In this document: positions 1-64,000 of the stretch, piece by piece
Numbering within the stretch: the first letter of the stretch is position 1
Layout: the number at the start of each line of letters is the position of its first letter
From: an uncultured Pseudomonadales bacterium
GTDB lineage: Bacteria; Patescibacteriota; Microgenomatia; UBA1400; CAYXSR01
NCBI GenBank assembly: GCA_964467735.1
Contig: CAYXSR010000001.1
Location: 108,839 to 172,838, forward strand
Length of the DNA stretch: 64,000 nt
Reading direction: 5' to 3'
The notes under the pieces: generated by a model
Databases searched by the model: none
The model's input: the letters and a program-made list of their open reading frames with translations, nothing else
What the model was told of the DNA's origin: nothing
Made by a program: the position numbers and the translations under genes

Positions 1-272
1 ATTAATGTTGGAATCTGAATATTTAAATTAACCAAAAATTCTCTAATTTTCCCTAATCCCCAAAGAACATAAAGATAGCTAGGTAAATAATCACACCATG
101 ATTCATAAAATTTCTTAAATCCTACTGTTATTAAGCGACTGCTCCAACCCAACCACGAATTCATGTCCAACCAGAGTGTCCCAAAGTTCGCCAGTATTAA
201 TCTAAAAATAAATGCTGAAGAAATGATTATTAAGAGTTTAATATTTATATTGGCAACAAATTTTCTCTTCAT
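1..272 (-). CDS. Polytopic membrane protein, third tandem paralogue of the two downstream glycosyltransferase/polymerase-like membrane proteins. Only the 5' part is in the window; the gene runs off the window start.
   Basis: The minus-strand ATG at comp(270..272) overlaps the TGA stop (269..271) of the next gene as ATGA. The conceptual N-terminus MKRKFVANINIKLLIIISSAF...GFKKFYESWCDYLPSYLYVLWGL shares the GxK-FYE...DYLP N-terminal motif with the 1467..2717 product. Confidence 0.5.
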   Translation of the reverse strand, partial: MKRKFVANINIKLLIIISSAFIFRLILANFGTLWLDMNSWLGWSSRLITVGFKKFYESWCDYLPSYLYVLWGLGKIREFLVNLNIQIPTL

Positions 273-1474
273 CTTTTGATTTCCTTTTTTTTGAAGAAGT
301 CCAAGTAAAAATATAAGAAAATACTTATTATGATTAGCCCTAAAATTTTACCAAAAAAAATTGTCTTAAACGATGGTTGAGCCAAATATTCTCCCCAAAC
401 CAAAAAAAGATTTAAAAAGTGAACTGAAGAAATTAGGATATAAAGAATCAAAGATAACAAGGAATTAATTTCTGGAATTATAAAAACTAGAGCGCTGTAG
501 AGATGTCTTTCATGCATGCGAGTCAAAAAAATGAAACTTAAGAAGGCTAGTCTCGCGGTTAATTTATAGTAATCAACAATTTTTCTTTTCTTTTTTAAGA
601 AAACATATAAAAGCGGTAGAGTTAAAATGCTTACCATAAAAAATCCCAAAAATCTCAAAGAAAATCCAAAAATAATAGTCTTATCTGTCAATTTATTTAA
701 ACCTAGAAGAAACCAGAAATTAAATGCATTTGCTGACGCCCAATATTGATGTTTTTGACCTCCACTAGTGTTTAAAAAAAACTTAATCGGATAAAGAAAA
801 TAATCATCATTAATAAAAAAAGAAAAAGAAAAAATAAGAATACAAAACATTAAGCTGAAACCAATTAATTTTTCTTTAAGATTAGTTTTATTTAAGACGA
901 AGACAAAAAAAATAGGAATAAAGAAAAGACATGATTGTTTGGTTAATAAAGCTAAGCTAAAGAAAATAAATGGTAGGATTTTCTTTTCTTGAAAAAAAGA
1001 AATAAGAGAAAATAGGCAAAAAAGAGTTACCAAGCTTTCCAATTGTCCCCAAAATACACTATTGTAAATTAGGCCTATATTTAACAAAAATAACAAGGCA
1101 GCTTTAAAATGGAAATTTTTTATTCTCTTTCCCATGCGTTGTTTAAATAATAAAAGAGCAATGAAAACATCAGCGACTAACACTGGTATTTTGTAAAATG
1201 CTGCTAATAGTTTAGCTTTATTAATATCCAAACCTAAAGAAAGATGTGTTTTGTGAGATAACCAGAAAAAAAAGTTTGCCAATGGCGGATAATTTGCTTT
1301 TGCCCATGGAGAAAAATCTCTTTCATAAAAACCTTTAAAACCAAAGTTAACTAAAGATCTTGCCCAATAATAATGATTAAAAAAATCAGCATTAAAATCT
1401 ATGGTGCTAAGATAAAATCTAATCCCTAATATTGAAAAAATTAATAGAAATTGCCAAGAAATTTTTTTAGTCAT
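269..1474 (-). CDS. Polytopic (about 10 TM) membrane protein of about 400 aa, GT-C-fold glycosyltransferase or polymerase-like. The exact family is unresolved.
   Basis: 401-aa ORF, strongly hydrophobic throughout. It carries a conserved FLTRMHERHLY motif, which is also present in the adjacent paralogue. The ATG overlaps the upstream gene by 8 nt. Confidence 0.55.
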   Translation of the reverse strand: MTKKISWQFLLIFSILGIRFYLSTIDFNADFFNHYYWARSLVNFGFKGFYERDFSPWAKANYPPLANFFFWLSHKTHLSLGLDINKAKLLAAFYKIPVLVADVFIALLLFKQRMGKRIKNFHFKAALLFLLNIGLIYNSVFWGQLESLVTLFCLFSLISFFQEKKILPFIFFSLALLTKQSCLFFIPIFFVFVLNKTNLKEKLIGFSLMFCILIFSFSFFINDDYFLYPIKFFLNTSGGQKHQYWASANAFNFWFLLGLNKLTDKTIIFGFSLRFLGFFMVSILTLPLLYVFLKKKRKIVDYYKLTARLAFLSFIFLTRMHERHLYSALVFIIPEINSLLSLILYILISSVHFLNLFLVWGEYLAQPSFKTIFFGKILGLIIISIFLYFYLDFFKKKEIKR

Positions 1475-2717
1475 TCTTTTTTTTCTGCCAATTTGGCCAA
1501 AATTGAAGAAACATTAATAAAAAAGCAGCCAAATTAATTCCTGATAATAATCTTATTAGCAACCAACTAAAAACATATTTTTGATTTTGATAATAATACT
1601 CAAGAGCAAAATGAAGATTAGTAATATAAATTAGACTTAACAAAAAATAAATAAATAATAGTCTTTTTTTATAAAATGATGCTAATAATAAAAAAGGCAA
1701 ACAATAATACATATGTCTTTCATGCATTCTTGTTAAAAACATAAAGCTTGCTAAAAAAACTAAGGCCAGACTAAGATTAGTTTTATAAAATAGATCTTTT
1801 TTATTCGAGAATAAAAATTTAAAAAAAACAATTGCCGCTATAACACAGAATATTACTGTTCCCAAAAACTGAAGTTTTATTTGATAAAAATATCTTTGGT
1901 CAGAAAGCCAAAATTTTTTATCAACTACTGACCAAAAATTAAAAGCATTAACAGAAGTATACTGATAGCGCTGGGAAGTAATGATATAACGATTTTTTAG
2001 AAGAACAAATGGGTCTGTCAACGTTCTTACTGACAGGTTTTTATTTAAAAATGGCAGAGAAATTAACCAACAAGATACTAAAATAGAAATAATAAAGTAT
2101 AAAAGTGGTTTTATTTTCTTTTTATTTTTTCTTTCCTGCCTAAAAACAAATATCCCCAATATTGGCAGGCTTATAATAAAAAGAGGTTTTGTACAAAAAG
2201 CGATCCCTAAAGCAATTCCTGCTAAAAAAGATCTCTTTTTTAAGAGAAAAAAGTAGGCTAAAATTACGAATAAAGTTCCAACAGAATCTACTTGTCCCCA
2301 AAGGGTAGAATTGGCAAAAACTGCTGGATTAAAGATAAAAAAACTGGCAAAAATAATTTTGACAATCTTCTTCTTAGTTTTAAGGATTTTTAAAATAAAA
2401 ATTCCTATTAATATGTCAGTAATGCTTGCCGGAAGTTTGTAAAAATAATGAATAGGAAAATTATGAAAGTTTTTAGTTAACTCATAAAGTTTTCTAGTTA
2501 ATCCTAAAATTAACGGATAAAAAGGCAAATAATCAGAGTTAAAATGTTCATAAAACCCTTTCGTTCCTTTCTCATAAATATACTCTCCCCATTCCTGCCA
2601 AAAATACATATCTGACCAATGTGTTTTATAGGGTAAAAGTATAACTCTTAAAAATAATCCGCCGCCTATCAAAAAAAAGATTAACAAATTAAAAGAAGAT
2701 GTTTTTTTGAAAGGCAT
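1467..2717 (-). CDS. Polytopic membrane protein, paralogue of 269..1474 (GT-C-like)
   Basis: 416-aa ORF with multiple TM segments. The MFLTRMHERHMYY motif matches FLTRMHERHLY in its neighbour, and the N-terminal KGFYEHFNSDYLP motif is shared with the partial gene at the window start. Confidence 0.55.
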   Translation of the reverse strand: MPFKKTSSFNLLIFFLIGGGLFLRVILLPYKTHWSDMYFWQEWGEYIYEKGTKGFYEHFNSDYLPFYPLILGLTRKLYELTKNFHNFPIHYFYKLPASITDILIGIFILKILKTKKKIVKIIFASFFIFNPAVFANSTLWGQVDSVGTLFVILAYFFLLKKRSFLAGIALGIAFCTKPLFIISLPILGIFVFRQERKNKKKIKPLLYFIISILVSCWLISLPFLNKNLSVRTLTDPFVLLKNRYIITSQRYQYTSVNAFNFWSVVDKKFWLSDQRYFYQIKLQFLGTVIFCVIAAIVFFKFLFSNKKDLFYKTNLSLALVFLASFMFLTRMHERHMYYCLPFLLLASFYKKRLLFIYFLLSLIYITNLHFALEYYYQNQKYVFSWLLIRLLSGINLAAFLLMFLQFWPNWQKKKND

Positions 2718-2832
2718 ATTTCCATTGTATTAAATTAAAGAACCTAAGTATATCTGTAAAAAATCGGTAAAGAGTATTTCTGAAGAAAAAAATCACAAAC
2801 CTAAAAATTCATCTTCACTTTTGCTTTCAAAA

Positions 2833-3933
2833 TTAATAACCTTTGTAGATTTTTTCCTCTAAATATTTTTCAATTTCTTCCCAACTTTTAGTTGGAATCA
2901 AAACCCACTGTCCGTATTGTGAGATAGGTGGATTATATAAAAATCCTGGGCTTTCTTCTGTCCCTGTATCCAAGCTTAAAGTTCGAAGCTCATTCTCACT
3001 TCTAACAAATTTTACAAAAAGGCTCAATAAGGCTCCAATTTGTTTATCACTGAATTCTTTATCAAAAGCAACATGAGACTCAAAAGTCTTTTTTATATCA
3101 AGAATTTTTTGAGAATTTAAAAATGTTTTTAAAGAAAATAGTTTATCTTTAATTGCTAGAATTATTTTCTGTTGACGTTGGCTACGAGCAAAATCAGTTC
3201 CTTCTTCACCTTCGGCATTACGAGAACGGATAAATTTTAAAGCTACCTTACCATCCATTTCCTGCCAACCAGCATCAAAATGAATATGCTCGTAACGACA
3301 TTTATATTCTGTGTCCCCATCACACTCATCATTTTCCTTACCAGGGATAGGATATTTATAATCATCAAAACTTCTGTCTACTTTCACATTCACTCCTCCC
3401 AATAAATCTACAATTTTGACAAATCCTTCAAAATCAAGAAATATACTATAATGGATCGGTTGTCCCACAATTTCCTCAACCGAATCTCTAGCTAATTTAA
3501 ATCCTTGGCCATTACCTCTTTCCTCTCCATAGTGATAGGCGCTGTTCACCTTTGCCTGAAGAGAGTCTAACCAAATGTCTCTAGGAATAGAAAGAAGAAC
3601 AACATCAGATGTTTTTAAATCTAACGAAACAAACATCATCGTATCAGTTAAATCACCAGCTTCATGACCTTCGCCGCCGCCGCCCAAAACCAAAAAATTT
3701 GTTCTTCCTTGATAAGAATCTAATGATGAAATATCAGCATTAATTAAAGAAGTTATTAAAGTTGTTGGATTAACCTCAGTTTTAATAAAAATAATTGCTA
3801 CTTTCAAAAAAACAAACAAAAAAATAATCAGCAAACAAATGAAAACTATCTTTAATATTTTCTTTATAGCTGGAAGAAAACTAACAAATTTAATTTTAAT
3901 ATTTTCGAACAAAATACCCAATTTGTCTTTCAT
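2833..3933 (-). CDS. LytR-CpsA-Psr (LCP) family cell-envelope polymer phosphotransferase
   Basis: N-terminal TM anchor followed by the LCP core LVLGGGGEGHEAGDLTDTMMFVSLD...LLSIPRDIWL. Confidence 0.8.
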   Translation of the reverse strand: MKDKLGILFENIKIKFVSFLPAIKKILKIVFICLLIIFLFVFLKVAIIFIKTEVNPTTLITSLINADISSLDSYQGRTNFLVLGGGGEGHEAGDLTDTMMFVSLDLKTSDVVLLSIPRDIWLDSLQAKVNSAYHYGEERGNGQGFKLARDSVEEIVGQPIHYSIFLDFEGFVKIVDLLGGVNVKVDRSFDDYKYPIPGKENDECDGDTEYKCRYEHIHFDAGWQEMDGKVALKFIRSRNAEGEEGTDFARSQRQQKIILAIKDKLFSLKTFLNSQKILDIKKTFESHVAFDKEFSDKQIGALLSLFVKFVRSENELRTLSLDTGTEESPGFLYNPPISQYGQWVLIPTKSWEEIEKYLEEKIYKGY

Positions 3934-3978
3934 TATTCTTTCCTTGTCCCATTCTCTTTTTTACGTTATGATTTTAGC

Positions 3979-5790
3979 ATGCCATTTTCCCTTTTAAAAG
4001 ATTTAAATAGTCAACAAAGAAAAGCTATTACCTTTAGTAAGGGACCCTTGTCTGTTTTAGCTGGAGCAGGAAGTGGAAAAACAAGAGTTTTAACTTATCG
4101 AGCCGCTTGGTTAATTTTAGAAAAAGGAGTTAATCCAGAAAATTTACTTTTGGTAACATTTACTAATAAAGCAGCTGAAGAAATGAAAAAAAGAATTAAA
4201 AATTTACTTGGTGCTAAATCTTTTCCTCTAACCGCTACTTTTCATTCATTCTGTGCTAAGCTTTTGAGAAAAGAAGGAAAATATATAAATATTCCTCCTT
4301 CTTTTGTAATTTATGATAACCAAGATCAAAAAGACTTAATTAAGCAAATATTAAAGGATCTTGATCTTTCTTCGACTAAATTTAATCCAGGTTTAATCCT
4401 TTATACAATTAGCTCTGCTAAAAATGAATTAATTTCGGCCATTGAATATCCCCAATATGTCCGTGGTTATTTTCAGGAAACTGTTGCTCAAATTTATCTT
4501 CGTTACCAAAGGTTACTAAAAGAGTTCCAAGCTTTAGATTTTGATGATCTTTTGTTTGAATCAGTCAATCTTTTTAAAAAAAATCTAGAAATAGCAAAAA
4601 AATACCAAAATCTTTTCTCTTATATTTTGGTTGATGAATACCAGGATACTAATCATGCCCAATATGAACTAACTAAAATTTTGGCTAAAAAATGGCGTAA
4701 TCTAACTGTAGTAGGTGATGCTAGCCAGTCGATTTATCGTTGGCGTGGTGCTGACTTTCGTAATCTCTCTAAACTTAAAGAAGATTTTCCTGATTTAACT
4801 ATCATTAACTTAGAAAGAAACTACCGCTCTCCTCAAATAATCCTTGATGCTGCTTTTGCCGTGATCAACAAAAATACCGGTCATCCAATTTTAAAACTTT
4901 GGACCGATAAGGAAAGCATAGGTAAAATCAAAGTTTATCAAGCTAAAAACGAGAGAGATGAATCTCTTTTCATTGCAAATAATATTTATCAGATGAAAGA
5001 TAAAAAATTAAGTTTTGCTATTTTATATCGAACTAATGCTCAATCACGACCTATTGAGGAATTACTCTTAAAGCTTGGTATTCCTTATCAATTAATTGGT
5101 GGGGTGCGCTTTTACGAAAGAAAAGAAATTAAAGATTGCCTTGCCTATCTACGCTTATTGGCTAATCCTAAAGATATGAATTCTTATAAAAGACTTGAAA
5201 AGCTTGGTAAACGTCGATTAAAAAAATTCATTGAGTATCAAGAAAAAATTAAAAAGAAGTTAAAAAAAATGACAACCTTAGATATTCTTAATAGTGTTTT
5301 AAAAAAAACAGGCTATCTGGAATTATTTAATGAGAAAAATGAGGAAGATTTAGCTCGTTTGGAAAATATCAAGGAATTAACTTCTGTTGCTTCCGAATTT
5401 CCTAATCTAGATCAGTTTCTGGAAAATGTTGCCCTTGTTCAACAAGAATTCTTGCCAGATAAACAACCAAAAAATAGTCCTGAGAATCAACCAGTGGTTT
5501 TAATGACTCTTCATGCAGCTAAAGGTTTAGAGTTTGATGTTGTTTTTATGATTGGCATGGAAGAAGGGCTTTTTCCCCATTCTCGATCAATGCTGGAAAA
5601 AGAAGAATTAGAAGAAGAACGTCGACTTTGTTATGTGGGTATTACTAGGGCTAAAAAACAACTCTTCTTTACTTATGCCAAAAATCGTCTCTATTTTGGC
5701 TCTCGTAACTACAATCAAATTTCTCGTTTTATTTCTGACTTACCAGAATCTTTACTCGAACTTGAAACCCCTAGCCTTCTTTTTGATTAA
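3979..5790 (+). CDS. UvrD/PcrA-family superfamily-1 DNA helicase (short, 603 aa)
   Basis: Walker A AGAGSGKTRVLTYR, motif II VDEYQDTN, and GDASQSIYRWRGAD. The C-terminal VGITRAKKQLFF motif is also present. Confidence 0.8.
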   Translation: MPFSLLKDLNSQQRKAITFSKGPLSVLAGAGSGKTRVLTYRAAWLILEKGVNPENLLLVTFTNKAAEEMKKRIKNLLGAKSFPLTATFHSFCAKLLRKEGKYINIPPSFVIYDNQDQKDLIKQILKDLDLSSTKFNPGLILYTISSAKNELISAIEYPQYVRGYFQETVAQIYLRYQRLLKEFQALDFDDLLFESVNLFKKNLEIAKKYQNLFSYILVDEYQDTNHAQYELTKILAKKWRNLTVVGDASQSIYRWRGADFRNLSKLKEDFPDLTIINLERNYRSPQIILDAAFAVINKNTGHPILKLWTDKESIGKIKVYQAKNERDESLFIANNIYQMKDKKLSFAILYRTNAQSRPIEELLLKLGIPYQLIGGVRFYERKEIKDCLAYLRLLANPKDMNSYKRLEKLGKRRLKKFIEYQEKIKKKLKKMTTLDILNSVLKKTGYLELFNEKNEEDLARLENIKELTSVASEFPNLDQFLENVALVQQEFLPDKQPKNSPENQPVVLMTLHAAKGLEFDVVFMIGMEEGLFPHSRSMLEKEELEEERRLCYVGITRAKKQLFFTYAKNRLYFGSRNYNQISRFISDLPESLLELETPSLLFD

Positions 5791-5806
5791 CTGTTAGAAT
5801 TTTATT

Positions 5807-6847
5807 GTGATCATTCGCGAAGTTTATCCAGAGGAAAAAAATCAATTTAATAAAGTCGCCCCACATCCTTTACAATCTTGGGAATGGGGTGATTTTAGAA
5901 AAAAAACCGGTGTTGATGTTGTCCGATTAGCTGTTTTTAAAAATAAAAAAATAAAAAAAATTATTCAATTTACCGTTCATCCCCTTCCTAAAATCAATAC
6001 TAATATTGGCTATGTCCCTAAATGTATTCTCCCTGATAAACAAATTATCGAAGCTTTAAAAGAAGCAGGAAAAAAATATAATTGTATCTTTTTAAAATTA
6101 GAACCCAATATTAAACAATCTATTAATCTTCCTAACGAAAAATATCAAAAAATAGAAAAATTTCTTTTAGAAAACAATGCTGTTCCTGGCCGCCCATTAT
6201 TTACCCAATATACTTTTCAAATTGATCTTACGAAGTCAGAAGATGAACTCATTAAAAAAATGAGACCTAAAACAAGGTATAACATCCGTTTAGCAATTAA
6301 AAAAGGTGTCACCGTCCAAGAAGATAACTCTGGTGAAAGTTTTGAAGAATATATAAAACTTATGAAAGAAACAACTAAACGGCAAAAATTTTATGCTCAT
6401 AATGAGCGTTATCATCGCCTTATGTGGGAAACTTTAAAACCCGCCGGAATCGCTCACCTTTTGCGAGCTGTTTGGGAGGGAAAAACTCTAACTACTTGGA
6501 TTGTCTTTGTTTTTAATGACGTCTTATATTATCCTTATGGTGCTTCCAGTAGAGATCATAAAGACCTTATGGCATCTAACTTAATAATGTGGGAAGCAAT
6601 TCGTTTTGGTAAGAAAAAAAATTGTAAGATATTTGACTTATGGGGATGTCTTGGGCCAAATCCAAATAAAAAAGATCCTTGGTATGGTTTCCATCATTTC
6701 AAGGAAGGTTATGGTCCAAAGATGATCAAATTTATTGGTACTTTTGATTTAGTTTTAGATATTTCAAAATATAAACTTTATACTGTTGCTAATAAACTAC
6801 GCTGGAAATGGCTTAAATTTAAAGCTAGTCTGCCTTTCTTATCATAA
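5807..6847 (+). CDS. FemAB-family aminoacyl-tRNA-dependent peptidoglycan bridge transferase
   Basis: GTG start. 346 aa with a FemAB-like N-terminus (HPLQSWEWGDFRKKTG) and the internal KTRYNIRLAIKKGV segment typical of the Fem/MurM acyltransferase fold. Confidence 0.65.
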   Translation: MIIREVYPEEKNQFNKVAPHPLQSWEWGDFRKKTGVDVVRLAVFKNKKIKKIIQFTVHPLPKINTNIGYVPKCILPDKQIIEALKEAGKKYNCIFLKLEPNIKQSINLPNEKYQKIEKFLLENNAVPGRPLFTQYTFQIDLTKSEDELIKKMRPKTRYNIRLAIKKGVTVQEDNSGESFEEYIKLMKETTKRQKFYAHNERYHRLMWETLKPAGIAHLLRAVWEGKTLTTWIVFVFNDVLYYPYGASSRDHKDLMASNLIMWEAIRFGKKKNCKIFDLWGCLGPNPNKKDPWYGFHHFKEGYGPKMIKFIGTFDLVLDISKYKLYTVANKLRWKWLKFKASLPFLS

Positions 6848-6855
6848 TCCTACAA

Positions 6856-7731
6856 ATGCTTTCTAATTATCGCCAATTAATTGATGTTCGACAAACAACT
6901 GAATATGCAAAGTTTATGAAAAAAATTGGTTGGAAAATAAAAAAAACAGGTAAAATAAACATTTTTATTAAAAAACTTCCATTTTTACCTTTTTCAGTTA
7001 TAAAAATACTTCGATTTTCTACCCCTAATAAAGAAAAATTTATGACTGATGCTAAAAAAATTAAAAAAGAAAACAGAGCCTTAATATTTAAACTCCATCC
7101 TTTTATAGTCTCAAAATCAGATCAAATAGTTTTTAAAAATTTTAAATCTCAACAAGACAAGAATCCTTTAGTCCCGACCAAAACTATTTGGCTTGATCTT
7201 AATAAAAAAAATAATCAACTTTTGAAACAAATGAAGCAAAAGACCCGTTATAATATTCATTTATCCAAAAGTAAAAAAATTACAATAGAAATTGTTTCTG
7301 GTAATAAAATAAAATCACAATTATTAAATGATTTTTATCAATTATGGAAAAAAAATAAACCATTTAATTGGCTTTTTAAACCTTCCTTTCGGAATCTTCA
7401 AGCGCTAGTTTCTAGCTTTGAAAAAAAGTGTTTTTTAGTTTTAGCATCAAAAAATTCATTAATTGCTGGAGCTCTAATCTTAACATCTAAAAATATGGCC
7501 TTTTATTGGCATAATTGTTCAAACAAAGAAGGAAAAAAGTTGTTTGCTCCTACTTTAGTTATTTGGCAAGCAATTAAAGAGGCTAAACGAAGAAATCTTA
7601 AAATTTTTGATTTTGAAGGAATTTACGATTCTCGATTTCATAAGTTAATGAAAAACTGGCAGGGTTTCAGTAAATTTAAGAAAGGTTTTGGTGGCCAAAA
7701 AATACTTTTCTCCAAACCACTAAAAGTCTAG
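6856..7731 (+). CDS. FemAB-family transferase, shorter tandem paralogue
   Basis: 291 aa. The KTRYNIHLSKSKKITIE segment parallels KTRYNIRLAIKKGVTVQ of the upstream gene. The C-terminal NLKIFDFEGIYD motif corresponds to CKIFDLWGCLG in the paralogue. Confidence 0.55.
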   Translation: MLSNYRQLIDVRQTTEYAKFMKKIGWKIKKTGKINIFIKKLPFLPFSVIKILRFSTPNKEKFMTDAKKIKKENRALIFKLHPFIVSKSDQIVFKNFKSQQDKNPLVPTKTIWLDLNKKNNQLLKQMKQKTRYNIHLSKSKKITIEIVSGNKIKSQLLNDFYQLWKKNKPFNWLFKPSFRNLQALVSSFEKKCFLVLASKNSLIAGALILTSKNMAFYWHNCSNKEGKKLFAPTLVIWQAIKEAKRRNLKIFDFEGIYDSRFHKLMKNWQGFSKFKKGFGGQKILFSKPLKV

Positions 7732-9020
7732 TTTATCAATCTTTTTTTTCTTAAAAGAAGATGATATTTTTTGGCAAACCGATGAGACTCATCACGTAGT
7801 TGTTGGATTAGTCTTAGAAAAACAGAATTCTTCTTTAGTTTTATTTCCTGCCAACCAATAATATTTTCATCTCTAACTTTTGGTTTGATAATGATCTCTT
7901 CTTTTTTAGCTAAACCTAAAATAAGAATTTTCTTAAGCAAATGCCAACTTCTTAAAACATCAAATACTGCACTTACTTGACCTTTCCCGCCATCAACAAT
8001 TATTAATTCTGGGTAAGGCCATTCTTTATGTTTTAGTCTTCTTTGAACTACTTCTCTCATCATTTCTAAATCATCAGGTGTTGTAGAAAAAAGGATTTTA
8101 AATCGGCGATATTGATTCTTATTTGCTGAAAAGTTTTCAAAAACCACCATCGAACCAGTTGCTTCTCGACCATAAAGATTAGAAATGTCATAACATTCTA
8201 TTCTCTTTAAACTTTTTATTCCTGTCAAGAGTTTTTTTGCTTGTTTTAGAATATCTTTATCTCTATCTTTGGGAAGAAGCAAAGATAAACTTTCCTCATC
8301 CAAGGACTGCCAATTCAAAACTACATAATTTATTGCTTCTATCTGTTTTTTAATTTTGTTTGCTTTTTCAAAATCTAATTTATTGCTTGCTTTATCCATT
8401 TCCATTGTTAATTGTCGTATTACTTCACCTATGTCTCCATTTAGAAACTTAATTATCTTTCTAATTGTCTTTCGATATTCACTTTTTGGATAACCAATAC
8501 AGCATCCTGGACAAAGATTAATGTGATAATATAAGCAAGCTCTTTTTTTATTCCAGGTTTTAGAATTACAACTACAATATGGAAAAATTTGGCGGATAAT
8601 TCTTAAAACCCTCCTTACTTCTCCTGCTGAAGGAAAAGGACCAAAATACTTAGCTTTTTTTAACTCTTTTTTACGAGCGGTAAAAATCCGAGGATATTCT
8701 TCATCAGAAATACCAATCATCAAAAAACGCTTATCATCTTTTAATCGAACATTATAAAAAGGTTGATGTTTATTCACTAAAGCTGCCTCTATCAATAATG
8801 CCTCAAATTCAGATCGACAAATCCTAAAATCAATATCTTTAATTTGATCAACCATTTTTTTAGTAAGATATCCCTTGTTATTCTGAAAGTAACTTTTAAC
8901 TCTATTTTTTAGATTAACTGACTTACCAATATAAATAATTTTTCCATCGCTATTTTTAAAAAAATAGATTCCTGGTTTTTGGGGAAACTTATTAATTTTT
9001 TCTTTTAAATTTTTATCCAT
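7728..9020 (-). CDS. uvrC: Excinuclease ABC subunit C (UvrC), short form without the C-terminal (HhH)2 domain
   Basis: GIY-YIG domain GIYFFKNSDGKIIYIGKSVNLKNRVKSY and UVR motif EKANKIKKQIEAINYV. 430 aa, ending after the endonuclease-V-like region. Overlaps uvrA by 8 nt. Confidence 0.85.
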   Translation of the reverse strand: MDKNLKEKINKFPQKPGIYFFKNSDGKIIYIGKSVNLKNRVKSYFQNNKGYLTKKMVDQIKDIDFRICRSEFEALLIEAALVNKHQPFYNVRLKDDKRFLMIGISDEEYPRIFTARKKELKKAKYFGPFPSAGEVRRVLRIIRQIFPYCSCNSKTWNKKRACLYYHINLCPGCCIGYPKSEYRKTIRKIIKFLNGDIGEVIRQLTMEMDKASNKLDFEKANKIKKQIEAINYVVLNWQSLDEESLSLLLPKDRDKDILKQAKKLLTGIKSLKRIECYDISNLYGREATGSMVVFENFSANKNQYRRFKILFSTTPDDLEMMREVVQRRLKHKEWPYPELIIVDGGKGQVSAVFDVLRSWHLLKKILILGLAKKEEIIIKPKVRDENIIGWQEIKLKKNSVFLRLIQQLRDESHRFAKKYHLLLRKKRLIN

Positions 9021-11685
9021 GTTTAAAATATTTACTTAAAAATCTACCAGTATAAGAGTCTTTAGATTTAATTATATCTCCTGGTTTTCCTTGAGCTACG
9101 ATATAACCCCCAGCATTACCACCTTCAGGACCTAAATCAACTATCCAGTCAGCATTTTTAATTACATCCAAATTGTGCTCAATAACCACAACTGAATTCC
9201 CATTATCTACTAGCTTTCTTAAGATTAAAATTAATTTCTTCAAATCATGAAAGTGTAAACCAACAGTCGGTTCATCTAAAATATACAAAGTATTCCCTCT
9301 ACTTGGTTTTACTAATTCTCGAGCTAATTTTAAACGCTGTGATTCCCCACCAGATAAAGTTGGCGATGATTGACCAATTTGAAGATATTCTAAACCAATA
9401 TCCTTTAACTTCTCTAATTTATTTACAATAAAGGAAATAGGTTTAAAAAATTCCAAAGCTTCTTCAATTGTCATTTGTAAAACTTCATAAATATTTTTAC
9501 CATTCCACTCAACCTCTAAGACTTCTTCGATAAATCTTTTTCCATGGCAAACTTCACACTCAACCCAAATGTCTGGTAAAAATTGCATTTCTATTTTAAT
9601 TTCCCCTTGTCCTTGACAAGCTTCACAACGACCGCCTTTATTATTAAAGGAAAAGAAACTTTTATTAAAACCTTTAAATTTTGCTTCTTTTGTTTGAGCA
9701 AACAGGTCTCGAATCTCATTAAAAACTGAAGTATAGGTCGCTGGATTGGAACGAGAAGTTCTTCCAATCGGCGACTGGTCAACCATTAAAACTCTATCTA
9801 AATGCTCTAAACCTGAAATCTTATCAAATTCACCTGGTTTCTTTTCAAATTCTGCATTAAAATACTCTCTTACTGCACGATATAAAGTTTCTTCAATTAA
9901 AGTTGATTTTCCGGAACCAGAAACACCAGAAATACAAACAAAGCTGTTCAAAGGTATTCTAAAATCAATATTTTTTAAATTAAATTGACGACAACCACTA
10001 ATATTTAACCAGGACTGAACTAATTTTTTATTCTTTGGAAAGATAGGAATTTTTTTAACATTTGATAAATACATTCCAGTAAGAGATTTTTTATCATTTA
10101 TGATTTTATTTAAAGTGCCTTGAGCAACTATTTCACCACCCTTCTTACCAGCTAATGGCCCAAAATCAATTATCCAGTCAGCCTCCTTCATTACTTCAAC
10201 ATCATGTTCAATAATAATTGGATTATTACCAATATCACGAAGTCTTTTTAAAGTTTGAATTAATCTTTGGTTATCACGCGGATGTAAACCGACTGTTGGC
10301 TCATCTAAGATATACAAAACACCGGTAAGCCCGGTACCTATCTGAGAGGCTAATCTTATCCGTTGACCTTCACCGGTTGAAAGAGTTCCAGCAGTCCTTG
10401 CTAAATCTAAATAATCTAAACCCACTGCCAAGAGAAATTTTAGTCTTGTTCTTATTTCTTTTAAAATTGGTTTACTTATCTGTTTTTCTTTTTCTGATTT
10501 GATAATTTTTTCAAGCCTTCCAAACCATTCATCTAATTTATCTAAAGACATTAAACTCACTTGATAAATATTTTTATTATCAATAGTGACAGCCAGCGAT
10601 TCTTTTTTTAACCGAGCACCATGACATAAAGAACAAGACTCTTTAATCATTAATTTTTCGATTTCCTTACGAATATATTCAGAACTTGTATTATAATAAG
10701 TTCTCTCTAATCTCAAAGCTCTCCATTCAGGCACTTTACTTCTGTCAATAGTTAATTTTATTCCTAGACCTTTACATTTTTCACAAGCACCAACAGGGGA
10801 ATTAAAACTAAAACTATTTGGTTCAAGCCAAGATATAGAAATGTTGCATTTTGGACAAGCATAATGTTCAGAAAAAAGTTTATCGTGCCATACTTCTGGT
10901 TGATTCGAAAAAGAAAAACTTTTGTCATTAACAAAACTTAAAATCAAAAGTCCATCTGATAACTGAAGCCCTTGGCGAATTGCTTCAAATAAGCGTGAAC
11001 GAATAGATTTAAAATCTTTTAAATTGGAAGAGTTTATAATTAATCTATCTGTAACAACATCAATATTATGTTTATTATTCTTTAGAAGATTAATTTCTTT
11101 TCCCAAATCCATTAAATAATTATCAACCCTTACCAATTCATAGCCTTCTTTAATTAAATTACTAAATAACTTCTCAAAAGTCCCTTTTCTTTCTTTTACT
11201 ACCGGCGATAAAAGATAAATCTTTGCTATTCTTGATTGGCTAATTTCTGTTTTTATTTCTTCTTCTATTTGGTCAACAATTTCCTGAATTGATTGTTGAG
11301 AAATTTCTCGACCACAGGAAGGACAATGTGGATGACCAACCCTGGCAAAAAGCAATCGTAAATAGTCATAAATCTCTGTTACTGTTCCCACTGTTGAACG
11401 AGGATTAGAAGAGATACTTTTTTGATCAATGGCAATACTTGGAGATAAACCCTCGATTAAATCAACATCTGGTCGTCCAGAAGACTGTAAAAACTGTCGA
11501 GCATAAGCAGAAAGGCTTTCCACATATCTTCTCTGTCCTTCTGCATATAAGGTATCAAAAGCCAAAGATGATTTTCCGGAACCAGAAACACCAGTAAAAA
11601 CTACCAATTTATTCTTCGGAATCTCTAAATTGATATTCTTAAGATTATGTTCTCTGGCGCCTTTAATAATTATTTTATCTTTCAT
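9013..11685 (-). CDS. uvrA: Excinuclease ABC subunit A (UvrA)
   Basis: Two ABC modules ([15 protein letters not shown] and [20 protein letters not shown] signatures) and zinc-finger Cys clusters (CPSCG, CPKC...CEKC, CEAC...CEVCHGKR). 890 aa. Confidence 0.95.
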
Positions 11686-11799
11686 AAAATTAATCCTTAA
11701 TTTTTGAGAATAAAAACTCCGCCTCCTGTTAGCAACATATTACTAACATACGGCTGAGTTAATTATAGCAAACAAAGATTTTCTTGTCTTAAAAAGATT

Positions 11800-13794
11800 T
11801 TAATTAGTCTCAATTTCTAATATTTTATCTCTTATTTTTGCTGCTTGTTCAAAATCTAAATTTCTAGCATATTCGCGCATTTCTTTTTCTAGTTTCTTAA
11901 TTAGTTTTTTTCTGTCCTGAGGTGTTAATTGGTTTGGATCAATTTCTTCTTCCTCTTCTATTTCTTTTTCAATCAGCTTTGGTCTTATAGCTTTTTTAAT
12001 TGATTGGGGAGTAATGTTGTTTCTTTTATTATATTCCTGCTGTATTCTCCGTCTTCTTTCTACCTCTGAAATTGCTTGCCTCATTGCTTCACTCTCCTCA
12101 TCGGCATATAAAATCACTTTTCCTTTAACATTTCTAGCCGCCCGCCCCATAATTTGAATTAAACTAGTTTTAGAGCGTAAAAAACCTTGTTTATCTGCCT
12201 CTAAAATCGCTACCAATCCTACTTCTGGTAGGTCCAATCCCTCTCTTAAAAGATTGATTCCTACTAATACATCAAAATTGCCAGATCTTAAATCAGCCAA
12301 AACATCAGTTCTTTTTAGAGTATCAATATCTGAATGAAGGTAGGTAACTTTCAAATCAGTATTGGTTTTACTTGGATCAGATAAATAAGTGGCTAAATCT
12401 TCTGCTAGTCTTTTTGTCAAAGTAATTACCAAACTTCTTTGTCCTTGTTTCTTCTTTTGTTTAATTTGTTCGATTAAGTCTTTCACTTGGTTATCTGCAG
12501 GCAAAATTTTCACTGGTGGGTCTACAAGACCAGTTGGTCTAATAATTTGTTCAACTATTTTTCCATTACTTTTTTGAACCTCCCAATCTCCTGGAGTAGC
12601 CGAAACATAAATCCCTTGGGGAATTCTAGCCAAGATTTCATTAAACTTTAACGGTCGATTATCTAAACAAGAAGGAAGCCGAAAACCAAAATCAATAAGA
12701 TTTTCTTTCCGAGCAAGATCACCATAAAACATCCCTCGTAATTGAGGAATTGTTACATGAGATTCATCAACAACAACCAAAAATTTATCTTTATATTTGT
12801 AATTAAAATAGTCTAGTAAAGAATATGGTGGGTCGCCAGGATTACGACCATCAAAATATCGCGAATAATTTTCAATTCCATTAACATATCCAGTCTCGGC
12901 AATCATTTGTAAATCATAATTAACTCTTTTTTCGATCCTCTGAGCTTCTACTATTTTCCCTTGCTTTTTAAATAGACTTACTTGTCTTCCCTTTTCATCT
13001 TTAATAGTCTTAAAAATATTTCCTAAATCACCGGAAGCAGTTAAAAAATGTTTCGCCGGATAAATAGCGGTTGTCTCTTTTTCTTTTATTCTTTTATTAT
13101 TTAAACTAGCTATTTCAATTTTCTTAATCTTATTATTGTCAAAATAAATTTTAATAATTCTATCATCTGAATAAGGAAGAAAAATATCCAAACGATTTTG
13201 TCGTTGTCTAAAAGTTCCCGGTAAAAAATCAGCTGTTGCTCGCTGGTAGTAAAGTTCCACTAGTCGCTGGCCAACGGAAAACAAATCTTGCCTGTCACCT
13301 TTTTTTAACAGAATCGTTTGTTCTTTATATATTCCTGGGGCGCCAATATTATAAATACAAGAAACTGAAGCAATTACAATATTTCGAGGATAAGCAAAAA
13401 TATCGCTAGTAGCTTGAAGTCTTAACTGTTCAATTAGAGGGTTTATATCTACTTCTTTGGTAATATATGTATCAGATGCTGGAAGATAGGCCTCCGGTTG
13501 ATAATAATCATAATAAGAAACAAAATAAGAAACTGGATTGTTAGGAAAGAATTCTTTTAATTCTTGATAAAGTTGAGCCGCTAAAGTTTTATTGTGAGAA
13601 ATTATTAAAGTTGGTAACTGGCTTTCTTCGATTACCTTAGCAATAGTAAAAGTTTTACCACTGCCAGTAACTCCTAGCAATACTTGGTGTCTTTCTCCTT
13701 CTTCAAGTCCCTTTTTTAAAATTTCAATTGCTCGGGGTTGATCACCTCTTGGTTTAAATTTTGATTTTATTTTAAATTTATCCATACTTACCAA
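11800..13794 (-). CDS. uvrB: Excinuclease ABC subunit B (UvrB)
   Basis: Helicase motifs GVTGSGKT and VVDESHVT, and a C-terminal UVR domain DFEQAAKIRDKILEIE. 664 aa. Overlaps the upstream helicase-nuclease gene by 7 nt. Confidence 0.95.
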   Translation of the reverse strand: MVSMDKFKIKSKFKPRGDQPRAIEILKKGLEEGERHQVLLGVTGSGKTFTIAKVIEESQLPTLIISHNKTLAAQLYQELKEFFPNNPVSYFVSYYDYYQPEAYLPASDTYITKEVDINPLIEQLRLQATSDIFAYPRNIVIASVSCIYNIGAPGIYKEQTILLKKGDRQDLFSVGQRLVELYYQRATADFLPGTFRQRQNRLDIFLPYSDDRIIKIYFDNNKIKKIEIASLNNKRIKEKETTAIYPAKHFLTASGDLGNIFKTIKDEKGRQVSLFKKQGKIVEAQRIEKRVNYDLQMIAETGYVNGIENYSRYFDGRNPGDPPYSLLDYFNYKYKDKFLVVVDESHVTIPQLRGMFYGDLARKENLIDFGFRLPSCLDNRPLKFNEILARIPQGIYVSATPGDWEVQKSNGKIVEQIIRPTGLVDPPVKILPADNQVKDLIEQIKQKKKQGQRSLVITLTKRLAEDLATYLSDPSKTNTDLKVTYLHSDIDTLKRTDVLADLRSGNFDVLVGINLLREGLDLPEVGLVAILEADKQGFLRSKTSLIQIMGRAARNVKGKVILYADEESEAMRQAISEVERRRRIQQEYNKRNNITPQSIKKAIRPKLIEKEIEEEEEIDPNQLTPQDRKKLIKKLEKEMREYARNLDFEQAAKIRDKILEIETN

Positions 13795-16682
13795 ACAGGA
13801 CAGATTATTTTAAATGGACAGAAGTCGCAAAATGGTCCAGGAGTAGGATTAAAATTAGATTCTTTAATTTCTTCTGCTTTTTTAACTATTTCTTTTTTTG
13901 TTTGTTTTATTTGATCTTCTACCCTTTGAGTAGAGATTTTTTCTTGAGTTTCAAAAAAATAGAACGATAGTATTATGTTTTCTGGTTTTTGATTATAAAG
14001 TCCTGGGTCGGTAGCAGCCATCGCATAAAGAGTCATTTGTAAATCTTTATCAACTTCTTTCTTGCTCGCTAAACGACCAGTTTTATAGTCAATAATTTCT
14101 ATTTTTCCATCACTAAGCTTATCAATACGATCAATTCTACCACCTACTTTCAAACTTGGAGAAATTTTTAAAGTAAATGTTTGTTCTAAAGCAATCGGAT
14201 TATCTTCTTTCTTATAAGTTTTATTAAAAAATTCTATTAAAATCTTTTCCGCTCGTTGATACATTCTTTGTTCATGAGCTTTAGAATTATAACCTTCTTT
14301 TTGCCAATATTTTTTTAGTAATCCTATTAATTTATCTTTACTAACTGTAATACCGTCTCTAACTTGTTGATAAAAATCTTTTAAAACATTATGGATAGAG
14401 GTTCCAAAAGCCGCCGCCGCAAAAGTAGGTACGGGAATTTGTAAAAAATATTTATATTTATATTGCAACGGACACATTTTAAAAGTTTCTATTTGGGAAT
14501 AAGAAAGGAAATTTACTGGATAGATTATGTTTTGATTAATTAAAGTAGATTTTGTTTGTTTTACTGGTTGAAAATCAAAAATAGAAAGTTGACTTTCTTC
14601 TATATTTTTAATTTGGAGAGAATTTTTTATTTGTTCTATACCTAAAGTTTCATAAACAAAAGGAGAAATCTTTTTAATTCTTTTTGCTTCTCCGTAATAT
14701 TTAGATGCGGTAAGAAAAAGGAGATCTTTTGCTCTGGTCATCCCTACATAAAATAAACGCCGTTCTTCCTGCTCGTGAGAATCTCCTTCTGGTAAAACCT
14801 CTTCAATTAAATCATCTGGTATTGGAATTTGATCTTTCCTATCTCTTGTTGGAAAACGATCAGAAACTAAATTAACAATAAAGACTATTGGGAATTCCAA
14901 ACCTTTAGAGCTATGAATGGTTAAAATATTTACTTTATTTTCTTCTGTCCAATCATTATCTGAAGCTAAAGGAGACTCACCCATTTCTATTTTTAAATTA
15001 ATCCAATCAACTATTGCCTCAATACTATTATCTTCATGGTCCACTTCATAACTTTTTAATTTATTAAAAAATTTAGTAATATTTTCTGTTTTTTGTTGTT
15101 CCTTTTCTGTTTTTGGTTCTGCTAATTGCTGAAGTAGGCCAGAATCTTGAAGAAAATAGTAACTTATTTGACCACCAGTTTCTGTAGCAATTAATTTTAA
15201 ATGGCGATGAATCATGTCAACGAGCTTTTTAATTTTTTCTTTATTTTCTGAAGAAATAAAAAGTTTATCAGCTTGTTCGGCGGCCTCAAAAAAAGAAATA
15301 TTCATTTTCTTACTAAAATTCTTCAAAGCAGCGATATCCCGACTAGAAATATCAAAAACTGGTAACGATAAAACTCTAAAAAAAGAGACATTATCTTCAA
15401 AGTTATATAAAACTCTAAGATAAGCTATTAGATCTTTTACTTCATCTTGTCGGAAAAGTTTTCCTGGTCCTAAAAATTGAAAAGGAATACCATTTCTCAG
15501 AAAAGAGCTAACAAATGGTTCGGCATGATTGTTAGCTCTAACCAGAATAGCAATTTCTCCATACTTATATTGGCTTTTTTGATTAACAAGTTTTTTAATT
15601 TCTTTCACTACCGTATCGGCTTCATCTTCAACCCTATTACGAAATAAAAATTTAATTTCTTCTCCCTTAATCCGTCGATTAGATACTAATTTTTTATCGA
15701 TATTCTCTTTTACTTCCAAACGGTCAGGATTATTATTTTGAATCAATTTATATGCTTTATTTAGAATTTCTTGGGTTGAACGATAATTCTTTGTCAAGCT
15801 TATAATTTTAGTTTTGGGGTATTCCTGTTTAAATTGTAAAACATTAGAAATTGCTGCTCCTCGCCACTTATAGATAGATTGATCATCATCAGCAACAACA
15901 GTAAGATTGGCTTTTGTCCCAGCTAAAAGTATAACTAATTTATTTTGAGCAACATTTGTATCTTGAAACTCATCGACCAAAATATATTTGAATTTTTGTT
16001 GATATTTTTTCAAAATATTCTTTCTTTTTCTAAATAAATTTAGAGTATGAGTAATTAAATCGGCGAAGTCCATTAATCCTTCTTTTACTTTTAGTTCTTG
16101 GTACTTTCGATAGGCTTTAACCAACTCTAAATCTTTTTTAATCTCCTCTTTTTCTTTACTAGACTTTTTTTGTTGCTTCTCTAACCAATCAGAATATTTT
16201 TTTGGAGAAATGTCTTCATCTCTCAAACGATTGAAGTGAACTAAAAGGCCATTTAAAAATCTTGTCGGATTACCGGCTGGGCGATAATAATCAAGTTCAA
16301 AATCAAAAAGGTGCTTTTTCAAAAATAAAAGTGTCTCTGCTTCGGTCATCAAGGAATAATGAGGATCTAAACCAATATTTAATGCCTCATCGCGCAAAAC
16401 TCGATCACAAAATGCATGGAAAGTAGAAATCCACATTTGAAAACAACCCAAAGGCATAATTTCATCCACTCTTTGCTCCATCTCCAAAGCTGCTTTCTCG
16501 GTAAAAGTCAACGCTAAAATTTCTGACGGTTTGGCAATTTTTGAAGAAATTAAATGTTTTATTCTTTCGGTAACTACAGTGGTTTTTCCTGTACCAGCAC
16601 CAGCAATGATTAATAGTGGCCCTCGACCATACTTTATTGCTTGAAGCTGTTGTTGATTCAAAACCTTATTATCATCAACCAT
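13788..16682 (-). CDS. Fused UvrD-like SF1 helicase and C-terminal PD-(D/E)xK Cas4/AddB-type nuclease with a 4-Cys FeS-cluster signature
   Basis: N-terminal Walker A AGAGTGKTTVVTER, VDEFQDTN, and LFYVGMTRAK. C-terminal nuclease motifs GRIDRID, IEIIDYKTG and QMTLYAMAA. Cysteines are placed as FKMCPLQY near the start of the nuclease domain and CDFCPFKIIC at the extreme C-terminus (Cas4/AddB iron-sulfur arrangement). Confidence 0.8.
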   Translation of the reverse strand: MVDDNKVLNQQQLQAIKYGRGPLLIIAGAGTGKTTVVTERIKHLISSKIAKPSEILALTFTEKAALEMEQRVDEIMPLGCFQMWISTFHAFCDRVLRDEALNIGLDPHYSLMTEAETLLFLKKHLFDFELDYYRPAGNPTRFLNGLLVHFNRLRDEDISPKKYSDWLEKQQKKSSKEKEEIKKDLELVKAYRKYQELKVKEGLMDFADLITHTLNLFRKRKNILKKYQQKFKYILVDEFQDTNVAQNKLVILLAGTKANLTVVADDDQSIYKWRGAAISNVLQFKQEYPKTKIISLTKNYRSTQEILNKAYKLIQNNNPDRLEVKENIDKKLVSNRRIKGEEIKFLFRNRVEDEADTVVKEIKKLVNQKSQYKYGEIAILVRANNHAEPFVSSFLRNGIPFQFLGPGKLFRQDEVKDLIAYLRVLYNFEDNVSFFRVLSLPVFDISSRDIAALKNFSKKMNISFFEAAEQADKLFISSENKEKIKKLVDMIHRHLKLIATETGGQISYYFLQDSGLLQQLAEPKTEKEQQKTENITKFFNKLKSYEVDHEDNSIEAIVDWINLKIEMGESPLASDNDWTEENKVNILTIHSSKGLEFPIVFIVNLVSDRFPTRDRKDQIPIPDDLIEEVLPEGDSHEQEERRLFYVGMTRAKDLLFLTASKYYGEAKRIKKISPFVYETLGIEQIKNSLQIKNIEESQLSIFDFQPVKQTKSTLINQNIIYPVNFLSYSQIETFKMCPLQYKYKYFLQIPVPTFAAAAFGTSIHNVLKDFYQQVRDGITVSKDKLIGLLKKYWQKEGYNSKAHEQRMYQRAEKILIEFFNKTYKKEDNPIALEQTFTLKISPSLKVGGRIDRIDKLSDGKIEIIDYKTGRLASKKEVDKDLQMTLYAMAATDPGLYNQKPENIILSFYFFETQEKISTQRVEDQIKQTKKEIVKKAEEIKESNFNPTPGPFCDFCPFKIICPVW

Positions 16683-16683
16683 C

Positions 16684-17751
16684 TTAAGTTTCTTTTTTTA
16701 ATTGCTTAAATTCTTTTTCCGTATCTGCCTCTGATAGGGCTTGAGTAGAAGAAAGTTTTTGACCTAATAAAGAAAAGTTTTGTAGAACGTTAGAAAATTG
16801 ATTATAAGCATTATTAAGATGTTTGCCTAAAACTTGTAAAACTCCTTCTGTTTTTTCATAGTCTTTTTGGATTGCTCTTAAAAGTCGGAAGACTTGGCGC
16901 GAACGAGTTTCGATTTTCTTTCCTTCAAATGATAAAAGAATCATTTGAAGATGAGCATATAATGTTGTTGGCGAAACAGGATAAACACGATAGTGACGAG
17001 CAAGATCAGTAATATCAGAGATATTAACAATCTCATAATATACTGGCTCTGAAGGTATATACATTAGAGCAAAATCCATTGTTCCTTCTTCTGGTAGAAT
17101 ATATTTCTTCGAAATATCTTTTATGTGTTTTCTTACATCAGAAACAAAAACTTTTCTTATTTTATCTCTTTCTCCTTTTGTTTCCGCTTTAATCATCCTT
17201 TGAAAATTTTCCATTGGAAATTTAGAATCAATTGACAAAATACCAGCATCTGTTTTTAAAGCCGCATCTACTTTTTCTCCACTTTTAAAACTATATTGAA
17301 GATGAAAACTATTTTTGGGAAACATCTGGGAAATTAAATCTTTTAAAACTTCTTCACCAATATTTCCTCTAAGTTTGGGACTTTTTAAAAATTCTTGAAG
17401 ATCTTTCATTGATCGACCGATTTCACTCATCTGACCGACTTCTTTAGCAACTTTAGAAATATAATGAGCGGCATTATCTAAACGCTCATTCATTGCTTTA
17501 GTTGATTGATGAAGAGTATCAGAAATATTTTTATTAGTTAAATTGAGAACGTCCTGTAAGGTCCTTGATTGGCTTTGAAGTCCTCTTTGTAAATTATTAG
17601 TCCCTTTTTGTAAAGTCTCAATTACCCTTAAGAGGTTTTCATCAGTTTTATTATCTTTTACCAATTGTGTTAACTTACGACTAATAAACCATGTAAAAAT
17701 AGCTAAAGCAGAAATTATTAAAGCAACAATAAGATAAATTTCATTAGTCAT
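16684..17751 (-). CDS. rmuC: DNA recombination protein RmuC-like
   Basis: N-terminal TM segment, a long coiled-coil, and a C-terminal RmuC-type region. Its stop lies 2 nt upstream of the helicase-nuclease start, so the two are in an operon. Confidence 0.7.
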   Translation of the reverse strand: MTNEIYLIVALIISALAIFTWFISRKLTQLVKDNKTDENLLRVIETLQKGTNNLQRGLQSQSRTLQDVLNLTNKNISDTLHQSTKAMNERLDNAAHYISKVAKEVGQMSEIGRSMKDLQEFLKSPKLRGNIGEEVLKDLISQMFPKNSFHLQYSFKSGEKVDAALKTDAGILSIDSKFPMENFQRMIKAETKGERDKIRKVFVSDVRKHIKDISKKYILPEEGTMDFALMYIPSEPVYYEIVNISDITDLARHYRVYPVSPTTLYAHLQMILLSFEGKKIETRSRQVFRLLRAIQKDYEKTEGVLQVLGKHLNNAYNQFSNVLQNFSLLGQKLSSTQALSEADTEKEFKQLKKET

Positions 17752-17777
17752 ATAATTTATTATACAATGAAAAAGAG

Positions 17778-18113
17778 ATGGCTAAAAGAAAACAAAAGAA
17801 TTTTTTCTTAACTCTTATTTTTTTAATCTTGTTTTGGCTAATCCAAATCTTTATCATTTTCTTTATAGAACCAGAGACTATCAGAGACCTTCCTTTTCCT
17901 GGTTCTTATTTTTTATTTTTTCTTAATCTATTTTTAGCTCTTTTTTTCACTTTTGCTCTTCTGTTTGCCAATTCAAGAACCGGCTTTTTGTTCTCCTTAG
18001 GAATAACAATTTTTTTATTCCTAAGAGTTCATCAACTAGGTAATATTTTAAATTTAATATTAATTGTCGGAATTATTACTGTTTTAGAAATTTACTTCCG
18101 ACGGAGAAATTGA
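17778..18113 (+). CDS. Small integral membrane protein (3-4 TM), hypothetical
   Basis: 111-aa hydrophobic ORF, divergent from rmuC. No recognisable family. Confidence 0.4.
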   Translation: MAKRKQKNFFLTLIFLILFWLIQIFIIFFIEPETIRDLPFPGSYFLFFLNLFLALFFTFALLFANSRTGFLFSLGITIFLFLRVHQLGNILNLILIVGIITVLEIYFRRRN

Positions 18114-18165
18114 TATAGTAAAATTATCTACTTTAAATAATTAAACTGCCAAGAAAGGATATCAA

Positions 18166-18540
18166 ATGCAAATTTCAAAATCAAGACTCTCTAGAACAAT
18201 AAAAGAGCAAATTTTAATTAACCTTTTTCAGGTTTTTACTGATCTAAATACAATCGAAGATGTTAAAAGTTTTATGGAATCTTTTTATTCAAAAGATGAA
18301 ATAATTACGGCGGCTAAACGTTTAGCAGTTGCTTGTTCTTTAGAAAAAGGAGACTCTTACGAAGAAATCAAAAATATGTTCCGGGTCTCTAGCGCTACTA
18401 TTGCAAATGTCGATAAAATAAAAAATCAAAACAAGAAAGGTTTTAATATTGCCTTTGAAAGACTTGAAGCAGAACATTGGGCGGGTGAATTGGCCAAGAA
18501 AATCTCTAACACTGTTGGTAAAATAATAAAGAAGGATTAA
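18166..18540 (+). CDS. TrpR-like YerC/YecD-family DNA-binding protein
   Basis: About 120 aa with the HTH signature GDSYEEIKNMFRVSSATIANV (G-x-SY-x-EI...S-x-ATI-x-RV pattern). Immediately upstream of metG. Confidence 0.55.
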   Translation: MQISKSRLSRTIKEQILINLFQVFTDLNTIEDVKSFMESFYSKDEIITAAKRLAVACSLEKGDSYEEIKNMFRVSSATIANVDKIKNQNKKGFNIAFERLEAEHWAGELAKKISNTVGKIIKKD

Positions 18541-18543
18541 TTT

Positions 18544-19998
18544 ATGGCTGAAAAAAAGTTTTATATTACTACTGCTATTCCATATGTGAACGCTGCTCCT
18601 CATCTTGGTTTTGCTCTTGAGATTATTCAAGCTGATGTTGTCGCTCGTTATCACCGACTTTTAGGAGAGAATGTTTTCTTTTTAGCAGGTACTGATGAAA
18701 ACGCTTTAAAAAATGTCCAAGCTGCTGAAAAAGAAGGTATTAGTCCGAAACAATTAGTTGATAAATATTCAGCTCGATTTAAAGCTTTAAAACAGGCTCT
18801 TAATCTCTCATTTGATGATTTCATTAGGACTACCGAAAAAAGACATTTTAAAGGATCACAGAAATTCTGGAAGGCTTGTCAAAAAGATATTTATAAAAAA
18901 ATTTACAAAGGTTGGTATTGTGTTGGCTGTGAAGAATTTAAAACTAAAAAGGACCTAATCAATGGTACATGTCCTGAACATCCTAATAAAAATCTAGAGC
19001 TAATTGAAGAAGAAAATTATTTTTTTAGACTATCTAAATATCAAAAACAACTAGAAAAACTTATTAAAAAAGATAAACTTAAAATTGTTCCCCTAGAGAG
19101 AAAAAATGAAATTCTTCAGTTTATCAAAACCGGACTAAAGGATTTTTCTATTTCCCGATCTTTTGAAAGAGCTAAGGGCTGGGGAATTCCTGTACCAAAT
19201 GATGAACAACAAATTATTTATGTTTGGTTTGATGCTTTAATCAATTATGTCACTGCTTTAGGTTATGCCAGTAATAGTAAATTATTCAAAAAATTTTGGC
19301 TAGAAAACAACAATATTCTTCATTGTATTGGTAAAGGAATTATCCGTTTTCATGCTGTTTACTGGCCAGCAATGTTAATGTCGGCTGGATTACCCCTCCC
19401 TAAAGAAGAATTGATACATGGGTACGTTACAATTAATGGTCAAAAAATATCTAAATCTTTAGGTAATGTCATTGATCCTTTTGAATTAGTTAAAAAATAT
19501 GGCACTGATGCTGTTCGTTATTATCTTTTAAAGGAAATTCCTTCCACTAAAGATGGCGATTTTACAATTGCTCATTTTGAAGAAGTTTACAATGCTGATT
19601 TGGCTAATGGTTTAGGAAACTTAGTCCAAAGAGTAGCTGTTTTAGCAGAAAAGGCTGGATTGAAAGGGTTTAAGAAACAAAAAGATATTATTGATCAAAT
19701 TGATATTGCTAATTTTATGGATAATTTTGATTTTCATCAGGTGTTAATTTATATTTGGGGTTACATGTCTGGATTAGATAGATATATCAACAAAGAACGG
19801 CCTTGGGAAAAATCTGGAAATGATGCTATAAAAATTTTATCTAAAATTATTGTTGCCGATGAAGGCTGTCGAGGAATTTTAAATATCGCTAGTCTGATTT
19901 CTCCCTTTTTACCAGAAACTGCTCAAAGAATTGAAGAAATATTTACTGCTCAAAGAATTGAAGCACCAAAAAAACCTCTTTTTCCTCGCTTACACTAA
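18544..19998 (+). CDS. metG: Methionyl-tRNA synthetase (short form)
   Basis: Class-I motifs PHLGFALE (HIGH-type) and KISKS (KMSKS). Zn knuckle CVGCEEF...CPEHPN. 484 aa. Confidence 0.9.
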   Translation: MAEKKFYITTAIPYVNAAPHLGFALEIIQADVVARYHRLLGENVFFLAGTDENALKNVQAAEKEGISPKQLVDKYSARFKALKQALNLSFDDFIRTTEKRHFKGSQKFWKACQKDIYKKIYKGWYCVGCEEFKTKKDLINGTCPEHPNKNLELIEEENYFFRLSKYQKQLEKLIKKDKLKIVPLERKNEILQFIKTGLKDFSISRSFERAKGWGIPVPNDEQQIIYVWFDALINYVTALGYASNSKLFKKFWLENNNILHCIGKGIIRFHAVYWPAMLMSAGLPLPKEELIHGYVTINGQKISKSLGNVIDPFELVKKYGTDAVRYYLLKEIPSTKDGDFTIAHFEEVYNADLANGLGNLVQRVAVLAEKAGLKGFKKQKDIIDQIDIANFMDNFDFHQVLIYIWGYMSGLDRYINKERPWEKSGNDAIKILSKIIVADEGCRGILNIASLISPFLPETAQRIEEIFTAQRIEAPKKPLFPRLH

Positions 19999-20041
19999 TT
20001 CATCTTTAAGTTATCTTGTTAAAGTGAGAAAATAATATATT

Positions 20042-20830
20042 ATGTTAGCCGATACGCATTGTCACTTAGATTTTTTTTCCGATTCTACAGAAAAAATCTC
20101 AAGAGCTAAAAAAAATAAGGTAGAAATTATTATTGCTCCAGGAGTTAATGCTGATTCAAATAAAAAATGTTTAAAAATTGCTCAAGAGAATAAGGGGATT
20201 TTTGCCGCTGTTGGTCTTCATCCTACTGATGTTTATTCTAATAAAATATCTCCACAAAAAGAGTTAGAAATAATAAAAAATCTTTTAGAAACAGGAAACA
20301 AAAAAATTGTTGCTATTGGAGAATGCGGTCTTGATTTTGGTCCTATAGTTGAAGGGGAAATCCAACGATCAAAAAAAATTCAAACTGATATTTTTAAAAA
20401 ACAGCTAAATCTTGCCTTAAAATATAATCTGCCAATTATTATTCATAATCGAAAAGCAAATCAGGAATTACTAAATATTCTTAGAGATTATAAGGGAAAA
20501 ATAAGAGGAGTCTTTCATTGTTTCACTGGAAGTAAGAAATTTCTTCAACAAGTTATTGATCTTAATTTTCATATTGGAATTACTGGTTTGATTACTTATG
20601 ACCAAGGATTACAAGAGGTTATTAAACAAGCTCCAGAAAATAAATTACTTACCGAAACCGATGCTCCCTATTTAATGCCAGAACCAATTAGAAAAACCAA
20701 AAAATGGCCAAATGAACCTAAAAATGTTAAAATTATTGCTCAAGAAATTGCTAAGATTAAAAATCTCTCTTTTGAAAAAGTAGCCGAAATTACAACTAAA
20801 AATGCAGTTCGATTATTTAAACTAAAATGA
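20042..20830 (+). CDS. tatD: TatD-family metal-dependent DNase/hydrolase
   Basis: ADTHCHLDF, IGECGLDF and IIIHNRKA motifs. Conserved metG-tatD arrangement. Overlaps the next gene by 4 nt. Confidence 0.85.
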   Translation: MLADTHCHLDFFSDSTEKISRAKKNKVEIIIAPGVNADSNKKCLKIAQENKGIFAAVGLHPTDVYSNKISPQKELEIIKNLLETGNKKIVAIGECGLDFGPIVEGEIQRSKKIQTDIFKKQLNLALKYNLPIIIHNRKANQELLNILRDYKGKIRGVFHCFTGSKKFLQQVIDLNFHIGITGLITYDQGLQEVIKQAPENKLLTETDAPYLMPEPIRKTKKWPNEPKNVKIIAQEIAKIKNLSFEKVAEITTKNAVRLFKLK

Positions 20831-22314
20831 TCAAAAAAATTATTGATAAACGAGAAAAAAAATTAAATCGGTTTTTGGAAATCCTTCCAGGAATTTTTTC
20901 TTGGTTTCTTATTCTTTTCCCTTTCTGGGGATCATTTCTTGTACCTATTGCTGTCGCTTATTATATTATTGCCTTTGATGTTTATTGGCTCTATCGGTCT
21001 TGTTCAATGGGGATTTTTGCTTTAGCTTCTTACCTTAAGATTAGAGCCTTTCAAAAATACGATTGGATGAGAGATGTTAAAGGTTTTGGAGATTGGCAAA
21101 AAATCCATCATATAATTATTATTCCTACCTATAAAGAACCGTTATACATTTTAAGAAGAACTCTGGAGGCAATTAAAAAACAAACTTTTCCTAAAAAAGC
21201 AATCTCTGTGGTTTTAGCTTTTGAAGAAAGAGAGGAAGAAGCGGGCAGACAGAAGGCTAAAATTTTAAAAAAAGAGTTTGCTAAAGCCTTTAATAATTTG
21301 TTTACCACCTTTCATCCTGATCTTCCTGGTGAAGTAAAAGGAAAATCTTCAAATACTTGTTATGCGGCCAAAATAGCTAAAAAAGAAATTGTTGATAAAC
21401 AAAAAAAAGACATCAATTTTATTTCCATTACTTCTGCTGACGCCGATGCTCGTCTTCATGAAGAATATTTAGCTTGTTTAGCATTTAAATTTTTAGATAA
21501 TCCTTCACGCTATAATCTTATTTTCCAACCAGCGATTATGTATTACAACAATATCTGGAAGGCTCCAGTATTAGTAAGAGTCTTTTCTTCTATTAGTAGT
21601 CTTGTTCAAGTGTCAATGTTAAGTAGAAAGGATCGTTTAATTAATTTTTCTACTTATTCTACTAGTTTAAAAATGGTCGATAAAATTGGTTATTGGGACG
21701 TCGATGTTATTCCTGAAGATTATCGTTTATTCTTTAAAGCATTTTTTAAGCTTAAAGGAAAATTAGAAGTTGAGCCTATTTTTTTACCAGTTTTTGCTGA
21801 CGCTGCCTTATCAACTTCTTTTTGGAAAAGCATGAAAAACCAATATGAACAAGTAAAGCGTTGGGCCTGGGGTGTCTCTGATGATGTTTTTATTATTAAA
21901 AAATGGTTAACAGAACCTGGCTTACCCTTTTGGGATAAAACGGTTAGAGTTCTAAAAGTAGTAGAAGATCATTTCTTATGGCCAGTTAATTGGTTTGCTA
22001 TTACCTTAGGAGCTACTTTGCCTCCATTACTAAATAAAGATTTCTCGCGAACGATTATTGGAAAAAGACTTCCCCAAACTGCCTCATTAATTTTAACTAT
22101 TTCACTTATTAGTCTAGTCTTTGCTATTTATATTGATTTTAGACAAAGACCAAAAATTGAAAATTTACCTGTTTGGAGAAAAATAATTATGCCATTTGAA
22201 TTTCTTTTACTTCCAGTAGTTGGTTTCTTTTTTACTGCTCTTCCTGGTATTGATGCTCATACCAGATTAATGTTGGGAAAATACATAGAATATCGAGTGA
22301 CTGAAAAAGTCTAA
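20827..22314 (+). CDS. Membrane-embedded processive family-2 glycosyltransferase (cellulose/chitin-synthase-like)
   Basis: N- and C-terminal TM segments flanking a GT-A domain with IIIIPTYKEP and ITSADADARL (DxD). The processive-GT2 QxxRW motif is present as YEQVKRWAWG. Confidence 0.65.
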   Translation: MIKKIIDKREKKLNRFLEILPGIFSWFLILFPFWGSFLVPIAVAYYIIAFDVYWLYRSCSMGIFALASYLKIRAFQKYDWMRDVKGFGDWQKIHHIIIIPTYKEPLYILRRTLEAIKKQTFPKKAISVVLAFEEREEEAGRQKAKILKKEFAKAFNNLFTTFHPDLPGEVKGKSSNTCYAAKIAKKEIVDKQKKDINFISITSADADARLHEEYLACLAFKFLDNPSRYNLIFQPAIMYYNNIWKAPVLVRVFSSISSLVQVSMLSRKDRLINFSTYSTSLKMVDKIGYWDVDVIPEDYRLFFKAFFKLKGKLEVEPIFLPVFADAALSTSFWKSMKNQYEQVKRWAWGVSDDVFIIKKWLTEPGLPFWDKTVRVLKVVEDHFLWPVNWFAITLGATLPPLLNKDFSRTIIGKRLPQTASLILTISLISLVFAIYIDFRQRPKIENLPVWRKIIMPFEFLLLPVVGFFFTALPGIDAHTRLMLGKYIEYRVTEKV

Positions 22315-22349
22315 AATTCACTTTTCTCCTTTGTATTTTTCTTGTTATA

Positions 22350-23660
22350 ATGAAATTTATGAATCAACTTAATACTTCTTTATGGGGTGATGAGTCTTTT
22401 ACTGCGGTCGCTGTTAAAGAAAATTTCTCAAGAGTAATGGAAATTGTTTCTAAGGATACTGCTCCTCCTCTCTATTATATTGTCCTTTTTTGTTGGACAA
22501 GAATTTTTGGCCATTCAGAGATTGCTATTAGAAGTCTTTCTCTTCTTTTATATTTAGGAACAATCCTTGTCGTTTTTTTAATTGCTAAAAAAATTTGGGA
22601 TAAAAAAACTGCTTTTATTGCTGGTTTATTGACCCTGGCAAATCCTTTTCTTTTTCCTTTTGCTTTTGAAGGAAGAATGTACATGATCTTGGTATTTACG
22701 GTTACTCTTTCTTTTTATTTCTTTATCACCGAAAATATTGTTGGTTATGTTTTAGCTTCGGCGGCGGCAATTTATTCTCAACATTATGCTATTTTAGTTT
22801 TATTCTTTCAATTTTTAGTTCGTTTAATTCAAATAAAAAATCTTAAAAAAAATTGGTTTAAATTAATAAAACCTTATTTGTTAATTTTTATTCTTTACCT
22901 ACCGTGGTTATATCCCCTTTATAAGCAAGTTACGATGGTTGCTGGTCAAGGTTTCTGGCTAGGTAAACCAAAATTACAAGATATTGCTGGATTAATCATC
23001 AGTTATCTTATTGGTGGAAAGTTTATTTTTATTTGGCAAAAATTCTGGTTTATTCTTGTTTTGCCAATTCTTCTTTTAAAAAAATGGTCAAAAAAACTTA
23101 GCTATAATTTTATTCTGATCGGTTGGGTTCTTTTCCCTATCCTATTAGCATTTCTATTATCCTTAGGAAAGACTTCCATATTTTTTGACCGTTACCTTAT
23201 TTTTATAATTCCTGGTCTTATGCTTTTGTTGGCTGGTGGTTGGCAAAAAATATCTCTTCCTTTAATCATAATTTTTATGGCTCCTTTTTTGTGGATTAAC
23301 TTTTATTATTTTACTCATCCTATAAAAGGACCTTTTCGAGAAATGGCTTCTTATATAAAAAATAGTCAAAAAATATTCTTAATTAACTATAATGGCACTG
23401 CTCATCATTTGTGGGAATCAAAATATTATGGTCTTTATGCTCCATTATATGTTCCTGGAGGAGAACTTCCTTATTATGTTGGCACTGCTCAAATGACAGA
23501 AAAAGATATTATCAAAACCATTCCTCAAGAAGTTTCCAAAGTAGGAGTTATTAGCAGCGAAGAACCAACTAAAATTAATATTAGCGAATATCGTCTTGAA
23601 AGTTTCCAAAAATTTGAGAAGTTTTATTTTTCAATCTTCGCTAAAAATGAAAAGATATAA
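22350..23660 (+). CDS. GT-C-fold glycosyltransferase, ArnT/PMT (GT39/GT83)-like
   Basis: Polytopic membrane protein with the characteristic first-loop acidic motif WGDESFTA and LYY early in the sequence. 436 aa. Confidence 0.6.
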   Translation: MKFMNQLNTSLWGDESFTAVAVKENFSRVMEIVSKDTAPPLYYIVLFCWTRIFGHSEIAIRSLSLLLYLGTILVVFLIAKKIWDKKTAFIAGLLTLANPFLFPFAFEGRMYMILVFTVTLSFYFFITENIVGYVLASAAAIYSQHYAILVLFFQFLVRLIQIKNLKKNWFKLIKPYLLIFILYLPWLYPLYKQVTMVAGQGFWLGKPKLQDIAGLIISYLIGGKFIFIWQKFWFILVLPILLLKKWSKKLSYNFILIGWVLFPILLAFLLSLGKTSIFFDRYLIFIIPGLMLLLAGGWQKISLPLIIIFMAPFLWINFYYFTHPIKGPFREMASYIKNSQKIFLINYNGTAHHLWESKYYGLYAPLYVPGGELPYYVGTAQMTEKDIIKTIPQEVSKVGVISSEEPTKINISEYRLESFQKFEKFYFSIFAKNEKI

Positions 23661-25113
23661 GACTTTAGTTATTATTGTCATAATTTTAAATATTTTGTTT
23701 AAAATTCCTTCTTTGATGGAACCTCTTTCTTATGGGGATGAATGTATTTATTTAGCTTTAGGTAGAGCTTTTCAAAAGGGAGCGGTTTTTTATCGAGATA
23801 TTCATGATAATAAACCTCCTCTTTTATACCTTGTTGCTGCTTTGGCTAATGGCAAATTAGCTTACTTTAGATTTATTAATATTATTTGGAACTCTATTAA
23901 TATCGTTTTAGTTGCTGCTTTGGCTAAGAAATTACTCAAGAATAAATGGGCTGCTCCCTTGGCGGCTTTCATATTTTTTATCTTCACTCTCTTACCTGAA
24001 GGAAAAGTTGCTAATGGGGAATTATTTATGATTATGCCTGCTACCTTAGGCGTTTTAATGACTATTAAAAATAAAAAGGCTAATTTTTGGTGGTTTCTTA
24101 TTGGTTTATGTTTTAGTTTCGCTTTTCTTTTTAAAGTCCCCATTATATTTGATTTTACTGGCTTTATCTTAGCAATATTTTTCTTTAGTAAAGCCGATCT
24201 TAATCCTGTTAAAAATATTAAAGAAGTTTTTTCTGCTTTTAAGAATAAGCGATTTTATTTTGTTCTTGGTGGTTTTTTATCTCCAATCTTGTTATCAATT
24301 CTATACTATTCACAGAAAAATGCATTTACTCCTTATGTTCGTTCTGCTCTTTTACAAAATATTGGTTACCTTTCTTCGTGGACTGGGAAAAACACCGGTT
24401 TATATGAAAGAGCTGCCATTCTAGCTTTAATGTCTTTATTCATTTTCGTCTGGAGAAAAAAATTAAGATTTTCTTTTTATCTTCCTGCCCTAATGACTAT
24501 TTTTGGTCTCTATGGAGTTTTTCTTTCCGAAAGACCATATCCTCATTATTTAATCGAAATTGCTCCCTGGGCAACAATATTATTAACCGTCCTTATCTTC
24601 CAACGACAACTAAAACAATTTATAATATCTCTTTTAATAATTTCCTTAACTATTGCTGGTGTGATCAAATTTAAATTTTGGTGGTATGAGTTTTTTCCTT
24701 ACTACCGTAATTTTATTGAATTCTGCTTGGGGAAGAAAAACAAAACAGAATATTTCAGGTATTTTGGAGACAAAGTTTTACAAGATTATCAATTAGCTGG
24801 TTTTATTAAAGAAAAAACAAGTCCTAATGATCGGTTTTTTATTTGGGGAGATGGTGTCTGTACTTATGTTTTATCAGACCGTTTACCTCCGGGAAGATAT
24901 ACGGTAAATTATCATATTTTTGATTTTAATGGTTTTAATGAAACAATAACTGATATTAGAAAACATTCAACTCCAATGATTATTATCCTAAATGAAGAAA
25001 CTAGAAGCTTTCCTCAATTAGAAAATCTCTTAAAAGAAAATTATGTTCTTGCACAAACTTTTAAATTTGCTAAAATTTATAAACTTATTAATCAAAATCA
25101 ATGGCTAAAATAG
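23647..25113 (+). CDS. GT-C-fold glycosyltransferase, ArnT/PMT-like (second copy)
   Basis: Polytopic. The first-loop motif SYGDECIYLALGRAF matches the DE/DExxY pattern of ArnT-like enzymes. The start at MKRYKTLV overlaps the upstream stop by 14 nt (the ORF track extends it further to 23596). Confidence 0.55.
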   Translation: MKRYKTLVIIVIILNILFKIPSLMEPLSYGDECIYLALGRAFQKGAVFYRDIHDNKPPLLYLVAALANGKLAYFRFINIIWNSINIVLVAALAKKLLKNKWAAPLAAFIFFIFTLLPEGKVANGELFMIMPATLGVLMTIKNKKANFWWFLIGLCFSFAFLFKVPIIFDFTGFILAIFFFSKADLNPVKNIKEVFSAFKNKRFYFVLGGFLSPILLSILYYSQKNAFTPYVRSALLQNIGYLSSWTGKNTGLYERAAILALMSLFIFVWRKKLRFSFYLPALMTIFGLYGVFLSERPYPHYLIEIAPWATILLTVLIFQRQLKQFIISLLIISLTIAGVIKFKFWWYEFFPYYRNFIEFCLGKKNKTEYFRYFGDKVLQDYQLAGFIKEKTSPNDRFFIWGDGVCTYVLSDRLPPGRYTVNYHIFDFNGFNETITDIRKHSTPMIIILNEETRSFPQLENLLKENYVLAQTFKFAKIYKLINQNQWLK

Positions 25114-25508
25114 AACAATTAAGGTTTTTTAAAAATTCTTCCTTTAAAAAAGTTCAGGAGGAATTTAATAATTTAATTTTTGATCTTTCTTCTAAAAAAT
25201 CTATTCGTTTAAGTCTTTTTCTTACTGCTCTAAACTTAATTTTAGTAGCGATTTTTTTTAGAAAATTACCTCCTGAAATTCCTTTATTTTATAGTCGCCC
25301 TTGGGGTGAGAGTCAACTAGTAACTAAAAATCAATTTCTCATTCTACCATTAGGAGGGCTGTTAATTTTAATAATAAATTTACGATTAGCTAGTTTTCTT
25401 TTTAGCAGGGAATTAATTTTGGCTAAAATTATTACTTGGACAACCACGGTAATTTCTCTATTAATATCAATAAGTTTAATTAAAACCTTTTTAATTATTT
25501 TCTTTTAA
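25101..25508 (+). CDS. Small membrane protein (4 TM), hypothetical
   Basis: 135-aa hydrophobic ORF between two glycosyltransferase genes. Overlaps the upstream gene by 13 nt. Confidence 0.35.
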   Translation: MAKIEQLRFFKNSSFKKVQEEFNNLIFDLSSKKSIRLSLFLTALNLILVAIFFRKLPPEIPLFYSRPWGESQLVTKNQFLILPLGGLLILIINLRLASFLFSRELILAKIITWTTTVISLLISISLIKTFLIIFF

Positions 25509-25512
25509 AAAA

Positions 25513-26598
25513 ATGTTTTGGAATATATTAAAAATTTTTCTTACTACCTCAATTATTTCTTTTATCATTACACCCTTGACAATTTTTGTCTATAGAAAAT
25601 TTGGCTGGCTTGATGATCCAAAGAAACATAAACATCCAAAAGTTGTCCATAAATATCCTGTCCCAAGGGGAGGAGGAATACCAATTTTTATTTCTTTTTT
25701 GATTAGTGCTTCTCTTTTCATCACTTGGGATAAACATCTTGTTGGTATTATTTTGGGAGCTTTTATAATCCTTATTATTGGCATTTTAGATGATATTTAT
25801 GATTTGAATCCCTATCTTAGACTAATTTTTGGCTTCATTGCGGCTGCTTGTGTTGTTGGTAGTGGTATTGGTATTTCTTTTATAACTAACCCTTTTGGGG
25901 GAATTATTCGATTAGATCAACCTCAAATTCCATTTTACCTTTTTGGTAAACTCCATACTATTTGGGTAATTTCCGATCTTTTTGCTCTTTTCTGGATTGT
26001 CTGGTGTATGAATTTTGTAAATTGGTCAAAAGGACTAGATGGGCAACTTCCAGGAATTGTGGTTGTCGCTGCTTGTACTATTGCTGCTTTGAGTTTAAAA
26101 TTCAGTGCCGATATTACTCAGTGGCCAGTTATTTTTTTAGCTATTATTACGGCTGCTGCTTATTTTGGTTTTCTACCTTGGAATTTCTATCCTCAAAAGA
26201 TAATGCCCGGTTATGGTGGAGGAGCTCTAGCTGGTTTTTTCCTAGCTGTCCTATCTATTCTATCAACAAGTAAAATAAATACCCTAATTATTGTCTTAGG
26301 TGTTCCTTTAATAGACGCTGTTTATTCAATTATTCGTCGAATTATAAGCGGCCGTTCCCCTGTTTGGGGTGATAAAGGCCACCTTCATCATAAATTAATG
26401 GAAATTGGCTGGGGGAAAAGAAAAATCGCTATTTTCTATTGGCTTATTACTGCTGCTTTAGGTATCTTAGCTTTAAAATTGAATAGTCAGGCGAAATTTT
26501 ATACAATAATATTGTTAACAATTATTATTGGTGCAGTTTTACTGTGGCTAAACTTATTAATCTCATCCTTAAATCAGCCAGACCGGTCCAATGGATAA
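25513..26598 (+). CDS. Polyprenyl-phosphate N-acetylhexosamine-1-phosphate transferase (GT4 MraY/WecA family)
   Basis: NFVNWSKGLDGQLPG (NxxNxxDGxDGL), LDDIYDLNP (DDxxD), and about 10 TM segments. 361 aa. Confidence 0.8.
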   Translation: MFWNILKIFLTTSIISFIITPLTIFVYRKFGWLDDPKKHKHPKVVHKYPVPRGGGIPIFISFLISASLFITWDKHLVGIILGAFIILIIGILDDIYDLNPYLRLIFGFIAAACVVGSGIGISFITNPFGGIIRLDQPQIPFYLFGKLHTIWVISDLFALFWIVWCMNFVNWSKGLDGQLPGIVVVAACTIAALSLKFSADITQWPVIFLAIITAAAYFGFLPWNFYPQKIMPGYGGGALAGFFLAVLSILSTSKINTLIIVLGVPLIDAVYSIIRRIISGRSPVWGDKGHLHHKLMEIGWGKRKIAIFYWLITAALGILALKLNSQAKFYTIILLTIIIGAVLLWLNLLISSLNQPDRSNG

Positions 26599-27476
26599 AG
26601 AATCTGGCTATTTTTACTGGTCTTGTGTTTACTGGATGGTTTTTTATTCCTGAAAAGTTTTTTCGTGCTTTGGCGGGATTTTTTGTTTTCTCAATTCTCA
26701 CTTCTTCTATTTATATTTTCAATGATATTTTAGATGCTTCTTCTGACCGGCTTCATCCATTAAAGAAAAATCGCCCAATTGCTTCTGGTAAAATTCCTAT
26801 CCCCACTGCTTTGTTTATCTCCATCGCTGGGTTCTTTATTAGTATTTTTTTAGCCACTAATCTTTCTTTCTTCTTTTTTCTTATTTGTTTTATTTATCTC
26901 CTTTTACAAATTCTTTATACCTTGTTTCTTAAAAAGGTCTCTATTATTGATGTTTTAGCAATTGCTTCTGGATTTATTCTTCGCGTCTATGCTGGAGCAG
27001 TAGTAATTAATACCCATATAAATATTTGGCTTCTTTTATGTGTTGTTTCTTTTTCTTTATTTTTAGCTGTAGGTAAAAGGCGTTCTGAATTAACACTTTT
27101 AGAAGCACAATTAGCTGTTAAACATCGTCGAGCTCTTTTTTCTTATCCAGAAAAATTATTAGATCTTTATATCTCCATGTTTGCTAATACTACTTGGTTA
27201 ACTTATGCTCTTTTTGCCTTTTTACAACCACCGATAAGACCAACAGAAAGGATTGTCCTTTTTTGGGCTGATCTACCTTTAGCTTTCAGAAGTCAAAAAT
27301 GGCTTATGGCTACTATCCCAGTAGTTATTTATGGAGTAATGCGATATTTGCAGCTCATTTATGAAAAAAATGAGGGAGAATCGCCGGCTAAAATTTTAGT
27401 TTCTGACAAACCATTGCTAGGAGCAGTAACTTTATGGGGAATAATGGTAATGATCGTAATTTATGGCTTTGGTTAA
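26544..27476 (+). CDS. UbiA-family prenyltransferase, resembling decaprenyl-phosphate 5-phosphoribosyltransferase (Rv3806c-like)
   Basis: N-terminal RPVQWIKNLAIF and the Asp-rich motif NDILDASSDRLHPLKKNRPIASGKI (NDxxDxxxD). 8-9 TM. Overlaps the upstream gene by 55 nt if the first ATG is used. Confidence 0.65.
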   Translation: MAKLINLILKSARPVQWIKNLAIFTGLVFTGWFFIPEKFFRALAGFFVFSILTSSIYIFNDILDASSDRLHPLKKNRPIASGKIPIPTALFISIAGFFISIFLATNLSFFFFLICFIYLLLQILYTLFLKKVSIIDVLAIASGFILRVYAGAVVINTHINIWLLLCVVSFSLFLAVGKRRSELTLLEAQLAVKHRRALFSYPEKLLDLYISMFANTTWLTYALFAFLQPPIRPTERIVLFWADLPLAFRSQKWLMATIPVVIYGVMRYLQLIYEKNEGESPAKILVSDKPLLGAVTLWGIMVMIVIYGFG

Positions 27477-28438
27477 TCAAAAAGTTCGGCGTATTTCCCT
27501 GAAATCCAACCTTCCTTATCTTTTTCATATTCAATTTTATACCAACCTGTTTCATTCGACTCAATAAACTTATAAGTCTCTCCGGGATGAACTTTTGTCA
27601 AAATAGTTTCCTCCTTACCAAAAGTAGAGGCTTCACTTCTAACATTTAACCAACCAGTCGGCGTATCTTTAATTTTAACATAAGGTTTTTCCAGTAACTC
27701 AGCACTACTGGTAGATTCTTTGATTTTAGGACTAGGGCTGGGTGTAGCTGATTCGCTGGCAGATTCATCTTCATCTTCTAGTTGAGCAGATGGAGAGGCC
27801 TCTTCATTTTCAGTGTCTTTTTCTTCTTCTAAAATACGAGCCAGCTGAACATTAATTACTAATTTATATCCCTTAACTGTTTTCGCCTTAAGTTCCATTT
27901 CTTCAAAACCAGGAGTAGCAATATTCAAAAGATGTTCGTTCTCACTAATATCTTCTAAAGATAGTGGAGTGAAGCCCTTTGGTTCTCCATCAACGGTAAC
28001 TACTGCACTATCTGGATTACTAATAATTGATACTTTAGCATTGTTTTTTTGACTTATTGGTTCTAGATTTAAAATATAGCCGCTTGATTCATCTTCTAAT
28101 TCTCCAAAATTTTGATTAACAACACTTAAAACACCGGCTGTCAATTTAATTGTCTTCTGCCAACTTAAGCTTTCTTTTCCTTCAGGAATTAATTTTAAAG
28201 TATATTCTCCTGGTTTTAACTTCTCGTCAAAAAAAGGTGTTTGTCCTAAATGTTGACCATCAAGAAAAACAGTTGCTCGAGGATCAGCAGTAACTTGAAG
28301 AGCGGCTTTTTTTTTATTATTTAAGAACGGCAGACTACATCCAGTAAGGAAGACAGAAATCAAAATGATTAATAAAAAAGAAGTAATCCTTCTAACATTC
28401 ATTGGCCTTATAATATCATGATGGTTCAGGCTTGACAA
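27473..28438 (-). CDS. Lipoprotein with two PEGA-like repeats, an acidic linker and a C-terminal bacterial SH3 domain
   Basis: Signal peptide plus lipobox VFLTGCS. Repeats VFLDGQHLGQTPF and VTVDGEPKGFTPL. E/D/S-rich linker. C-terminal GWLNVRSEASTFG...GETYKF...GWYKIEY (SH3b-like). Confidence 0.55.
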   Translation of the reverse strand: MSSLNHHDIIRPMNVRRITSFLLIILISVFLTGCSLPFLNNKKKAALQVTADPRATVFLDGQHLGQTPFFDEKLKPGEYTLKLIPEGKESLSWQKTIKLTAGVLSVVNQNFGELEDESSGYILNLEPISQKNNAKVSIISNPDSAVVTVDGEPKGFTPLSLEDISENEHLLNIATPGFEEMELKAKTVKGYKLVINVQLARILEEEKDTENEEASPSAQLEDEDESASESATPSPSPKIKESTSSAELLEKPYVKIKDTPTGWLNVRSEASTFGKEETILTKVHPGETYKFIESNETGWYKIEYEKDKEGWISGKYAELFD

Positions 28439-28482
28439 GATAAGAGTTAATTTCTATTTTTGTTTTTTTTAATGATAAAATT

Positions 28483-28491
28483 TGCTAAAAT
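28483..28491 (+). promoter_or_regulatory. Extended -10 element (TGaTAAAAT) positioned to drive the tRNA-like element and hypC
   Basis: TGATAAAAT at 28483..28491, 12 nt upstream of the tRNA-like 5' end. A TTGACA hexamer also occurs at 28432..28437. Confidence 0.35.
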
Positions 28492-28503
28492 AACAGGTAA
28501 ATT

Positions 28504-28574
28504 GGCCTCGTGACAGAGAAGTTATGTGCTGGTCTGCAAAACCAGTTACGCCGGTGCGATTCCGGCCGAGGCCT
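28504..28574 (+). tRNA. tRNA-Cys(GCA) candidate (or tRNA-like structure)
   Basis: Manual fold gives a perfect 7-bp acceptor stem (GGCCTCG/CGAGGCC), a perfect 5-bp anticodon stem (CTGGT/ACCAG) with loop CTGCAAA (U33, anticodon GCA), and a perfect 5-bp T-stem (GCCGG/CCGGC). U8, A14, G18 and the U73 discriminator typical of tRNA-Cys are present. The D-stem is weak, and the T-loop reads TGCGATT (G in place of U55). No encoded CCA. Confidence 0.5.
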
Positions 28575-28580
28575 CAAATT

Positions 28581-28790
28581 ATGTGTTTAGCAATACCTGT
28601 TAAAGTCAAAAATATTAAAAAAAACTTAGCCGAGCTTGAAGGAGGTAAAAAAGTAAAACTTTCTTTAGTTCCTGATGTTCAAATCGGTGATTACCTCTTG
28701 GTACATGGTAATTTAGTAATTAATAAACTCTCCCCCGTCGAAGCTAAAAAAATTCTTGATCTAATAAAAAGTTGTCCCCATCATCATTAA
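28581..28790 (+). CDS. hypC: [NiFe]-hydrogenase maturation chaperone HypC/HupF
   Basis: Begins with the invariant MCLAIP; 69 aa. The ORF track extends it upstream (from 28524) through the tRNA-like element, but the conserved N-terminus argues for the ATG at 28581. Confidence 0.8.
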   Translation: MCLAIPVKVKNIKKNLAELEGGKKVKLSLVPDVQIGDYLLVHGNLVINKLSPVEAKKILDLIKSCPHHH

Positions 28791-28795
28791 AAAAT

Positions 28796-29671
28796 ATGAA
28801 AAAAGGTGTTTTTTTCTGTTTATTAACTGCCCTCATTTCTGGAATTTCAATTTTTATTAATAAGTTTGGGGTTACAGGAATTAATCCTTTTGTTTTTGCT
28901 TTTTTAAAAAATTTTTTAGTCGCTTTCTTTATCTTTTCTCTAAATTCAAAAAAGCAACTTAATAACTTTAAAAAATTAAATTCTAGAGACTGGCTTCATT
29001 TAATTTTAATTGGCTTAATTGGCGGCTCTCTCCCTTTTCTTTTATTTTTCAAAGGCCTCTCTTTAACAAATCCAGCTGATGCTAATTTTATCCATAAAAC
29101 TATGTTTATTTGGGTAGGAATTCTAGGAGTATTAGTTCTAAAAGAAAAAATTAACTATAACTTTTTAAAAATTGGTTTTTTGCTCTTTATAGCTAATTTT
29201 CTTTTAATTAAAAACCTAGCGTTTAATTCCTTAAAGGGAAACCTATTAATATTTTTAGCAACCTTACTCTGGTCTACAGAAACAGTTATTAGTAAAAAAG
29301 TTCTTAAAACTATACCATCAATTACTGTCGCCTGGGGAAGGATGTTTTTTGGGACAATTATCTTAGCTGGATTATTAGCTTTTAATAATCAATTAATACT
29401 TTTAAAGCAGATAAATTGGTTACAATTTTCTTGGATAATAATTACAGCTGCTTTACTCTTAGGATATGTAACAACTTGGTACAAAGGGTTAAAAGAAATT
29501 CCTGCCTCTTTAGCTTCTGGCATATTGCTTTTTGGTTCACCAATCACTACAATCTTGGATTTTATATTACTGAAGAATTTAGAGTTAAAACAGCTTAGTG
29601 GTTTACTAGTTATTTTTTTCACAACCTCCTTAATTCTTAAAAAAGCAAATTATGTCTATCGTCGGAATTAA
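28796..29671 (+). CDS. DMT-superfamily (EamA-like) transporter
   Basis: About 290 aa with 10 predicted TM helices arranged as two 5-TM repeats. Start chosen at MKKGVFF (28796). Confidence 0.65.
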   Translation: MKKGVFFCLLTALISGISIFINKFGVTGINPFVFAFLKNFLVAFFIFSLNSKKQLNNFKKLNSRDWLHLILIGLIGGSLPFLLFFKGLSLTNPADANFIHKTMFIWVGILGVLVLKEKINYNFLKIGFLLFIANFLLIKNLAFNSLKGNLLIFLATLLWSTETVISKKVLKTIPSITVAWGRMFFGTIILAGLLAFNNQLILLKQINWLQFSWIIITAALLLGYVTTWYKGLKEIPASLASGILLFGSPITTILDFILLKNLELKQLSGLLVIFFTTSLILKKANYVYRRN

Positions 29672-30428
29672 AACTGCGATTCTTTATTCTCTACCTCCGT
29701 GTGAACTAGGATTTTGTGGCCCTAAACAAAAACAAGCTAAAAAAATTCTTCGGCAATTTATTCTGGGTAAAAAAGTAAATATTGCCAAAATCAAAAAGGC
29801 TTTAAAAAATTTTGAAGCTGCTTTTCCATATTATCAATTAATCGCTAAAGCCAATAATATTAAAGATGTTTTTAGTAAAAAAGTCGTTGAAGCTTATTGG
29901 CTAGGTAATGGTCTTTTAAAAAAAGTGAAATATTCAGATATTATTCATCTTATCCTCAGCCAGTTCTCCCAACCAGGTCTTTTAACTTTAAAAGAAGCCC
30001 AAAAACGAATAAAAAAAATCCCAAAGAGGGCTAAAGCTCATCATGTCTTTCATGTTTTTATTCTTGGTCCAATTGCTGGCAGAATTAATTTCACTCCTGA
30101 ACTTTTGGATTTATGTCGGGTTAGTTGGGGACAAATTATAAAAATAGAAAAAAACTCAAAATCTTTAAAAGTGAAAGTAAAAACTAAAACACTAATCATT
30201 CAGAACGGAAAATATGCCTTAGGGACAAAGATAATTAAACAAATTGAAGGAAATAAACACATTTTTAAAAACTTAAAGATTGGCCAGTGGATTAGTTTTC
30301 ATTGGAACCAAGTCTGTGATGTTTTAAATAACCAAAAAGTAAATGCGCTAAAATATTATACAAAAATTCACTTAATGAACAGCACAAGTAATACAGGGGT
30401 CAAAACTTCTAATAAGAATCTCAATTAA
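29652..30428 (+). CDS. Hypothetical protein with conserved Cys/His motifs (CELGFCGP, HHVFHVF), function unknown
   Basis: 258-aa ORF in the hypC-to-hydrogenase interval. Its 3' end overlaps the convergent hydrogenase large-subunit gene by 57 nt. Confidence 0.35.
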   Translation: MSIVGIKTAILYSLPPCELGFCGPKQKQAKKILRQFILGKKVNIAKIKKALKNFEAAFPYYQLIAKANNIKDVFSKKVVEAYWLGNGLLKKVKYSDIIHLILSQFSQPGLLTLKEAQKRIKKIPKRAKAHHVFHVFILGPIAGRINFTPELLDLCRVSWGQIIKIEKNSKSLKVKVKTKTLIIQNGKYALGTKIIKQIEGNKHIFKNLKIGQWISFHWNQVCDVLNNQKVNALKYYTKIHLMNSTSNTGVKTSNKNLN

Positions 30429-31619
30429 ATTATGTTGTTCTTCTATTGGCCGATTTTTATTTTGAGTTAGTAAACTAGTTGCCGCCTCTTCTATTGCTGC
30501 TAAATTTTGAGCTGTTGGAGTAAGAATATTACAATAAACTACTTTTCCATCTTTGACTTCAAAAGAATAATAAAGCGTTCCTCTTGGTGCCTCAATCGCT
30601 GCGCTTCCAACTCCTGATCTAAACGGTATCTCTACTTGAACTTCTTCTTGGGGACTTCTGTTAAACCAGTAAAGCAAATTTAATGCCTCCTCAAGAAAAT
30701 GAAAAATTTCTATTGCTTGAGCTACATTGATAAAAAATGGGTTTTTCTCTGGTAAAACAAGTGCCATATCTTTTAAAACTTTATTAGTTCTCCTATGAAG
30801 CCTATTTTTAAATTGATTAAGTCTGGAAAGTGCCCCGACTACAAAAGGTTTACTGGTAAACGAAGAATATTTTACTGGTGACCCATATTTTACCTGTTCA
30901 ATAATCAATTTTTGATAGTCGCCTGGGTCTGCCTTAAAACCAGTTAAACAACTAATTTGGCCATCATAATATGAATAATCCTTGTCGTTGTCTAAACAGA
31001 TCTGGGATGGATTAAAATTGCTAATCTTAGGGTATTCTAAGTGGCTAAAAATGCTAATTAGCTCCTCAGCACCAGAGAAAACCTGTTCGATATCTAGAAT
31101 TAAGGAAGATAGCCTGTCTCTATCTGGTTCTTGAGTAAACCCTCCCACCATCGGAGTAATCGGATGGACAACTCTGCCTGTAATTATTTCTAGAAGTCTG
31201 TCGCAGATTTTCTTTAATTTTAAAACCATATGGTATTCCACTGGATAAAGTTTAATTATCTCAATTCCTCTTTCTTTTTCAGGGGTAAAATCAGGCAAAA
31301 CAAGAAAAAAAAGGTGAATAAGGTGGCTGTTGATAATTTGACAGCAAAGCATTAATTTTCTTAAGTTGATAATTGTCTCATTTACTTTTACCCCTAAAGC
31401 GTTTTCTAAGGCTTTTATTGATCCTAAACTGTGAGCAACAGGGCAAATTCCACAGATTCTACAGGCAATAAAGGGAGCTTCCTGAAAATCCCTACCTCTT
31501 ACTAGCTGTTCAAACAGTCTTTCTCCCTCACTTACAACCAAATGAGCCTTATGATTAGCCATATCTAGCTTAAGATGTCCATGACCTTCGATTCTGGCAA
31601 TTAGATTAGATGTAGGCAT
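30372..31619 (-). CDS. [NiFe] hydrogenase large (catalytic) subunit, small cytoplasmic group-3-like type
   Basis: N-terminal Ni-Fe ligand motif RICGICPVAH. C-terminal ligand motif DPCITCAVH forms the last nine residues, i.e. there is no C-terminal maturation peptide. 415 aa. Overlaps the small-subunit gene by 14 nt. Confidence 0.9.
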   Translation of the reverse strand: MPTSNLIARIEGHGHLKLDMANHKAHLVVSEGERLFEQLVRGRDFQEAPFIACRICGICPVAHSLGSIKALENALGVKVNETIINLRKLMLCCQIINSHLIHLFFLVLPDFTPEKERGIEIIKLYPVEYHMVLKLKKICDRLLEIITGRVVHPITPMVGGFTQEPDRDRLSSLILDIEQVFSGAEELISIFSHLEYPKISNFNPSQICLDNDKDYSYYDGQISCLTGFKADPGDYQKLIIEQVKYGSPVKYSSFTSKPFVVGALSRLNQFKNRLHRRTNKVLKDMALVLPEKNPFFINVAQAIEIFHFLEEALNLLYWFNRSPQEEVQVEIPFRSGVGSAAIEAPRGTLYYSFEVKDGKVVYCNILTPTAQNLAAIEEAATSLLTQNKNRPIEEQHNLIEILIRSFDPCITCAVH

Positions 31620-32337
31620 TGAAAGAATTAATTAATTTATCTAGCTCTTCTTCTGGTAAAAAAGACAGTGTTTTCTTAATCATTTCTCGAGTAATTCCCT
31701 GTTTTAATCCCCAACATCCCCAACAGTATCTACCTGATTCGACACAAACCGCTCCACAACCAGCAAAAGTAAATACACCTAAACATTTCTTTTTCTGACG
31801 AACTAAACATCGTGAAGAATTAAATGGTCCCCGAGGACATTCAGTACAGACAGAAGTTTTTTTCTCTGGAGGAATTTTATCTTTTAAAAGATAAATTAAA
31901 GCCTCTTTTATTTGTTTAGGATTAGCTGGACAACCTCTAATAAAATAATCTACTTTCACATAACAATGGATTGGTTTTACTTCAAAGGCTCCCAATTTAT
32001 ACATTTGGTTATAGCTTTTATTCTTTGCTTCTTCCCTTGAAGATTGTTGGTTGAGGATTGATTGAATACCTCCTAAAGTAGCACAACTTCCCAAAGCTAC
32101 TAAGATTTTTGACTGTTGACGAATTTTTTTAATCCTTTGAATATCTTGACTATTGGTAATAACTCCTTCAACAATACTTATATCAAAGGGACCTTCAGTT
32201 TTAAAATCTGATCCCAAACGAAAGTTTACTAACTCATTGTCAGCGATTAAATCCATTAAAAATGTCCCTAAACCTAATAATTCAACCTCGCAGCCCTCAC
32301 AGTCAGTAAAGTCAAAAATAGCAATTTTTTTACCCAT
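31606..32337 (-). CDS. [NiFe] hydrogenase small (FeS) subunit, cytoplasmic, with no Tat signal
   Basis: Proximal-cluster cysteines DCEGCE, GSCA and GCP, plus a Cys-rich C-terminal third (CTECPRGP, CLGVFTFAGCGAVC, CWGCWG). No RRxFxK signal. 243 aa. Confidence 0.8.
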   Translation of the reverse strand: MGKKIAIFDFTDCEGCEVELLGLGTFLMDLIADNELVNFRLGSDFKTEGPFDISIVEGVITNSQDIQRIKKIRQQSKILVALGSCATLGGIQSILNQQSSREEAKNKSYNQMYKLGAFEVKPIHCYVKVDYFIRGCPANPKQIKEALIYLLKDKIPPEKKTSVCTECPRGPFNSSRCLVRQKKKCLGVFTFAGCGAVCVESGRYCWGCWGLKQGITREMIKKTLSFLPEEELDKLINSFNAYI

Positions 32338-32368
32338 TTTTCCCCATATAATTAAGAAATTATGAAAC

Positions 32369-32396
32369 TTGACTTTTCACAAACATATGCTATAAT
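32369..32396 (+). promoter_or_regulatory. Sigma-70-type promoter for the M23 peptidase gene
   Basis: TTGACT (32369..32374), a 16-nt spacer, then TATAAT (32391..32396). A GGGGAG Shine-Dalgarno lies at 32421..32426. Confidence 0.55.
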
Positions 32397-32437
32397 AGCG
32401 CTATTCTCTCCGAAATAAAAGGGGAGAATTTTTTTTA

Positions 32438-33145
32438 TTGGGCCTAAATAAAGCCCTACCTATGATTAATTTAAAACAAAAATTTAATCTTTTAAAGACT
32501 TGGTTAAGTGCTGTTTTCTATTGGCTTGAGGAAAATAAATTGGTTGGAGATTTTTTCAAAATCTTTTCTGACAAAAGAAGAAAAGGTAATCTTTTCTCTC
32601 GACCTTTCCGTTTGCTTTTCTCTGGTAGAAAAGTCGGGAAACTACAAAGTATTGTTTTAATCTTTACTTTAACTATTACCGGACTCGTTTCTAGTGCTAC
32701 ACCTGTTTTTGGTCAACCGGAAGAGCTCGAAGAACTTGCTGTTAGACAAGAGATTAGCCAACCAATCACGACTGAAACTACCTTTAGAAATCCTGTTGAA
32801 GGTTATCTTTCCCAGGGTTATCATTGGGGTCACTGGGCAATTGATATTGCTGGTAATGCTGGTAAAGAAATCTTCCCAGTTGCTGAAGGTGAAGTAATCG
32901 AGGTTGACTCAAGTCGTTGGGGTTATGGTCATAAAGTTATTGTAAAACATAGTGAAAATCTTGTTTCTCTTTATGCCCATATGAATGAGATGAAAGTGGA
33001 AATTGGCCAACATGTTGATAAAAATACTGTCTTAGGTACTGTTGGTTCAACTGGTTGGTCAACAGGTGCCCACCTTCACTTAGAAATCTGGGAAAATAAT
33101 AAAGCTATAAACCCTATCTTAGTTATACCAGGGTGGCAGAAATAA
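32438..33145 (+). CDS. M23-family (LytM-like) peptidoglycan metalloendopeptidase
   Basis: HWGHWAIDIA (HxxxD) and SLYAHMNE...GAHLHLEI (HxH). The TTG start follows the ORF track; an in-frame ATG at 32462 is an alternative. Confidence 0.75.
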   Translation: MGLNKALPMINLKQKFNLLKTWLSAVFYWLEENKLVGDFFKIFSDKRRKGNLFSRPFRLLFSGRKVGKLQSIVLIFTLTITGLVSSATPVFGQPEELEELAVRQEISQPITTETTFRNPVEGYLSQGYHWGHWAIDIAGNAGKEIFPVAEGEVIEVDSSRWGYGHKVIVKHSENLVSLYAHMNEMKVEIGQHVDKNTVLGTVGSTGWSTGAHLHLEIWENNKAINPILVIPGWQK

Positions 33146-33150
33146 TTATG

Positions 33151-33181
33151 AAAAAGCCCCTTTGAAAAGGGGCTTTTTTTG
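33151..33181. terminator. Bidirectional Rho-independent terminator between the M23 peptidase gene and groEL
   Basis: AAAAAGCCCCTTTGAAAAGGGGCTTTTTTT: a GC-rich 7-8 bp stem flanked by an A-run and a T-run. Confidence 0.75.
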
Positions 33182-33197
33182 TTTTTTAAAATCTTTT

Positions 33198-34871
<1,674 letters not shown>

Positions 34872-35168
34872 TTAGCTTTTTACTAATGCTAAAATATTTT
34901 CAAATTTTACAAAAATATATTCTTTTTCTCCCAATCCAAGCTTAACCTCATCGCCTCCCCATTTTTTATAAATAACCATATCGCCCTTTTTACAAGGAGC
35001 CTTTCTTTTTAGATCATCAGCTCCAACGGCCAAAACTTTTGCTTGTTGGGGTTTTTCATCGTGAGAATCAGGAAGATAAATTCCGGAAGCAGTTTTCTTT
35101 TGTCCTTCGACTGGTTCAAGTAAAACATAACCTTGAGTGGGCTTTAAATTAGAAACAACAGTTTTCAT
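34872..35168 (-). CDS. groS: Co-chaperonin GroES
   Basis: 98-aa cpn10. Strong SD (AAGGAGG) 8 nt upstream. 21 nt upstream of groEL. Confidence 0.95.
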   Translation of the reverse strand: MKTVVSNLKPTQGYVLLEPVEGQKKTASGIYLPDSHDEKPQQAKVLAVGADDLKRKAPCKKGDMVIYKKWGGDEVKLGLGEKEYIFVKFENILALVKS

Positions 35169-35212
35169 AAATTTATCCTCCTTAAGTATGGAAAAATTTC
35201 CTTTATTAAAAA

Positions 35213-35267
35213 GCTATCAGTTGATGATAGCAAGTGCTATTTTAAAAATAAGTCAGCAATTTGTCAA
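35213..35267 (-). promoter_or_regulatory. groES promoter (TTGACA-17-TAAAAT on the minus strand) with a 7-bp inverted repeat GCTATCA-N5-TGATAGC in the leader
   Basis: On the minus strand, -35 is the complement of 35262..35267 and -10 the complement of 35239..35244. The perfect inverted repeat at 35213..35231 lies between -10 and the SD. It does not match the CIRCE consensus TTAGCACTC-N9-GAGTGCTAA. Confidence 0.5.
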
Positions 35268-35714
35268 GCACTTAGTAGTTGAATAATAAGGATTTAAGGG
35301 GAAAACAAATAAAGTTCCGCCAATTTTTTCAATTAATTTATTTTTCTTTTTTAAGTAAGGACTATTACTAGAAACAGCTAAAATTTCTGGTTTAATTAAT
35401 TGAAGTAAACTTAAATGAGTTTTTTCTTTATTAAAATCACTTGGTAAAAGAAAAATAAAGTCAGGAATTTTTAACTCAGCCAAATTTCTCAATCTTCTCT
35501 CTTCATTATTAACTGGTCTACCTTTTCCTTTTAATTGTTTTATTCTTTTATCTGTTTCTAAACCTACAATAAGAATTTCTCCTTGTTTTTTGGCCGCCTT
35601 TAAAAATTCTTTATGACCAGGGTGAAGAACATCAAAACAGCCAGTAGCTAGAACTTTCTTTTTTTTATTAATTTTTAAATTTGGAAAATCCTCTAGTTTA
35701 ATTATTTTTGTCAT
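35253..35714 (-). CDS. Cytidylyltransferase-like nucleotidyltransferase (HxGH class; TagD/RfaE-domain-II-like)
   Basis: VLATGCFDVLHPGHKEFL near the N-terminus. 153 aa. Confidence 0.55.
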   Translation of the reverse strand: MTKIIKLEDFPNLKINKKKKVLATGCFDVLHPGHKEFLKAAKKQGEILIVGLETDKRIKQLKGKGRPVNNEERRLRNLAELKIPDFIFLLPSDFNKEKTHLSLLQLIKPEILAVSSNSPYLKKKNKLIEKIGGTLFVFPLNPYYSTTKCLTNC

Positions 35715-35764
35715 AGAATTAGTTTATATTTTAACAGAATTAACTAAATGATAAACTTAAAGCA

Positions 35765-37510
35765 ATGAATAGAAGAAAATTGGTTTTTCTTATTTTAATA
35801 ATTTTAACAGTTTATTTTGGTTTGTTAACTATTAATTTTTGGCAAATTAATTCTCAATTAAAAAAAATTAAAACTCATATTGCTAAAAACCAAATAGAAA
35901 AACTTAAGCAAGATAATTTAGATTTGTCAGAAAAAGTACAACAAACTAGTTTTCTTCTAAGAATTTTACCAAACATTGGAATTATTAAAGATACTAAACA
36001 AGTGCTTGAATTAACCAATCAAGCTAATGATTTTATTAAAAAGTGCTTTAATCTTGGTGAAGCTGGTAGTCAATTATTTGCGGCTATTATAAATAATCGG
36101 CAAGAAAATTTTGATGATGTTTTTTCTTCTTGGAAAATACAAACGACTGAATTAGAATATCAAATTCAACAATTAACTAAGAACATTGAAAAAAACAAAA
36201 ACAATAAAATCCTTAGAAAATTTAATTTAAAACCAGATGAGATCGTCTCACAAGTCAATGAAAAAGTTTCCTTAATTCGAGAATTTAATAGTTATCTACC
36301 AGAGTTTTTAGGTGTAGAAAAAGACAAAAGATATCTTGTCCTTTTACAAAATAATATGGAGCTTAGGCCAACTGGTGGGTTTATGGGTTCTTACGCTTTG
36401 CTCAGTTTTAAAAATGGCGTTATGAAAAACTTAGAAATTCAAGATATCTATGTTCCTGATGGTCAGGTCAAAGGTCATATTGAACCACCAGTTCCAATCC
36501 AGCAGACTTTCCAACTTGGTAATTGGCGTCTGCGTGATGCTAACTGGGATCCTGACTTTCCTACTTCAACTGAAACTATTTTATGGTTTTTTGAAAAAGG
36601 AAATGTCAAAAATATCGATGGGGTCTTTGCCCTTAATCTCAATTTAGCAATCGATTTACTACAAACCACTGGTCCAATAACTTTAATTGATTACAACGAG
36701 AAAGTTAATAAAGATAATATTTACCAAATAACTCAATATTATGCCGAAACTGATTTCTTTCCTGGTTCAACCCAAAAAAAAGATTTTCTTTCTGTTTTAG
36801 CAAAAAGCATCATTGAAAAAATTAAAACAGATCCTCAAATTAATTTCTTATCATTAATGCAAATATTACTAAACAATCTAAACAACAACGAGATGCTTTT
36901 ATATTTTAAAAATGAAGATTTGCAAAGAATGACTGTTAATCAAAATTGGGATGGAAGTTTAAAGAAATCTTCCCTTTTAGCATCAGACTCAATTCAAGAT
37001 TATTTAGCGATTTATGAAACTAATTTGGGAGTTAATAAAGCTAATTGCTGTATTCAAAGGATAACAACTCATAAGATCTTAACATCTAAAGAAAAAATTA
37101 ATCACTCAGTATTATTGGAATTAACAAATGAAAATAAAAGCAATGAATCAAAACCTCCAAAATATTGGGGCGGTCGCTATATTAATTTCTTAAGAATCAT
37201 TGTTCCCCAGGAAGTTCAAATTGAAAAAATAACTATTGATAATCTTCCATTATCGACAAAAGATATCTTTATAGAAGAACAAAAAAATAATCTAAAATCT
37301 GTTGGGTTTTTTGCTAATGTTGATGCTTTAACAACAAAAAAGATAGAACTTATCTATACTTTACCAATGGCTGATGAAAAAATTTATCAGTTAAGGCTTC
37401 AAAAACAACCAGGTGTTCGATCTAGCCCTCAAATTATCTATTTTAATAATCTTTCAACTGAAATAAAAAGCGATCTTGAAAAAAGTGGGCTTTTTGAATT
37501 TAAAATTTAA
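35765..37510 (+). CDS. Membrane-anchored DUF4012-like protein
   Basis: N-terminal TM segment, a long extracytoplasmic region, and the LRPTGGFMGSYALL motif typical of DUF4012. 581 aa. Confidence 0.45.
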   Translation: MNRRKLVFLILIILTVYFGLLTINFWQINSQLKKIKTHIAKNQIEKLKQDNLDLSEKVQQTSFLLRILPNIGIIKDTKQVLELTNQANDFIKKCFNLGEAGSQLFAAIINNRQENFDDVFSSWKIQTTELEYQIQQLTKNIEKNKNNKILRKFNLKPDEIVSQVNEKVSLIREFNSYLPEFLGVEKDKRYLVLLQNNMELRPTGGFMGSYALLSFKNGVMKNLEIQDIYVPDGQVKGHIEPPVPIQQTFQLGNWRLRDANWDPDFPTSTETILWFFEKGNVKNIDGVFALNLNLAIDLLQTTGPITLIDYNEKVNKDNIYQITQYYAETDFFPGSTQKKDFLSVLAKSIIEKIKTDPQINFLSLMQILLNNLNNNEMLLYFKNEDLQRMTVNQNWDGSLKKSSLLASDSIQDYLAIYETNLGVNKANCCIQRITTHKILTSKEKINHSVLLELTNENKSNESKPPKYWGGRYINFLRIIVPQEVQIEKITIDNLPLSTKDIFIEEQKNNLKSVGFFANVDALTTKKIELIYTLPMADEKIYQLRLQKQPGVRSSPQIIYFNNLSTEIKSDLEKSGLFEFKI

Positions 37511-37518
37511 ATTAAGAA

Positions 37519-38142
37519 CTATTTCTTTAAGATTTTTCTCTTTTCTGCTTCAATAATCTTTTCTACTATCTCAACTGTTTTTTTGAGTTTTCCCTCTTTA
37601 TTCTCCACTAAATAATCAAAATTTCTATATTGTCTTAATTCCCAAATTGCTCTGTTTAAACTCCATTTTGTTCCTGTTTTAGTTTCTGTAGCTCTTTTCT
37701 TCATTCGTTTTTCCAAAATCTTTATACCTTCGGCTAAAAAAACAAACATAGAATAAGGAACTTCTTTTTTTACTTTGTTATAAATATTTTTAACTCCCCT
37801 AACATCAATCCGCCAAATAACATCCTTACCTGATTTTAAAGCCTCAAGAACGTGCTTCTTCTGACTACCACGATAATCTCCTCGATATTCTACCCATTCT
37901 AAAAATGCTTCTTGGGCAATTAACTTCTCGAATTGTTCTTTAGAAATAAAATAATAATCAATTCCCTCTTTTTCTTCTTTTCTCTTCGGCCGAGAATTGG
38001 TAGTTACTAAACGCCTCATATTCTTATTACGTCTCAGTAAATTTCTCATAACACTATCTTTACCACTACATGTAGGACCGGAAAGCACAATTAAGATATT
38101 TCTTTGTTTCTGTTTTTCAATTTCTTTTGAGGCCTCAGACAT
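37519..38142 (-). CDS. gmk: Guanylate kinase-like protein
   Basis: P-loop-like LSGPTCSGKDS and the conserved YYFISKEQFEKLI...FLEWVEYRGDYRGS block. 207 aa. Confidence 0.55.
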   Translation of the reverse strand: MSEASKEIEKQKQRNILIVLSGPTCSGKDSVMRNLLRRNKNMRRLVTTNSRPKRKEEKEGIDYYFISKEQFEKLIAQEAFLEWVEYRGDYRGSQKKHVLEALKSGKDVIWRIDVRGVKNIYNKVKKEVPYSMFVFLAEGIKILEKRMKKRATETKTGTKWSLNRAIWELRQYRNFDYLVENKEGKLKKTVEIVEKIIEAEKRKILKK

Positions 38143-38282
38143 TTTTAGTCTCCTTTCTTTTTTACTACACTAAATTAGATATAGTTTATCACGCTTATCT
38201 TCACAATCAAAGCCTCTTGGTTTTTCTCTAAACTTATAACCTATAACTGTTTGCGTCCTGAATTAAAAACAGTTTATAATTT

Positions 38283-40490
38283 ATGTTATCTATGAAGATT
38301 ATAAAACTAAAGAAATTTCTTTCTCATAAAAAAAATCTTTTTTTTATTGGAATTGTTTTTATTTTGATTGCTATCTCTTTTTATATCCTTAATGACCTAC
38401 CTTCTCCCACAAAACTTGCTAAACCAATTTATCCTGTCTCTACTCAAATTTTTGATCGGAATAAAAAACTTCTTTATGAAATATATAGTGATAAGAAACG
38501 CACCCCAATTAAACTATCAGAAATACCTGATTATGTAAAACAAGCCACCATTGCTATTGAAGACAAAAATTTTTACAAACATCAGGGTCTTGATTTTTCT
38601 GGTATAACAAGAGCTTTTTATAATATTGTTTTTAAAAAAAATATTCAAGGCGGTTCGACAATTACTCAGCAATTAATTAAAACAGCCCTTCTTACTCCAG
38701 AAAAAACAGTAAAAAGGAAAATCAGAGAAGCAATCTTGGCTTTTTTAACTGAAATTATTTATACAAAAGATGAAATTTTAGAAATGTATCTTAATTTTAT
38801 TCCATACGGTGGTACTTCCTATGGTATAGAACAGGCGGCAAGAACTTACTTTGATAAACCAGCAAAAGATTTAAACTTAGCTGAGGCGGTTCTTCTTGCT
38901 GGATTGCCAGCTGCTCCTACTCGTTTCTCACCATTTGGGGTAAATCCAAAATTAGCCGAAGAACGACAGCATCAGGTCTTAAGTAGAATGGTAGAAGATA
39001 ATTACATTAGCGAGGAAGAGGCGGAAAAGGCTGAGAATGAACCTCTCAAATTTACCTCCCAAACTACAGATATTAAAGCTCCTCATTTTGTAATGTATGT
39101 TAAAGATTTATTAGTAGAGAAGTATGGACAAAAGATGGTTGAGCAAGGAGGGTTAAGAGTGATTACTTCCTTAGACCTAGATATCCAAGAGTTTGCTCAA
39201 CAGACTGTTGCTTCAGAAGTTGCTAAATTAAAAAACATGAATGTTGGAAACGGAGCTGCTTTGGTTACTAAACCACCAACTGGAGAAATACTAGCAATGA
39301 TTGGTTCAAAAGATTACTTTGATACCGAGAATGATGGAAATGTGAATGTGACTACTAGCCTAAGACAACCTGGTTCTTCAATTAAACCTATTAATTATGC
39401 CGTTGGTCTCAAAAAGGGATATACGCCGGCAACTCTGTTTTTAGATATTCCTACTTGTTTTTCAATACCCAACCAGCCGCTTTATTGTCCTCATAACTAT
39501 GATGGAAAATTTCACGGACCTGTTCAGATGCGCTTTGCTTTAGGTAATTCTTTCAATATTCCAGCAGTAAAGATGTTAGCTTTGAATAGTGTCCAAGACA
39601 TGATCGATACTGCTTCGGCAATGGGAATTAGTACCTGGGAAGATCCCAGCCGTTATGGATTATCATTAACCTTAGGAGGCGGTGAAGTAAAAATGGTTGA
39701 TATGGCCGTTGCCTTTGGTGTCTTTGGTAACCAAGGTAAAAAAATAGGCCTTGATCCAATCTTAAAAGTATATGATTATCAAGGAAAGGTCTTAGAAGAA
39801 AAGGACTTAGAAAATCACCCGCCGGCCGGAGAAAATGTTTTAGATCCACAGGTAACCTATCTTATTTCCCATATTCTTTTAGATAACAATGCTCGGACAC
39901 AAGCTTTTGGACCCAGCTCACAATTAGTTATTCCTAATCATGCAGTCTCTGTTAAAACAGGAACCACTGATGATTTAAGGGATAATTGGACAATTGGTTA
40001 TACACCTTCATTCTTGGTTAGTAGTTGGATTGGAAACAATAACAACTCACCAATGCATCCTTATTTAGTTTCTGGAGTAACTGGTGCCGCCCCGATTTGG
40101 CATAAAATAATGAGCTATGTTTTAGAAGACAAACCCGATGAGTGGCCTAAGAAACCAGATACAATTATTGGCCGTCATACTTGTCAACAACAAGAAGGAG
40201 AAGAAGATAATTGTCTTGGGGATAGATTTGAATATTTTATCAAAAACAACGATGCAAAAGTCTTTAATGGTAAAATTGAAAAAAAACAAATTTGGATTGA
40301 TAGAGAAACCGGCCGCCCACCTGAACCAGGAAAAGTAGATAACCTTGAACTCCAAGAACATACGGTTGCTTCTGATGCTTTTGTAAAAGATTATTGTCTA
40401 AGTTGTCCCCATGAAAATGAAAAACCAGTTGTTGTTAGTTACCCAGTTATAAATCAAGAGTCAATAATAAACTTTCCTTCTAATAATTAA
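38283..40490 (+). CDS. Class-A penicillin-binding protein (bifunctional GT51 transglycosylase/transpeptidase), copy 1
   Basis: GT51 motifs AIEDKNFYKHQG and GGSTITQQL. Transpeptidase motifs SSIKP (SxxK), SFN and KTGTT. N-terminal TM. An alternative start is at 38292 (MKIIK). Confidence 0.85.
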   Translation: MLSMKIIKLKKFLSHKKNLFFIGIVFILIAISFYILNDLPSPTKLAKPIYPVSTQIFDRNKKLLYEIYSDKKRTPIKLSEIPDYVKQATIAIEDKNFYKHQGLDFSGITRAFYNIVFKKNIQGGSTITQQLIKTALLTPEKTVKRKIREAILAFLTEIIYTKDEILEMYLNFIPYGGTSYGIEQAARTYFDKPAKDLNLAEAVLLAGLPAAPTRFSPFGVNPKLAEERQHQVLSRMVEDNYISEEEAEKAENEPLKFTSQTTDIKAPHFVMYVKDLLVEKYGQKMVEQGGLRVITSLDLDIQEFAQQTVASEVAKLKNMNVGNGAALVTKPPTGEILAMIGSKDYFDTENDGNVNVTTSLRQPGSSIKPINYAVGLKKGYTPATLFLDIPTCFSIPNQPLYCPHNYDGKFHGPVQMRFALGNSFNIPAVKMLALNSVQDMIDTASAMGISTWEDPSRYGLSLTLGGGEVKMVDMAVAFGVFGNQGKKIGLDPILKVYDYQGKVLEEKDLENHPPAGENVLDPQVTYLISHILLDNNARTQAFGPSSQLVIPNHAVSVKTGTTDDLRDNWTIGYTPSFLVSSWIGNNNNSPMHPYLVSGVTGAAPIWHKIMSYVLEDKPDEWPKKPDTIIGRHTCQQQEGEEDNCLGDRFEYFIKNNDAKVFNGKIEKKQIWIDRETGRPPEPGKVDNLELQEHTVASDAFVKDYCLSCPHENEKPVVVSYPVINQESIINFPSNN
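38865..39352. repeat. Copy A of a 488-bp near-identical block shared by the two PBP genes (462 bp perfectly identical, 38891..39352)
   Basis: Direct nucleotide comparison at a constant offset of 2459 bp from copy B. The only mismatches are at 38873 and 38890. Flanking gene sequence is diverged. Confidence 0.85.
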
Positions 40491-40552
40491 CTTTGATTAA
40501 TTAAATTAATTATATCTTTCATCTCTCAATATTTCTTGATAAAATTAAAACA

Positions 40553-42802
40553 ATGAAATATTCAGCGACAGGAAGAGATATAATTAACTTCAAAAAATTA
40601 TTAAAGTCTATTCGTTTTTGGATTTTATCATTTCTAGAAAATATTGGCCGGCTAACTTATAGAACTATCTTTCTTATTTTAGGAATTATTTTTAACTCTC
40701 TCATATTCTTAATTCAATTAATTAAACTTTTTAGAAGATATATAAAAAGATTTCTAGCTACTGCCAAGCAACAACTTCTAAGAATTCGTTTTATTATTTT
40801 ATTTATCTTCTTATTATCTTCTGGAAGTTTTTATTTTTTTATTATTCGTGAACTTCCTAATCCTGAAAAACTATTAAACCATGAACCTATCATTTCAACA
40901 AAGATATATGATAGAAAAGGACAGCTTCTATTTACCATTTTTAATGGTAGTCAAAAAAGATCTTTTGTTAAACTTTCCGATATTCCCAATCATGTAAAAC
41001 AAGCTACTATTGCCATCGAAGATAAAGATTTTTATAAACATCCTGGGTTTTCTTCAAAAGCAATTATCAGAGCAGCTTGGAAAAATATTTTTAATAATTC
41101 TTTGCAGGGAGGATCTACCATAACTCAACAATTAGTTAAAAATGTCTTTTTGACTTCCGAAAGAACGTTTAAGAGGAAAATAAAAGAAATAATTTTAAGT
41201 ATTCAGATGGAGTTAATTTTTAGCAAAGATGATATTTTACAAATGTATTTAAATGAAGTCCCTTACGGTGGTACTGCTTATGGCATCGAAGAAGCATCTC
41301 AAATGTATTTTAATAAAAGTGTTAAAGATTTGAACTTAGCTGAGGCGGCTCTTCTTGCTGGATTGCCAGCTGCTCCTACTCGTTTCTCACCATTTGGGGT
41401 AAATCCAAAATTAGCCGAAGAACGACAGCATCAGGTCTTAAGTAGAATGGTAGAAGATAATTACATTAGCGAGGAAGAGGCGGAAAAGGCTGAGAATGAA
41501 CCTCTCAAATTTACCTCCCAAACTACAGATATTAAAGCTCCTCATTTTGTAATGTATGTTAAAGATTTATTAGTAGAGAAGTATGGACAAAAGATGGTTG
41601 AGCAAGGAGGGTTAAGAGTGATTACTTCCTTAGACCTAGATATCCAAGAGTTTGCTCAACAGACTGTTGCTTCAGAAGTTGCTAAATTAAAAAACATGAA
41701 TGTTGGAAACGGAGCTGCTTTGGTTACTAAACCACCAACTGGAGAAATACTAGCAATGATTGGTTCAAAAGATTACTTTGATACCGAGAATGATGGAAAT
41801 GTGAATGTGACAATAATGCCTCGCCAACCAGGAAGTGCGATTAAACCCGTCAACTATGCTGTTGCTCTTTCAAATGGTTTCACTCCGGCGACTTTAATTG
41901 CCGATACACCGATTACTTATCATATTGCTGGTTCCTCACCATATTCGCCAGTAAATTATGATCAACGATTCCATGGTATGGTTACTTTAAGAACTGCTCT
42001 AGGATCCTCATATAATGTTCCGGCAGTAAAGACTTTATCCATTTTTGGTGTTGATAAAATGGTCGAAATGGGGAAGAAAATGGGAATCACCACTTGGGAT
42101 GATCCTAGTCGTTATGGGCTATCATTAACTTTAGGAGGAATTGAAGTAAAAATGGTTGATATGGCCGTTGCCTATGGAACTTTAGCTAATCAAGGAACAA
42201 GAGCCGATTTACAACCAATCTTAGAGATCACTGATTATAAAGGAAAAGTTTTAGAAAAATACCAACCTTCTGAACAGAAAAAATCAAATTATGTTTTAAA
42301 TCCAGGAGTAAGTTATCTTTTAAATAATATTCTTAGTGATAATCAAGCTCGGACACCGGCTTTTGGACCCAATTCTCTTCTATCAATTCCTAATCAGCAA
42401 GTAGCAGTTAAAACAGGAACTACCAATGATAAAAAAGATAATTGGACAATTGGCTATACTAGTGGTTTACTGACTGCTGTCTGGGTTGGAAATAATGATA
42501 ATTCTCCTATGAATGCGGTTGCCTCTGGGATAACCGGTGCTTCTCCGGTTTGGAATAAAATAATGAGCTATTTATTGGAAAATACTCCCTCTCATAAGTT
42601 TTTTATTCCCAATGGAATTAAAACTGTTCAAATTTGCAGTTTTAACGGGTTGCTTCCTTGTGATGGTTGCTTAGTAAAAAATGAATATTTTCTTGAAGGA
42701 ACAGAACCTAAATATCATTGCGACAGTGAAAAGATGAAAACTTTTACCACTCAATCAAAAGATAATCAACAAATACTTGAAGGAATACAGACAGTAAATT
42801 AA
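40553..42802 (+). CDS. Class-A penicillin-binding protein, copy 2 (tandem paralogue)
   Basis: AIEDKDFYKHPG, GGSTITQQL, SAIKP, SYN and KTGTT. N-terminal TM. 749 aa. Confidence 0.85.
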   Translation: MKYSATGRDIINFKKLLKSIRFWILSFLENIGRLTYRTIFLILGIIFNSLIFLIQLIKLFRRYIKRFLATAKQQLLRIRFIILFIFLLSSGSFYFFIIRELPNPEKLLNHEPIISTKIYDRKGQLLFTIFNGSQKRSFVKLSDIPNHVKQATIAIEDKDFYKHPGFSSKAIIRAAWKNIFNNSLQGGSTITQQLVKNVFLTSERTFKRKIKEIILSIQMELIFSKDDILQMYLNEVPYGGTAYGIEEASQMYFNKSVKDLNLAEAALLAGLPAAPTRFSPFGVNPKLAEERQHQVLSRMVEDNYISEEEAEKAENEPLKFTSQTTDIKAPHFVMYVKDLLVEKYGQKMVEQGGLRVITSLDLDIQEFAQQTVASEVAKLKNMNVGNGAALVTKPPTGEILAMIGSKDYFDTENDGNVNVTIMPRQPGSAIKPVNYAVALSNGFTPATLIADTPITYHIAGSSPYSPVNYDQRFHGMVTLRTALGSSYNVPAVKTLSIFGVDKMVEMGKKMGITTWDDPSRYGLSLTLGGIEVKMVDMAVAYGTLANQGTRADLQPILEITDYKGKVLEKYQPSEQKKSNYVLNPGVSYLLNNILSDNQARTPAFGPNSLLSIPNQQVAVKTGTTNDKKDNWTIGYTSGLLTAVWVGNNDNSPMNAVASGITGASPVWNKIMSYLLENTPSHKFFIPNGIKTVQICSFNGLLPCDGCLVKNEYFLEGTEPKYHCDSEKMKTFTTQSKDNQQILEGIQTVN
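41324..41811. repeat. Copy B of the same block (perfect identity 41350..41811)
   Basis: Identical to 38891..39352. Both copies are in-frame and encode the same 154-aa segment (…AGLPAAPTRFSPFGVNPKLAEERQHQVLSRMVEDNYISEEEAEKAENEPLKF…GNVNVT). Confidence 0.85.
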
Positions 42803-43782
42803 TCGTTTTTATTAAACTGCCAAAAAATCTTAGAGATTTTTGGAAGAGCATCCAGGGCTTCGTCTTCAGATACTTCTTTAGTTAAAATGCATAAAACATA
42901 AGGATTTTCAGCAAAAACAATGCCGCAATCATTATATGTTTGAATCTCATTTCCAATTTTATGAACTACTCTAATATTCTCTGGAACTCCTTTAGGAATT
43001 CTATCTTCAAAGGCAGTATCAATTAGGGCGGCAAAAATTTTCTCTTTATTTCTTTCTTTCAACAAAGAACCTTCATAAAGAGCAGCAAAAAAATTACCCA
43101 TTTCTTTAGGAGTTGTTATATTATCTGCTAATAAAGTATTAGTTGCCCCAAGTTTATTTAAAGTGCTTTGAATTTTGCTTCTTCCAATAATTTTTTCCAA
43201 AACATAAGCGGCCGTATTGTCAGAGATTTTCCCTGATAATTCAACAAGTTCACGATAAAAATATTTTGTTCCTAAAGATTGATATCTCATTTGACCTGTT
43301 CCATAATCCTGAACATCTTGTTTTTGTAAGAAATATTCGCCCTCTTCTTTAAGTCTTTCCACTTCTACTTCTTGATAAAAAGCAACCATAATCGGAACTT
43401 TATTAACAGAGGCGGCAGTAAAAACTTCATTCTCATTAAAACCCAATTCTATGTCTTTTTGCAAATTAAAATAATAAACACCGTAAACACCACGAAGCTC
43501 AGAAACTAAAGAATCTAAAGAATATAAAACATCTTCTTTATTTTTGAAACCGCTTGTATCTTTTGCGACCTTTGAAGAATTCTTAGTTACTTCATAAACA
43601 AAAGGTTGTTGAAAGCCTTCAAACCAATTAAGTCTTTTACTCCTCAGCCAAAAAATAGCAGAGATTAAAACAGAACCAAGTAAAGTTACTAAAGTTATTA
43701 TCCTTCTTTTTCTCTTTACTCTTTTATTATCTTGTTTATCACTAAGTTTATTATCGAGAAGTTTTTCCCTTGTAATTTGCAT
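42799..43782 (-). CDS. Class-A beta-lactamase-like serine hydrolase, membrane-anchored
   Basis: SVNK (SxxK), SDN and KIG (KTG-type) motifs in the canonical order. N-terminal TM. 327 aa. Confidence 0.6.
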   Translation of the reverse strand: MQITREKLLDNKLSDKQDNKRVKRKRRIITLVTLLGSVLISAIFWLRSKRLNWFEGFQQPFVYEVTKNSSKVAKDTSGFKNKEDVLYSLDSLVSELRGVYGVYYFNLQKDIELGFNENEVFTAASVNKVPIMVAFYQEVEVERLKEEGEYFLQKQDVQDYGTGQMRYQSLGTKYFYRELVELSGKISDNTAAYVLEKIIGRSKIQSTLNKLGATNTLLADNITTPKEMGNFFAALYEGSLLKERNKEKIFAALIDTAFEDRIPKGVPENIRVVHKIGNEIQTYNDCGIVFAENPYVLCILTKEVSEDEALDALPKISKIFWQFNKND

Positions 43783-44750
43783 TAATCAATAAAATCTTTT
43801 ATTGTTTTTATTAAGCTGTCACTATCTAATGAATATTCTTTGAGCAAACCTTGATAACTACTGGCAGTCTGTCCAAATCTATCATTAATTCCTAAGCTTA
43901 TACATTTATACATGAAACCAAGATTTTTTAAAGAATTAAAAACAGCCGAAGCTAATCCACCAAGTAATTGGTGATCTTCTATAATTATTAACTTCTTGGT
44001 TTTATTTAGAGATTTAATAATTGTCTTTCCATCCAATGGTTTGATTGTATGCAAATTAATGATTTCTAGCTTCACTTTTAATTTTTCTAATTGTTCAGCT
44101 GCTTTTAACACTTCTGCTAATAGTGGTCCTGCACTAATAACTGTTGCCATTGATCCTTCTTTTAAAATTTGCGCTTTACCAAGGTTAAATATATTCTTCT
44201 TACTAATGAAAACTTCTGTGGGTTCACGGGTGATTCGAAGATAAACCGGCGAGTTAGAATCAGTAATTTTTTCAACCAACATTTTTGCTTGATTATAATC
44301 GGCTGGATAAACGACTTTCATATTCGGTAATACTTGCATTAAAGCTAAATCTTCTGTTGCTTGAGCAGTAAAACCATCGCTTGGATGAGAAAGGCCGGCA
44401 TGAGAACCAACAATCTTAACTGGTAAATTGTTAGCGGCAATACAAATTCTTATTTGTTCCCAAGCTCTACCAGTGACAAAGGTCGCAAAAGAACAGACGA
44501 AAGGAATGAGCCCTTGCATCGCTAAACCAGCACTAATACCAATAAGGTTCTGTTCGGCTACTCCCACTTGAAAAAATCGATCAGGAAAAGTTTTATGAAA
44601 TAAGTCTAAACGAGTTGAGCTCTCCAAATCAGCTGTTAATGCTAAAATTTTTTCTTTTTTCTTAGCTACTTCCACTAAGGATTCACCAAAAGCATCTCTT
44701 AATGACCTTTTCTCTTTTAATTGCCAATCTTTTATTAAAAACTTATTCAT
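43782..44750 (-). CDS. Transketolase, C-terminal (pyrimidine-binding) subunit
   Basis: 322 aa, collinear with the C-terminal half of transketolase. Overlaps the N-terminal subunit gene by 8 nt. Confidence 0.85.
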   Translation of the reverse strand: MNKFLIKDWQLKEKRSLRDAFGESLVEVAKKKEKILALTADLESSTRLDLFHKTFPDRFFQVGVAEQNLIGISAGLAMQGLIPFVCSFATFVTGRAWEQIRICIAANNLPVKIVGSHAGLSHPSDGFTAQATEDLALMQVLPNMKVVYPADYNQAKMLVEKITDSNSPVYLRITREPTEVFISKKNIFNLGKAQILKEGSMATVISAGPLLAEVLKAAEQLEKLKVKLEIINLHTIKPLDGKTIIKSLNKTKKLIIIEDHQLLGGLASAVFNSLKNLGFMYKCISLGINDRFGQTASSYQGLLKEYSLDSDSLIKTIKDFID

Positions 44751-45561
44751 CTTTTTCTAATTCTTGAAGAGCTCTTTGATAAAAATTGTCATCTACTTTT
44801 GGATGATGGACGTCAGCTCTTCCCTCCATAAACGAAATACCTCGACAACCAACTGTGTGACTTATCAAAACTGTCGGTTTATCTTTTTTGAGTTGTTTAT
44901 TAAATGCTTTAAAAATTTGTCTAAAATTATGGCCGTTTAACTCAATAACTCGCCATCCAAAACTCTCGTATTTTTTCTTTAATGGCTCTAAAGCTAATTG
45001 TTTCTCTGTAAATCCACCTATTTGAGTACCATTACGATCAATAATAGCAATTAAGTTTTTTAACTTGTAATGACTAGCAGCCATTGCCGCCTCCCATACT
45101 TCTCCTTCTTGCTGCTCACCATCGCTCATCATAACAATTACTTTATTATTTTTCTTTTTTATTTTTAATCCGAGCGCAATTCCGACTGCTTGTGACAAGC
45201 CCATTCCTAATGATCCAGAAGATATCTCAATACCCGGTAGGCTTTTTCTTTTAGGATGTCCCTCTAATTTACTTCCGGTTTGTCGGAATTTTTTTAATTC
45301 ATCTTTTGAAAAAAATCCTTTATAAGCTAAAATTGCATATAAAGCAGGACAAGCATGTCCATTTGAGAGTAAAAAATAATCTCTTTCTTCCCAATTTGGT
45401 TTTTTTGGATTAATTTTTAAAAGGTTACCAAAATATAAAGCAACTAACATTTCAGCAGTAGAAAAAGAGCTTCCCAAATGCCCGCTACCTGCCTGATGAA
45501 TCATCTCTAAAACTTCTAATCTTATCTTTTTGGTTATTTTTTTCAGTTCATGAATGTTCAT
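44743..45561 (-). CDS. Transketolase, N-terminal (thiamine-diphosphate-binding) subunit
   Basis: GHLGSSFSTAE, GSLGMGLSQAVG, MMSDGEQQEGEVWEA. 272 aa. Confidence 0.9.
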   Translation of the reverse strand: MNIHELKKITKKIRLEVLEMIHQAGSGHLGSSFSTAEMLVALYFGNLLKINPKKPNWEERDYFLLSNGHACPALYAILAYKGFFSKDELKKFRQTGSKLEGHPKRKSLPGIEISSGSLGMGLSQAVGIALGLKIKKKNNKVIVMMSDGEQQEGEVWEAAMAASHYKLKNLIAIIDRNGTQIGGFTEKQLALEPLKKKYESFGWRVIELNGHNFRQIFKAFNKQLKKDKPTVLISHTVGCRGISFMEGRADVHHPKVDDNFYQRALQELEKDE

Positions 45562-45564
45562 TAA

Positions 45565-46203
45565 TTATTGTAAAGATAAAAATGTTTCTTTAAGATTATT
45601 TTGTTTCCAAAAAAAACTACCAACGGCAATACTGTCTGCTCCTGCCAGATAACAAGCTTTTGCTGTTTTGAAATTTATTCCTCCATCTACACAAATCTCA
45701 AAATTAAATTTCTCTTCTTGTTTTAATCTTCTTAATTTTTTTATCTTCTCCAAAACTTTTGAATTAAATTTTTGACCACTAAAACCCGCTTTAACTGCCA
45801 ACAATAATATAATATCAATTTTTTTAAGGTTTTTTTTATTAATTAAACTAACCGGTGAGTCTAAATCTAATGCTAAACCAGGTTTAATTCCTTTTTTCAA
45901 AACGCTCTGAATAAATAATGATTCATTTTGTAATTCCTCTAGATGGGCAATAAGCCGATTAATTTTTATTAATTTTATTTGTTCAATTAATTGAATTGGT
46001 TTTTTCACCATAAGATGTAAATCAATCTGAAATTGATTTACATCTTCTATTTGACTGAGTAAAGAAATCGGAACTGTTTTATTATTAACAAATTTTCCGT
46101 CAAGACAATCAATTTGAATATGGTGCGTAATATTTTGTAATCGGTGAAGTTTATCCTTTAGTTTTTTAATATCATCAGTAAGAATTGTGGGAATTACTTT
46201 CAT
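45565..46203 (-). CDS. rpe: Ribulose-phosphate 3-epimerase
   Basis: MKVIPTILTDDI N-terminus and CVDGGIN. Start chosen at MKVIP. The ORF-track extension (to 46251) would overlap the gap gene. Confidence 0.75.
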   Translation of the reverse strand: MKVIPTILTDDIKKLKDKLHRLQNITHHIQIDCLDGKFVNNKTVPISLLSQIEDVNQFQIDLHLMVKKPIQLIEQIKLIKINRLIAHLEELQNESLFIQSVLKKGIKPGLALDLDSPVSLINKKNLKKIDIILLLAVKAGFSGQKFNSKVLEKIKKLRRLKQEEKFNFEICVDGGINFKTAKACYLAGADSIAVGSFFWKQNNLKETFLSLQ

Positions 46204-47204
46204 TTTGCGATTAATAGTATTTCTTCTACTAAACGATTGATATACCCCCATTCATTGTCATACCAAGCAATAATCTTTAGAAGATCATCAGCAACCACTG
46301 TGGTTAAAGACAGATCGACAATACATGATAAACAACTACCGATTATGTCTGAAGACACTAAGGGCTCTGCCGTGTAACCTAAAACATTTTTTAATTCTTT
46401 TTGAGAGGCTTCTTTAATAATATTGTTAACTTCTTCTTTTGTTGTTTTTCTTTTAGTTACAAACACTATATCACTTAAAGAACCTACAGGAACAGGCACT
46501 CTTACTGACAAACCATCAAAAATATTTTTAACTTTAGGGTATACTTTTCCTGTTGCTCCGGCAGCACCAGTAGTTGTAGGAACAATATTTATGGCTGCTG
46601 ATCGACTTCGACGTAGATCTTTATGTGAACCATCAAGGATCTCTTGATCAGAAGTATAGGCATGAATAGTTGTCATTATGGCTTTTTTGACACCGATTTT
46701 TTGATCAATTAATTTAATAATTGGAGCAATACAGTTTGTTGTGCAAGAAGCACAAGAAATTATTGGTTCATTTTTTAGTCGATTCTCATTAACACCAATA
46801 ATATAAATTGGAATATTTCCTTCCTTAGACGGAGCTGATAGAATTACTTTTTTAACTGTATCTCTGAGGTGTTTTTTAATGTCTGTTTCTTTTCGGAAAA
46901 CACCAGTTGATTCAATTACAATTTCTGTTCCATATTTTCCCCATGGAATCTTTTCCGGATCTAATTCTCCCATTACAGGAATATTTTCTCCATCAACAAC
47001 TATATGTTCACCTTTAGTTTGTACTTCACCTTCATATTTTCCATAAACACTATCGTATTTAAAAAGATGAGCCCAACCGACTGCATCCATTTTTCCGGAT
47101 GTGTTTATAGCCACTAACTGAATTTTATCTTTAAAATCTTTTAATATTAATCTAGCAGCCAAACGACCAATTCGACCGAAACCATTAATACCAACTTTAA
47201 TCAT
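46200..47204 (-). CDS. gap: Glyceraldehyde-3-phosphate dehydrogenase
   Basis: GINGFGRIGR NAD-binding motif, active-site ASCTTNC. Start chosen at MIKVGINGFG; the ORF-track extension (to 47252) overlaps rpiB. Confidence 0.9.
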   Translation of the reverse strand: MIKVGINGFGRIGRLAARLILKDFKDKIQLVAINTSGKMDAVGWAHLFKYDSVYGKYEGEVQTKGEHIVVDGENIPVMGELDPEKIPWGKYGTEIVIESTGVFRKETDIKKHLRDTVKKVILSAPSKEGNIPIYIIGVNENRLKNEPIISCASCTTNCIAPIIKLIDQKIGVKKAIMTTIHAYTSDQEILDGSHKDLRRSRSAAINIVPTTTGAAGATGKVYPKVKNIFDGLSVRVPVPVGSLSDIVFVTKRKTTKEEVNNIIKEASQKELKNVLGYTAEPLVSSDIIGSCLSCIVDLSLTTVVADDLLKIIAWYDNEWGYINRLVEEILLIAK

Positions 47205-47220
47205 TTTTAAACCCCGCTTT

Positions 47221-47694
47221 TTAACCTGAGCGGCCTCCTTTTTCATATTCAATAATTTTTTCTATTCGCCTTTTATGTCTATCCTCGTTAGAAAATTCCG
47301 CTCCTAAAAAGGTCTCCATTATTCTAAAGTTTTCTTCTTGATCAATCTCTGAAGCTAAAACTAATACATTACAATCATTGTGAGCTCGACTAGTAACCGC
47401 TTGACCAACCGAAGTACACAAAGCCGCTCTTATTCCTAGAATTTTATTAGCAGCAATGCTCATCCCTATTCCTGAACGACAAACCAAGATGCCTAGGTTT
47501 TCTTTATTCTTACAAACTTCCTTTCCTAACTTAAAAGCAAAGTCTGGATAATCATCATCCTGATGCATTATTTCCGCTCCTAAATCAATTAATTGTCTTT
47601 TTTTATTTAGATTAGAATGAGCTTTAAAATAGATTTTAATTTCTTCTTTTAAATCAAATCCCGCGTGATCGGCAGCAATAAAAAGTTTATTCAT
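47221..47694 (-). CDS. rpiB: Ribose-5-phosphate isomerase B (RpiB/LacAB family)
   Basis: MNKLFIAADHAGFDLKEEI N-terminus, CRSGIGMSIAANK. 157 aa. Confidence 0.85.
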   Translation of the reverse strand: MNKLFIAADHAGFDLKEEIKIYFKAHSNLNKKRQLIDLGAEIMHQDDDYPDFAFKLGKEVCKNKENLGILVCRSGIGMSIAANKILGIRAALCTSVGQAVTSRAHNDCNVLVLASEIDQEENFRIMETFLGAEFSNEDRHKRRIEKIIEYEKGGRSG

Positions 47695-47726
47695 ATATCC
47701 TCTCTTAAGTAATTAAATTATTATTT

Positions 47727-48350
47727 TTAAACAGTGCTTCGGCTAGTAAAAGCTCTTTCTGAACTAGAGCTAATGACCTTCTTCAATCGTTTTAAAAAAT
47801 CTTTCTCAAAACCTTTAATTGCTTTCACAACTCCCTCAGGAGAATTAACAATTTTAAATAATTCCTCTTCTTTTCCTCGTAAGAATAAGTGACTTTTAAG
47901 ACATTTAATTATGTCTCTCCAAAAATCACCATATAAAATAAAAGGTTTATGAACACCATAATAAAGCCTTGCTAAACACCAAGCAGTAGCAAATTCTGAC
48001 AACGTTCCTGTTCCTCCTTTAAAAATTATATAAATATCCCCATGTTCTAGAAGTTTAAACATTCGCTCAATATAATTGCCTGTTTTTATCTCTTTGTCGG
48101 TAATGTTTTTAGCATAACGACCTTCAAATCCAGGAGCACTTTTGGGATAAAAAGTAACTGCTAATGTTTCTCCATTAACCGACTTTGCTCCCTGAGTTGA
48201 GGCATCCATTACTCCAGGGCCACCACCATTAACAATTACAAAACCTTTTTCTGCTAAAATCTTGGCAACTTTGAAAGCTTGTTTATATAGTTTATCTTTA
48301 GGTTTAGAGTCTGAGTATCCAAAAAAAGCAATATTTTTAATAAATTTCAT
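47727..48350 (-). CDS. LOG-family nucleotide 5'-monophosphate nucleosidase (TIGR00730-like)
   Basis: NGGGPGVMDA and KGGTGTLSEF motifs. 207 aa. Confidence 0.8.
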   Translation of the reverse strand: MKFIKNIAFFGYSDSKPKDKLYKQAFKVAKILAEKGFVIVNGGGPGVMDASTQGAKSVNGETLAVTFYPKSAPGFEGRYAKNITDKEIKTGNYIERMFKLLEHGDIYIIFKGGTGTLSEFATAWCLARLYYGVHKPFILYGDFWRDIIKCLKSHLFLRGKEEELFKIVNSPEGVVKAIKGFEKDFLKRLKKVISSSSERAFTSRSTV

Positions 48351-48392
48351 CTCTTCTATAATAACATATCTTAATCTTAGTAGCCAAGAAAT

Positions 48393-48986
48393 TTACTTAA
48401 AAATTCCTGAGAAAAGCGTCTCTGACTGCTCTGGGTTCCCATCTTCTGGCTCTAAACTAATCTTAACAGTTTTATAGCTACTTTTATCTCCGGTGGTAAG
48501 ATAATAAAGTTCTCCTCCTCCATCTTCTAATATCTCTACTCTTCCTAATGAAATGAAATCATTTATATCTCTTTCCAACCAGGCCTCATAATAATAACCT
48601 TTCTGAGGAAAAGGTAAATTATTAAGATTGACATAAAAATAAAATTTACCATCAGAAAATAGTCTTTTAGCTACTCCTTTTAAGCTGCTATTGTCTACCT
48701 GATAAATGTTTGCCTGCTCCGCTTCGACACTTCCCAGCATTGACTTAATTTGATCTTTTATCTTTCTCTTTTCTTCTTCGCTCATTTGCTCTTTTTCTTC
48801 TGATTCTCTGGTTGGCTCTTCTTGTTTATAAAGGACTTCATCAGATATAGGAGAAGGCTGTTTTTGATTAGCCTTTTTATTTCTAAAATAAGCATATGAG
48901 GCACCAATTAATAAAAGTAAACCTATTCCTAGTAAAATTGTTTGCCAGTCGATTCTGTTCGTCTGCTTTATTTGAGACATTCTCAC
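48393..48986 (-). CDS. Single-pass membrane protein with an RskA-like (anti-sigma-K C-terminal) extracytoplasmic domain
   Basis: TM segment WQTILLGIGLLLLIGASYAYF. C-terminal YYEAWLERD...KTVKISLEPEDGNPEQSE resembles the RskA C-terminal domain. No sigma factor is adjacent. Confidence 0.4.
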   Translation of the reverse strand: MRMSQIKQTNRIDWQTILLGIGLLLLIGASYAYFRNKKANQKQPSPISDEVLYKQEEPTRESEEKEQMSEEEKRKIKDQIKSMLGSVEAEQANIYQVDNSSLKGVAKRLFSDGKFYFYVNLNNLPFPQKGYYYEAWLERDINDFISLGRVEILEDGGGELYYLTTGDKSSYKTVKISLEPEDGNPEQSETLFSGIFK

Positions 48987-49056
48987 CTCCTTTCAAAAAA
49001 CCTGCCTCTTAGGCAGGTTTACTCTTACTCCATCTAATCAATTTTTGTTCTAATTG

Positions 49057-49593
49057 TCAATTAATCATCGCTTCTTCTTTTGGCTCCCCAATAACCTTTC
49101 CAAAAATAAATTGATTGATTCCAAAATAAGAAAGCTTTCTTCTCCCTTCAAGTTCCAAACCACATTTAACGTAAAAATTTTTAGCTGCTGGCTGAGAAGC
49201 AACTTCTATTTTGTGACAGTCTGTTTTTTTCGCTTTATTAATCCACGTTTTAATTAGTTTTTTACCTATTCCTTTTTTTCTATAATTTTTTAAAACTCCT
49301 AACCAGCGACAAAAAGAAACTCCTCCATAGGGTTTATCAATAACAACAAAACCAATAATCTCTTTTTTTGTTTTACTTTGTTTCTTAGCGACTAGAAAAG
49401 TCTTCCAATTATCTTTTAACCATAAATAAAAAGCATTGGGAGTATATATTTTAGACAAAAAATAGTCGATAACATTAGGGCTATACCCAGGGAAGCCCTC
49501 CTTTAAAATCTTAGCAAACAAATTATGAAAAGGGGTTATTTCATCTTCTTGAAGTTCTTCTATTACAAAATCCATTAATTTTTCAATCACCAA
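49057..49593 (-). CDS. GNAT-family N-acetyltransferase
   Basis: Motif A RKKGIGKKLI with the surrounding GNAT fold pattern. 178 aa. Confidence 0.7.
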   Translation of the reverse strand: MVIEKLMDFVIEELQEDEITPFHNLFAKILKEGFPGYSPNVIDYFLSKIYTPNAFYLWLKDNWKTFLVAKKQSKTKKEIIGFVVIDKPYGGVSFCRWLGVLKNYRKKGIGKKLIKTWINKAKKTDCHKIEVASQPAAKNFYVKCGLELEGRRKLSYFGINQFIFGKVIGEPKEEAMIN

Positions 49594-49643
49594 AAGACCC
49601 TTCTTTTAAAAAGAAGAGTCTTTGATGTTTCTTTAAAGAAAAT

Positions 49644-49898
49644 TTATACTTTTTTCAAAACAGGCATACCTGTTCTTTGAGTTTCAACCACCTTGTATCC
49701 AGCAGGAACACTGTCGATTGCACCAGCTCGAACATCTCTTGCAAAGTAATAAATTGTCTGTCTTCTTCCACCTCTTAAAGTAACATCTTTTTTATGAAGA
49801 TGATAAGTAACACCTTTACTGTTTGTATATGAATAAGCCATCTGCCTTCTCACCTCCTTTTTTGCCTTATGGACAGGAAATTTCTTATTTACCCTCAT
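49644..49898 (-). CDS. Small basic hypothetical protein (possibly starting at MAYSYT, comp 49838)
   Basis: ORF of 65-84 aa, rich in K/R/Y. No family recognised. Confidence 0.3.
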   Translation of the reverse strand: MRVNKKFPVHKAKKEVRRQMAYSYTNSKGVTYHLHKKDVTLRGGRRQTIYYFARDVRAGAIDSVPAGYKVVETQRTGMPVLKKV

Positions 49899-50025
49899 AT
49901 TAGAGGAGCATCAGGCTATTTGTCAAGAGGAAGCCTCTTTTTATTCACAGATATAAAATTCCAATTATCTATGAGTATAGAACCATAATCTTCTGTGAAG
50001 GCAAATAAAACTGTATACTAATTAT

Positions 50026-50631
50026 ATGTCAGAAAAAATTATTAAAAATAAGGCAACTGAGAATTATTTTAGTTCTTTTTCTCTCAAAAAATTTTGCAAG
50101 AAATACTTTTTCTTTCTCTCAAAAAATTTTAGGTCTATCTACTCTAGAAGATTTTTGTTAAGCCTCCTACTACTATTAATTTTAGTTAATTATCTTTTTC
50201 CTAAAAATAAAATTGAGAAAGCTAGGCTGGATGTTGCCAGATGGCCATTCTCTGCTAAAAAGCATTTAAAATTAATTAAGACTTTTTTTGATAATGGAAA
50301 TTCTGTTAAGTCTAAAGAAGAAATAAGAATAATCGAAATGTCTCCTTTTATGTCTTTTAATATAAAATTAATTCCAAATCTCAAAAAAGAATTTCACAAA
50401 ACAGAAGCCATTATTGAATTACCGGATAAAACAGAAGAGAAAATTAATCAACTTGAAACTCTTCTTCTTCAAAAACCATACTATCGAGATCTTTATCTAA
50501 GACTATCTCTTTTGTATTTGCAAATATGGAAAGATGAAGAAGCTAAGCAAGCTTGGCAAACTGCCTATTACTTAGATCCAAATAGCCCACAGGTCAAACA
50601 ATTAGGAAAATTAATTGAAGAACTACTCTAA
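50026..50631 (+). CDS. Hypothetical membrane-anchored protein with a TPR-like C-terminus
   Basis: One TM segment (LLSLLLLLILVNYLF). C-terminal AWQTAYYLDPNSPQ resembles a TPR helix pair. Confidence 0.35.
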   Translation: MSEKIIKNKATENYFSSFSLKKFCKKYFFFLSKNFRSIYSRRFLLSLLLLLILVNYLFPKNKIEKARLDVARWPFSAKKHLKLIKTFFDNGNSVKSKEEIRIIEMSPFMSFNIKLIPNLKKEFHKTEAIIELPDKTEEKINQLETLLLQKPYYRDLYLRLSLLYLQIWKDEEAKQAWQTAYYLDPNSPQVKQLGKLIEELL

Positions 50632-50641
50632 AACTAAAGGA

Positions 50642-51388
50642 TTATTTATTCTCTTTGGTTTTAGTTTCTCCAGAAGTTGATGCTTCTTTACTTTTCTCTG
50701 ACTTACCTTCTTGTAGAGGAGGAGTTTCTCCTTCTTTGGGCTCTTCACCCTCTTTGGTTTCTCCTTCTTCAACCTCACCTTCGCCTTCCTCACCCTCTGC
50801 TGGAGCGGGAGGAGCAGGTTCTTCTTCTTTAGTTGGCTCCTCTATCTGAACAACTAATTGATTTTCATCATCCAAAACTTTTATTTTTTCACGATTAATC
50901 TTCAGATCTTTAACAGTAATTCCTTTACCTATTTCTTCTAACCCAGAAATATCTACTTCTATCTTATCTGGCAAGTCGTTTGGTAAGGCCTCTACCTTTA
51001 TTTCATCTAAAAGATGAACAACAATTCCCCCTTTATCTACTGCTGGAGCCTCGCCAACTAATTCTACTGGAACAGCTACTTCTACTTTTTCAGTCAAATC
51101 AACTTGTCTAAACTCTACGTGAAGAACATCTCCAAAGACTGGACTTTTCTGAACATTGCTAATCAAGACTGGCCTTGACTCTTTCTCTCCCTCAATAGTT
51201 AAGTAAACAACTCCTGTTTCTCCGGCCTCTTTAAAAATATCTAAAAATTCCTTGAGAGAAATTCGAAGAGCTGTTGATTTAATCTTCTTACCAAAAATAT
51301 TGGCTGGTACAACACCTTCGGTACGTAAGTTTTTAACTTTTCTACCAAAGGTTTTTCTCTTTTGAACTTTAACTTCTAACTTTTTCAT
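50642..51388 (-). CDS. rplY: Ribosomal protein L25/general stress protein Ctc with a long acidic Glu/Pro/Gly-rich C-terminal tail
   Basis: N-terminal L25 fold (MKKLEVKVQKRKTFGRKVKNLRTEGVVPANIFG) followed by about 60 aa of low complexity (EEPAPPAPAEGEEGEGEVEEGETKEGEEPKEGE…). Start chosen at MKKLEV. Confidence 0.8.
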   Translation of the reverse strand: MKKLEVKVQKRKTFGRKVKNLRTEGVVPANIFGKKIKSTALRISLKEFLDIFKEAGETGVVYLTIEGEKESRPVLISNVQKSPVFGDVLHVEFRQVDLTEKVEVAVPVELVGEAPAVDKGGIVVHLLDEIKVEALPNDLPDKIEVDISGLEEIGKGITVKDLKINREKIKVLDDENQLVVQIEEPTKEEEPAPPAPAEGEEGEGEVEEGETKEGEEPKEGETPPLQEGKSEKSKEASTSGETKTKENK

Positions 51389-51438
51389 AACTCTGCAGTT
51401 TAACAACTTTTTATTAAAAAAGCAAGAGGAGAAAAAAA

Positions 51439-52128
51439 TTATTCTCGGGGAGTTTCGCCATAAATAATAATCTCTGTACCAGGGTTATCAGCAGAAGCAC
51501 GAATACTTCTTGCTCCATTTAATTTAGGGTCTGCCCAAAAGTAAAGAAGAGCCGCTTCTTCCGTTTTCATATTAACACAACCATGAGACATGGGATGACC
51601 AAAATTACTATGCCAGTAGGTACCATGAATCCCAAAACCTCGAGATTGAGGGATTTGATTACTATAGAAATACATTGTGTAAGGTACATTTGGGAGATAA
51701 TAGTAAGTTCTTAAGGCTCTTGAACCTCCTGACATCTTTGTATAACGCAATTTCGTCCAGATTCTAAAACTACCAGTTGGCGTCCGACCCCATTTACCAG
51801 TAGAAACTAAGAAATTATAAATCAATCTATCTCCCTCGTAGGCATAAATTCTTTGATTAGTCAAATCTATCTCTATCCTTTTAGGAGCATCTGATTCTCC
51901 TAAGACTGCTTTTTCTTCTTCTGAGAAATCCTTTGCCGTTAATGAATCTGTTAAATCAATCTTTTGGTTATTAAAAATTGCTATTTTTTCGTCAGGGTTA
52001 AATTCTTCTTTTAAGGTTAATGGATTAATTTTTGCTGGAGCAGAAGAAGTAAATAAACCAAAATTTATAACTAACCAAAAAGCAGAAAAAAGAGGAGCAA
52101 CGATAAAAAATATCCAGACTTTTTTCAT
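51439..52128 (-). CDS. L,D-transpeptidase (YkuD family), secreted
   Basis: Signal/TM N-terminus. Catalytic block HGTYWHSNFGHPMSHGCVNM. Confidence 0.85.
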   Translation of the reverse strand: MKKVWIFFIVAPLFSAFWLVINFGLFTSSAPAKINPLTLKEEFNPDEKIAIFNNQKIDLTDSLTAKDFSEEEKAVLGESDAPKRIEIDLTNQRIYAYEGDRLIYNFLVSTGKWGRTPTGSFRIWTKLRYTKMSGGSRALRTYYYLPNVPYTMYFYSNQIPQSRGFGIHGTYWHSNFGHPMSHGCVNMKTEEAALLYFWADPKLNGARSIRASADNPGTEIIIYGETPRE

Positions 52129-52173
52129 TCTAATTCAATTTAGCAAAAAAAAATCTTTTTTCAAAGAGTCAAA

Positions 52174-53307
52174 TTAACCAAACATCAAAACTTCTGGTTT
52201 AAAGATAATCAAAACGCCAATAACCAACATTAATAATCCCCCAATTAAAAAAGAGAATCGAGTATACTTTTTTTCCACTCCTACCATCTTAAAAGTAATC
52301 ATAGCGGTAAAAAAAACAATAAGGTCATCGATCATAAAAAAGAAAATATAAATAAGTAAATATAAATAATACTGCCAGGTCTTTAATTTAGTTAAACTTA
52401 ACACTTGAGTAAAAATAGCTGGGAAACCGGCTGAACAAACTAATTCTACTAAATTAACTGCAAAAGCCAACAAAATCATTCCGACAATTGCTAAAAAAAA
52501 CTCTTTACTTCTAATCACTTTTCTAATGTTGTCGAAAACAACCAGTCTTTTTTTATTCCCAGTAACCTTACAACCTGCCTGTTTATTAACAAAATATTCT
52601 CGAACATTATAACTCCCTGTTACTAAGGCTACTAAGCCAATAACTATTCTCACCCAAAAAACAAATCCTAAAAACAAAAAAAAGTTTAGCCAGGCAGTCA
52701 TAAAAAGAAAATATACAAAAGCCGAACTAACAATAAAAATTGTTCCCAATATCCACATTTTCTTCTTGTCTTTCATCCCTAAAAGCATGCTAATTAAAAA
52801 TAGAAGTGTCCACATGGCACAAGGATTAAAACCATCCAAAACTCCAATAATAGTTGCTAATAAAGGTAAAGATAAATTTTTAATTTCAATTCTGCCTATC
52901 AAAGGAATAGAAATTACTTCAGGAATTTCTTTTTTTGAATCCTTGTTACAATCCAAAACTTGAGCTATTTGTTGACCGGTAACTTCATCACTTAAATAAC
53001 CACTGAAATAGTGGTTACCAATAATCGTAAAAGGGGTTCCTCCAAGAGGAGCATTAATTTCTTTCTGCTTAGTTAATAAAAGTTGAAGATTTTCATAATT
53101 TTCCGAAGTTTCAAAACTTTTTATTTCTATATTTTCATATTTTTGTTTCAATCCTTCCAAAAATTTCATTTCTTTTTCACAATGAGGACACCCCTCTGCC
53201 CAAAAGAAATAAATAACATTAGAACAATTTTCCTTAGCCAATACAGGAGTGGCAAGGCTTAAAAATAAAAGAAAAACTAATAAAAAATAAACTATCTTTT
53301 TAATCAT
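52174..53307 (-). CDS. Fusion of a thioredoxin-fold CxxC domain and a DsbD/CcdA-like transmembrane thiol-disulfide transporter
   Basis: Signal peptide, WAEGCPHCEKE thioredoxin motif, then at least 6 TM with a conserved Cys (NPCAMWTL) as in CcdA/DsbD-beta. Confidence 0.55.
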   Translation of the reverse strand: MIKKIVYFLLVFLLFLSLATPVLAKENCSNVIYFFWAEGCPHCEKEMKFLEGLKQKYENIEIKSFETSENYENLQLLLTKQKEINAPLGGTPFTIIGNHYFSGYLSDEVTGQQIAQVLDCNKDSKKEIPEVISIPLIGRIEIKNLSLPLLATIIGVLDGFNPCAMWTLLFLISMLLGMKDKKKMWILGTIFIVSSAFVYFLFMTAWLNFFLFLGFVFWVRIVIGLVALVTGSYNVREYFVNKQAGCKVTGNKKRLVVFDNIRKVIRSKEFFLAIVGMILLAFAVNLVELVCSAGFPAIFTQVLSLTKLKTWQYYLYLLIYIFFFMIDDLIVFFTAMITFKMVGVEKKYTRFSFLIGGLLMLVIGVLIIFKPEVLMFG

Positions 53308-53576
53308 CGATTTTTGTTTTTTAAAACAACTTCTAACAGTTCCTCTTTAGATATTTCTCCACTCATTCTTAAAAATTCTTTACCAGTTTTATCTAAAAAA
53401 ATAAATACCGGTAACATTCCGTCATTTATTTTATATTTTTCTATTAAGGCTTGTTCTTCATCAAAGTCTAAATATTGTGTCTTCAACCAAGGGTTTTCTT
53501 TTTCTATTTCTTCCCAACGCGGACGCATCACTAAACAACTATTACACCAAACAGCGCCAATTTTTAAGATTTTCAT
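53304..53576 (-). CDS. Thioredoxin-family protein
   Basis: WCNSC active site within IGAVWCNSCLVMRP. Start chosen at MKILKIG. 4-nt overlap with the downstream DsbD-like gene. Confidence 0.6.
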   Translation of the reverse strand: MKILKIGAVWCNSCLVMRPRWEEIEKENPWLKTQYLDFDEEQALIEKYKINDGMLPVFIFLDKTGKEFLRMSGEISKEELLEVVLKNKNR

Positions 53577-53667
53577 TTTCCATCTTTCATATAAGTTATT
53601 ATATAATAACAATCAATAGATCGTAATAATTGTCTTTTAAAACAAATTTTGCTATTTTGAGATTTGT

Positions 53668-54999
53668 ATGAATTTCCTTAAAAAAATTGACCCCCAAATT
53701 TATAAGTTAATCACTCAAGAATACAGAAGGCAGCAGGAAACATTAATGATGATTCCTTCGGAAAATGTGGTTTCTAACTCGGTACAAGAAGCGGTTGGCT
53801 CTTGTTTAGGAAATAAATATGCTGAAGGTTATCCATTTAAACGGTATTACCAAGGACAAAAATATATTGACCAAATAGAAAACTTAGTTATTGAAAGAGC
53901 TAAAAAAGCCTTCAATGTTCCTCACGCTAATATCCAGCCACTCTCTGGATCTCCGGCTAACTTAGCGGTTTACTTTGCTTTATTAAAGCCAAATGACAAA
54001 ATAATGGGTTTAGCTTTATCTCATGGTGGACACCTCACTCATGGAGCGCCAGTTTCTGCTTCTGCTAAATATTATCGTTCTGTCTCTTATATTTTAGGCA
54101 AGAATGGAAAAATGGATTATGGATTAATCGAAAAAATGGTTCTTAAAGAAAAGCCAAAACTAATTATTGCTGGTATAACTGCTTATCCTTTACAACTGAA
54201 CTGGGAAAAGTTTGCTCTAATTGCTAAAAAAATTAATGCTTACTTAATGGCTGATATTGCTCATCTGGCTGGCTTAGTTGTTGCTGGTGCTTATCCTGAT
54301 CCAGCTCCTCATGTCCACATCATAACTACCACTACCCATAAAACATTAAGGGGTCCTCGAGGAGCAATGATTTTAGTCACTAAAAAAGGTTTAAAAAAAG
54401 ATTCTGAGTTAGATAAAAAAATAGATAAAGCTGTATTTCCTGGTTTACAAGGTGGTCCTCACATCAATGCTATTGCTGGTATCGGGGTAGCTTTAAAAGA
54501 AACGATGACTAGCAGGTTTAAAAAATATGCTTTTCAGATTGTTAAAAATAGCCAAGCTCTTGCTCAAGAACTTAAAAAATCAGGTCTTCGGCTAGTTGCT
54601 GGAGGAAGCAACACTCATTTAATACTAATTGATTTAACAAACAAGGAGATAACTGGTAACTTAGCAGCTGAAGCTTTAGAAGAAGCAGGAATTGTCCTGA
54701 ATAGAAACTCTGTTCCTTTTGATCCTCATCCTCCTTTTTACCCTTCAGGTCTAAGGCTAGGAACACCAGGTATAACTAGCCGGGGAATGAAAGAAAAAGA
54801 AATGGTAAAAATTGCTAATTGGATCAATGATATCTTAGAAGAAGTTTTTCAATTGAAAAAAGAAATGAAAATTAGTTTCGATGAAGAAAAGAAGATAAGT
54901 ACCAGAAAAAATATTATTAAAAAATGCCAGATGGTTAAGAAAATTCGTTTACAAGTTAAAGACCTTTGTAAAAAGTTTCCTATTAAAAAAACATATTAA
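53668..54999 (+). CDS. glyA: Serine hydroxymethyltransferase
   Basis: SGSPANLAVY, HGGHLTHG, and the PLP-lysine block TTTTHKTLRGPRG. 443 aa. Confidence 0.95.
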   Translation: MNFLKKIDPQIYKLITQEYRRQQETLMMIPSENVVSNSVQEAVGSCLGNKYAEGYPFKRYYQGQKYIDQIENLVIERAKKAFNVPHANIQPLSGSPANLAVYFALLKPNDKIMGLALSHGGHLTHGAPVSASAKYYRSVSYILGKNGKMDYGLIEKMVLKEKPKLIIAGITAYPLQLNWEKFALIAKKINAYLMADIAHLAGLVVAGAYPDPAPHVHIITTTTHKTLRGPRGAMILVTKKGLKKDSELDKKIDKAVFPGLQGGPHINAIAGIGVALKETMTSRFKKYAFQIVKNSQALAQELKKSGLRLVAGGSNTHLILIDLTNKEITGNLAAEALEEAGIVLNRNSVPFDPHPPFYPSGLRLGTPGITSRGMKEKEMVKIANWINDILEEVFQLKKEMKISFDEEKKISTRKNIIKKCQMVKKIRLQVKDLCKKFPIKKTY

Positions 55000-55011
55000 C
55001 TTAGGAATAAT

Positions 55012-57123
55012 ATGAAGAATAACAAACCTAATATCAAATATCTTTTTGAACCACGATCAGTGGCTGTTATTGGTGTTTCTCACGATAAGAATAAGATTGG
55101 TTACAAAATAATCGAAAATATCTTAGCCAGCCAATACAAAGGTAAAATATATCCTATAAATCCTAAGGGTGGCACTATCCTTGAATTACCTGTTTATAAA
55201 GAAATTTCTCAGATAAATGATGATATTGATCTAGTCGTTGTAGCTGTTCCTGCTCAATTTGTTTTCGAAGCCATTCAAGGATGTCCTGGAAAAAATGTTA
55301 AATTTCTATCTATTATTAGCTCTGGTTTCTCAGAAATTGGCAAAATAAAAGAAGAAAAAGAAATTGTCGATTTTGCCAATAGTAATGGTATGCGGGTTCT
55401 AGGCCCCAATGTCTTTGGTATTTACTCCTCTAAAGCTCCGATAAATGCTACTTTTGGCGCCAAACATATTAAAAAAGGAAAAGTAGCAATTATCACTCAA
55501 AGTGGGGCTTTAGGAATTGCTTTAATTGGGAAGACAGAAACTGAAGGTATTGGTCTTTCAACTGTTGTTTCAATTGGTAATAAAGCAGATATTGAAGAAA
55601 CAGATATTTTAGAATATTTAATTACTAACAAAAATACCAAAGCCGTTTTAGCTTATATTGAAGGAATAAAAGACGGTCAAAGATTTATTCAAATTCTGAA
55701 AAAAATAACTGCTAAAAAACCAGTAGTGGTTATCAAAGCTGGTCGTTCTAAAAGAGGGGCGATGGCTGTCGCCTCCCATACTGGCTCTTTGGCTGGATCA
55801 GATAATCTTTTTTCCGATATTTTAAGTCAATGTGGAGCTTTTAGAGCGGAAACTCTTCAAGAAGCAATAAATTGGGTTAAATTTTTATCTGACTCGCCAA
55901 ACTTAAAAGGAGAAAATACGATTATTATTACTAATGGTGGTGGCATTGGTGTGTTAGCTACTGATGCTTGCGAGAAATATGGTATCAAACTTTATAACAA
56001 AACTAGTATTATGGAAAAAGCTTTTTTGGGAATTGTTCCTAGCTTTGGTTCCTTTAAAAATCCAATCGATATTACTGGACAGGCTACAATCGAAGATTAC
56101 GATAAGGCTTTATTGGCAGCAATTAAAAATAAAGACATTCATTCAGTTATTTGTTTAGGATGTGAAACAGCTGTTTTTGATGCAAGCAAGCTTTCAAATT
56201 TAGCCGAGAGCACTTTTAATAAGGCTAGAAAAAATAAACCGATTGTTTTCTCTTTTGTAGGTGGTAAAAAGATTAAAGAAAGTATTTCTTATTTAAAAAA
56301 TCGAAATATCCCTATTTTTTCAGAAACTTATGAGGCAGTCTCTTGTCTGAAAACTGCTTATAACAATTATTATAATTTAAAGAATAGAAAAGAAAAAATC
56401 GCTAAAAGAAGAGTTAATATTAAAAAAATTAGAAAAATTGTTGATTATGCCAGGCAGGAAAAAAGAAATTTCCTTCTTCCTTCAGAATCTCAAAAAGTAA
56501 TGAACATGGCAGCTATTCCTTTTCCTAAAAGTTATGTTGCTCAAAATTCTCAACAAGCTGTTAAAAATGCTAATAAAATTGGTTACCCGGTTGTTATGAA
56601 AGTGGTCTCTAAAGATATTATTCATAAAACCGATGCTGGCGGGGTAGCTTTAGACATTAAAACTCCATCAGAAGTTAGCCAGGCTTATCAAAAAATAATC
56701 AATAATTGTCTTAAAAATAAACCGAAAGCTAAGATTGAAGGAATTCAAATCGATGAAATGATTAGTGGAGGGGTAGAAACGATTGTTGGTGCTAGAAGAG
56801 ATGAAACTTTTGGGCCAATTGTTATCTTTGGGTTGGGTGGTATCTTTGTTGAGACCTTGAAAGATATTTCCTTTAGATCTTTCCCTTTAAGCCACAAACA
56901 AGTAGAAGAAATGATTAAACAAATCAAGTCTTATCCAATATTAACTGATATTCGAGGTGAAAAAAACAAAGACATCGGAAAAATAATTGATGTCCTAATA
57001 AAACTGGGAACAATTATCCAAGAATGTAAGGAAATTAGTGATATTGAAATTAACCCGTTGGTTACCTTTGAACAAGGAAAAGGTGTCAAGGCTTTAGATA
57101 TAAGAATTCTTCTTTCAAATTAA
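55012..57123 (+). CDS. ADP-forming acetyl-CoA synthetase (NDP-forming acyl-CoA synthetase, fused alpha/beta)
   Basis: N-terminal CoA-binding Rossmann domain (SVAVIGVSHDKNKIGY), a succinyl-CoA-synthetase-like middle domain, and a C-terminal ATP-grasp domain. 703 aa. Confidence 0.85.
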   Translation: MKNNKPNIKYLFEPRSVAVIGVSHDKNKIGYKIIENILASQYKGKIYPINPKGGTILELPVYKEISQINDDIDLVVVAVPAQFVFEAIQGCPGKNVKFLSIISSGFSEIGKIKEEKEIVDFANSNGMRVLGPNVFGIYSSKAPINATFGAKHIKKGKVAIITQSGALGIALIGKTETEGIGLSTVVSIGNKADIEETDILEYLITNKNTKAVLAYIEGIKDGQRFIQILKKITAKKPVVVIKAGRSKRGAMAVASHTGSLAGSDNLFSDILSQCGAFRAETLQEAINWVKFLSDSPNLKGENTIIITNGGGIGVLATDACEKYGIKLYNKTSIMEKAFLGIVPSFGSFKNPIDITGQATIEDYDKALLAAIKNKDIHSVICLGCETAVFDASKLSNLAESTFNKARKNKPIVFSFVGGKKIKESISYLKNRNIPIFSETYEAVSCLKTAYNNYYNLKNRKEKIAKRRVNIKKIRKIVDYARQEKRNFLLPSESQKVMNMAAIPFPKSYVAQNSQQAVKNANKIGYPVVMKVVSKDIIHKTDAGGVALDIKTPSEVSQAYQKIINNCLKNKPKAKIEGIQIDEMISGGVETIVGARRDETFGPIVIFGLGGIFVETLKDISFRSFPLSHKQVEEMIKQIKSYPILTDIRGEKNKDIGKIIDVLIKLGTIIQECKEISDIEINPLVTFEQGKGVKALDIRILLSN

Positions 57124-57197
57124 ATCTTTTTAAAATTTAATTAAAGCCTAAATCACTTTTTAGAAACTAAAATCAACTAACCTCCCAACCCTTTTGT

Positions 57198-57464
57198 TTA
57201 TCGAGTTGGTCTTGGTTGCATTGGTCTTGCTTCGTTAACAACTATTTTACGACCTACGAATTCTTGTCCATTTAAAGTCTCAATTGCTTTTTTTGCTTCC
57301 TCTTCAGAAGACATTTCAACAAAGCCGAAACCTTTAGATCTACCAGAATTTCTGTCTTTAATTACTATAGAGCTAACAACTGTACCAGCTTGAGAAAAAT
57401 ATTCTCCTAATTGTTCATCATTAACATCATAGCTAAGATTACCAACATAAAGTTTGTTTGCCAT
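57198..57464 (-). CDS. RRM-type RNA-binding protein
   Basis: RNP2 KLYVGNL and RNP1 KGFGFVEM. 88 aa. GGGGGTGA Shine-Dalgarno. Confidence 0.85.
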   Translation of the reverse strand: MANKLYVGNLSYDVNDEQLGEYFSQAGTVVSSIVIKDRNSGRSKGFGFVEMSSEEEAKKAIETLNGQEFVGRKIVVNEARPMQPRPTR

Positions 57465-57654
57465 TTAAAAAATCACCCCCTCTCAAAAGCTTCTTTGGAG
57501 CCCATCGGAAAAAACCATTTGGAGACCAAGAGAAGACTAGCTAAAATTATTTCAATACTACTGAGGCAATTATAACAGGAAACAAAATAAAGTCAATTAA
57601 ACCGATAAAAGAACAATAAAAGCTATTCTTCCCAATATGATATATGTTCCATAA

Positions 57655-58353
57655 TTAAAGTAAACCAAATCTTTCGTGCATAGAAATTATTCTTTGAACA
57701 GAAAGCTGAGCTAACTCTTGATCTTCTCCAATTATTTTCCAATTTAATTCCCGACCACTTAAAAGTTGAGCAACATTTCTTTGAGTGATTTGACTAGGCC
57801 AAATGTTTTCTTGATCAAAGGCTACCAATCCCCTCCCAGTGTTAATATCTTGAGCAAAAAGATAGCCAAACTGCTGACATTCAAGAAATCCTGTCATTGC
57901 CGCCAGTGGTGAAGAATCATAACTAACAAATCTTGTGTAATCAATCTTCATGCCATCTAAAACATCTCCTAAAAAATCAATTAGACGAAGTTCACCTGGT
58001 AAAATATGAGCATGACGATGACTAACTGTTTGAACAGTACTAGGTTTTTCTAAACCAGCAACTCCTCCATGTTCAACAAAAATAATTGGTTTTTCAATGG
58101 TTGTTCCAAGAGAATGCAAAACCCCACCAACTTCTTCTTGTAATTCGGGCGAACTAGCAAAAGAAGCAAGATGATCTTCTCTTGTATATAGAATAAGGTG
58201 AAAATCCGGTGAAACTGCCAAAACGTCTGGGGTTACCACCATCCTATCTGTTTCCAAAACTGGTATTTTATCTAAAGCAGGGTATAATCCATGTTCTGCC
58301 AGATGTGGTTTAATAAATTGTTCTGGATGGCAAAAAGGACATTTTTCACTCAT
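57655..58353 (-). CDS. HIT-superfamily / GalT-like nucleotide hydrolase-transferase
   Basis: N-terminal CPFCHPE (Zn-knuckle as in GalT-branch HIT proteins) and the histidine-triad block EHGGVAG...VSHRHAHILPG. 232 aa. Amino-acid composition differs from the neighbouring K/N/I-rich proteins. Confidence 0.45.
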   Translation of the reverse strand: MSEKCPFCHPEQFIKPHLAEHGLYPALDKIPVLETDRMVVTPDVLAVSPDFHLILYTREDHLASFASSPELQEEVGGVLHSLGTTIEKPIIFVEHGGVAGLEKPSTVQTVSHRHAHILPGELRLIDFLGDVLDGMKIDYTRFVSYDSSPLAAMTGFLECQQFGYLFAQDINTGRGLVAFDQENIWPSQITQRNVAQLLSGRELNWKIIGEDQELAQLSVQRIISMHERFGLL

Positions 58354-58531
58354 ATAAATCTCCTATTTTTCCAGAAATAAAAAAACCCGCCAAAATCTGA
58401 CGAGTTAAAAGTGTCTAAAAAAATAAAAATAGTTGTTACAAACTTAACAACCATATTTTATTTTATACCTAATTCTGGATTATGTCAACTAAAAACTCTC
58501 TGCTAATGTGTATCTGGAAGTTAATTTGTAT

Positions 58532-59089
58532 CTACGCAGATTTTTTCTCCAACCTTAGTTTTTTTCTTTTCAATGCAAGTTCTTTTATTTCTCTTCTTAC
58601 TCTTAGAATTTGAGCAAATACTTTTACTGGATCAAGAGAAAGTTCAAAACTAGCTTTATATAATGAGTTTCCACCCTTTTCTGGAAAAAAAATTTCAGCA
58701 TTTGCACTTGTTATTTGTCCTTCTTGTCCTTTTATTATCTCTATTTTTGAAAGATCACTCTTAGCTTCATCTCTCAAACCAACTGTTTCTATCTTAGGAA
58801 AATCTTTCAAGATTCCCAATCCTACCATTCTAGTTAAAATTGTTCCTGCCGATCCACTGCCTCCCTGGATTGAAGTGGAATCTGGCATATAAGAAAAAAA
58901 TAAACTTCTCCATTCTAAAATATTTGACCTTTGTGTCTCAGGATCATTTGGACTATTACAAAGTTGTTTAACTACCTTTAAAGTCTTCAATTCTTGTCTT
59001 CGAGCAGAATATTCATAATTAACTAGATGTTTTTCCGTTACAGGAGGAACTCCTTTTCCAATTACAGCTTCTTCCCTAAATTCTCCCAT
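58532..59089 (-). CDS. Hypothetical protein (185 aa)
   Basis: ORF only. GGSGSAG segment. C-terminal basic coiled-coil-like KELALKRKKLRLEKK. Confidence 0.3.
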   Translation of the reverse strand: MGEFREEAVIGKGVPPVTEKHLVNYEYSARRQELKTLKVVKQLCNSPNDPETQRSNILEWRSLFFSYMPDSTSIQGGSGSAGTILTRMVGLGILKDFPKIETVGLRDEAKSDLSKIEIIKGQEGQITSANAEIFFPEKGGNSLYKASFELSLDPVKVFAQILRVRREIKELALKRKKLRLEKKSA

Positions 59090-59109
59090 AAGATTTTTTT
59101 TAAGATAAT

Positions 59110-59820
59110 TTATTTAACAAAAAACTTAATCAACCAGCCAAACAAACTACCTGCTTGTTCTTCTGTTTGGATTTGTTCTTCTAAGGCAGTATTTTGCTGA
59201 ACCAAGGCTTCAATAAGTGCTTGAATCATGTCAATATCTCCCTGGTTAGAAAGCTGAGTTCTTATCTGTTCTAATTGTCTTATTCGTTCTTGATTCTGTT
59301 CTAATTGTCTTTGAAGATTACCGACTGCTTTATAATCAGGGCCTACTATTCTTTTCCACCATCCCTGTCTTGACTCTAGTCTGTTAAGGGCTTGTTCTGT
59401 TTCTGTCTGTGTCTGCTTTTGTTGTTGAGCAATCTCCCTAACTTGGTCACCAATCCCACCCATTCTTTCTTCAGAAGTAAGCAGCTTTTCTACTTCTTGA
59501 GCAACGATACTCATGTGATCTCTCGCGGTCTCGCTTCTAGAATCCATGGTTTTTGACTGACTGTTCTCTCCGCCTGCTTCTAAATTTTCTTGCTCTTGGG
59601 TATTAATCTGTATCTGTTGATCTTCGCCCATATTTTGAGTTTGAGTTTGGATTTGATTTTGAACTTGATCCTCCATAGGAGAAGGAGTTATTTCTTCGTA
59701 AAGAATATCTGGATTATTTTGCTGTTGGTCTGTTTGCTTTTGATTCTCAGCTAAAACATTATTAGGAAAAGCTAAAGCGAATAAAGAAAAAACTAATGAA
59801 AATAATATTATTTTTTTCAT
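59110..59820 (-). CDS. Secreted Gln/Glu-rich coiled-coil protein
   Basis: Signal peptide MKKIILFSLVFSLFALAFPNNVLA with a strong AGGAGG SD. A Q-rich low-complexity centre and a repeated RQLEQ segment encoded by a 17-bp direct repeat (59265..59281 and 59295..59311). Confidence 0.4.
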   Translation of the reverse strand: MKKIILFSLVFSLFALAFPNNVLAENQKQTDQQQNNPDILYEEITPSPMEDQVQNQIQTQTQNMGEDQQIQINTQEQENLEAGGENSQSKTMDSRSETARDHMSIVAQEVEKLLTSEERMGGIGDQVREIAQQQKQTQTETEQALNRLESRQGWWKRIVGPDYKAVGNLQRQLEQNQERIRQLEQIRTQLSNQGDIDMIQALIEALVQQNTALEEQIQTEEQAGSLFGWLIKFFVK

Positions 59821-59980
59821 TACTACCTCCTTTTTTAAATGAGAGCTTTTTAATTCTATCATAAAAGAAAGTGAGTAAAAATGGTGCTAAAATCTACAAA
59901 ACTCTCCCTTTTCATTTTTTCTAATAACTAAAGAGTGCTGATTTAATCATTAAATTGCCTAGTTTTGTATAATATAGGCT

Positions 59981-60298
59981 ATGTCAGAAAATGAATCAGA
60001 TTTTAGCCAGTTAGCTAAATTATTTGCTGAATTGCCAGTGGGGGATTTAATGGAGCTTCCTTTGGCTCTGCTTCATCCAATTATCCCCAATGATTGGCTT
60101 CAAAGTCATTCGGTGGGACCATTAGAGGTCTATCTCAGTAGTAATTCTGGTCAAATTCTCATTGATGATGGTAATCACCGATATTATGATATCTTAAGAA
60201 AATTAATGGTAACCAATGACTTTGAAGCCGTTGATCCTTCTACGCTTGTTGATGTAATGGTTCTTGTGAGAAAAGTAATTCCGGAAATTGAATGGTAG
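59981..60298 (+). CDS. Small acidic hypothetical protein
   Basis: 105-aa ORF. Preceded by an extended -10 TGTATAAT (59960..59967) only 13 nt upstream of the ATG, so the mRNA is probably leaderless or has a very short leader. Confidence 0.35.
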   Translation: MSENESDFSQLAKLFAELPVGDLMELPLALLHPIIPNDWLQSHSVGPLEVYLSSNSGQILIDDGNHRYYDILRKLMVTNDFEAVDPSTLVDVMVLVRKVIPEIEW

Positions 60299-60312
60299 CT
60301 TAAAAAAAACAA

Positions 60313-61452
60313 TTAAAATTCTTTTTTGTTTGAGTTGTTGGCACTCAAGCAGGCAATAAAAGTGGTAATTGGAACAGCTAAAATAAGACCAATACTTCCT
60401 ACTAAAATTCTGACTATTTCCTCAGCAATAATCTCATAATTTATTACTTCAGAAAATGGATGAGGATTATCAATAAAAAGAAGAAGAAGGGGTAGAGCTG
60501 CACCAGTATAAACTAAAACTAGAGTATTCACCATTGAAGCAATATGATCCCTACCAACATCCATTGCTTTCTTATATAAGTCTTTACTTTTCATTTTAGG
60601 ATTTGCTTGCTTCAACTGAAAAACAATGGCCGATTGAGAAATAGTCACATCATCCAAAATACCTAAAACACCAATAATAATTCCAGCTAATAAAAGTCCC
60701 TTTATATTAATTAATCCTTGAGTGGCAAGTTGCAAAAAACTTGCTTCTTCAGAGACAAAACCGCTTAATTTTGTAGCTTCAACAAAAATACTAGCTAGGA
60801 TTCCTGTAATAATCAAAGCAGTTGATGTTCCGACAACAGAAACCGTCGTTTTTTTATTAAAACCGTGAGAAAGATAAAATGTAATAGGAATAATAAAAAA
60901 TGAACCAATAATGGCTATTTGGATTGGGTCTGAACCTTCTAAAATCTTTGGTAAGATAAACTTAAAAATAACCAAAAAAGAAATTCCCATTCCTAAAAGA
61001 GAATTAAAACCGCGCCATCTGGCTACCAAAATAGTCAAAATAATAAAAATGAAAAATAACCAGAAAAGAGAATCTCTTCTTATATAATCAGTGATGAAAA
61101 AAATATCATTACCTTCGAAATCCTTATTAAAAGAAATTATAAGATTATCACCAAGCTTATATTTTTGAAGATTAATCATCGGAATATTGCCATTTTCAAT
61201 AACAATTTTTTGTTCCTTTAAAGATCCTTTATTCACCAAAACTTCTAATTTTTGATAAAATTGCTTTTTGTTGAATTCTGTTAAAATTTCTTTTTCTTCT
61301 AAAATACTAACTACTGTTGCTTCTAAAGATTCTTCTTGCTGTGATAACCCTGATTGAAAATCATCCTCCTGTCCAAAAACAGAATGAACAGAATTTAGAA
61401 AAAAGAAAAAAAATACAATTAAAAATATTTTAATTTTCATCTTTCTTTTCAA
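60313..61452 (-). CDS. YibE/F-like polytopic membrane protein
   Basis: Signal/TM N-terminus, an extracytoplasmic domain of about 100 aa, then 6-8 TM. This architecture is typical of the YibE/F family. 379 aa. Confidence 0.4.
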   Translation of the reverse strand: MKRKMKIKIFLIVFFFFFLNSVHSVFGQEDDFQSGLSQQEESLEATVVSILEEKEILTEFNKKQFYQKLEVLVNKGSLKEQKIVIENGNIPMINLQKYKLGDNLIISFNKDFEGNDIFFITDYIRRDSLFWLFFIFIILTILVARWRGFNSLLGMGISFLVIFKFILPKILEGSDPIQIAIIGSFFIIPITFYLSHGFNKKTTVSVVGTSTALIITGILASIFVEATKLSGFVSEEASFLQLATQGLINIKGLLLAGIIIGVLGILDDVTISQSAIVFQLKQANPKMKSKDLYKKAMDVGRDHIASMVNTLVLVYTGAALPLLLLFIDNPHPFSEVINYEIIAEEIVRILVGSIGLILAVPITTFIACLSANNSNKKEF

Positions 61453-61717
61453 TTTTTATTGCTTTTCCTTTGATAATAGCTTCAGCTATTTTTTTATAAG
61501 CGCTGTCTAGTATTCTGGCAAAAGTTGGTTGAGAAACTTTCATTTTCTTAGCCGCCTGTATTTGTTCTAAATTGTCAAGATCATGAAGTTTAATCGCTTC
61601 TAATTCGTCAGGTAGTAAAATTACTTCCTCAAGTATCCGCAAAGGAATTCCCTGAGGTTTAAAATAATAAACATCTGGCTTAAACCGCAAACAACGCGGT
61701 ATTCTTGGCCTTGTCAT
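61430..61717 (-). CDS. DUF134 (UPF0251) predicted DNA-binding protein
   Basis: MTRPRIPRCLRFKP...FKPQGIPLR...EAIKLHDLDNLEQIQAAKKMKVSQPTFARIL matches the DUF134 / sigma-70 region-4-like pattern. Start chosen at MTRPR. Confidence 0.55.
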   Translation of the reverse strand: MTRPRIPRCLRFKPDVYYFKPQGIPLRILEEVILLPDELEAIKLHDLDNLEQIQAAKKMKVSQPTFARILDSAYKKIAEAIIKGKAIKIEKKDEN

Positions 61718-61750
61718 ACTTTTTATATTCAAATTTGGAAGAAATATTTA

Positions 61751-61999
61751 TTATTCTTTTTTTAATTCCTCCTCTTCTTTTTCAACATCACTTAACTCTT
61801 CTTCTAAAGCTTTTCTATAATCACTAAGAGCTTCTAATTGGTCTTTTTTATTTTGAGGCCAACTCCAAGTAAAGTAGCGACCCAAACCTCGTCCCGTTCC
61901 AAATCTTCGTCTCCAACCCAAACCTAAACCACATGGACCAAAACCTCTACCTGTCATTGGACCCTGTCCCATAGGACCAGTTCTATCAAATCCGGGCAT
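61751..61999 (-). CDS. DUF5320-family protein
   Basis: MPGFDRTGPMGQGPMTGRGFGPCG Gly/Pro-rich N-terminus followed by an acidic coiled-coil. GGGGGTG SD 7 nt upstream of this ATG. Confidence 0.55.
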   Translation of the reverse strand: MPGFDRTGPMGQGPMTGRGFGPCGLGLGWRRRFGTGRGLGRYFTWSWPQNKKDQLEALSDYRKALEEELSDVEKEEEELKKE

Positions 62000-62043
62000 T
62001 TTTTTCACCCCCTTTCTATTATTCTATTTATGAATATATATTC

Positions 62044-62071
62044 ATTATAAAATATTTGTTAACTTTGTCAA
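62044..62071 (-). promoter_or_regulatory. Sigma-70-type promoter (TTGACA-16-TATAAT on the minus strand) for the DUF5320-DUF134-YibE/F operon
   Basis: -35 is the complement of 62066..62071 and -10 the complement of 62044..62049. Confidence 0.5.
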
Positions 62072-62091
62072 GTTTGAAAAAAATACTTAAA

Positions 62092-62123
62092 AACCTCATC
62101 CTTTTGCAAGGACGAGGTTTTTA
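62092..62123. terminator. Rho-independent terminator downstream of the CpxP-like gene
   Basis: AACCTCATCCTT-ttgc-AAGGACGAGGTT stem (one G·U pair) flanked by an A-run and a T-run. Confidence 0.6.
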
Positions 62124-62142
62124 TTCGTAAGTGTTAATACCC

Positions 62143-62607
62143 TCATTCACCAAAGCGCTTAGGACCGAAACCACCTCTTGGACCTTCACCTAAAAACATT
62201 GGACAAGAATCTAGCTCAAGTCCATTTTCTTCTGCCCACTTTTTCATTTCTTCCTGATGGGCTTCCATTTTTTCTCGTCTTTCCTCAGGTGATAAGTCTT
62301 TAAATTCTTCTCTATTAGCTTGCATCTCTTCTCTCTTGGCTAAGATTGCCTGCTTTTGTTCTTCAGTGATTTCACCTTCACTAACAGCTTGATTTAAACG
62401 TTCTTCAAAACGATTCTGCATTTGCTGATGTTGTTCCTCTCTAGCCTCATCAAAAACAGCTTTCACCTCATCTTCATTAAGTCCAAAACGCTCAACTAGC
62501 TTTTGGATAATTGGAGGATATTTGTCTGAGTTATCAGCATAGGCCTTGGTGCTGGCAAAGACAAGCAATCCTAAAGCTAAAACAAGAATAATAATTAGTT
62601 TTTTCAT
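62143..62607 (-). CDS. Secreted CpxP/Spy-like (LTxxQ-motif) protein with a Gly/Pro-rich C-terminus
   Basis: Signal peptide MKKLIIILVLALGLLVFASTKAYA. Helical E/Q-rich body with ITEEQKQAI (LTxxQ-like). C-terminal GEGPRGGFGPKRFGE. Strong AGGAGGTG SD. Confidence 0.45.
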   Translation of the reverse strand: MKKLIIILVLALGLLVFASTKAYADNSDKYPPIIQKLVERFGLNEDEVKAVFDEAREEQHQQMQNRFEERLNQAVSEGEITEEQKQAILAKREEMQANREEFKDLSPEERREKMEAHQEEMKKWAEENGLELDSCPMFLGEGPRGGFGPKRFGE

Positions 62608-62733
62608 TTTTTCACCTCCTTTCTATATTCTCTAAACTTCAGTGTTATTTTTAAGATGACTCTGCCCAACACTGAATTAATTAACAAATTAATAATAATT
62701 AGTAAATCTGAAAAAACGCTTAGAAAGAAAGAC

Positions 62734-63804
62734 TTAGAAATGTTTCAGTGGTAATTTAATTGTGAAAGTAGTCCCTTTATCTAAAATACTAGAAACCTTA
62801 ATCGAACCATTATGGATTTCAATAATTCTTTTAGCCAACGAAAGACCTAAACCATAACCAGTAATATTTTCTTTAGATCGGGATTGATCAACGCGATAGA
62901 GTCTTTCAAAAATAAAAGGAATGTCTTTTTTGGGAATCCCAATACCATTATCTTTGATTTGTAAAATCAATTGTTTTTTATCTATTCTTGTAGTCATGGT
63001 TATCTTTCCTTTTTTAGGAGTATATTTTATGGCATTATCAAGAAAGATAAGAATCATTTCTTCTAAGATCTCTTTGTTTGCTTGAATATTTTGTTTTTTA
63101 GCCCTAATTTTTATTTCGATATTCTTTTTTTTAGCTAAAGGTAGGACTTTTCGATAAGCATTTTTAACCACTCGGGACATTTCAATATTTTCAAAAATAA
63201 GATTTTTACCATTATTTTGGAGATTAGCTAAATTTAAAAGACTGTTGCTTAAAGACTGTAAACCATCAATATCTTCTAAATTACTTTTTATTATTTTCTT
63301 TGCTTTTAATAACGACAATTTTTTATCTCTTAAGGCTACCTCCATTGAGGTTTTCAAAGTAGTTAAAGGAGTTCGAAATTCATGAGAGGCATCAGCAACA
63401 AACCTTTTCTGTTCTTCCATTACTCCTTCAATTGGTCTTAGTGTTTTACCTGCTAAAAAATAACCCGCTAAGGTCGATATTCCTAAAATCCCTCCATTAA
63501 GGATTAATAAACTTAAAACCAATCGTTCTTTAGCCGTTTGAAGATCTTCAATAAACAAAACACGCGCTGGTTTTTCTCTTAATTCAAAAGGCAAGTCTTC
63601 TAATCGAGCAGAAAAACGCCTTGGCAAAGGAATATTTAATTCTTCTGCTCTTAGTCTTAATTCTGCCATATGAAAACCTCTTTCTAATTCTCCCAATACT
63701 CTCACATAAATAACTATGCTAAAAAGAATACTAATAACCATAATGATTAAAAGATACCAACCGGTTAGTTTTAGTCGAGCTGATTGAAATATTGATTGAA
63801 ACAC
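62734..63804 (-). CDS. Sensor histidine kinase (two TM, small extracytoplasmic loop)
   Basis: H-box ADASHEFRTPLTTL, N-box LDNAIKYT, G-boxes DNGIGIP and GYGLGLSLA. GTG start overlapping the upstream response-regulator stop by 1 nt. Confidence 0.85.
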   Translation of the reverse strand: MFQSIFQSARLKLTGWYLLIIMVISILFSIVIYVRVLGELERGFHMAELRLRAEELNIPLPRRFSARLEDLPFELREKPARVLFIEDLQTAKERLVLSLLILNGGILGISTLAGYFLAGKTLRPIEGVMEEQKRFVADASHEFRTPLTTLKTSMEVALRDKKLSLLKAKKIIKSNLEDIDGLQSLSNSLLNLANLQNNGKNLIFENIEMSRVVKNAYRKVLPLAKKKNIEIKIRAKKQNIQANKEILEEMILIFLDNAIKYTPKKGKITMTTRIDKKQLILQIKDNGIGIPKKDIPFIFERLYRVDQSRSKENITGYGLGLSLAKRIIEIHNGSIKVSSILDKGTTFTIKLPLKHF

Positions 63805-64000
63805 TATTTGTTTTCTCCAATTCGGTAACCAAAACCTCTTAAGGTTTGAATAAGAGAAGGTTTATTTTTAAATGGTTTATCAATTTTATTTCTTAAATAA
63901 CCAATATAAACTTCAACTGTGTTCGGCAACACATCAGCATCATAGTCCCAAACATGGTTAATAATTTGATTTTTAGAAAGAACTTTGCCTTTATATCTTA
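63804..64000 (-). CDS. OmpR-family response regulator (3' part only; gene continues beyond the window end)
   Basis: The minus-strand translation ends ...IQTLRGFGYRIGENK*, a winged-helix OmpR/PhoB C-terminal signature. Confidence 0.75.
   Translation of the reverse strand, partial: RYKGKVLSKNQIINHVWDYDADVLPNTVEVYIGYLRNKIDKPFKNKPSLIQTLRGFGYRIGENK

Follow-up and report, generated by a model that had tools for sequence, protein, structure and literature searches.

A single-chain UvrD-type helicase with a four-cysteine RecB-fold nuclease, encoded next to rmuC in Patescibacteria

We identified a gene for a single-chain helicase-nuclease, here referred to as HelNuc, at 13788..16682 on the minus strand of the window, i.e. 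the whole 64-kb stretch of DNA analysed, which is part of a 177.6-kb contig. The gene starts with ATG and specifies 964 aa (coordinates including the stop codon). In the Pfam architecture of HelNuc an SF1A helicase core is followed, from N to C terminus, by a flexible linker of ~55 aa and a PD-(D/E)xK nuclease. The HelNuc family is vertically inherited within a housekeeping synteny block of Microgenomates-type Patescibacteria, and the gene has rmuC, rather than the uvr excision-repair genes, as its conserved neighbour and operon partner. On balance, we favour HelNuc as a housekeeping stand-alone ATP-dependent helicase-nuclease of these bacteria, which would process DNA ends or branched intermediates in recombination repair.

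Domain architecture of HelNuc

HMM searches and structure prediction, the checks suggested in the first-pass annotation, matched both domains, and the catalytic residues were kept on alignment. Pfam matches were UvrD-helicase (aa 8-289, E 1.4e-77), UvrD_C (aa 294-661, E 6.5e-63) and PDDEXK_1 (PF12705; aa 726-962, E 2.1e-42, with 146 bits against a gathering cut-off of 22). All motifs quoted earlier were found and assigned positions along the 964-aa translation, and Pfam, alignment and fold agreed with the description of HelNuc as one chain in which an SF1 motor and a four-cysteine RecB-fold nuclease of the AddB/AdnA/Cas4 class both look intact.

The SF1A UvrD/PcrA-type helicase core covers aa 8-661 (14700..16661, minus strand). 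Motifs I, II, III, V and VI are intact, including GAGTGKT (aa 28-34), DEFQDTN (aa 237-243) and VGMTRAK (aa 646-652), with W273 as the aromatic pawl of motif III. Walker A, D237/E238/Q240/D241, R274/G275, K593-E596 and T649/R650 are invariant in 64 full-length HelNuc homologues, and inteins are present in motif III of some homologues. The nearest helicase fold is UvrD 2is6 (Foldseek E 5e-40), followed by PcrA and Rep; the nearest sequences are likewise PcrA, UvrD and Rep, with 327 bits to 1pjr. In a neighbour-joining helicase tree (300 bootstraps), in which few taxa were sampled and branches are long, HelNuc was sister to PcrA/UvrD with 58% support, while all UvrD-Cas4 fusions came together in 2 of the 300 replicates.

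The linker between the two domains (aa ~662-725; 14508..14699, minus strand) is partly disordered in the structure model, with pLDDT below 50 at aa 691-700, 706-712 and 714-718. The C-terminal PD-(D/E)xK nuclease follows at aa 726-964 (13791..14507, minus strand) and carries the motifs GRIDRID (aa 848-854), IIDYKTG (aa 863-869) and QMTLYAMAA (aa 882-890), as well as C737 and, in a C-x2-C-x5-C arrangement, CDFCPFKIIC (aa 952-961). E833, D851, D865/Y866/K867, Q882/Y886 and all four cysteines (C737, C952, C955 and C961), which are predicted from the sequence to ligate an Fe-S cluster, are invariant in the same 64 homologues. The isolated domain was modelled with a pLDDT of 92.8, and its best fold matches were AdnA (7sjr_A, E 2.2e-11, TM 0.69), ACE1 (9iac/9iab) and AddB (4cei_B, E 1.9e-7), with Dna2 also among the matches. 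By alignment and model, the domain is a RecB fold whose D...D-x-K site is intact and whose four cysteines form a predicted 'iron staple'; it is closest to the nucleases of AdnA, ACE1 and AddB. When only the nuclease domain was used as query, most homologues found were gene fragments on short contigs, and this search was thus of little help on architecture.

A second UvrD/PcrA-type helicase in the window

Another UvrD/PcrA-like helicase, overlooked in the first-pass annotation, is encoded at 3979..5790 on the plus strand, 8 kb from HelNuc. It was recognised by Pfam, has 603 aa and no nuclease, belongs to the conserved synteny block and matches HelNuc with a phmmer E-value of 6.7e-76. On the PcrA equivalog model it scored 705 bits, compared with 503 for HelNuc, and it grouped with PcrA/UvrD with 99% bootstrap support in the neighbour-joining tree. 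By these comparisons it is the closer PcrA/UvrD equivalent. HelNuc itself was rejected as a PcrA/UvrD orthologue, since its score lies well below the cut-off of 911 and the paralogue scores better.

These results bear on a replication-associated role, in which HelNuc would be an accessory helicase like PcrA whose nuclease, as in Dna2, acts on flaps or stalled forks. PcrA and UvrD are indeed the helicases nearest to HelNuc, Dna2 is among the fold matches of its nuclease, and a YerC/YecD TrpR-like gene lies near HelNuc, the same type of gene that adjoins pcrA in S. aureus. However, the plain paralogue is the better PcrA match, Dna2 and its bacterial counterpart Bad have another class of motor and the opposite domain order, and being linked to rmuC speaks for recombination more than for replication. 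We regard this role as unlikely.

Gene neighbourhood and junctions

Immediately upstream of HelNuc lies rmuC (16684..17751, minus strand; 355 aa, with an N-terminal membrane helix; Pfam RmuC E 9e-52). Its adjacency to HelNuc had been noted before and stands, whereas the reported 2-nt gap does not, as the rmuC stop and the HelNuc ATG are 1 nt apart (TAA-g-ATG). On the other side is uvrB (11800..13785, minus strand; 661 aa from its ATG), a lineage-specific neighbour. The 7-nt overlap previously given for HelNuc and uvrB holds only with a TTG start of uvrB; an alternative ATG lies 2 nt past the HelNuc stop (TAA-gt-ATG), and gene calling in an 83%-identical relative placed the uvrB start there too (661 aa). 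Downstream of uvrB, on the same strand, uvrA (9013-11685) and uvrC (7728-9020) were recognised by eye from their translations, the Pfam confirmation of uvrA coming from the 83% relative only. Promoter and terminator scans of 7000-18600 gave sites no commoner than in shuffled sequence.

That HelNuc is a repair nuclease coupled to nucleotide excision repair and co-transcribed with uvrBAC, as the first-pass annotation had proposed, would fit this local picture: the five genes rmuC, HelNuc, uvrB, uvrA and uvrC share a strand, HelNuc is separated from its two neighbours by 1-2 nt, and the same order is found in the 83% relative. Comparison with other loci did not support the proposal. uvrB and uvrA adjoin HelNuc only here and in the 83% relative; none of 78 related loci, one of them with a protein scoring like a 68%-identical relative, had uvrA, uvrB or uvrC within 10 kb of HelNuc, and no uvr genes were seen near HelNuc in a 61% relative, whose contig is 864 kb long. 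Moreover, a canonical UvrD/PcrA paralogue is at hand for the helicase step of excision repair. In the synteny comparison, uvrA and uvrC (7728..11685) stood out as an insertion specific to this lineage, placed between HelNuc and the two FemAB genes. The uvrBAC adjacency is a local rearrangement, limited to the genus-level lineage of the source, rather than a functional signature; coupling to excision repair is the reading to which we give the least weight, and we consider it very improbable.

What is conserved instead is rmuC, which was found upstream and on the same strand as HelNuc in 42 of 64 informative related loci. The order of the conserved block is TatD-MetRS-YerC/YecD-membrane protein-RmuC-HelNuc-FemAB-FemAB-UvrD-LytR. 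In lineages with no RmuC the neighbours of HelNuc are EF-Tu and glycosyltransferases, and in Roizmanbacteria-type loci the genes upstream of HelNuc resemble neither RmuC nor one another. No second helicase-nuclease paralogue adjoining HelNuc was detected in the window or in the 78 related loci, and no recBCD- or addAB-like gene was found in the window, as already stated in the first-pass annotation.

Distribution of the family and a possible role against foreign DNA

The HelNuc family, which belongs to the tiny-genome Patescibacteria, comprises at least 2068 clusters at 50% identity and is present in at least 559 species genomes, its members being annotated just as 'ATP-dependent helicase/PcrA'. 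The architecture is common to homologues of 54-83% identity, and each motif is retained in 76-97% of 59 full-length representatives (50% clustering).

A defence enzyme that unwinds and degrades invading linear DNA was also considered. In 2017, fusions of UvrD and Cas4 were described whose genes adjoin type III restriction-modification or Dcm/Vsr loci, with a proposed role in defence (Hudaiberdiev et al., PMC5704561). We also found type III restriction-modification genes next to such fusions on Vibrio and Priestia plasmids, and the stand-alone nuclease relatives nearest to HelNuc include ACE1, the partner of Argonaute in defence. Since these more distant fusions adjoin type III restriction-modification genes, some role of HelNuc against foreign DNA may exist. 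Against this, no restriction-modification, Dcm/Vsr, CRISPR or Argonaute neighbours of HelNuc were present among the genes identified in the 78 related loci, and the housekeeping genes around it form a conserved synteny. Matches from PADLOC were all of the generic UvrD-helicase type, higher for the plain paralogue than for HelNuc, and viral contigs had no match at the family level. The HelNuc helicase is also nearer to PcrA/UvrD than to the plasmid-borne fusions, and the fusions were hardly ever united in the bootstrap replicates. Defence is an unlikely explanation for the family.

Proposed function and its significance

Under the favoured recombination-repair reading, the HelNuc motor would track 3'-to-5' along one strand and unwind the duplex, and single-stranded DNA would enter the narrow channel of the predicted Fe-S nuclease, to be cut there. 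In AdnA and AddB, it is the 5' strand that is threaded and cut via the Fe-S channel (PMC13000450, PMC12094033). By analogy, as that channel receives the displaced 5' strand, the product of HelNuc could be a 3' tail for RecA. In RecB, AddA and AdnB, on the other hand, the motor-tethered C-terminal nuclease receives the tracked 3' strand and not the 5' strand, which counts against a 5'-strand step for HelNuc. HelNuc may act as a monomer or homodimer, since no adjacent gene encodes a paralogous subunit, and it would often work with its co-transcribed partner RmuC, a membrane-anchored putative nuclease.

A bolder version of this scheme makes HelNuc the only end-resection machine for double-strand breaks in Microgenomates-type Patescibacteria, a homodimer with one AdnB/AddA-like and one AdnA/AddB-like protomer, which would represent the ancestral state of AddAB/AdnAB before duplication and have RmuC as its dedicated partner. 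We find this version improbable.

Much of bacterial diversity belongs to the Patescibacteria, and to our knowledge their DNA repair has never been an object of experiments; our literature searches on end resection and DNA repair in Patescibacteria returned nothing relevant. HelNuc, as a conserved and very widespread family, is the obvious candidate for a DNA-end-processing enzyme in this group. Should it act by itself, no simpler bacterial motor-nuclease of the AddAB/AdnAB type would be known, and it would be a useful model for the evolution of heterodimeric machines. In addition, the conserved rmuC-HelNuc pairing offers a starting point for tests on RmuC, which is poorly understood.

Comparison with known systems

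PcrA, UvrD and Rep have all helicase motifs in common with HelNuc, in which the C-terminal region is a nuclease instead. Cas4 and ACE1, stand-alone Fe-S nucleases with no helicase, agree with HelNuc in fold, D-DxK site and 1+3 cysteine pattern. Cas4 partners Cas1-Cas2, and ACE1 partners Argonaute; on the Cas4 model HelNuc scored 35.5 bits (cut-off 65), and no cas genes were seen in the window. Dna2 and bacterial Bad each join an Fe-S RecB-fold nuclease and an SF1 helicase in a single chain (PMC7430649), as HelNuc is predicted to do, but their nuclease is N-terminal and their motor is SF1B (5'-3'), an arrangement not homologous to that of HelNuc.

The first-pass annotation had described helicase and nuclease as split over two polypeptides in AddAB and AdnAB. 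This needs correction, as AddA, AdnA, AdnB and RecB each already have a helicase and a nuclease in one chain; the split concerns the active motor, which resides in AddA or AdnB, and the FeS nuclease, which resides in AddB or AdnA (PMC13000450). Mycobacterial AdnAB resembles HelNuc in that a RecB-fold nuclease stands C-terminal to a UvrD-like SF1A motor, and the Fe-S nuclease of AdnA is the best match of the HelNuc nuclease in sequence (E 2.7e-4) as well as in fold. The AdnB motor gave 153 bits with the HelNuc helicase, which is much closer to PcrA/UvrD (327 bits). AdnAB is also a heterodimer of adjacent paralogues, with the active motor in AdnB and the Fe-S nuclease in AdnA, whereas a single HelNuc chain carries the active-looking motor together with the predicted Fe-S nuclease, and no paralogue lies alongside.

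AddAB combines the same two activities as HelNuc, and AddB is among its fold matches; yet the AddB helicase domain is degenerate, while the HelNuc motor is active-looking. The addB_alphas model matched aa 754-939 with 60 bits (cut-off 487), addA_Gpos and addA_alphas gave 203 (cut-off 708) and 160 (cut-off 861), and no addB-like partner was found. On the RecB model HelNuc reached 147 bits (cut-off 696), and the window has neither recC nor recD. HelNuc was rejected as an orthologue of AdnA/AdnB, AddA/AddB or RecB, the AddA/AddB and RecB equivalog scores being far under their cut-offs. The whole-chain model superposed better on AdnA/AddB (more than 1000 columns, rmsd ~12 A) than on AddA/RecB (28-29 A); this is weak evidence, since the pTM was 0.53 and the inter-domain geometry has low confidence.

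The UvrD-Cas4 fusions have an architecture identical to that of HelNuc, i.e. a UvrD-like SF1 helicase with a C-terminal pfam12705 Cas4-like domain and four cysteines (PMC5704561). HelNuc is a correct domain annotation of this already described architecture rather than a new kind of system. It aligned over its full length with plasmid and archaeal fusions at 24-29% identity, its helicase grouping nearer to canonical PcrA/UvrD, although with weak support (58%). Some of the plasmid fusions are devoid of the D...DxK site, which HelNuc retains, and whereas the fusions of 2017 stand in a restriction-modification context, the HelNuc clade of Patescibacteria is found in a housekeeping block with rmuC.

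Domain architecture and conserved residues

The HelNuc ORF (13788-16682, minus strand) encodes a helicase-nuclease protein of 964 aa, in which Pfam identified a UvrD-helicase domain (aa 8-289, E 1.4e-77), a UvrD_C domain (aa 294-661, E 6.5e-63) and a PDDEXK_1 domain (aa 726-962, E 2.1e-42). Every motif quoted in the first-pass annotation was found in the protein. When 64 full-length homologues (59-83% identity) were aligned, the catalytic residues of both halves proved invariant: in the helicase, the Walker A residues, the DExQD box, motif III R274/G275, motif V K593-E596 and motif VI T649/R650, and in the nuclease, E833, D851, D865-Y-K867, Q882/Y886 and all four cysteines (C737, C952, C955 and C961). 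Each motif was also kept in 76-97% of 59 full-length representatives (50% clustering) in a looser regular-expression census; thus, judged from these alignments, both active sites look functional and conserved. The motif III aromatic residue, which is the ratchet pawl of AdnB and RecB (PMC13000450), corresponds to W273 in HelNuc and is W or F in its relatives. Some homologues have helicase motif III (DDDQSI/YKWRGA) interrupted near residue 270 by an intein of ~360 aa, and the plain UvrD paralogue of one relative (locus L001, 15995-19054) is likewise intein-bearing.

Relationships of the helicase and nuclease domains

The helicase was closest to PcrA, UvrD and Rep, both with NCBIfam models (PcrA 503, Rep 422 and UvrD 417 bits, versus AddA 203 and RecB 147) and in the PDB sequence search (PcrA 327, UvrD 293, AdnB 153, AddA 97 and RecB 44 bits). 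The full-length AlphaFold model (mean pLDDT 81, pTM 0.53), with a disordered linker at ~aa 691-718, had UvrD, PcrA and Rep as top fold matches (E about 1e-39), followed by AddA, AdnA, AddB, AdnB and RecB, each matched along its entire length. At this low pTM, the whole chain fitted AdnA and AddB better (rmsd about 12 A) than AddA and RecB (28-29 A).

The nuclease domain alone matched AdnA (E 2.7e-4) and ACE1 (E 3e-3) in sequence, and scored 60 bits with the alpha-type AddB model and 35 bits with the Cas4 model. Its separate structural model (pLDDT 92.8) was most similar to the AdnA nuclease domain (E 2.2e-11, TM 0.69), then to ACE1 (about 1e-10, TM 0.67) and AddB (1.9e-7), all ranking before Cas4, EXO5, RecE, AddA and Dna2. 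Since both sequence and fold are closest to AdnA, ACE1 and AddB, the nuclease is assigned to the Fe-S 'iron staple' class, with a predicted Fe-S cluster, and not to the cluster-free RecB/AddA/AdnB class. The best nuclease-profile matches (P0241-P0245) lack a helicase and consist of 2-5 complete Cas4-like Fe-S nuclease domains in tandem; P0241 (1297 aa) has five PDDEXK_1 domains, each with four cysteines and a D...DxK site. To our knowledge, no described protein has this tandem architecture.

Distribution of the family

HelNuc belongs to a very large family. Its architecture recurs in at least 120 database clusters with 54-83% identity; their annotation is only generic, e.g. 'ATP-dependent helicase' or 'PcrA', and their named sources are Beckwithbacteria, Shapirobacteria or Patescibacteria. 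A profile search covering 1.84 billion representatives yielded 2068 clusters (E <= 1e-30). With one genome scanned per species, at least 559 genomes held a relative of the nuclease domain. The best 80 of these were without exception MAGs of Microgenomates type (Gottesman-, Roizman-, Levy-, Woese- and Shapirobacteria, and CPR3), many with placeholder taxon labels. In viral contigs, just distant Cas4-like nucleases (21-35% identity) were found.

Gene neighbourhood

Six-frame ORFs of 80 related loci were searched with the window's own proteins, and the fusion was intact in all 78 loci with the full gene. Of the 64 loci with enough upstream sequence, 42 had RmuC upstream of HelNuc on its strand, immediately adjoining it in 17. 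The order FemAB-FemAB-second UvrD-LytR followed HelNuc in about 30 of 58. In the window, rmuC (16684-17751, minus strand) precedes HelNuc with a gap of 1 nt, rather than the 2 nt first given, and this pair is conserved across Microgenomates. TatD, MetRS, a YerC/YecD-family TrpR-like gene (18166-18540, plus strand; 44.1 bits, cut-off 42.2) and a small membrane protein lie before rmuC. In S. aureus, a YerC/YecD-family gene is located just upstream of pcrB-pcrA-ligA, and the one near HelNuc may be a remnant of pcrA synteny. Roizmanbacteria-type loci have no RmuC, and the neighbours there were EF-Tu, glycosyltransferases and unconserved hypothetical genes. No adjacent paralogous helicase-nuclease was detected in the window or the 78 related loci.

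The first-pass annotation had placed HelNuc inside the uvr operon, which is locally true but uninformative on function, as UvrA, UvrB or UvrC occurred within 10 kb of HelNuc in none of the 78 related loci. The uvrB-uvrA neighbours were common to the 83%-identical relative only, and were not beside HelNuc in a 61% relative (864-kb contig); therefore, uvrB-uvrA-uvrC is best read as having been inserted, in the window lineage, between HelNuc and FemAB-FemAB. Compared with the related loci, this block (7728-13785, minus strand) appears to be recent, and UvrD, UvrC, UvrA, UvrB, HelNuc and RmuC lie within about 14 kb in the window lineage only. The reported 7-nt overlap with uvrB holds given an upstream TTG start, whereas an ATG, at which uvrB is called to begin in the closest relative, is located 2 nt past the HelNuc stop.

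Elsewhere in the window, the genome, which is small, low in GC and of Patescibacteria type, encodes [NiFe]-hydrogenase-like large and small subunits (30372-32337, minus strand; NiFeSe_Hases and Oxidored_q6 domains). At 38283-43782, two class A penicillin-binding proteins (transglycosylase and transpeptidase) are arranged in tandem, followed by a beta-lactamase-family gene on the opposite strand.

Proposed role of HelNuc

The window also encodes a nuclease-less helicase of 603 aa (3979-5790, plus strand), which scored 705 bits on the PcrA model and clustered with PcrA/UvrD at 99% bootstrap. It is thus a better candidate than HelNuc for the UvrD step in excision repair, which weakens the earlier proposal that HelNuc, lying beside the uvr genes, is coupled to that pathway; with rmuC, not uvr, as the conserved partner, we consider such coupling very doubtful.

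RmuC is a putative PD-(D/E)xK nuclease, and the window RmuC has an N-terminal membrane helix. Its conserved operon with HelNuc speaks for a part in recombination control or DNA-end metabolism more than in excision repair, and a stand-alone enzyme of recombination repair and end processing is the reading that we somewhat favour. The pairing may also offer a clue to the function of RmuC proteins, a poorly understood family.

Alignments and models show HelNuc as a predicted intact SF1A motor, a flexible tether and a RecB-fold nuclease, likewise intact, whose four-cysteine module resembles that of AdnA. Going by what is known of these families, the motor would move 3'-to-5', and the nuclease would take single-stranded DNA only, along a narrow channel like those of AdnA and ACE1, the strand being supplied by the helicase at a duplex end or fork. 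An AdnA/AddB-like geometry would let HelNuc cut the displaced 5' strand and leave a 3' tail for RecA; a RecB-like geometry would instead have it cut the tracked 3' strand, and a homodimer could cut both. A replication or flap-processing role seems unlikely beside the conserved tie to RmuC.

Comparison with known systems

In the largest pfam12705 branch, which spans many bacteria and mesophilic archaea, a Cas4-like nuclease is joined to a UvrD-like helicase; a link of these fusions with Dcm/Vsr and type III restriction-modification loci was reported, and a defence role was proposed (Hudaiberdiev et al. 2017, PMC5704561). The plasmid UvrD-Cas4 fusions that we recovered shared 24-29% full-length identity with HelNuc, and two of them, from Vibrio and Priestia, immediately preceded type III mod/res genes. 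For HelNuc itself, PADLOC gave generic UvrD-helicase matches only, the plain paralogue scoring higher, and its neighbours are housekeeping genes; a defence enzyme is therefore improbable. In the neighbour-joining tree (641 helicase columns, 300 bootstraps), the Patescibacteria helicases formed a 99% clade, placed beside canonical PcrA/UvrD with 58% support only, and all UvrD-Cas4 fusions came together in 2 of the 300 replicates.

The D...DxK catalytic residues appear to be lost, with the four cysteines kept, in plasmid fusions of Roseovarius, Aminobacter, Leptolyngbya and an Abditibacteriota bacterium. In Roseovarius and Aminobacter, the fusion is preceded by a sigma-like HTH gene and followed by a ThiF-family gene, with an additional MPN-family gene in Aminobacter.

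The architecture of HelNuc is already described, and HelNuc is an uncharacterised new member; what is new is its housekeeping context, its tie to rmuC rather than uvr and its breadth across Patescibacteria. The contrast first drawn with AddAB and AdnAB, that their activities are split over two polypeptides, needs narrowing, since AddA, AdnA, AdnB and RecB each already join a helicase to a nuclease. What stands is that AddAB and AdnAB carry the active motor and the Fe-S nuclease on separate subunits (PMC13000450, PMC12094033), whereas in HelNuc both are on the same chain.

Follow-up and report, generated by a model that had tools for sequence, protein, structure and literature searches.

The glycosyltransferase cluster at positions 20827-27476 of the window, i.e. 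the 64-kb stretch of DNA analysed here, is in our view, at about even chances, a vertically inherited envelope-glycan operon of the Microgenomates: a core of a WecA-like priming enzyme and a polysaccharide synthase to which a polyprenyl-phospho-ribofuranose branch has been added. All six open reading frames are intact and tightly packed on the forward strand, in agreement with the original prediction of six co-directional genes with tight overlaps, and their family assignments hold (see the table). The motifs quoted for them, QVKRW in the GT2, WGDESF and YGDECIY in the two GT-C enzymes (GT-C1 and GT-C2), DDIYD in the GT4, and RPVQWIKN and NDILDASSD in the UbiA-family protein, are present in the translations. 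The G+C content of the window is 0.27-0.36. The spacing is -4 nt between tatD and the GT2 gene and then, in order, +35, -14, -13, +4 and -55 nt; the convergent lipoprotein gene shares 4 nt with the end of the UbiA gene. Because tatD overlaps the GT2 gene, metG and tatD are probably co-transcribed with the glycan genes; the methionyl-tRNA synthetase was assigned from its translation and from Pfam tRNA-synthetase matches of its orthologues. The start codon of GT-C2 is probably the ATG at 23647 rather than the alternative TTG at 23596, since an identical database protein (P0241) has 488 amino acids.

Features of the glycan cluster and of related genes in the window
Feature	Position	Strand	Remarks
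GT-C-like gene (GT87-like) after the LCP gene	1467-2717	-	GT87 29.1 bits, cut-off 25
GT-C-like gene (weakly Alg6-like) after the LCP gene	269-1474	-	Alg6_Alg8 18.9 bits, below cut-off
LCP ligase gene	2833-3933	-	LytR_cpsA_psr 112.3 bits
metG and tatD, directly upstream of GT2	18544..20830	+	TatD_DNase 253.8 bits
GT2, membrane-embedded synthase, hyaluronan/cellulose-synthase-like, 495 aa	20827..22314	+	PF13632 35 bits; invariant core
GT-C1, PMT_2 family, 436 aa	22350..23660	+	PMT_2 36.9 bits; accessory member
GT-C2, ArnT/STT3-like fold (predicted), 488 aa	23647..25113 (ORF 23596-25113)	+	PMT_2 27 bits
Small membrane protein, DUF1648-like, 135 aa, 3 predicted TM segments	25101..25508	+	invariant core
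GT4, WecA-like polyprenyl-phosphate HexNAc-1-P transferase (predicted)	25513..26598	+	PF00953 92 bits; invariant core
UbiA-family polyprenyl-phosphate 5-phosphoribosyltransferase (DPPR/PPPR synthase type, predicted), 310 aa, GTG start	26544..27476	+	PF01040 66.7 bits
Convergent lipoprotein: 2 PEGA domains, Ser/Thr/Pro-rich linker, SH3b	27473..28438	-	PEGA 63.7 bits, SH3_3 38.3 bits

Chance does not explain the arrangement, since its synteny extends over 80 species-level genomes: in Microgenomates loci anchored on UbiA, the order metG-tatD-GT2-[GT-C]-small protein-GT4-UbiA with the convergent PEGA/SH3 lipoprotein gene recurs in 80/80 genomes, with varying composition; further clusters were sampled by anchoring on GT-C. 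The metG-tatD-GT2 order is preserved in most loci. The GT2, the small protein, the GT4 and the lipoprotein make up an invariant core, the first three of which had been recognized before whereas the lipoprotein had been left out. The GT2 was detected in 65 of the 80 loci, the remainder being mostly cut by contig ends; the small protein was found in 63, and the loci missed by BLAST have a gap of about 260-900 nt at the same place; the lipoprotein was found by BLAST in 67 loci (64 in one BLAST family). The other members come and go. A GT-C between the GT2 and the small protein is missing in about a third of the UbiA-anchored clusters (28/80); GT-C2 is present in 43 of these loci, and GT-C1 in only seven as well as in L091, L092, L093 and L095. 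Clusters labelled Daviesbacteria and Collierbacteria have UbiA but no GT-C, whereas the four GT-C-anchored loci L091, L093, L094 and L095, among them a Shapirobacteria-labelled one with both GT-Cs, encode one or both GT-Cs with no UbiA within 7-8 kb. Thus, the UbiA and GT-C genes vary independently among lineages. The lipoprotein is present in all UbiA-less clusters, and these also have the small protein, which is therefore not a dedicated flippase for a ribose lipid.

We suggest the following division of labour. The WecA-like GT4 would form polyprenyl-PP-HexNAc at the cytoplasmic face, and the GT2 would make a beta-glycan from nucleotide sugars and extrude it through its own membrane channel, perhaps starting from the primer made by the GT4, in the way of synthase-dependent O-antigens, with the small protein and the lipoprotein as putative accessory subunits on the membrane and the wall side, respectively. 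The UbiA-type enzyme would transfer 5-phosphoribose from PRPP to polyprenyl phosphate, and the 5'-phosphate would then be removed by a phosphatase. Since the neighbourhood encodes no epimerase, polyprenyl-phospho-ribofuranose is most likely the final form of the donor. It would be flipped across the membrane, and on the outside GT-Cs would attach ribofuranose to the polymer or else to a protein of the cell surface, the candidates being either the two GT-Cs of the cluster or the GT87-like pair near the LCP gene. Joining of a polyprenyl-PP-linked product to peptidoglycan could fall to the LCP ligase, and the LCP gene and its two adjacent GT-C-like genes, encoded in the same window, are possible downstream partners of the cluster.

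The ArnT-like nature of the two GT-Cs, as originally proposed, is supported by PMT_2 matches for both (cut-off 26.1 bits) and, for GT-C2, by a confident GT-C fold in the AF2 model (pLDDT 91.4, pTM 0.90), for which Foldseek returned STT3, ArnT (5f15, TM 0.55), DPY19, AftA, AftB and PimE. P26, Y29, D31 and E32, right after the first transmembrane segment of GT-C2, are invariant in 26 homologues. GT-C1 has no pairwise similarity to GT-C2; its WGDESF motif spans residues 12-17, ahead of any transmembrane helix. It is possible, although we consider it rather unlikely, that core and additions are separate, the four core proteins making one polymer and the cluster GT-Cs ignoring the product of UbiA. 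The GT-Cs might then use another polyprenyl-phosphate sugar or, in the manner of an oligosaccharyltransferase, the polyprenyl-PP-glycan of the GT4, for example for O-glycosylation of the Ser/Thr/Pro-rich linker of the lipoprotein, and the UbiA product might go to GT-Cs outside the cluster, for instance the GT87-like pair. The independent variation of the UbiA and GT-C genes speaks for this idea, as do the modelled fold of GT-C2, which is fitted by STT3 as well as by ArnT, the conservation of the linker in 64 lipoprotein orthologues (median peak S/T/P fraction of 0.57 in a 30-aa window), and the position of the GT87-like gene adjoining the LCP gene; the mycobacterial arabinofuranosyltransferase AftC is a member of GT87. 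On the other hand, UbiA is the sole polyprenyl-monophosphate-sugar synthase visible within the window, the Daviesbacteria- and Collierbacteria-labelled clusters retain the lipoprotein without a GT-C nearby, and nothing links the GT87-like pair to UbiA. We prefer the reading with the ribofuranose branch, for which the DPPRS genes located beside PMT_2-type GT-C genes on a Chondrinema plasmid offer a precedent. The original proposal of a lipid-linked pentose donor used by the GT-Cs holds for the predicted donor synthase, by homology and conserved residues; since the two kinds of genes vary independently, we only infer the step from the donor to the cluster GT-Cs.

Several partners of a complete arabinose pathway are missing: neither the window nor some 1.7 Mb of related loci yielded an epimerase, a 5'-phosphatase or a flippase of a known family. 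When the window and about 90 related loci were queried with DprE1- and DprE2-like proteins, no credible homologue came up; the sole match was a generic SDR (21% identity) in L040, at a distance of about 7 kb from the cluster. Neither FAD_binding_4 nor SDR families occur among the conserved neighbours. The original remark that DprE1/DprE2 are missing from the window and that the sugar may differ was thus correct, and the absence extends to the related loci. Nor was a PAP2/HAD phosphatase, a GtrA/SMR/MATE flippase, Glf/GlfT or an Emb-type enzyme found, which leaves the suggested analogy to arabinogalactan loose and arabinan synthesis unsupported. A strictly arabinogalactan-like pathway, in which DprE1/E2-type enzymes encoded elsewhere provide polyprenyl-P-arabinofuranose from which the GT-Cs build an arabinan, would have in its favour that Corynebacterineae use the same enzyme classes (WecA, DPPRS, GT-Cs and an LCP ligase) and that a Chondrinema (Bacteroidota) plasmid carries a DPPRS gene beside PMT_2-type GT-C genes together with DprE1/E2-like genes; in the face of the missing epimerases, Glf/GlfT and Emb-type genes, we regard it as improbable.

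The best supported step of the proposed pathway is the predicted synthesis of a lipid-linked ribose donor by the UbiA protein, which by its sequence belongs with the decaprenyl-phosphate phosphoribosyltransferase Rv3806c. It reaches 229.7 bits with NF008977, the model of this enzyme, just under the curated equivalog cut-off of 234, whereas all non-DPPRS UbiA models score at most 61 bits. Rv3806c (PDB 8j8j) is matched by the single sequence with E=1e-30 and by the family profile with 153.7 bits; the profile gives at most 37 bits on every other solved protein of the superfamily (AfUbiA 37, chlorophyll synthase 22, ApUbiA 20), and, among the E. coli enzymes, 21 bits on UbiA, 19 on CyoE and 7 on MenA. 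All 13 substrate-contact residues of Rv3806c, with roles as described (PMC10994848), map onto the protein: R22, K28, Y70, N73, D77, K87, R90, Q135, Y138, K143 and K191 are identical, and Y157F and K208R are conservative. The phosphoribose-binding residues are not common to prenyltransferases (PMC10994848). The placement in the DPPR-synthase subfamily was therefore well made, and with the conserved cluster and a UbiA protein outside the quinone and heme prenyltransferases, neither of the two outcomes that would have spoken against the original prediction was observed. The 310-aa protein has no fused phosphatase domain, and its type has at least 579 genome matches. That it is an ordinary prenyltransferase (for quinone, heme O, chlorophyll or archaeal-type lipids) placed beside glycan genes by chance, as its match to the general UbiA Pfam family and the label 4-hydroxybenzoate polyprenyltransferase given to homologues by some sources might suggest, is highly improbable given 7-61 bits for such models and proteins as compared to 154-230 bits for the DPPRS type, the retained residues for the 5-phosphate and ribose, and a gene whose neighbour in 79-80 of the 80 loci anchored on UbiA is the WecA-like gene, mostly with an overlap of tens of nucleotides.

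The priming enzyme had been described as WecA/MraY-type, and this can now be narrowed down: the GT4 is WecA-like rather than MraY-like. It scores 81 bits with the wecA equivalog TIGR02380 and 48.5 bits with that of mraY (cut-off 192), with its family profile E. coli WecA obtains 86 bits and E. coli MraY 44, and its cytoplasmic loop DRGHLHHKL is of the DRxHxHH style and aligns with DRQHIHHLI of WecA. In tblastn searches, E. coli WecA matched the GT4 gene in 79 sequences and MraY in none, MraY finding no match in the sampled Patescibacteria loci or the window. The possibility that the GT4 is the MraY (lipid I synthase) of the lineage, and the cluster one for peptidoglycan synthesis, can hardly be upheld against these data, even though canonical mraY is absent from the window and the only solved structures well matched by the profile are MraY (68 and 60 bits), there being no chain under the name WecA among the PDB matches to compare with. 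The motif quoted as NxxNxxDGxDGL was wrong: the actual sequence is NFVNWSKGLDGQ, with Lys for the first Asp and Gln for the last Leu in 28/28 aligned orthologues. This Lys occupies the position of what we take to be an important Asp of E. coli WecA (D156), and the donor may therefore, judging from this residue, be other than UDP-GlcNAc. The description of the GT2 as processive agrees with its assignment to the membrane-embedded synthases: while no solved synthase is matched at the sequence level, the AF2 model (pLDDT 78, pTM 0.80) suggests a HAS/BcsA fold, with Chlorella virus hyaluronan synthase (a TM of 0.58 across about 485 columns) as well as Xenopus HAS1 and BcsA as the best Foldseek matches. 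Its DxD (D205, D207), ED (E297, D298) and QxxRW (Q342, R345, W346) motifs are invariant in 23 orthologues. For the small protein, a conserved LPPxxPLFYSxPWGExQL motif follows the first transmembrane segment, and six of the 30 orthologues have a match to DUF1648, the best one with an E-value of 3e-5. The lipoprotein has an LTGC lipobox at residues 31-34.

Several known systems resemble parts of the cluster. The GT2 has its architecture and its DxD, ED and QxxRW motifs in common with hyaluronan synthase, BcsA and chitin synthase/NodC; its constant partners are not BcsB-type subunits but the DUF1648-like protein and the PEGA/SH3b lipoprotein. The O:54 O-antigen of Salmonella is synthase-dependent and made with WecA and the synthase WbbF, and the GT2 is likewise always encoded with a WecA-like enzyme. 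In Mycobacterium and Corynebacterium, the pathway from DPPR to DPA and on to arabinogalactan involves Rv3806c, Rv3807c, DprE1/E2, Rv3789, Emb/Aft GT-Cs, WecA and Lcp1. The window encodes the Rv3806c homologue with its substrate contacts, a WecA-type initiator, GT-Cs and an LCP ligase; DprE1/E2, the PAP2 phosphatase, GtrA-like Rv3789, Glf/GlfT1/2, the rhamnosyltransferase and the Emb-type GT53 are missing, the GT2 is a membrane-channel synthase in contrast to the soluble type of GlfT2, and ribose is a likelier sugar than arabinose. In the arabinosylation of group IV pilins of Pseudomonas aeruginosa, homologues of Rv3806c, DprE1 and DprE2 accompany the GT-C TfpW, and the DPPRS homologue provides the lipid-linked pentofuranose with which the GT-C decorates Ser/Thr residues on a surface protein. 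Unlike there, neither a pilin gene nor epimerase genes are adjacent here; by analogy, the S/T/P-rich lipoprotein might be the target.

The closest known system is, in the best reading, the three-component pentofuranose pathway of Kelly et al. 2024 (PMC11127046), in which a UbiA-family phosphoribosyltransferase is encoded with GT-Cs, as here, and in which PPPRS and GT-C add ribofuranose where the epimerase is absent. In Citrobacter youngae O1/O2, these are the PPPRS ORF15, the MATE flippase ORF14 and the GT-C ORF12 (GT136) (PMC11127046); serotype O1 has no epimerase and uses a polyprenyl-P-ribofuranose donor, the one predicted here, and the NDxxDxxxD residues essential in ORF15 (PMC11127046) are also found in our UbiA protein. 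The C. youngae system differs in having a fused HAD phosphatase domain and the MATE flippase, both lacking in our cluster, and in being a serotype-specific O-antigen locus rather than a lineage-conserved, housekeeping-linked operon that also encodes a WecA-like enzyme and a HAS-like synthase. The further candidates listed by Kelly et al. 2024 include no Patescibacteria (PMC11127046). In this reading, the cluster is a variation on a known pathway logic and not a copy of mycobacterial arabinogalactan synthesis.

Our analysis supports in part the interpretation of the gene cluster as an envelope-glycan locus comparable to that for arabinogalactan synthesis. The six-gene arrangement itself stands: six ORFs, all of them intact and on the plus strand, span 20827-27476 of an AT-rich window (G+C content 0.27-0.36 along its length), and encode a GT2 glycosyltransferase, two GT-C enzymes (GT-C#1 and GT-C#2), a small protein of 135 aa, a polyprenyl-phosphate HexNAc-1-phosphate transferase (GT4) and a UbiA-family protein. 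The best protein matches assign the window to a Patescibacteria genome of the Microgenomates group, nearest to Beckwithbacteria. The genes are tightly packed, with spacings from -55 to +35 nt; the upstream tatD gene overlaps the first ORF of the cluster and a convergent gene overlaps the last one, by 4 nt each. The motifs originally quoted for the encoded proteins were all found with one exception: GT4 reads NFVNWSKGLDGQ, not NxxNxxDGxDGL. A scan for promoters and terminators remained at shuffle expectation and is uninformative on the operon structure, and Rfam revealed no riboswitch near the cluster, the sole match being a tRNA-Cys.

Features of the cluster and of its surroundings (window coordinates)
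Feature	Position	Strand	Basis or remark
LCP (LytR-CpsA-Psr) ligase gene	2833-3933	-	LytR_cpsA_psr, 112 bits; about 17 kb upstream of the cluster
GT2	20827-22314	+	AF2 model with Foldseek fold matches; invariant motifs
GT-C#1	22350-23660	+	PMT_2 threshold passed
GT-C#2	probable start ATG at 23647	+	matches the 488-aa database protein P0241
GT4	25513-26598	+	PF00953, 92 bits
UbiA	26544-27476	+	DPPR/PPPR synthase-type by NCBIfam, profile and residue comparison
PEGA/SH3b lipoprotein	27473-28438	-	LTGC lipobox, two PEGA, Ser/Thr/Pro-rich linker, SH3b
tRNA-Cys (GCA)	28504-28575		overlap with the listed ORF 28524-28790 at the latter's 5' end
EamA gene, full-length	28772-29671		not conserved beside the cluster in related loci
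Ribose-phosphate metabolism genes	43782-47694		ribulose-phosphate 3-epimerase by Pfam; split transketolase and RpiB from translations only

The UbiA protein, which comprises 310 aa and the UbiA domain alone, had been placed in the subfamily of the decaprenyl-phosphate phosphoribosyltransferases (DPPR synthases, DPPRS), and this is borne out by the model and profile scores as well as by the substrate residues. First, in the ranking of HMM and profile scores that defines the placement, three NCBIfam models for decaprenyl-phosphate phosphoribosyltransferases were best (229.7, 183.9 and 124.2 bits), and the HAD-fused PRK08238-type model gave 155.6 bits. Neither curated equivalog cut-off is reached (229.7 versus 234 for NF008977, 4 bits short, and 183.9 versus 207 for NF008978); the models for quinone, heme, chlorophyll and archaeal-lipid prenyltransferases stay at or below 61 bits as compared to 229.7, which argues against a placement with the quinone or heme enzymes. 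Second, the mycobacterial DPPRS Rv3806c (PDB 8j8j) was the only solved match in a single-sequence structure search (E=1e-30), and a profile of 20 family sequences scored it at 153.7 bits, but AfUbiA, chlorophyll synthase and ApUbiA at 37, 22 and 20 bits and UbiA, CyoE and MenA of E. coli at 21, 19 and 7 bits. Finally, the cryo-EM analysis of Rv3806c has identified the residues that bind Mg2+, the pyrophosphate, ribose and 5-phosphate of PRPP, and decaprenyl phosphate (PMC10994848). Among the 13 substrate positions compared (R22, K28, Y70, N73, D77, K87, R90, Q135, Y138, K143, Y157, K191 and K208), 11 are identical in the UbiA protein and 11 are invariant in 20 orthologues; the two substitutions are Y157 to F, a residue also reported at this position in some mycobacteria (PMC10994848), and K208 to R. 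Since the phosphoribose-binding residues are absent from prenyltransferases (PMC10994848), their conservation discriminates between the two groups, and it places the window protein with the phosphoribosyltransferases. Judged by its sequence, the enzyme very probably makes polyprenyl-phospho-5-phosphoribose. DPPRS-type sequences are widespread, with 3,638 clusters at 50% identity (E<=1e-30) and plasmid-borne copies in haloarchaea, Bacteroidota, cyanobacteria and alphaproteobacteria; among phage sequences, the UbiA protein matched only an unannotated fragment of 6.6 kb.

The product of the UbiA enzyme would have to be dephosphorylated by a further enzyme. Pfam scans and inspection of the translations revealed no DprE1/E2-like, PAP2, HAD, MATE, GtrA or GtrB-like gene in the window, and no MATE, GtrA or SMR gene in the cluster. 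For comparison, we used two plasmids: one from Chondrinema that carries a DPPRS gene with an FAD oxidase, an SDR and several PMT_2-type GT-Cs, and one from Marivivens with a half-size EamA, a DPPRS and a divergent PAP2 gene. The Marivivens PAP2 (DUF212) had no match in the window or in about 90 Patescibacteria loci, the half-size EamA query matched nothing, and the GT-Cs of the Chondrinema cluster showed no BLAST similarity to the window. Queries with a DprE1-like and a DprE2-like protein matched nothing in the window, in agreement with the original observation, and found one generic SDR (21% identity) in one of the about 90 loci (L040, about 7 kb from the cluster); DprE1/E2-type genes are also absent from the conserved neighbours of the cluster. 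As a positive control, DPPRS queries matched 87 sequences. With no epimerase nearby, the donor most likely stays ribofuranose. The Marivivens plasmid was also considered as a second pairing of GT4 and DPPRS; this was rejected since the 'family 4' member there is a Leloir transferase of the GT-B type with no relation to PF00953.

GT4 is, on sequence grounds, WecA-like yet not a WecA orthologue. The wecA model (TIGR02380), whose cut-off is 326 bits, gives 81 and the mraY model 48.5, both far under the equivalog cut-offs. The GT4 family profile gives 86 bits for E. coli WecA versus 44 for E. coli MraY, and tblastn with WecA matched the cluster GT4 in 79 sequences whereas MraY gave no match. Moreover, the cytoplasmic loop DRGHLHHKL aligns to DRQHIHHLI of WecA. 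All 28 aligned orthologues (alignment A5) share the motif NxVNWSKGxDGQ, with a Lys at the position of D156 in E. coli WecA and of the first Asp in the DGLDG motif of MraY; this may mean that the enzymes use an unusual nucleotide-sugar donor.

Single-sequence searches of the PDB with GT2, GT-C#1, GT-C#2 and GT4 returned nothing meaningful, nor did profile searches with GT2 and GT-C#2; the folds were therefore taken from AF2 models. For GT2 (pLDDT 78, pTM 0.80), the best match was the hyaluronan synthase of Chlorella virus over the full length (TM 0.58), followed by Xenopus HAS1 and BcsA (TM 0.5-0.58 and E about 1e-8 for the three), and the DxD, ED and QxxRW motifs are all invariant in the orthologues. 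The model supports a membrane-embedded HAS/BcsA-type synthase with a GT-A domain flanked by predicted channel-forming TM helices, and fold match and motifs together are in line with the earlier description of a processive-type GT2 with predicted processivity. The GT-C assignments hold as well: The very confident model of GT-C#2 (pLDDT 91, pTM 0.90) matches STT3, ArnT (TM 0.55), DPY19, AftA, AftB and PimE, and both proteins pass the PMT_2 threshold although they share no pairwise similarity. In GT-C enzymes, the catalytic acids sit just after TM1, and the invariant Y-G-D-E of GT-C#2 lies directly behind this helix. The canonical layout has a TM helix before the DE; in GT-C#1 and its orthologues (about 427-442 aa), the putative catalytic DE is at residues 14-15 without a preceding TM helix. 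Two further GT-C-like genes follow the LCP gene (269-3933, minus strand), of which the one scores above the threshold for GT87 and the other is weakly similar to Alg6/Alg8, so that there are four GT-C genes in 64 kb.

The small protein has three predicted TM segments and a conserved LPPxxPLFYSxPWGExQL motif, and is weakly similar to DUF1648 (6 of 30 orthologues match, best E-value 3e-5). A role as a flippase of the GtrA, SMR or MATE type was rejected, since this weak similarity is the only one and the protein is kept in clusters without UbiA. The convergent gene encodes a lipoprotein with a Ser/Thr/Pro-rich linker that 64 orthologues retain, the median of their peak S/T/P fraction being 0.57; the lipoprotein is a candidate target of O-glycosylation or a candidate wall-spanning tether.

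The cluster is conserved in related genomes. At least 579 matches to the UbiA type were obtained with one genome per species, and the best 80 loci, all from Patescibacteria and where informatively labelled mostly from Microgenomates, were examined: The order metG-tatD-GT2-[GT-C]-small-GT4-UbiA with the convergent lipoprotein gene recurs among them. GT4 adjoins UbiA in 79-80 of these 80 loci, mostly with an overlap of tens of nucleotides; the lipoprotein was detected in 67, GT2 in 65, GT-C#2 in 43 and GT-C#1 in 7. The small protein was found in 63, and 12 more have instead an unannotated gap of about 260-900 nt at this position. When the neighbouring ORFs of the sampled loci were all clustered, no other conserved envelope gene and no phosphatase, epimerase or transporter emerged. 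When loci were sampled via GT-C#2 homologues, four of five contexts (L091, L093, L094 and L095) contained one or two GT-Cs with GT2-small-GT4 and the lipoprotein at about 5.7-13.3 kb of each locus, and gene calls and tblastn agree that UbiA is absent within 7-8 kb. The order is GT-C#1-GT-C#2-GT2-small-GT4 in three of them and L094 has GT-C#2 only; all four are contigs of related Patescibacteria, one of them labelled Shapirobacteria. Thus, the invariant core consists of GT2, the small protein, GT4 and the lipoprotein, and UbiA and the GT-Cs are separable additions to it, both of which are present in the window.

The core genes would form a polysaccharide system with a WecA-like primer and a synthase, and the LCP ligase offers a possible route to attachment to peptidoglycan. 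Use of the UbiA-derived ribose donor by the GT-Cs of the cluster can be argued both ways: polyprenyl-phosphate-sugar donors generally need GT-C enzymes and the window has no other lipid-sugar synthase, which favours it, but UbiA and the GT-Cs vary independently across lineages, which speaks against it. It is possible, though rather doubtful, that the cluster represents a Microgenomates-wide pathway for a secondary cell-wall polymer, in which the WecA-like enzyme primes the chain, the HAS-like protein synthesizes and translocates it, and the DUF1648-like protein and the PEGA/SH3b lipoprotein guide or anchor it, with ribofuranose decoration in many lineages through the stand-alone polyprenyl-phosphate phosphoribosyltransferase (PPPRS) and an unrecognised phosphatase and flippase. 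Just as tentatively, the DUF1648-like and PEGA/SH3b proteins would be new obligate partners and the pathway a previously undescribed one. If true, the Candidate Phyla Radiation would have in it a polymer that corresponds functionally to teichoic acids or arabinogalactan. Fused to metG-tatD and retained in 80 or more species genomes, the operon can be regarded as a strong candidate locus for a core surface polymer of the group. To our knowledge, the envelope chemistry of the Patescibacteria is essentially unknown because almost none have been cultured, and the cluster supplies concrete enzymes as a testable handle on it.

Several other genes of the window deserve mention. Two adjacent FemAB-family genes (5807-7731) imply a peptidoglycan interpeptide bridge; in combination with genes for an L,D-transpeptidase (51439-52128) and two PBP1a-like proteins, they indicate a wall of the Gram-positive style. 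The PBP1a-type genes, which lie in tandem (38283-40490 and 40553-42802), have 462 exactly identical nucleotides in common (38891-39352 = 41350-41811) with flanks that are only 68-77% identical, suggesting that gene conversion took place recently or that the assembly is chimeric here. Directly downstream of the cluster (28581-32337) are a HypC-like gene, the real start of which is most likely the internal MCLAIP at 28581, and a DUF6390 gene (Pfam); the translations at 30372-32337 (minus strand) resemble the large and small subunits of [NiFe] hydrogenase. A 232-aa ORF at 57655-58353 (minus strand) has no Pfam match, and its HRHAHILPG resembles the histidine triad of the HIT family.

The closest described logic is that of the three-component pentofuranose system (Kelly et al. 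2024, PMC11127046), in which a UbiA-type PPPRS makes polyprenyl-phosphate-ribose from PRPP, a MATE protein flips the lipid-ribose, a GT-C of family GT136 adds ribofuranose outside the membrane, and epimerases, where present, turn the donor into its xylose or arabinose form (PMC11127046). Unlike in that system, the UbiA protein of the window has no fused HAD domain and no dedicated flippase was found in the cluster; the GT-C of that system belongs to GT136, and the two GT-Cs of the cluster pass the PMT_2 threshold. The candidate list of that study (PMC11127046) contains no Patescibacteria, and full-text literature searches found no paper tying DPPRS/PPPRS enzymes to this phylum. Two variants of this logic involve DprE1/E2, namely the synthesis of arabinan in mycobacteria and the arabinosylation of pilin in Pseudomonas; no DprE1/E2-like gene was found in the window. 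The cluster extends the logic from PRPP via polyprenyl-phosphate-ribose to a GT-C to a phylum with reduced genomes, with the usual phosphatase, flippase and epimerase absent from the neighbourhood; as in the arabinogalactan pathway of the Corynebacterineae, a WecA-like GT4 and an LCP ligase are both encoded in the window.

Follow-up and report, generated by a model that had tools for sequence, protein, structure and literature searches.

The window, that is, the whole 64-kb stretch of DNA that was analysed, carries two convergent blocks of genes around a [NiFe]-hydrogenase. On the plus strand, a tRNA-Cys (GCA; 28504..28575, found with ARAGORN and scoring 57 bits with the Rfam tRNA model) ends 5 nt before hypC (28581..28790, 69 aa; PF01455 with E 6e-17, and TIGR00074), followed by the gene of an EamA/DMT permease with 10 TM segments (28772..29671; PF00892, E 2e-35) and by that of a DUF6390 protein of 258 aa (29652..30428; PF19927, E 6e-43). 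On the minus strand lie the genes of the small (delta) subunit (31606..32337, 243 aa; PF01058, NCBIfam ShyD/HydD) and of the large (alpha) subunit (30372..31619, 415 aa; PF00374, NCBIfam HydA/ShyA), with a 14 bp overlap between them; the large-subunit gene and the 3′ end of the DUF6390 gene overlap tail-to-tail by 57 bp. A divergent M23 peptidase gene is found at 32438-33145 on the plus strand. Each of the Pfam matches (NiFeSe_Hases, Oxidored_q6, HupF_HypC, EamA, DUF6390 and Peptidase_M23) was above its cut-off. A promoter-like TTGACA-17-TATTTT, known as a consensus match alone, occurs at 28432-28460, and the tRNA-Cys probably heads the hypC-EamA-DUF6390 transcription unit; the likely start of the permease is the ATG at 28796 (MKKG...), giving a product of 291 aa.

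Regarding the large subunit, reading frame and DNA confirm what an initial annotation of this sequence had described, a 415-aa protein with an RICGIC motif and a stop straight after DPCITCAVH: RICGICPVAH starts at residue 54, and the gene ends in GCT GTT CAT TAA, with the stop codon (30372-30374) right after His415. A second in-frame stop occurs 7 codons further on, and the intervening codons read VNFCIIF. The four metal-ligating cysteines (C56, C59, C409 and C412) are intact and, in the alignment, all clade-invariant residues are retained, among them these four Ni/Fe ligands, the EGHG motif and the Arg of EAPRG; the RxCGxCxxxH and DPCxxCxxH motifs are invariant across the homologs aligned.

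A C-terminal peptide and the protease that acts on it are treated as the standard checkpoint in [NiFe]-hydrogenase assembly. The lack of this peptide, previously regarded as an oddity, is instead systematic, as the alignment check proposed at the time demonstrates: the extension is absent in 120/120 of the best large-subunit homologs and in 44 of the 150 cluster representatives, the nearest 16 among them. The extension-less large subunits form a clade with 95% bootstrap, drawn from CPR, Altiarchaeota and a small number of further lineages, each member ending at the His of DPCxxCxxH; four-subunit relatives (Altiarchaeales L005; CPR L007, L009 and L089) are extension-less too. With no assembly peptide to remove, the endopeptidase step is unnecessary; a protease gene stands directly 3′ of the large-subunit gene in the extension-bearing loci L015, L017, L021 and L090, and none was seen beside the large subunits of the extension-less relatives in the loci compared. 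Naturally extension-less enzymes are known among H2 sensors (group 2b, e.g. HoxC), Ech and the CODH-linked CooH (group 4), which end at the last ligand motif and therefore mature without proteolysis (PMC7654741). The window large subunit ends in the same manner, but those enzymes belong to other hydrogenase groups, with other partners and functions, whereas the window enzyme that shows this trait is a catalytic one of group-3b type, and a large clade is defined by it; protease-free maturation of such a clade appears to be undescribed so far.

The small subunit starts MGKKIAIFDFTDCEGCE and has no twin-arginine signal, its N-terminus (MGKKIAIF...) being without an RR motif, in agreement with the initial annotation. 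It has 12 Cys, of which C13, C16, C85 and C136 bind the proximal [4Fe-4S] cluster and the 8 others belong to the medial and distal ones; the latter had been viewed as extra C-terminal clusters, a view that must be dropped, as all 12 align Cys-for-Cys with the delta subunit of Pyrococcus furiosus sulfhydrogenase I (SHI) and are canonical group 3b ligands. The delta subunits of the window and of the related locus L086 have in common an RGPF insertion, which adjoins the medial/distal cluster ligands, and a C-terminal tail shorter than that of beta/gamma-linked relatives.

As for the class of the enzyme, the large subunit scored 254 bits with the NCBIfam model HydA and 207 with ShyA, against 135 with VhuA and 133 with FrhA; among PDB entries, it scored 217 bits with P. 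furiosus SHI alpha/T. kodakarensis HyhL, 154 with Mvh, 124 with the NAD-reducing 3d enzyme and 122 with Frh. All the NCBIfam scores fall below the equivalog cut-offs (254 vs 880 bits), so that this is a distant member of group 3b; judged by sequence, the window enzyme is group-3b-type in its catalytic subunits, its large subunit being nearer to those of 3b than to 3a, 3c, 3d or groups 1, 2 and 4, and the phylogeny likewise places the large subunit in a clade of group-3b-type enzymes from CPR/Altiarchaeota. The top solved relatives, P. furiosus SHI (9e1j, 9e15, 9nez) and T. kodakarensis Hyh (HyhL, 5yxy), with 217 bits for alpha and 110 for delta, resemble it in being cytosolic, in lacking a Tat signal, in their L1/L2 motifs and in the 12-Cys, three-cluster delta. 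The differences are an identity of merely ~35%, the lack of a beta/gamma diaphorase near the window genes, and the end of alpha, which in the archaeal SHI/HyhL proteins has 4 residues past the His (precursor-length entries), while that of the window has no peptide and needs no endopeptidase.

The group 3b holoenzyme is a heterotetramer, in which the beta (Fe-S) and gamma (FAD/NAD(P)) diaphorase subunits are usually co-encoded with the catalytic pair, and its large subunit is made as a precursor whose short C-terminal peptide is cut off by a dedicated endopeptidase. Within the 64-kb window, neither co-encoded beta/gamma nor a C-terminal peptide with its endopeptidase was found. When all 64 kb were searched in six frames with phmmer, neither a beta (Fer4_22) nor a gamma (FAD/NAD) subunit came up at E<=10, and at E<=1 nothing matched HypA/B/D/E/F or an endopeptidase; Pfam annotation of the other ORFs of the window revealed no ferredoxin, flavoprotein or nickel transporter; the earlier remarks that no diaphorase or maturation protease is nearby, and that the electron partner is not readable from context, were therefore correct. 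Since the search covered 64 kb of the genome, beta/gamma, hypABDEF and the partner could lie elsewhere.

Beta/gamma accompany many relatives and are absent from the window and from all members of its subclade, which comprises L086/87 (the closest relative, 52% identity), L002-4, fused L093, L094, L101 and L122, and includes truncated-delta enzymes and single-polypeptide delta-alpha (small-large) fusions. No beta/gamma occurred near L086/87 on their short contigs (<2 kb upstream, ~4 kb downstream) or within the 6-11 kb flanks of the other members. The bootstrap of this subclade in a distance tree is moderate (70.5%), and that of the window plus L086 is 100%. These comparisons support the two-subunit state as a trait of the lineage of the window, and not a local accident.

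Enzymes of this kind, CPR 3b-related and beta/gamma-less, are already known, contrary to the one-off implied at first: Jaffe et al. 2020 described the CPR-specific 3b-related hydrogenases hyd1 and hyd2, with a hypC-like gene nearby and with beta/gamma missing in hyd2 and in some hyd1, and flagged their function as uncertain; their paper mentions neither processing of the C-terminus nor a transporter or a neighbour of the DUF6390 type (PMC7304191). The window matches these types in its CPR-type large subunit, its small subunit and the hypC-like gene nearby. With respect to hyd1, which is characterised by a large subunit of the CPR clade, a ~250-aa small subunit and beta/gamma at the same locus (Jaffe 2020), the clade placement and the 243-aa delta agree, whereas beta/gamma are absent in 64 kb. 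In hyd2, the large subunit has a long branch and the small subunit is consistently truncated (mean 164 aa) (PMC7304191); the hyd2-like clade, whose small subunits measure 156-203 aa and which has a 7-aa extension, branches apart from the window (bootstrap 100%). Membership of hyd2 was rejected, given the 243-aa small subunit with three clusters and the separate clade. Compared with both types, the window pairs a full-length hyd1-like delta with no beta/gamma and groups with delta-alpha fusions.

Turning to the plus-strand genes, the hypC product starts with MCLAIP, has the conserved His in GDYLLVH and ends in an unusual Cys/His-rich tail (SCPHHH). HypC/HupF proteins are recognised by ~70-90 aa, a Met-Cys start, the His of GDxVLVH and a score over the family threshold; here the scores were 62 bits with PF01455 (cut-off 28.5) and 53.5 with TIGR00074 (cut-off 48). 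The permease scored 105-231 bits against its orthologs from similar gene clusters, L090 included, and 23-31 bits against unrelated EamA paralogs; by these scores, it is a member of a hydrogenase-linked subfamily.

The DUF6390 protein matches PF19927 with 147.5 bits (cut-off 25) over model positions 12-236 of 244, and it consists of two domains. The N-terminal one (~residues 1-155) is all-helical, has the invariants FCGP (Cys22-Gly23), AYW81-83 and the His131-x-Phe-x-Val motif, and had no PDB fold match. The C-terminal one (~155-242) is a HypC-like OB-fold with invariant Cys155 and His217: hhalign aligned it with HypC with a probability of 94.8% (E 5e-8), pairing Cys155 with Cys2 of HypC and His217 with its His, the sequence matches of the family profile in the PDB were HypC entries only (2z1c, 3vyr, 3d3r), and the AF2 model (pLDDT 93) predicted an OB-type beta-barrel. 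The likeness to the HypC/HupF/HoxL chaperones runs from the essential Cys to past the conserved His; however, the Cys is N-terminal in HypC and internal (residue 155) in DUF6390, where it follows a helical domain of 150 residues that has an invariant Cys (FCGP) and His of its own. A canonical HypC is encoded alongside in the window; hypC is thus not the only maturation-type gene nearby, as formerly stated, because DUF6390 carries a HypC-like domain.

The permease gene and the formerly unknown ORF next to it do not simply mark the boundary of the locus: together with hypC they make up a conserved cassette, hypC-EamA-DUF6390, that is linked to hydrogenases. L009 has the colinear order beta-gamma-hypC-EamA-DUF6390-small-large, and the cassette recurs in L088, L089, L090, L091 and L092, its hosts being Patescibacteria and, for L090, a high-GC, actinobacterial-looking contig. 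When metagenome loci were seeded with DUF6390, EamA was directly upstream of it in 52 of 80, and a [NiFe] large subunit lay within 10 kb in 17 of the 18 with adequate flanks (at least 5 kb either side). The cassette also accompanies extension-bearing, protease-linked enzymes (L090 and L148), and therefore it is not specifically a substitute for proteolysis. A cassette of this composition appears to be undescribed so far.

Taken together, it is likely that the locus encodes a cytosolic [NiFe]-hydrogenase of group-3b type as its catalytic alpha-delta dimer, and that the operon converging on these genes ((tRNA-Cys-)hypC, permease and DUF6390) has an accessory role. In this enzyme, delivery of Fe(CN)2CO and insertion of nickel would be followed by closure of the active site without proteolysis. 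Gene neighbourhood and domain homology suggest that the HypC/DUF6390 pair may act as chaperone or scaffold, and that the permease may supply or remove a small molecule or metal for maturation; HypD/E/F are presumably encoded elsewhere in the genome, given that hypC-hypD-hypE stand next to the hydrogenase genes in relatives (hypD-hypE adjoin L006 and L013). The dimer would exchange electrons with a soluble partner via the distal cluster, and may vent or recapture reducing equivalents of fermentation. Related hydrogenase loci are embedded in glycolysis operons, and the window itself encodes GAPDH, enzymes of the pentose-phosphate pathway and an acetyl-CoA synthetase of the ADP-forming type. More tentatively, and as something possible rather than probable, the cassette could be a previously unrecognised [NiFe]-hydrogenase biogenesis module common to Patescibacteria and Actinobacteria, in which DUF6390 would be a second HypC-like scaffold/chaperone whose Cys/His helical domain handles Fe(CN)2CO or nickel, the permease would supply the metal or a ligand precursor, and, in the lineage of the window, a free-standing alpha-delta with a non-beta/gamma partner would mature independently of a protease.

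The window could instead hold part of an ordinary four-subunit group-3b (sulf)hydrogenase, NAD(P)H-linked like the P. furiosus enzyme, whose beta/gamma genes and complete hyp set have been dispersed to other places in a small, rearranged genome. Delta retains the medial and distal clusters expected of an enzyme that docks onto beta, relatives at 43-45% identity combine beta-gamma-delta-alpha with the same hypC-EamA-DUF6390 cassette, and dispersal has precedents, as beta/gamma lie ~5 kb away from the hydrogenase genes in L024 and are sometimes non-adjacent in hyd1 (Jaffe et al., PMC7304191). Such an arrangement is nevertheless rather unlikely here: no beta/gamma homolog occurs at E<=10 within 30 kb on either side, the subclade members lack them in the flanks available, its truncated-delta and fused forms cannot dock beta as usual, and in the window and L086 delta is altered by the insertion beside the medial/distal ligands and by the shortened tail.

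Decay to a non-catalytic remnant, an H2 sensor or pseudo-enzyme left after loss of the partner, is considerably less probable. The missing C-terminal extension is classic for H2-sensing hydrogenases (PMC7654741), neither a partner nor maturation machinery is encoded close by, and the window does encode a histidine kinase (62734-63804), although 30 kb from the hydrogenase genes; but no regulator gene is adjacent to the pair, the sequence is nearest to 3b enzymes and not to group 2 sensors, the clade-invariant residues and all 12 Fe-S Cys are retained, and two intact reading frames stand alongside an intact, conserved accessory cassette. The initial annotation had also raised an assembly or sequencing error at the stop after His415; such an error, which would mask a normal short extension, is an a priori possibility in any metagenome-derived sequence, nothing more, and its probability is negligible, as the 120 nearest homologs, which come from many separate samples, all have the same end, a Logan contig assembled independently matches the window at 100% identity across 27683-31784, stop codon included, VNFCIIF-stop is unlike the FLxVxF-type extensions of related enzymes, and the convergent DUF6390 gene occupies the downstream DNA.

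In a large clade of catalytic enzymes of group-3b type that do without the C-terminal peptide, nature offers a test bed for the purpose of this peptide, and the DMT-DUF6390 pair is a concrete, testable candidate for a missing maturation factor; the full accessory set also matters for the heterologous production of small cytosolic hydrogenases. The CPR host is not cultivable; DUF6390 homologs, however, number in the thousands among actinobacteria that can be cultured, e.g. Streptomyces, and DUF6390 stands among hyp genes in actinobacteria-like loci, so that genetics is feasible. Knowledge of the full accessory set would further aid the reading of hydrogen metabolism in CPR, where the function of beta/gamma-less hydrogenases is so far unassigned. 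As for the host of the window, the assignment is indirect: its genome is low in GC and, judged by gene content and by the nearest homologs, it would be an ultra-small bacterium of the Patescibacteria (CPR).

The locus, in a window of ~31% GC, consists of two convergent units, with the hydrogenase genes on the minus strand and the accessory genes on the plus strand. The genes of the small subunit, delta (243 aa; 31606-32337, -; Pfam Oxidored_q6), and of the large subunit, alpha (415 aa; 30372-31619, -; NiFeSe_Hases), share a 14-bp overlap; the facing unit comprises hypC (28581-28790, +; HupF_HypC), an EamA/DMT permease (28772-29671, +; EamA) and a 258-aa ORF (29652-30428, +) that matches DUF6390 with an E-value of 6e-43. 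A divergent M23 peptidase (32438-33145, +; Peptidase_M23) lies beyond the small subunit, and all of these Pfam matches were above cut-off. The DUF6390 and large-subunit genes meet tail to tail with a 57-bp overlap (30372-30428), while a tRNA-Cys (28504-28575, +) ends 5 nt before the start codon of hypC, leaving no space for a ribosome-binding site or a promoter of its own. No hairpin resembling a terminator was found at this locus.

As for the enzyme, the large subunit carries the motifs RICGICPVAH and, at its C-terminus, DPCITCAVH, and the small subunit lacks a leader with twin arginines. The top NCBIfam models were the sulfhydrogenase alpha and delta subunits, with scores far under the equivalog cut-offs; the best solved relatives were P. 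furiosus sulfhydrogenase I (SHI) and T. kodakarensis HyhL (217 bits), followed by Mvh (154 bits), the NAD-reducing 3d enzyme (124 bits) and Frh (122 bits), and on this sequence basis the catalytic subunits are of a distant group 3b type. The small subunit matches P. furiosus SHI delta at each of its 12 cysteines, so that the C-terminal Cys clusters considered "extra" in the initial annotation are the ordinary ligands of the medial and distal [4Fe-4S] clusters. The alignments show what is predicted to be an intact alpha-delta dimer of the catalytic type, with three Fe-S clusters, devoid of the assembly peptide and accompanied by a conserved accessory cassette. Two CPR-specific types of hydrogenase, both related to group 3b, have been described by Jaffe et al. 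2020 (PMC7304191): hyd1 has four subunits, with beta and gamma at times undetected, and hyd2 has a large and a truncated small subunit and an uncertain function; both have hypC-like neighbours. The enzyme of the window is therefore one more member of a kind already described, and among CPR bacteria such a hydrogenase is ordinary; that work mentions neither processing of the C-terminus nor a transporter nor a neighbour like DUF6390.

Regarding the C-terminal peptide, the TAA directly after DPCITCAVH was read in the DNA, as initially annotated, and the best 120 homologs (120/120) stop exactly at the same His. Misassembly as the source of this stop was rejected, since a Logan contig from an independent assembly is identical over 27683-31784. 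The extension is missing in 44 of the 150 best 50%-identity cluster representatives, the nearest 16 among them, and remoter 3b enzymes have 4-14 extra residues (FLxVxF-type; VARL/IVRL in two representatives). In a neighbor-joining tree of 60 sequences (200 bootstraps), the extension-less enzymes of CPR, Altiarchaeota and a few other MAGs form one clade with 95% bootstrap, and the trait is lineage-wide. A protease gene is located immediately 3' of the large subunit in the extension-bearing loci L015, L017, L021 and L090; none was found in the flanks of loci with extension-less large subunits. The extension is also absent from four-subunit relatives (Altiarchaeales L005, CPR L007, L009 and L089), and its lack is independent of the two-subunit state. 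No paper on extension-less 3b or CPR hydrogenases was found that notes the trait, and this clade-wide, protease-free design appears to be new to the literature and experimentally testable.

The 3b enzymes of Nitrospirae/Nitrospira MAGs (L018, L020, L031) have four subunits and end with DPCISCSVH-stop, yet they group with extension-bearing enzymes, which suggests that they lost the assembly peptide independently. Further 3b-type large subunits (P0150, P0218, P0226, P0233, P0234, P0239, P0241) have C-terminal additions of 134-202 residues, with an endopeptidase-like motif (…ALGNPYRQDDAAG…) in at least one of them, suggesting that they may be fusions of the large subunit with a protease.

The DMT transporter and the unknown ORF, initially taken as the boundary of the hydrogenase genes, proved instead to be part of a conserved hydrogenase-linked cassette, hypC-EamA-DUF6390. 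A Patescibacteria relative of 42% identity has the layout of the window, with the genes of both subunits running towards DUF6390-EamA-hypC, and L086 (52% identity) has the same layout with two inserted genes; relatives of 43-45% identity combine the cassette with beta-gamma-delta-alpha, and in L009 seven genes are colinear (beta-gamma-hypC-EamA-DUF6390-small-large). Fetching loci via DUF6390 itself, which is free of the bias of hydrogenase-based fetching, gave the same association: the hydrogenase adjoins DUF6390 in 3/3 loci found by protein look-up, and among 80 DUF6390-seeded metagenome loci, 18 of which had at least 5 kb on both sides, a [NiFe] large subunit was within 10 kb of DUF6390 in 17 of the 18, with the cassette-type EamA directly upstream of DUF6390 in 13. 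This EamA is a distinct subfamily, with 105-231 bits among its members versus 23-31 bits for other EamA proteins; no convincing conserved His/Cys/Asp motif was found in the permease as a metal-binding signature. The hydrogenase-linked pair of DMT permease and DUF6390 appears to be new to the literature and accessible to experiment.

The cassette as a specific substitute for the protease was considered and rejected, because L090 and L148 combine cassette, extension and protease; in L090, a high-GC, actinobacterial-looking contig, the genes form one operon, hypC-EamA-DUF6390-beta-gamma-delta-alpha-HycI. DUF6390 also occurs within hyp operons, in actinobacterial loci (L073:20412-21119, L083:19986-20705) and on high-GC metagenome contigs (L148, L166, L157), for instance as the next gene after hypE or at the end of the string large-protease-hypA-hypC-EamA-DUF6390, and the hydrogenases of these five loci have extensions of 9-40 residues. 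Over 3700 homologs of the family occur in Streptomyces, Actinoplanes, Asanoa and relatives, annotated as DUF6390 only, and no mention of the family was found in the literature.

The relation of DUF6390 to HypC emerged from profile comparisons. In an alignment of 48 sequences, Cys22-Gly23 (FCGP), Ala-Tyr-Trp 81-83, Val135, Cys155 and His217 are invariant; residues 155-232 align to HypC in a profile-profile comparison (probability 94.8%, E 5e-8), with Cys155 corresponding to the essential Cys2 of HypC and His217 to its conserved His. HypC entries were the only matches of the family profile against every PDB sequence, and reciprocal HMM searches gave weak cross-matches. The AlphaFold model (pLDDT 93) has an N-domain of nine to ten helices, for which Foldseek found no relative (best E-value 3.2), then a beta-barrel, which matched generic OB-folds only, and a terminal helix.

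The HypC of the window ends with SCPHHH, and Cys/His-rich tails occur on several other hydrogenase-linked HypCs of this clade (ECHHHH, HCHHDHGK, ACHHQGTK, GHTHAHSHT; L088, L089, L002, L007, L135); such a tail may bind metal. It was found in 7/28 cassette HypCs versus 0/20 canonical, HypD-adjacent ones, so that as a general feature of the cassette it is only partly true. Two ORFs, L011:12565-13947(-) and L007:11776-13053(-), from a Thermodesulfobacteriota and a Saccharibacteria MAG, encode fusions between a HypC domain and a radical-SAM enzyme (BioB/HydE-like, BATS); each is 0.5-1.5 kb downstream of an extension-less 3b large subunit and beside an ordinary HypC. Nothing was found on such fusions in the literature, and they could hint at a non-canonical route of ligand synthesis.

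Concerning electron-transfer partners, queries for beta/gamma, Hyp proteins and the endopeptidase were harvested from related loci, validated on the same loci and run by six-frame phmmer over all 64 kb. No beta or gamma diaphorase subunit was found in the window, which covers 30 kb on either side of the hydrogenase genes, and no HypA/B/D/E/F or endopeptidase in the 64 kb, which upholds what was first reported for the vicinity of the pair. Pfam detected no ferredoxin, flavoprotein or nickel transporter among the remaining ORFs of the window, and motif searches no small ferredoxin, rubredoxin or thioredoxin. The beta/gamma genes may be elsewhere in the genome; the locus itself, its subclade and the traits of the small subunit together make it likelier that this lineage has truly lost the diaphorase. 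The window and L086, its closest relative, cluster with 100% bootstrap, and their small subunits have in common an insertion next to the ligands of the medial/distal clusters, as well as a shorter tail. Beta/gamma were seen in none of the 11 members of the window's subclade (70.5% bootstrap). Some of its enzymes have a small subunit of 170 aa, and others are single-polypeptide small-large fusions, whose genes stand in glycolysis operons with PGK on one side and GAPDH on the other, in loci whose flanks span 6-11 kb. A second beta/gamma-less subclade, ordered EamA-DUF6390-small-large, has 91.5% support. The observation in the initial annotation was confirmed, and its interpretation held in part, for the missing peptide and partners and not for the Cys clusters and boundary genes.

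The fusions (L093:6097-7848, L094:10001-11782; also L010, L013, L101, L118, L122; P0012, P0025, P0050, P0062) have 566-600 aa, with a small domain of only ~165-235 aa, and come from CPR-type genomes. In L093 and L094, the fusion is followed by an unannotated ORF of 240-281 aa that contains VLVHWG, a HypC/DUF6390-like motif, and a thioredoxin weakly matching HyaE is nearby. A separate CPR clade with 100% bootstrap (L091, L128, L129, L139, L142, L146, L149, L152, L160) probably corresponds to hyd2 of Jaffe 2020; in this clade the large subunits extend by 7 residues and the small subunits measure 156-203 aa, with EamA-DUF6390 alongside and no beta/gamma or protease gene within the flanks.

As for maturation, HypDEF encoded elsewhere would make Fe(CN)2CO; we infer this placement, and in the relatives L006 and L013 hypC-hypD-hypE stand beside the enzyme. 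HypC and the HypC-like DUF6390 would then pass on the large subunit or keep it open until, after nickel insertion, the active site would close without proteolysis, while the permease might import or export a metal or small molecule. The dimer would pass electrons via its distal cluster to or from a partner, balancing fermentative redox. In L086, two genes separate the large subunit from the cassette (L086:3153-5532), a 51-aa desulforedoxin-like protein (Desulfoferrod_N, CxxC...CC) and a spermine-synthase-like protein of 712 aa; the former, a small iron protein, is a candidate for the electron carrier, and no homolog of its gene was found in the window.

Finally, Pfam assigned other ORFs of the window to DNA repair, the cell envelope, the pentose-phosphate pathway, GAPDH, SHMT and ADP-forming acetyl-CoA synthetase. 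The segments 43782-47694 and 55012-57123 encode a fermentative core of the type usual in CPR bacteria (split transketolase, ribulose-phosphate epimerase, GAPDH, RpiB, ADP-forming acetyl-CoA synthetase); its GAPDH is 14 kb from the hydrogenase, and in many relatives GAPDH adjoins the hydrogenase. A compact DNA-repair block at 3979-17751 encodes a UvrD-type helicase, UvrC, UvrA, UvrB, an AddA-like helicase-nuclease (964 aa) and RmuC, with two FemAB-family genes interspersed.

Follow-up and report, generated by a model that had tools for sequence, protein, structure and literature searches.

How two genes that resemble each other only as distant paralogues came to share several hundred bases without a single difference is the question raised by a pair of class A PBP genes in the window, by which we mean the whole 64-kb stretch of DNA that was analysed. 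The two genes lie in tandem on the + strand, with 62 nt between them. In what follows, A-type and B-type denote the two orthologue lineages into which they fall, and the features on which the argument depends are these:

38283..40490, + strand: gene 1, a class A PBP (GT51 plus transpeptidase) of 735 aa, A-type, the probable donor of the tract; identified from its ORF and from matches to Pfam and to PBP1a in the PDB
38865..38890, + strand: left transition zone (partner 41324-41349 in gene 2), 24/26 bases identical, encoding LAEA(V/A)LLAGL
38891..39352, + strand: first copy of the identical tract, aa 203-357 of gene 1, reaching from the final part of GT51 across the linker to ~35 aa into the transpeptidase domain
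40553..42802, + strand: gene 2, a class A PBP of 749 aa, B-type, the probable recipient of the tract, with its frame intact; identified from its ORF and from Pfam
41350..41811, + strand: second copy of the identical tract, aa 266-420 of gene 2, presumably the converted segment

Judged by their translations, both genes are predicted to encode class A (bifunctional) PBPs, each having the glycosyltransferase (GT51) and the transpeptidase domain. The Pfam matches are strong for gene 1 (Transgly PF00912, E = 3.2e-61; Transpeptidase PF00905, E = 1.8e-13) and for gene 2 (E = 2.2e-65 and E = 4.1e-22 for the same two families). The expected motifs, EDxxFxxHxG of the GT51 domain among them, can be read in gene 1 as EDKNF, GGSTITQQ, SSIK, SFN and KTG and in gene 2 as EDKDF, GGSTITQQ, SAIK, SYN and KTG, so that the catalytic motifs as well as the reading frames are intact in both. 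Both proteins align to the PBP1a structures 4OON, 5U2G and 3UDF, and over their full length to S. aureus PBP2. The coordinates that the first-pass annotation had given for the two open reading frames were found to be correct.

The host is an uncultured, ultra-small bacterium, its nearest relatives being Microgenomatia (CPR/Patescibacteria) MAGs that carry Beckwith-, Chisholm-, Shapiro-, Levy-, Roizman- and Woesebacteria labels. Both PBPs are singletons among ~15 billion sequences, recorded only on a 177,593-bp contig at NCBI, and the tract in both genes is thus known from a single contig. The best homologue of gene 2 in a search of 5.8 billion clusters is 63% identical, that of gene 1 among the GTDB species representatives is 69% identical, and the PBP homologues in the JGI metagenomes reach at most 65%. 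No second assembly or close strain of the host species was present in the collections searched.

Between positions 38891-39352 of gene 1 and 41350-41811 of gene 2, at a constant offset of 2459, all of the 462 bases are identical. If the comparison is extended to the left, over 38865-39352 versus 41324-41811 (488 nt), only two mismatches appear, one at 38873 (A/G, in the third codon position and synonymous for Leu) and the other at 38890 (T/C, Val/Ala), and the conversion tract starts, on its left side, at some point within 38865..38890. These values reproduce the coordinates, the counts and the offset originally reported for the block, and the abrupt stop of identity that had been described at its ends was also observed, the block being sharply bounded and its right border falling exactly at 39352. 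Immediately after this position genes 1 and 2 use different codons for the conserved peptide RQPGS(S/A)IKP, and the synonymous divergence between them resumes at once. Since the codons of such a conserved peptide differ just past the border, the 154 identical codons of the tract cannot be attributed to protein conservation.

Outside the tract the two genes are 61.5% identical at the nucleotide and 51.5% at the amino-acid level. Only 56% of the identical amino acids are encoded by the same codon, and the synonymous sites in the flanks are therefore essentially saturated. The uniformly high identity that would be expected of two freshly duplicated genes is not seen. At a background identity of ~65% the probability of a 462-nt exact run arising by chance is ~1e-83, and no second repeat of this kind was found in the 64-kb window.

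The position of the tract within the proteins agrees with the earlier description, in which the block takes in the last part of the transglycosylase domain, the linker and the beginning of the transpeptidase domain. The isolated GT domain of Aquifex (2OQO) aligns to residues 62-252 of gene 1, and the transpeptidase domain begins, according to Pfam, at residue 324; the tract holds the last GT51 helices and the interdomain linker and extends ~35 residues into the transpeptidase domain. It ends in ...GNVNVT, some 8 residues short of the active-site serine of the SxxK motif, and SxxK, SxN and KTG all fall outside it, the latter two far downstream of its end. In other respects the tract looks like the rest of the gene: it aligns to PBP orthologues without gaps and at 58-72% amino-acid identity, as the flanks do, and its GC content of 0.36-0.39 is similar to that of the adjoining gene body (the GC content of the window is 31.6%).

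The comparison with orthologous PBP pairs, which the first-pass annotation had proposed as a check, places the tract on a much older background. Of 80 related Microgenomatia loci, 28 or more have an A-type copy followed by a B-type copy, in tandem and on the same strand. The A and B copies of these genomes are only 50-61% identical in nucleotide sequence over their whole length, and their longest exact run does not exceed 34 nt, with the sole exception of locus L005. Because the A and B copies are divergent along the whole length in the related genomes, the two genes must have been separate before the class radiated. In neighbour-joining bootstraps of the C-terminal flank, gene 1 grouped with the A-type and gene 2 with the B-type sequences in 200 of 200 replicates; for the N-terminal flank the corresponding values were 191/200 and 156/200. 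The view of the genes as old paralogues, with flanks 61.5% identical and belonging to two orthologue lineages, was thus borne out. The tandem A/B pair is ancient, and the identical tract was laid over these paralogues only late in their history. A simple recent duplication was considered and rejected, the flanks being saturated and orthologous to two different lineages.

A wider comparison indicated that the pair in the window is not alone. An exact-match scan was applied to 95 same-locus PBP pairs from 160 related loci, the pairs not being de-replicated. The longest exact run was shorter than 24 nt in 74 of the 95 pairs, and the region corresponding to the tract was diverged in 89 of them. 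Exact runs of at least 40 nt (40-166 nt) were found in six pairs, so that any tract is present in 7 of 96 pairs if the pair in the window is included. The six loci are:

L005: exact tract of 95 nt, gene-1 residues ~329-366, in the ILAMxGSKDYF...GNVNVT...RQPGSS island
L083: exact tract of 78 nt, gene-1 residues ~329-366
L085: exact tract of 73 nt, gene-1 residues ~329-366
L108: exact tract of 40 nt, gene-1 residues ~329-366
L120: exact tract of 45 nt, gene-1 residues ~155-212, ending in LLAGLPAAPT
L153: exact tract of 166 nt, gene-1 residues ~155-212, ending in LLAGLP

These loci are mutually only 63-74% identical in nucleotide sequence and use different codons within their tracts, which implies that the within-genome identities arose independently; patchy conversion is thus a repeated occurrence in the A/B PBP pair. 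The tract in the window begins in the LAEAxLLAGLPAAP island, which also carries the L120 and L153 tracts, and ends in the ...DGNVNVT island, and it looks like an extreme member of a series of small conversion patches. A clustering of the tract endpoints at two conserved islands is suggested by these positions. The GGSTITQQ and KTG regions are, in the averaged A-versus-B identity profile, conserved as much or more and are nevertheless free of tracts, and for this reason the island-anchored model can be regarded as suggestive only.

When paralogues recombine homologously in a non-reciprocal manner, they typically leave an exact tract that is sharply delimited, keeps the reading frames and sits between flanks of ancient divergence, and a sharply bordered tract within otherwise diverged paralogues is what is observed here. 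A recent ectopic gene conversion between ancient tandem class A PBP paralogues is, in our opinion, very probably the best explanation of the tract. The first-pass annotation had preferred gene conversion or homologous recombination as well, and this preference is strengthened by the lineage-specific flanks and by the shorter tracts in independent genomes.

The direction of such a transfer was evaluated with A and B profiles (HMMs) of the tract segment, which were built from orthologues and scored in a leave-one-out manner. The whole tract gave an A minus B difference of +14.8 bits, to be compared with +7 to +38 for A genes (28 of 28 positive) and -27 to +6 for B genes. The right half alone gave +12.8 bits, the B maximum being +3.5. 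Since the tract scores as A-type, and clearly so in its right half, it was probably donated by gene 1 and received by gene 2, a conclusion of moderate confidence. That the transfer took place in the opposite direction, from gene 2 to gene 1, or that there were two or more events in different directions, we consider unlikely. In favour of such a course one may cite the left half of the tract, which at +1.9 bits lies within both the A and the B ranges, as well as the single closest sequence by distance, which is L001_B, and the placement of the tract with B-type sisters in 67 of 200 neighbour-joining bootstraps. On the other hand, the scores of the whole tract and of its right half are values found among A genes and exceed those of all B genes, and in most of the close relatives (L003, L004 and L006) the A copy is 6-9 percentage points closer to the tract than the B copy. 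In the neighbour-joining tree the tract adjoins L001_A, with A-type sisters in 123 of 200 bootstraps. No strictly diagnostic A-versus-B columns exist inside the tract. Transfer from gene 1 is presumed for the left half; by its profile scores the tract of gene 2 groups with the lineage of the donor, in discordance with its B-type flanks, the neighbour-joining support being moderate.

The possibility that the identity was created during assembly or polishing, the segment of one paralogue having been copied into gene 2 (or gene 1) in place of a true, diverged segment, deserves attention, for the contig (177,593 bp, NCBI) is metagenome-assembled, the case is a single occurrence, and a 462-nt exact repeat exceeds the usual short-read k-mers. 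We nevertheless hold this to be improbable. Collapse or mis-polishing needs copies that are nearly identical, and reads that are ~60-65% identical do not mis-map; the four junctions are in frame and at exactly homologous positions (offset 2459), and each of them would need real spanning sequence. In addition, the tandem A/B layout agrees with the conserved synteny, the window holds no further anomalous repeat, and shorter tracts, some of them below the typical k-mer length, are present in six independent assemblies from different projects. Highly improbable, finally, is selection at the DNA or RNA level acting on the tract, or the independent gain by both genes of a mobile or foreign segment. 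Nothing speaks for either beyond the identity itself, and the tract is ordinary, gap-free PBP coding sequence with 58-72% amino-acid identity to the orthologues, its GC content (0.36-0.39) is unremarkable, no Rfam family matches it, and the same region is diverged in 89 of the 95 other pairs. A mobile element, an intein, an intron and an RNA element were each considered and rejected on the gap-free homology to orthologues, the lack of an Rfam match and the lack of a GC anomaly.

If gene conversion is accepted as the origin of the tract, the event may be pictured as a non-reciprocal homologous recombination in which ~460-490 bp of gene 2 were overwritten by the matching segment of gene 1. The starting point would have been damage to gene 2, either a double-strand break or a gap, whose ends would then pair with the gene 1 copy of the same chromosome or of its sister in two short near-identical islands, namely LAEAxLLAGLPAAP and the region around ILAMxGSKDYF...GNVNVT. 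The diverged interval between the islands would be re-synthesised on the gene 1 template. Break or gap repair is favoured over migration of a heteroduplex because the replaced DNA was presumably only ~60% identical to the donor; annealing within the islands followed by re-synthesis would allow the tract to cross such sequence with no heteroduplex extending through it. The process would presumably depend on RecA; recA itself was not seen within the 64-kb window. Two genes in the window, lying beside UvrABC and a PcrA/UvrD helicase, are relevant to the processing of DNA ends:

13788-16682, - strand: AddA/RecB-like protein with a UvrD-helicase and a PD-(D/E)XK nuclease
16684-17751, - strand: RmuC

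As the AddA/RecB-like helicase-nuclease and RmuC are encoded here, end-processing functions are present, and these predicted proteins are consistent with a capacity for recombinational repair. It may also be asked why the swap was retained. In a reading to which we assign a low likelihood, patchy conversion of the A/B pair would be recurrent and lineage-wide in Microgenomatia, with tracts that preferentially start or end at the two islands, and the swap of the whole GT-transpeptidase linker module in the window would have been kept since the two enzymes have to suit a common partner or a common interdomain geometry. If this is true, the tract would reflect a linker or regulatory module evolving in concert and not a neutral accident.

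Intragenomic conversion between bacterial paralogues, leading to concerted evolution, is known from tufA/tufB of Salmonella and E. coli and from the rRNA operons, and the closest parallel to our case is the interparalogue gene conversion of these systems. In all of them non-reciprocal recombination of duplicated genes within one genome yields identical tracts in separate loci. The tuf and rrn copies, however, are kept near-identical over their full length by frequent conversion, whereas the PBP paralogues described here are ancient and ~60% identical, and a single patch of 462 nt (40-166 nt in the relatives) has been homogenised.

The first-pass annotation had drawn a link to the mosaic PBPs of beta-lactam-resistant pneumococci, which can be kept as a loose analogy only. 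The mosaics of pneumococcal pbp2x, pbp2b and pbp1a and of Neisseria penA have donors in other species, arise by uptake of DNA in transformation and are selected by beta-lactams. They share with our case a sharply bounded block of different ancestry placed in a PBP gene by homologous recombination. In the mosaics of Streptococcus pneumoniae and Neisseria, however, the blocks alter the active-site region of the transpeptidase, while the present tract stops before SxxK and leaves SxxK, SxN and KTG outside; the tract was donated by a paralogue from the same locus, the nearest outside sequence being only ~63-72% identical to the block, and there is no sign of drug selection.

The programmed conversion that underlies antigenic variation at Neisseria pilE/pilS and Treponema tprK uses silent donor cassettes and dedicated cis elements and proceeds at high frequency. 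In those systems as in ours, an expressed gene receives segments copied from another locus. The PBP pair differs from them in that it consists of two full-length housekeeping enzymes and in that the events are rare, with any tract in only 7 of 96 pairs. Neither conversion between PBP paralogues nor conversion in the PBPs of CPR bacteria was described in any paper that our literature search returned.

The genes around the PBP pair are ordinary chromosomal ones, including those for guanylate kinase, transketolase halves, ribulose-phosphate epimerase, GAPDH, GroEL and a NiFe hydrogenase. Cell-wall functions are represented in the surroundings by an M23 peptidase, an L,D-transpeptidase, FemAB and LytR-CpsA-Psr, and a repair cluster that includes UvrABC and the PcrA/UvrD helicase is also present. 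The immediate neighbour of gene 2 is the following:

42799..43782, - strand: membrane-anchored serine hydrolase of the Beta-lactamase2 family, convergent with gene 2 and overlapping it by 4 nt

The earlier identification of this gene as beta-lactamase-like holds, the Pfam match to Beta-lactamase2 (PF13354) having an E-value of 6.8e-47. Its translation contains the motifs SVNK and SDN and an N-terminal hydrophobic segment, and in 11 related loci a homologue follows the B-type PBP at a short distance, on the opposite strand. The gene lies outside the conversion event.

The locus is a clear and ordinary new example of a known process, to which a small point is added by the independent conversion patches in the same gene pair across several lineages. 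Its main value lies in annotation, orthology, read mapping and method. Gene 2 would be a chimera in which B-type catalytic cores are combined with an A-type linker module, and whole-gene phylogenies or orthology calls made on it may be misled by this chimerism; short reads are unable to separate genes 1 and 2 within the 462-nt stretch. The finding implies nothing about antibiotic resistance. Recombination across the 462-nt direct repeat could itself remove 2,459 bp and so join the GT domain of gene 1 to the transpeptidase domain of gene 2. For the biology of these bacteria, the tract points to homologous recombination being at work between paralogues of ~60% identity in a CPR bacterium with a reduced genome, and the conversion patches found in several lineages may help, to a modest degree, in the study of recombination in bacteria that resist cultivation.

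Exact tracts shared between tandem PBP paralogues were also found in related loci of other genomes (L153, L005, L083 and L085), at the following positions of each locus:

L153, 3788-3953 = 6358-6523: exact tract of 166 nt
L005, 10952-11046 = 13447-13541: exact tract of 95 nt
L083, 304-381 = 2910-2987: exact tract of 78 nt
L085, 4714-4786 = 7115-7187: exact tract of 73 nt

These four contigs are mutually divergent Microgenomatia and the tracts are independent, and all of them fall within the same two conserved islands, at the end of the GT51 domain and at the start of the transpeptidase domain, that bound the tract of the window. Several TPA MAG records with clearly Microgenomatia-like PBP loci, among them L001 (CAYPXO010000003.1) and many other related loci, bear the title "uncultured Pseudomonadales" or "Gammaproteobacteria bacterium"; as taxonomic labels these are probably wrong.

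Elsewhere in the window, DNA-repair genes are densely clustered at 3979-17751, with two FemAB-family genes in their midst; the NiFe hydrogenase genes stand beside genes for a DUF6390 protein and for an EamA transporter, surroundings that are a typical CPR fermentative context:

3979-5790, plus strand: PcrA/UvrD helicase
5807-7731, plus strand: two FemAB-family genes
7728-9020, minus strand: UvrC
9013-11685, minus strand: UvrA
11800-13794, minus strand: UvrB
13788-16682, minus strand: AddA/RecB-like helicase with PD-(D/E)XK nuclease domain
16684-17751, minus strand: RmuC
30372-32337, minus strand: NiFe hydrogenase large and small subunits (NiFeSe_Hases, Oxidored_q6)

When called from its first ATG, gene 2, the B-type PBP, would carry about 63 extra N-terminal residues (40553-40740) before the membrane anchor compared with gene 1, the A-type PBP; a longer N terminus is a tendency among the B-type orthologues too. 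Downstream of gene 2 lies one further gene:

42799-43782, minus strand: Beta-lactamase2-family gene

Its product has a hydrophobic anchor at the N terminus and the motifs SVNK and SDN, with KIG replacing KTG. In 11 related Microgenomatia loci (L001, L002, L003, L006, L016, L019, L021, L026, L028, L030 and L036) a homologue likewise stands shortly downstream of the B-type PBP, on the opposite strand. This suggests that PBP-A, PBP-B and the class-A-like serine hydrolase form a conserved cluster that serves the cell wall, and that the hydrolase is not an acquired resistance gene.
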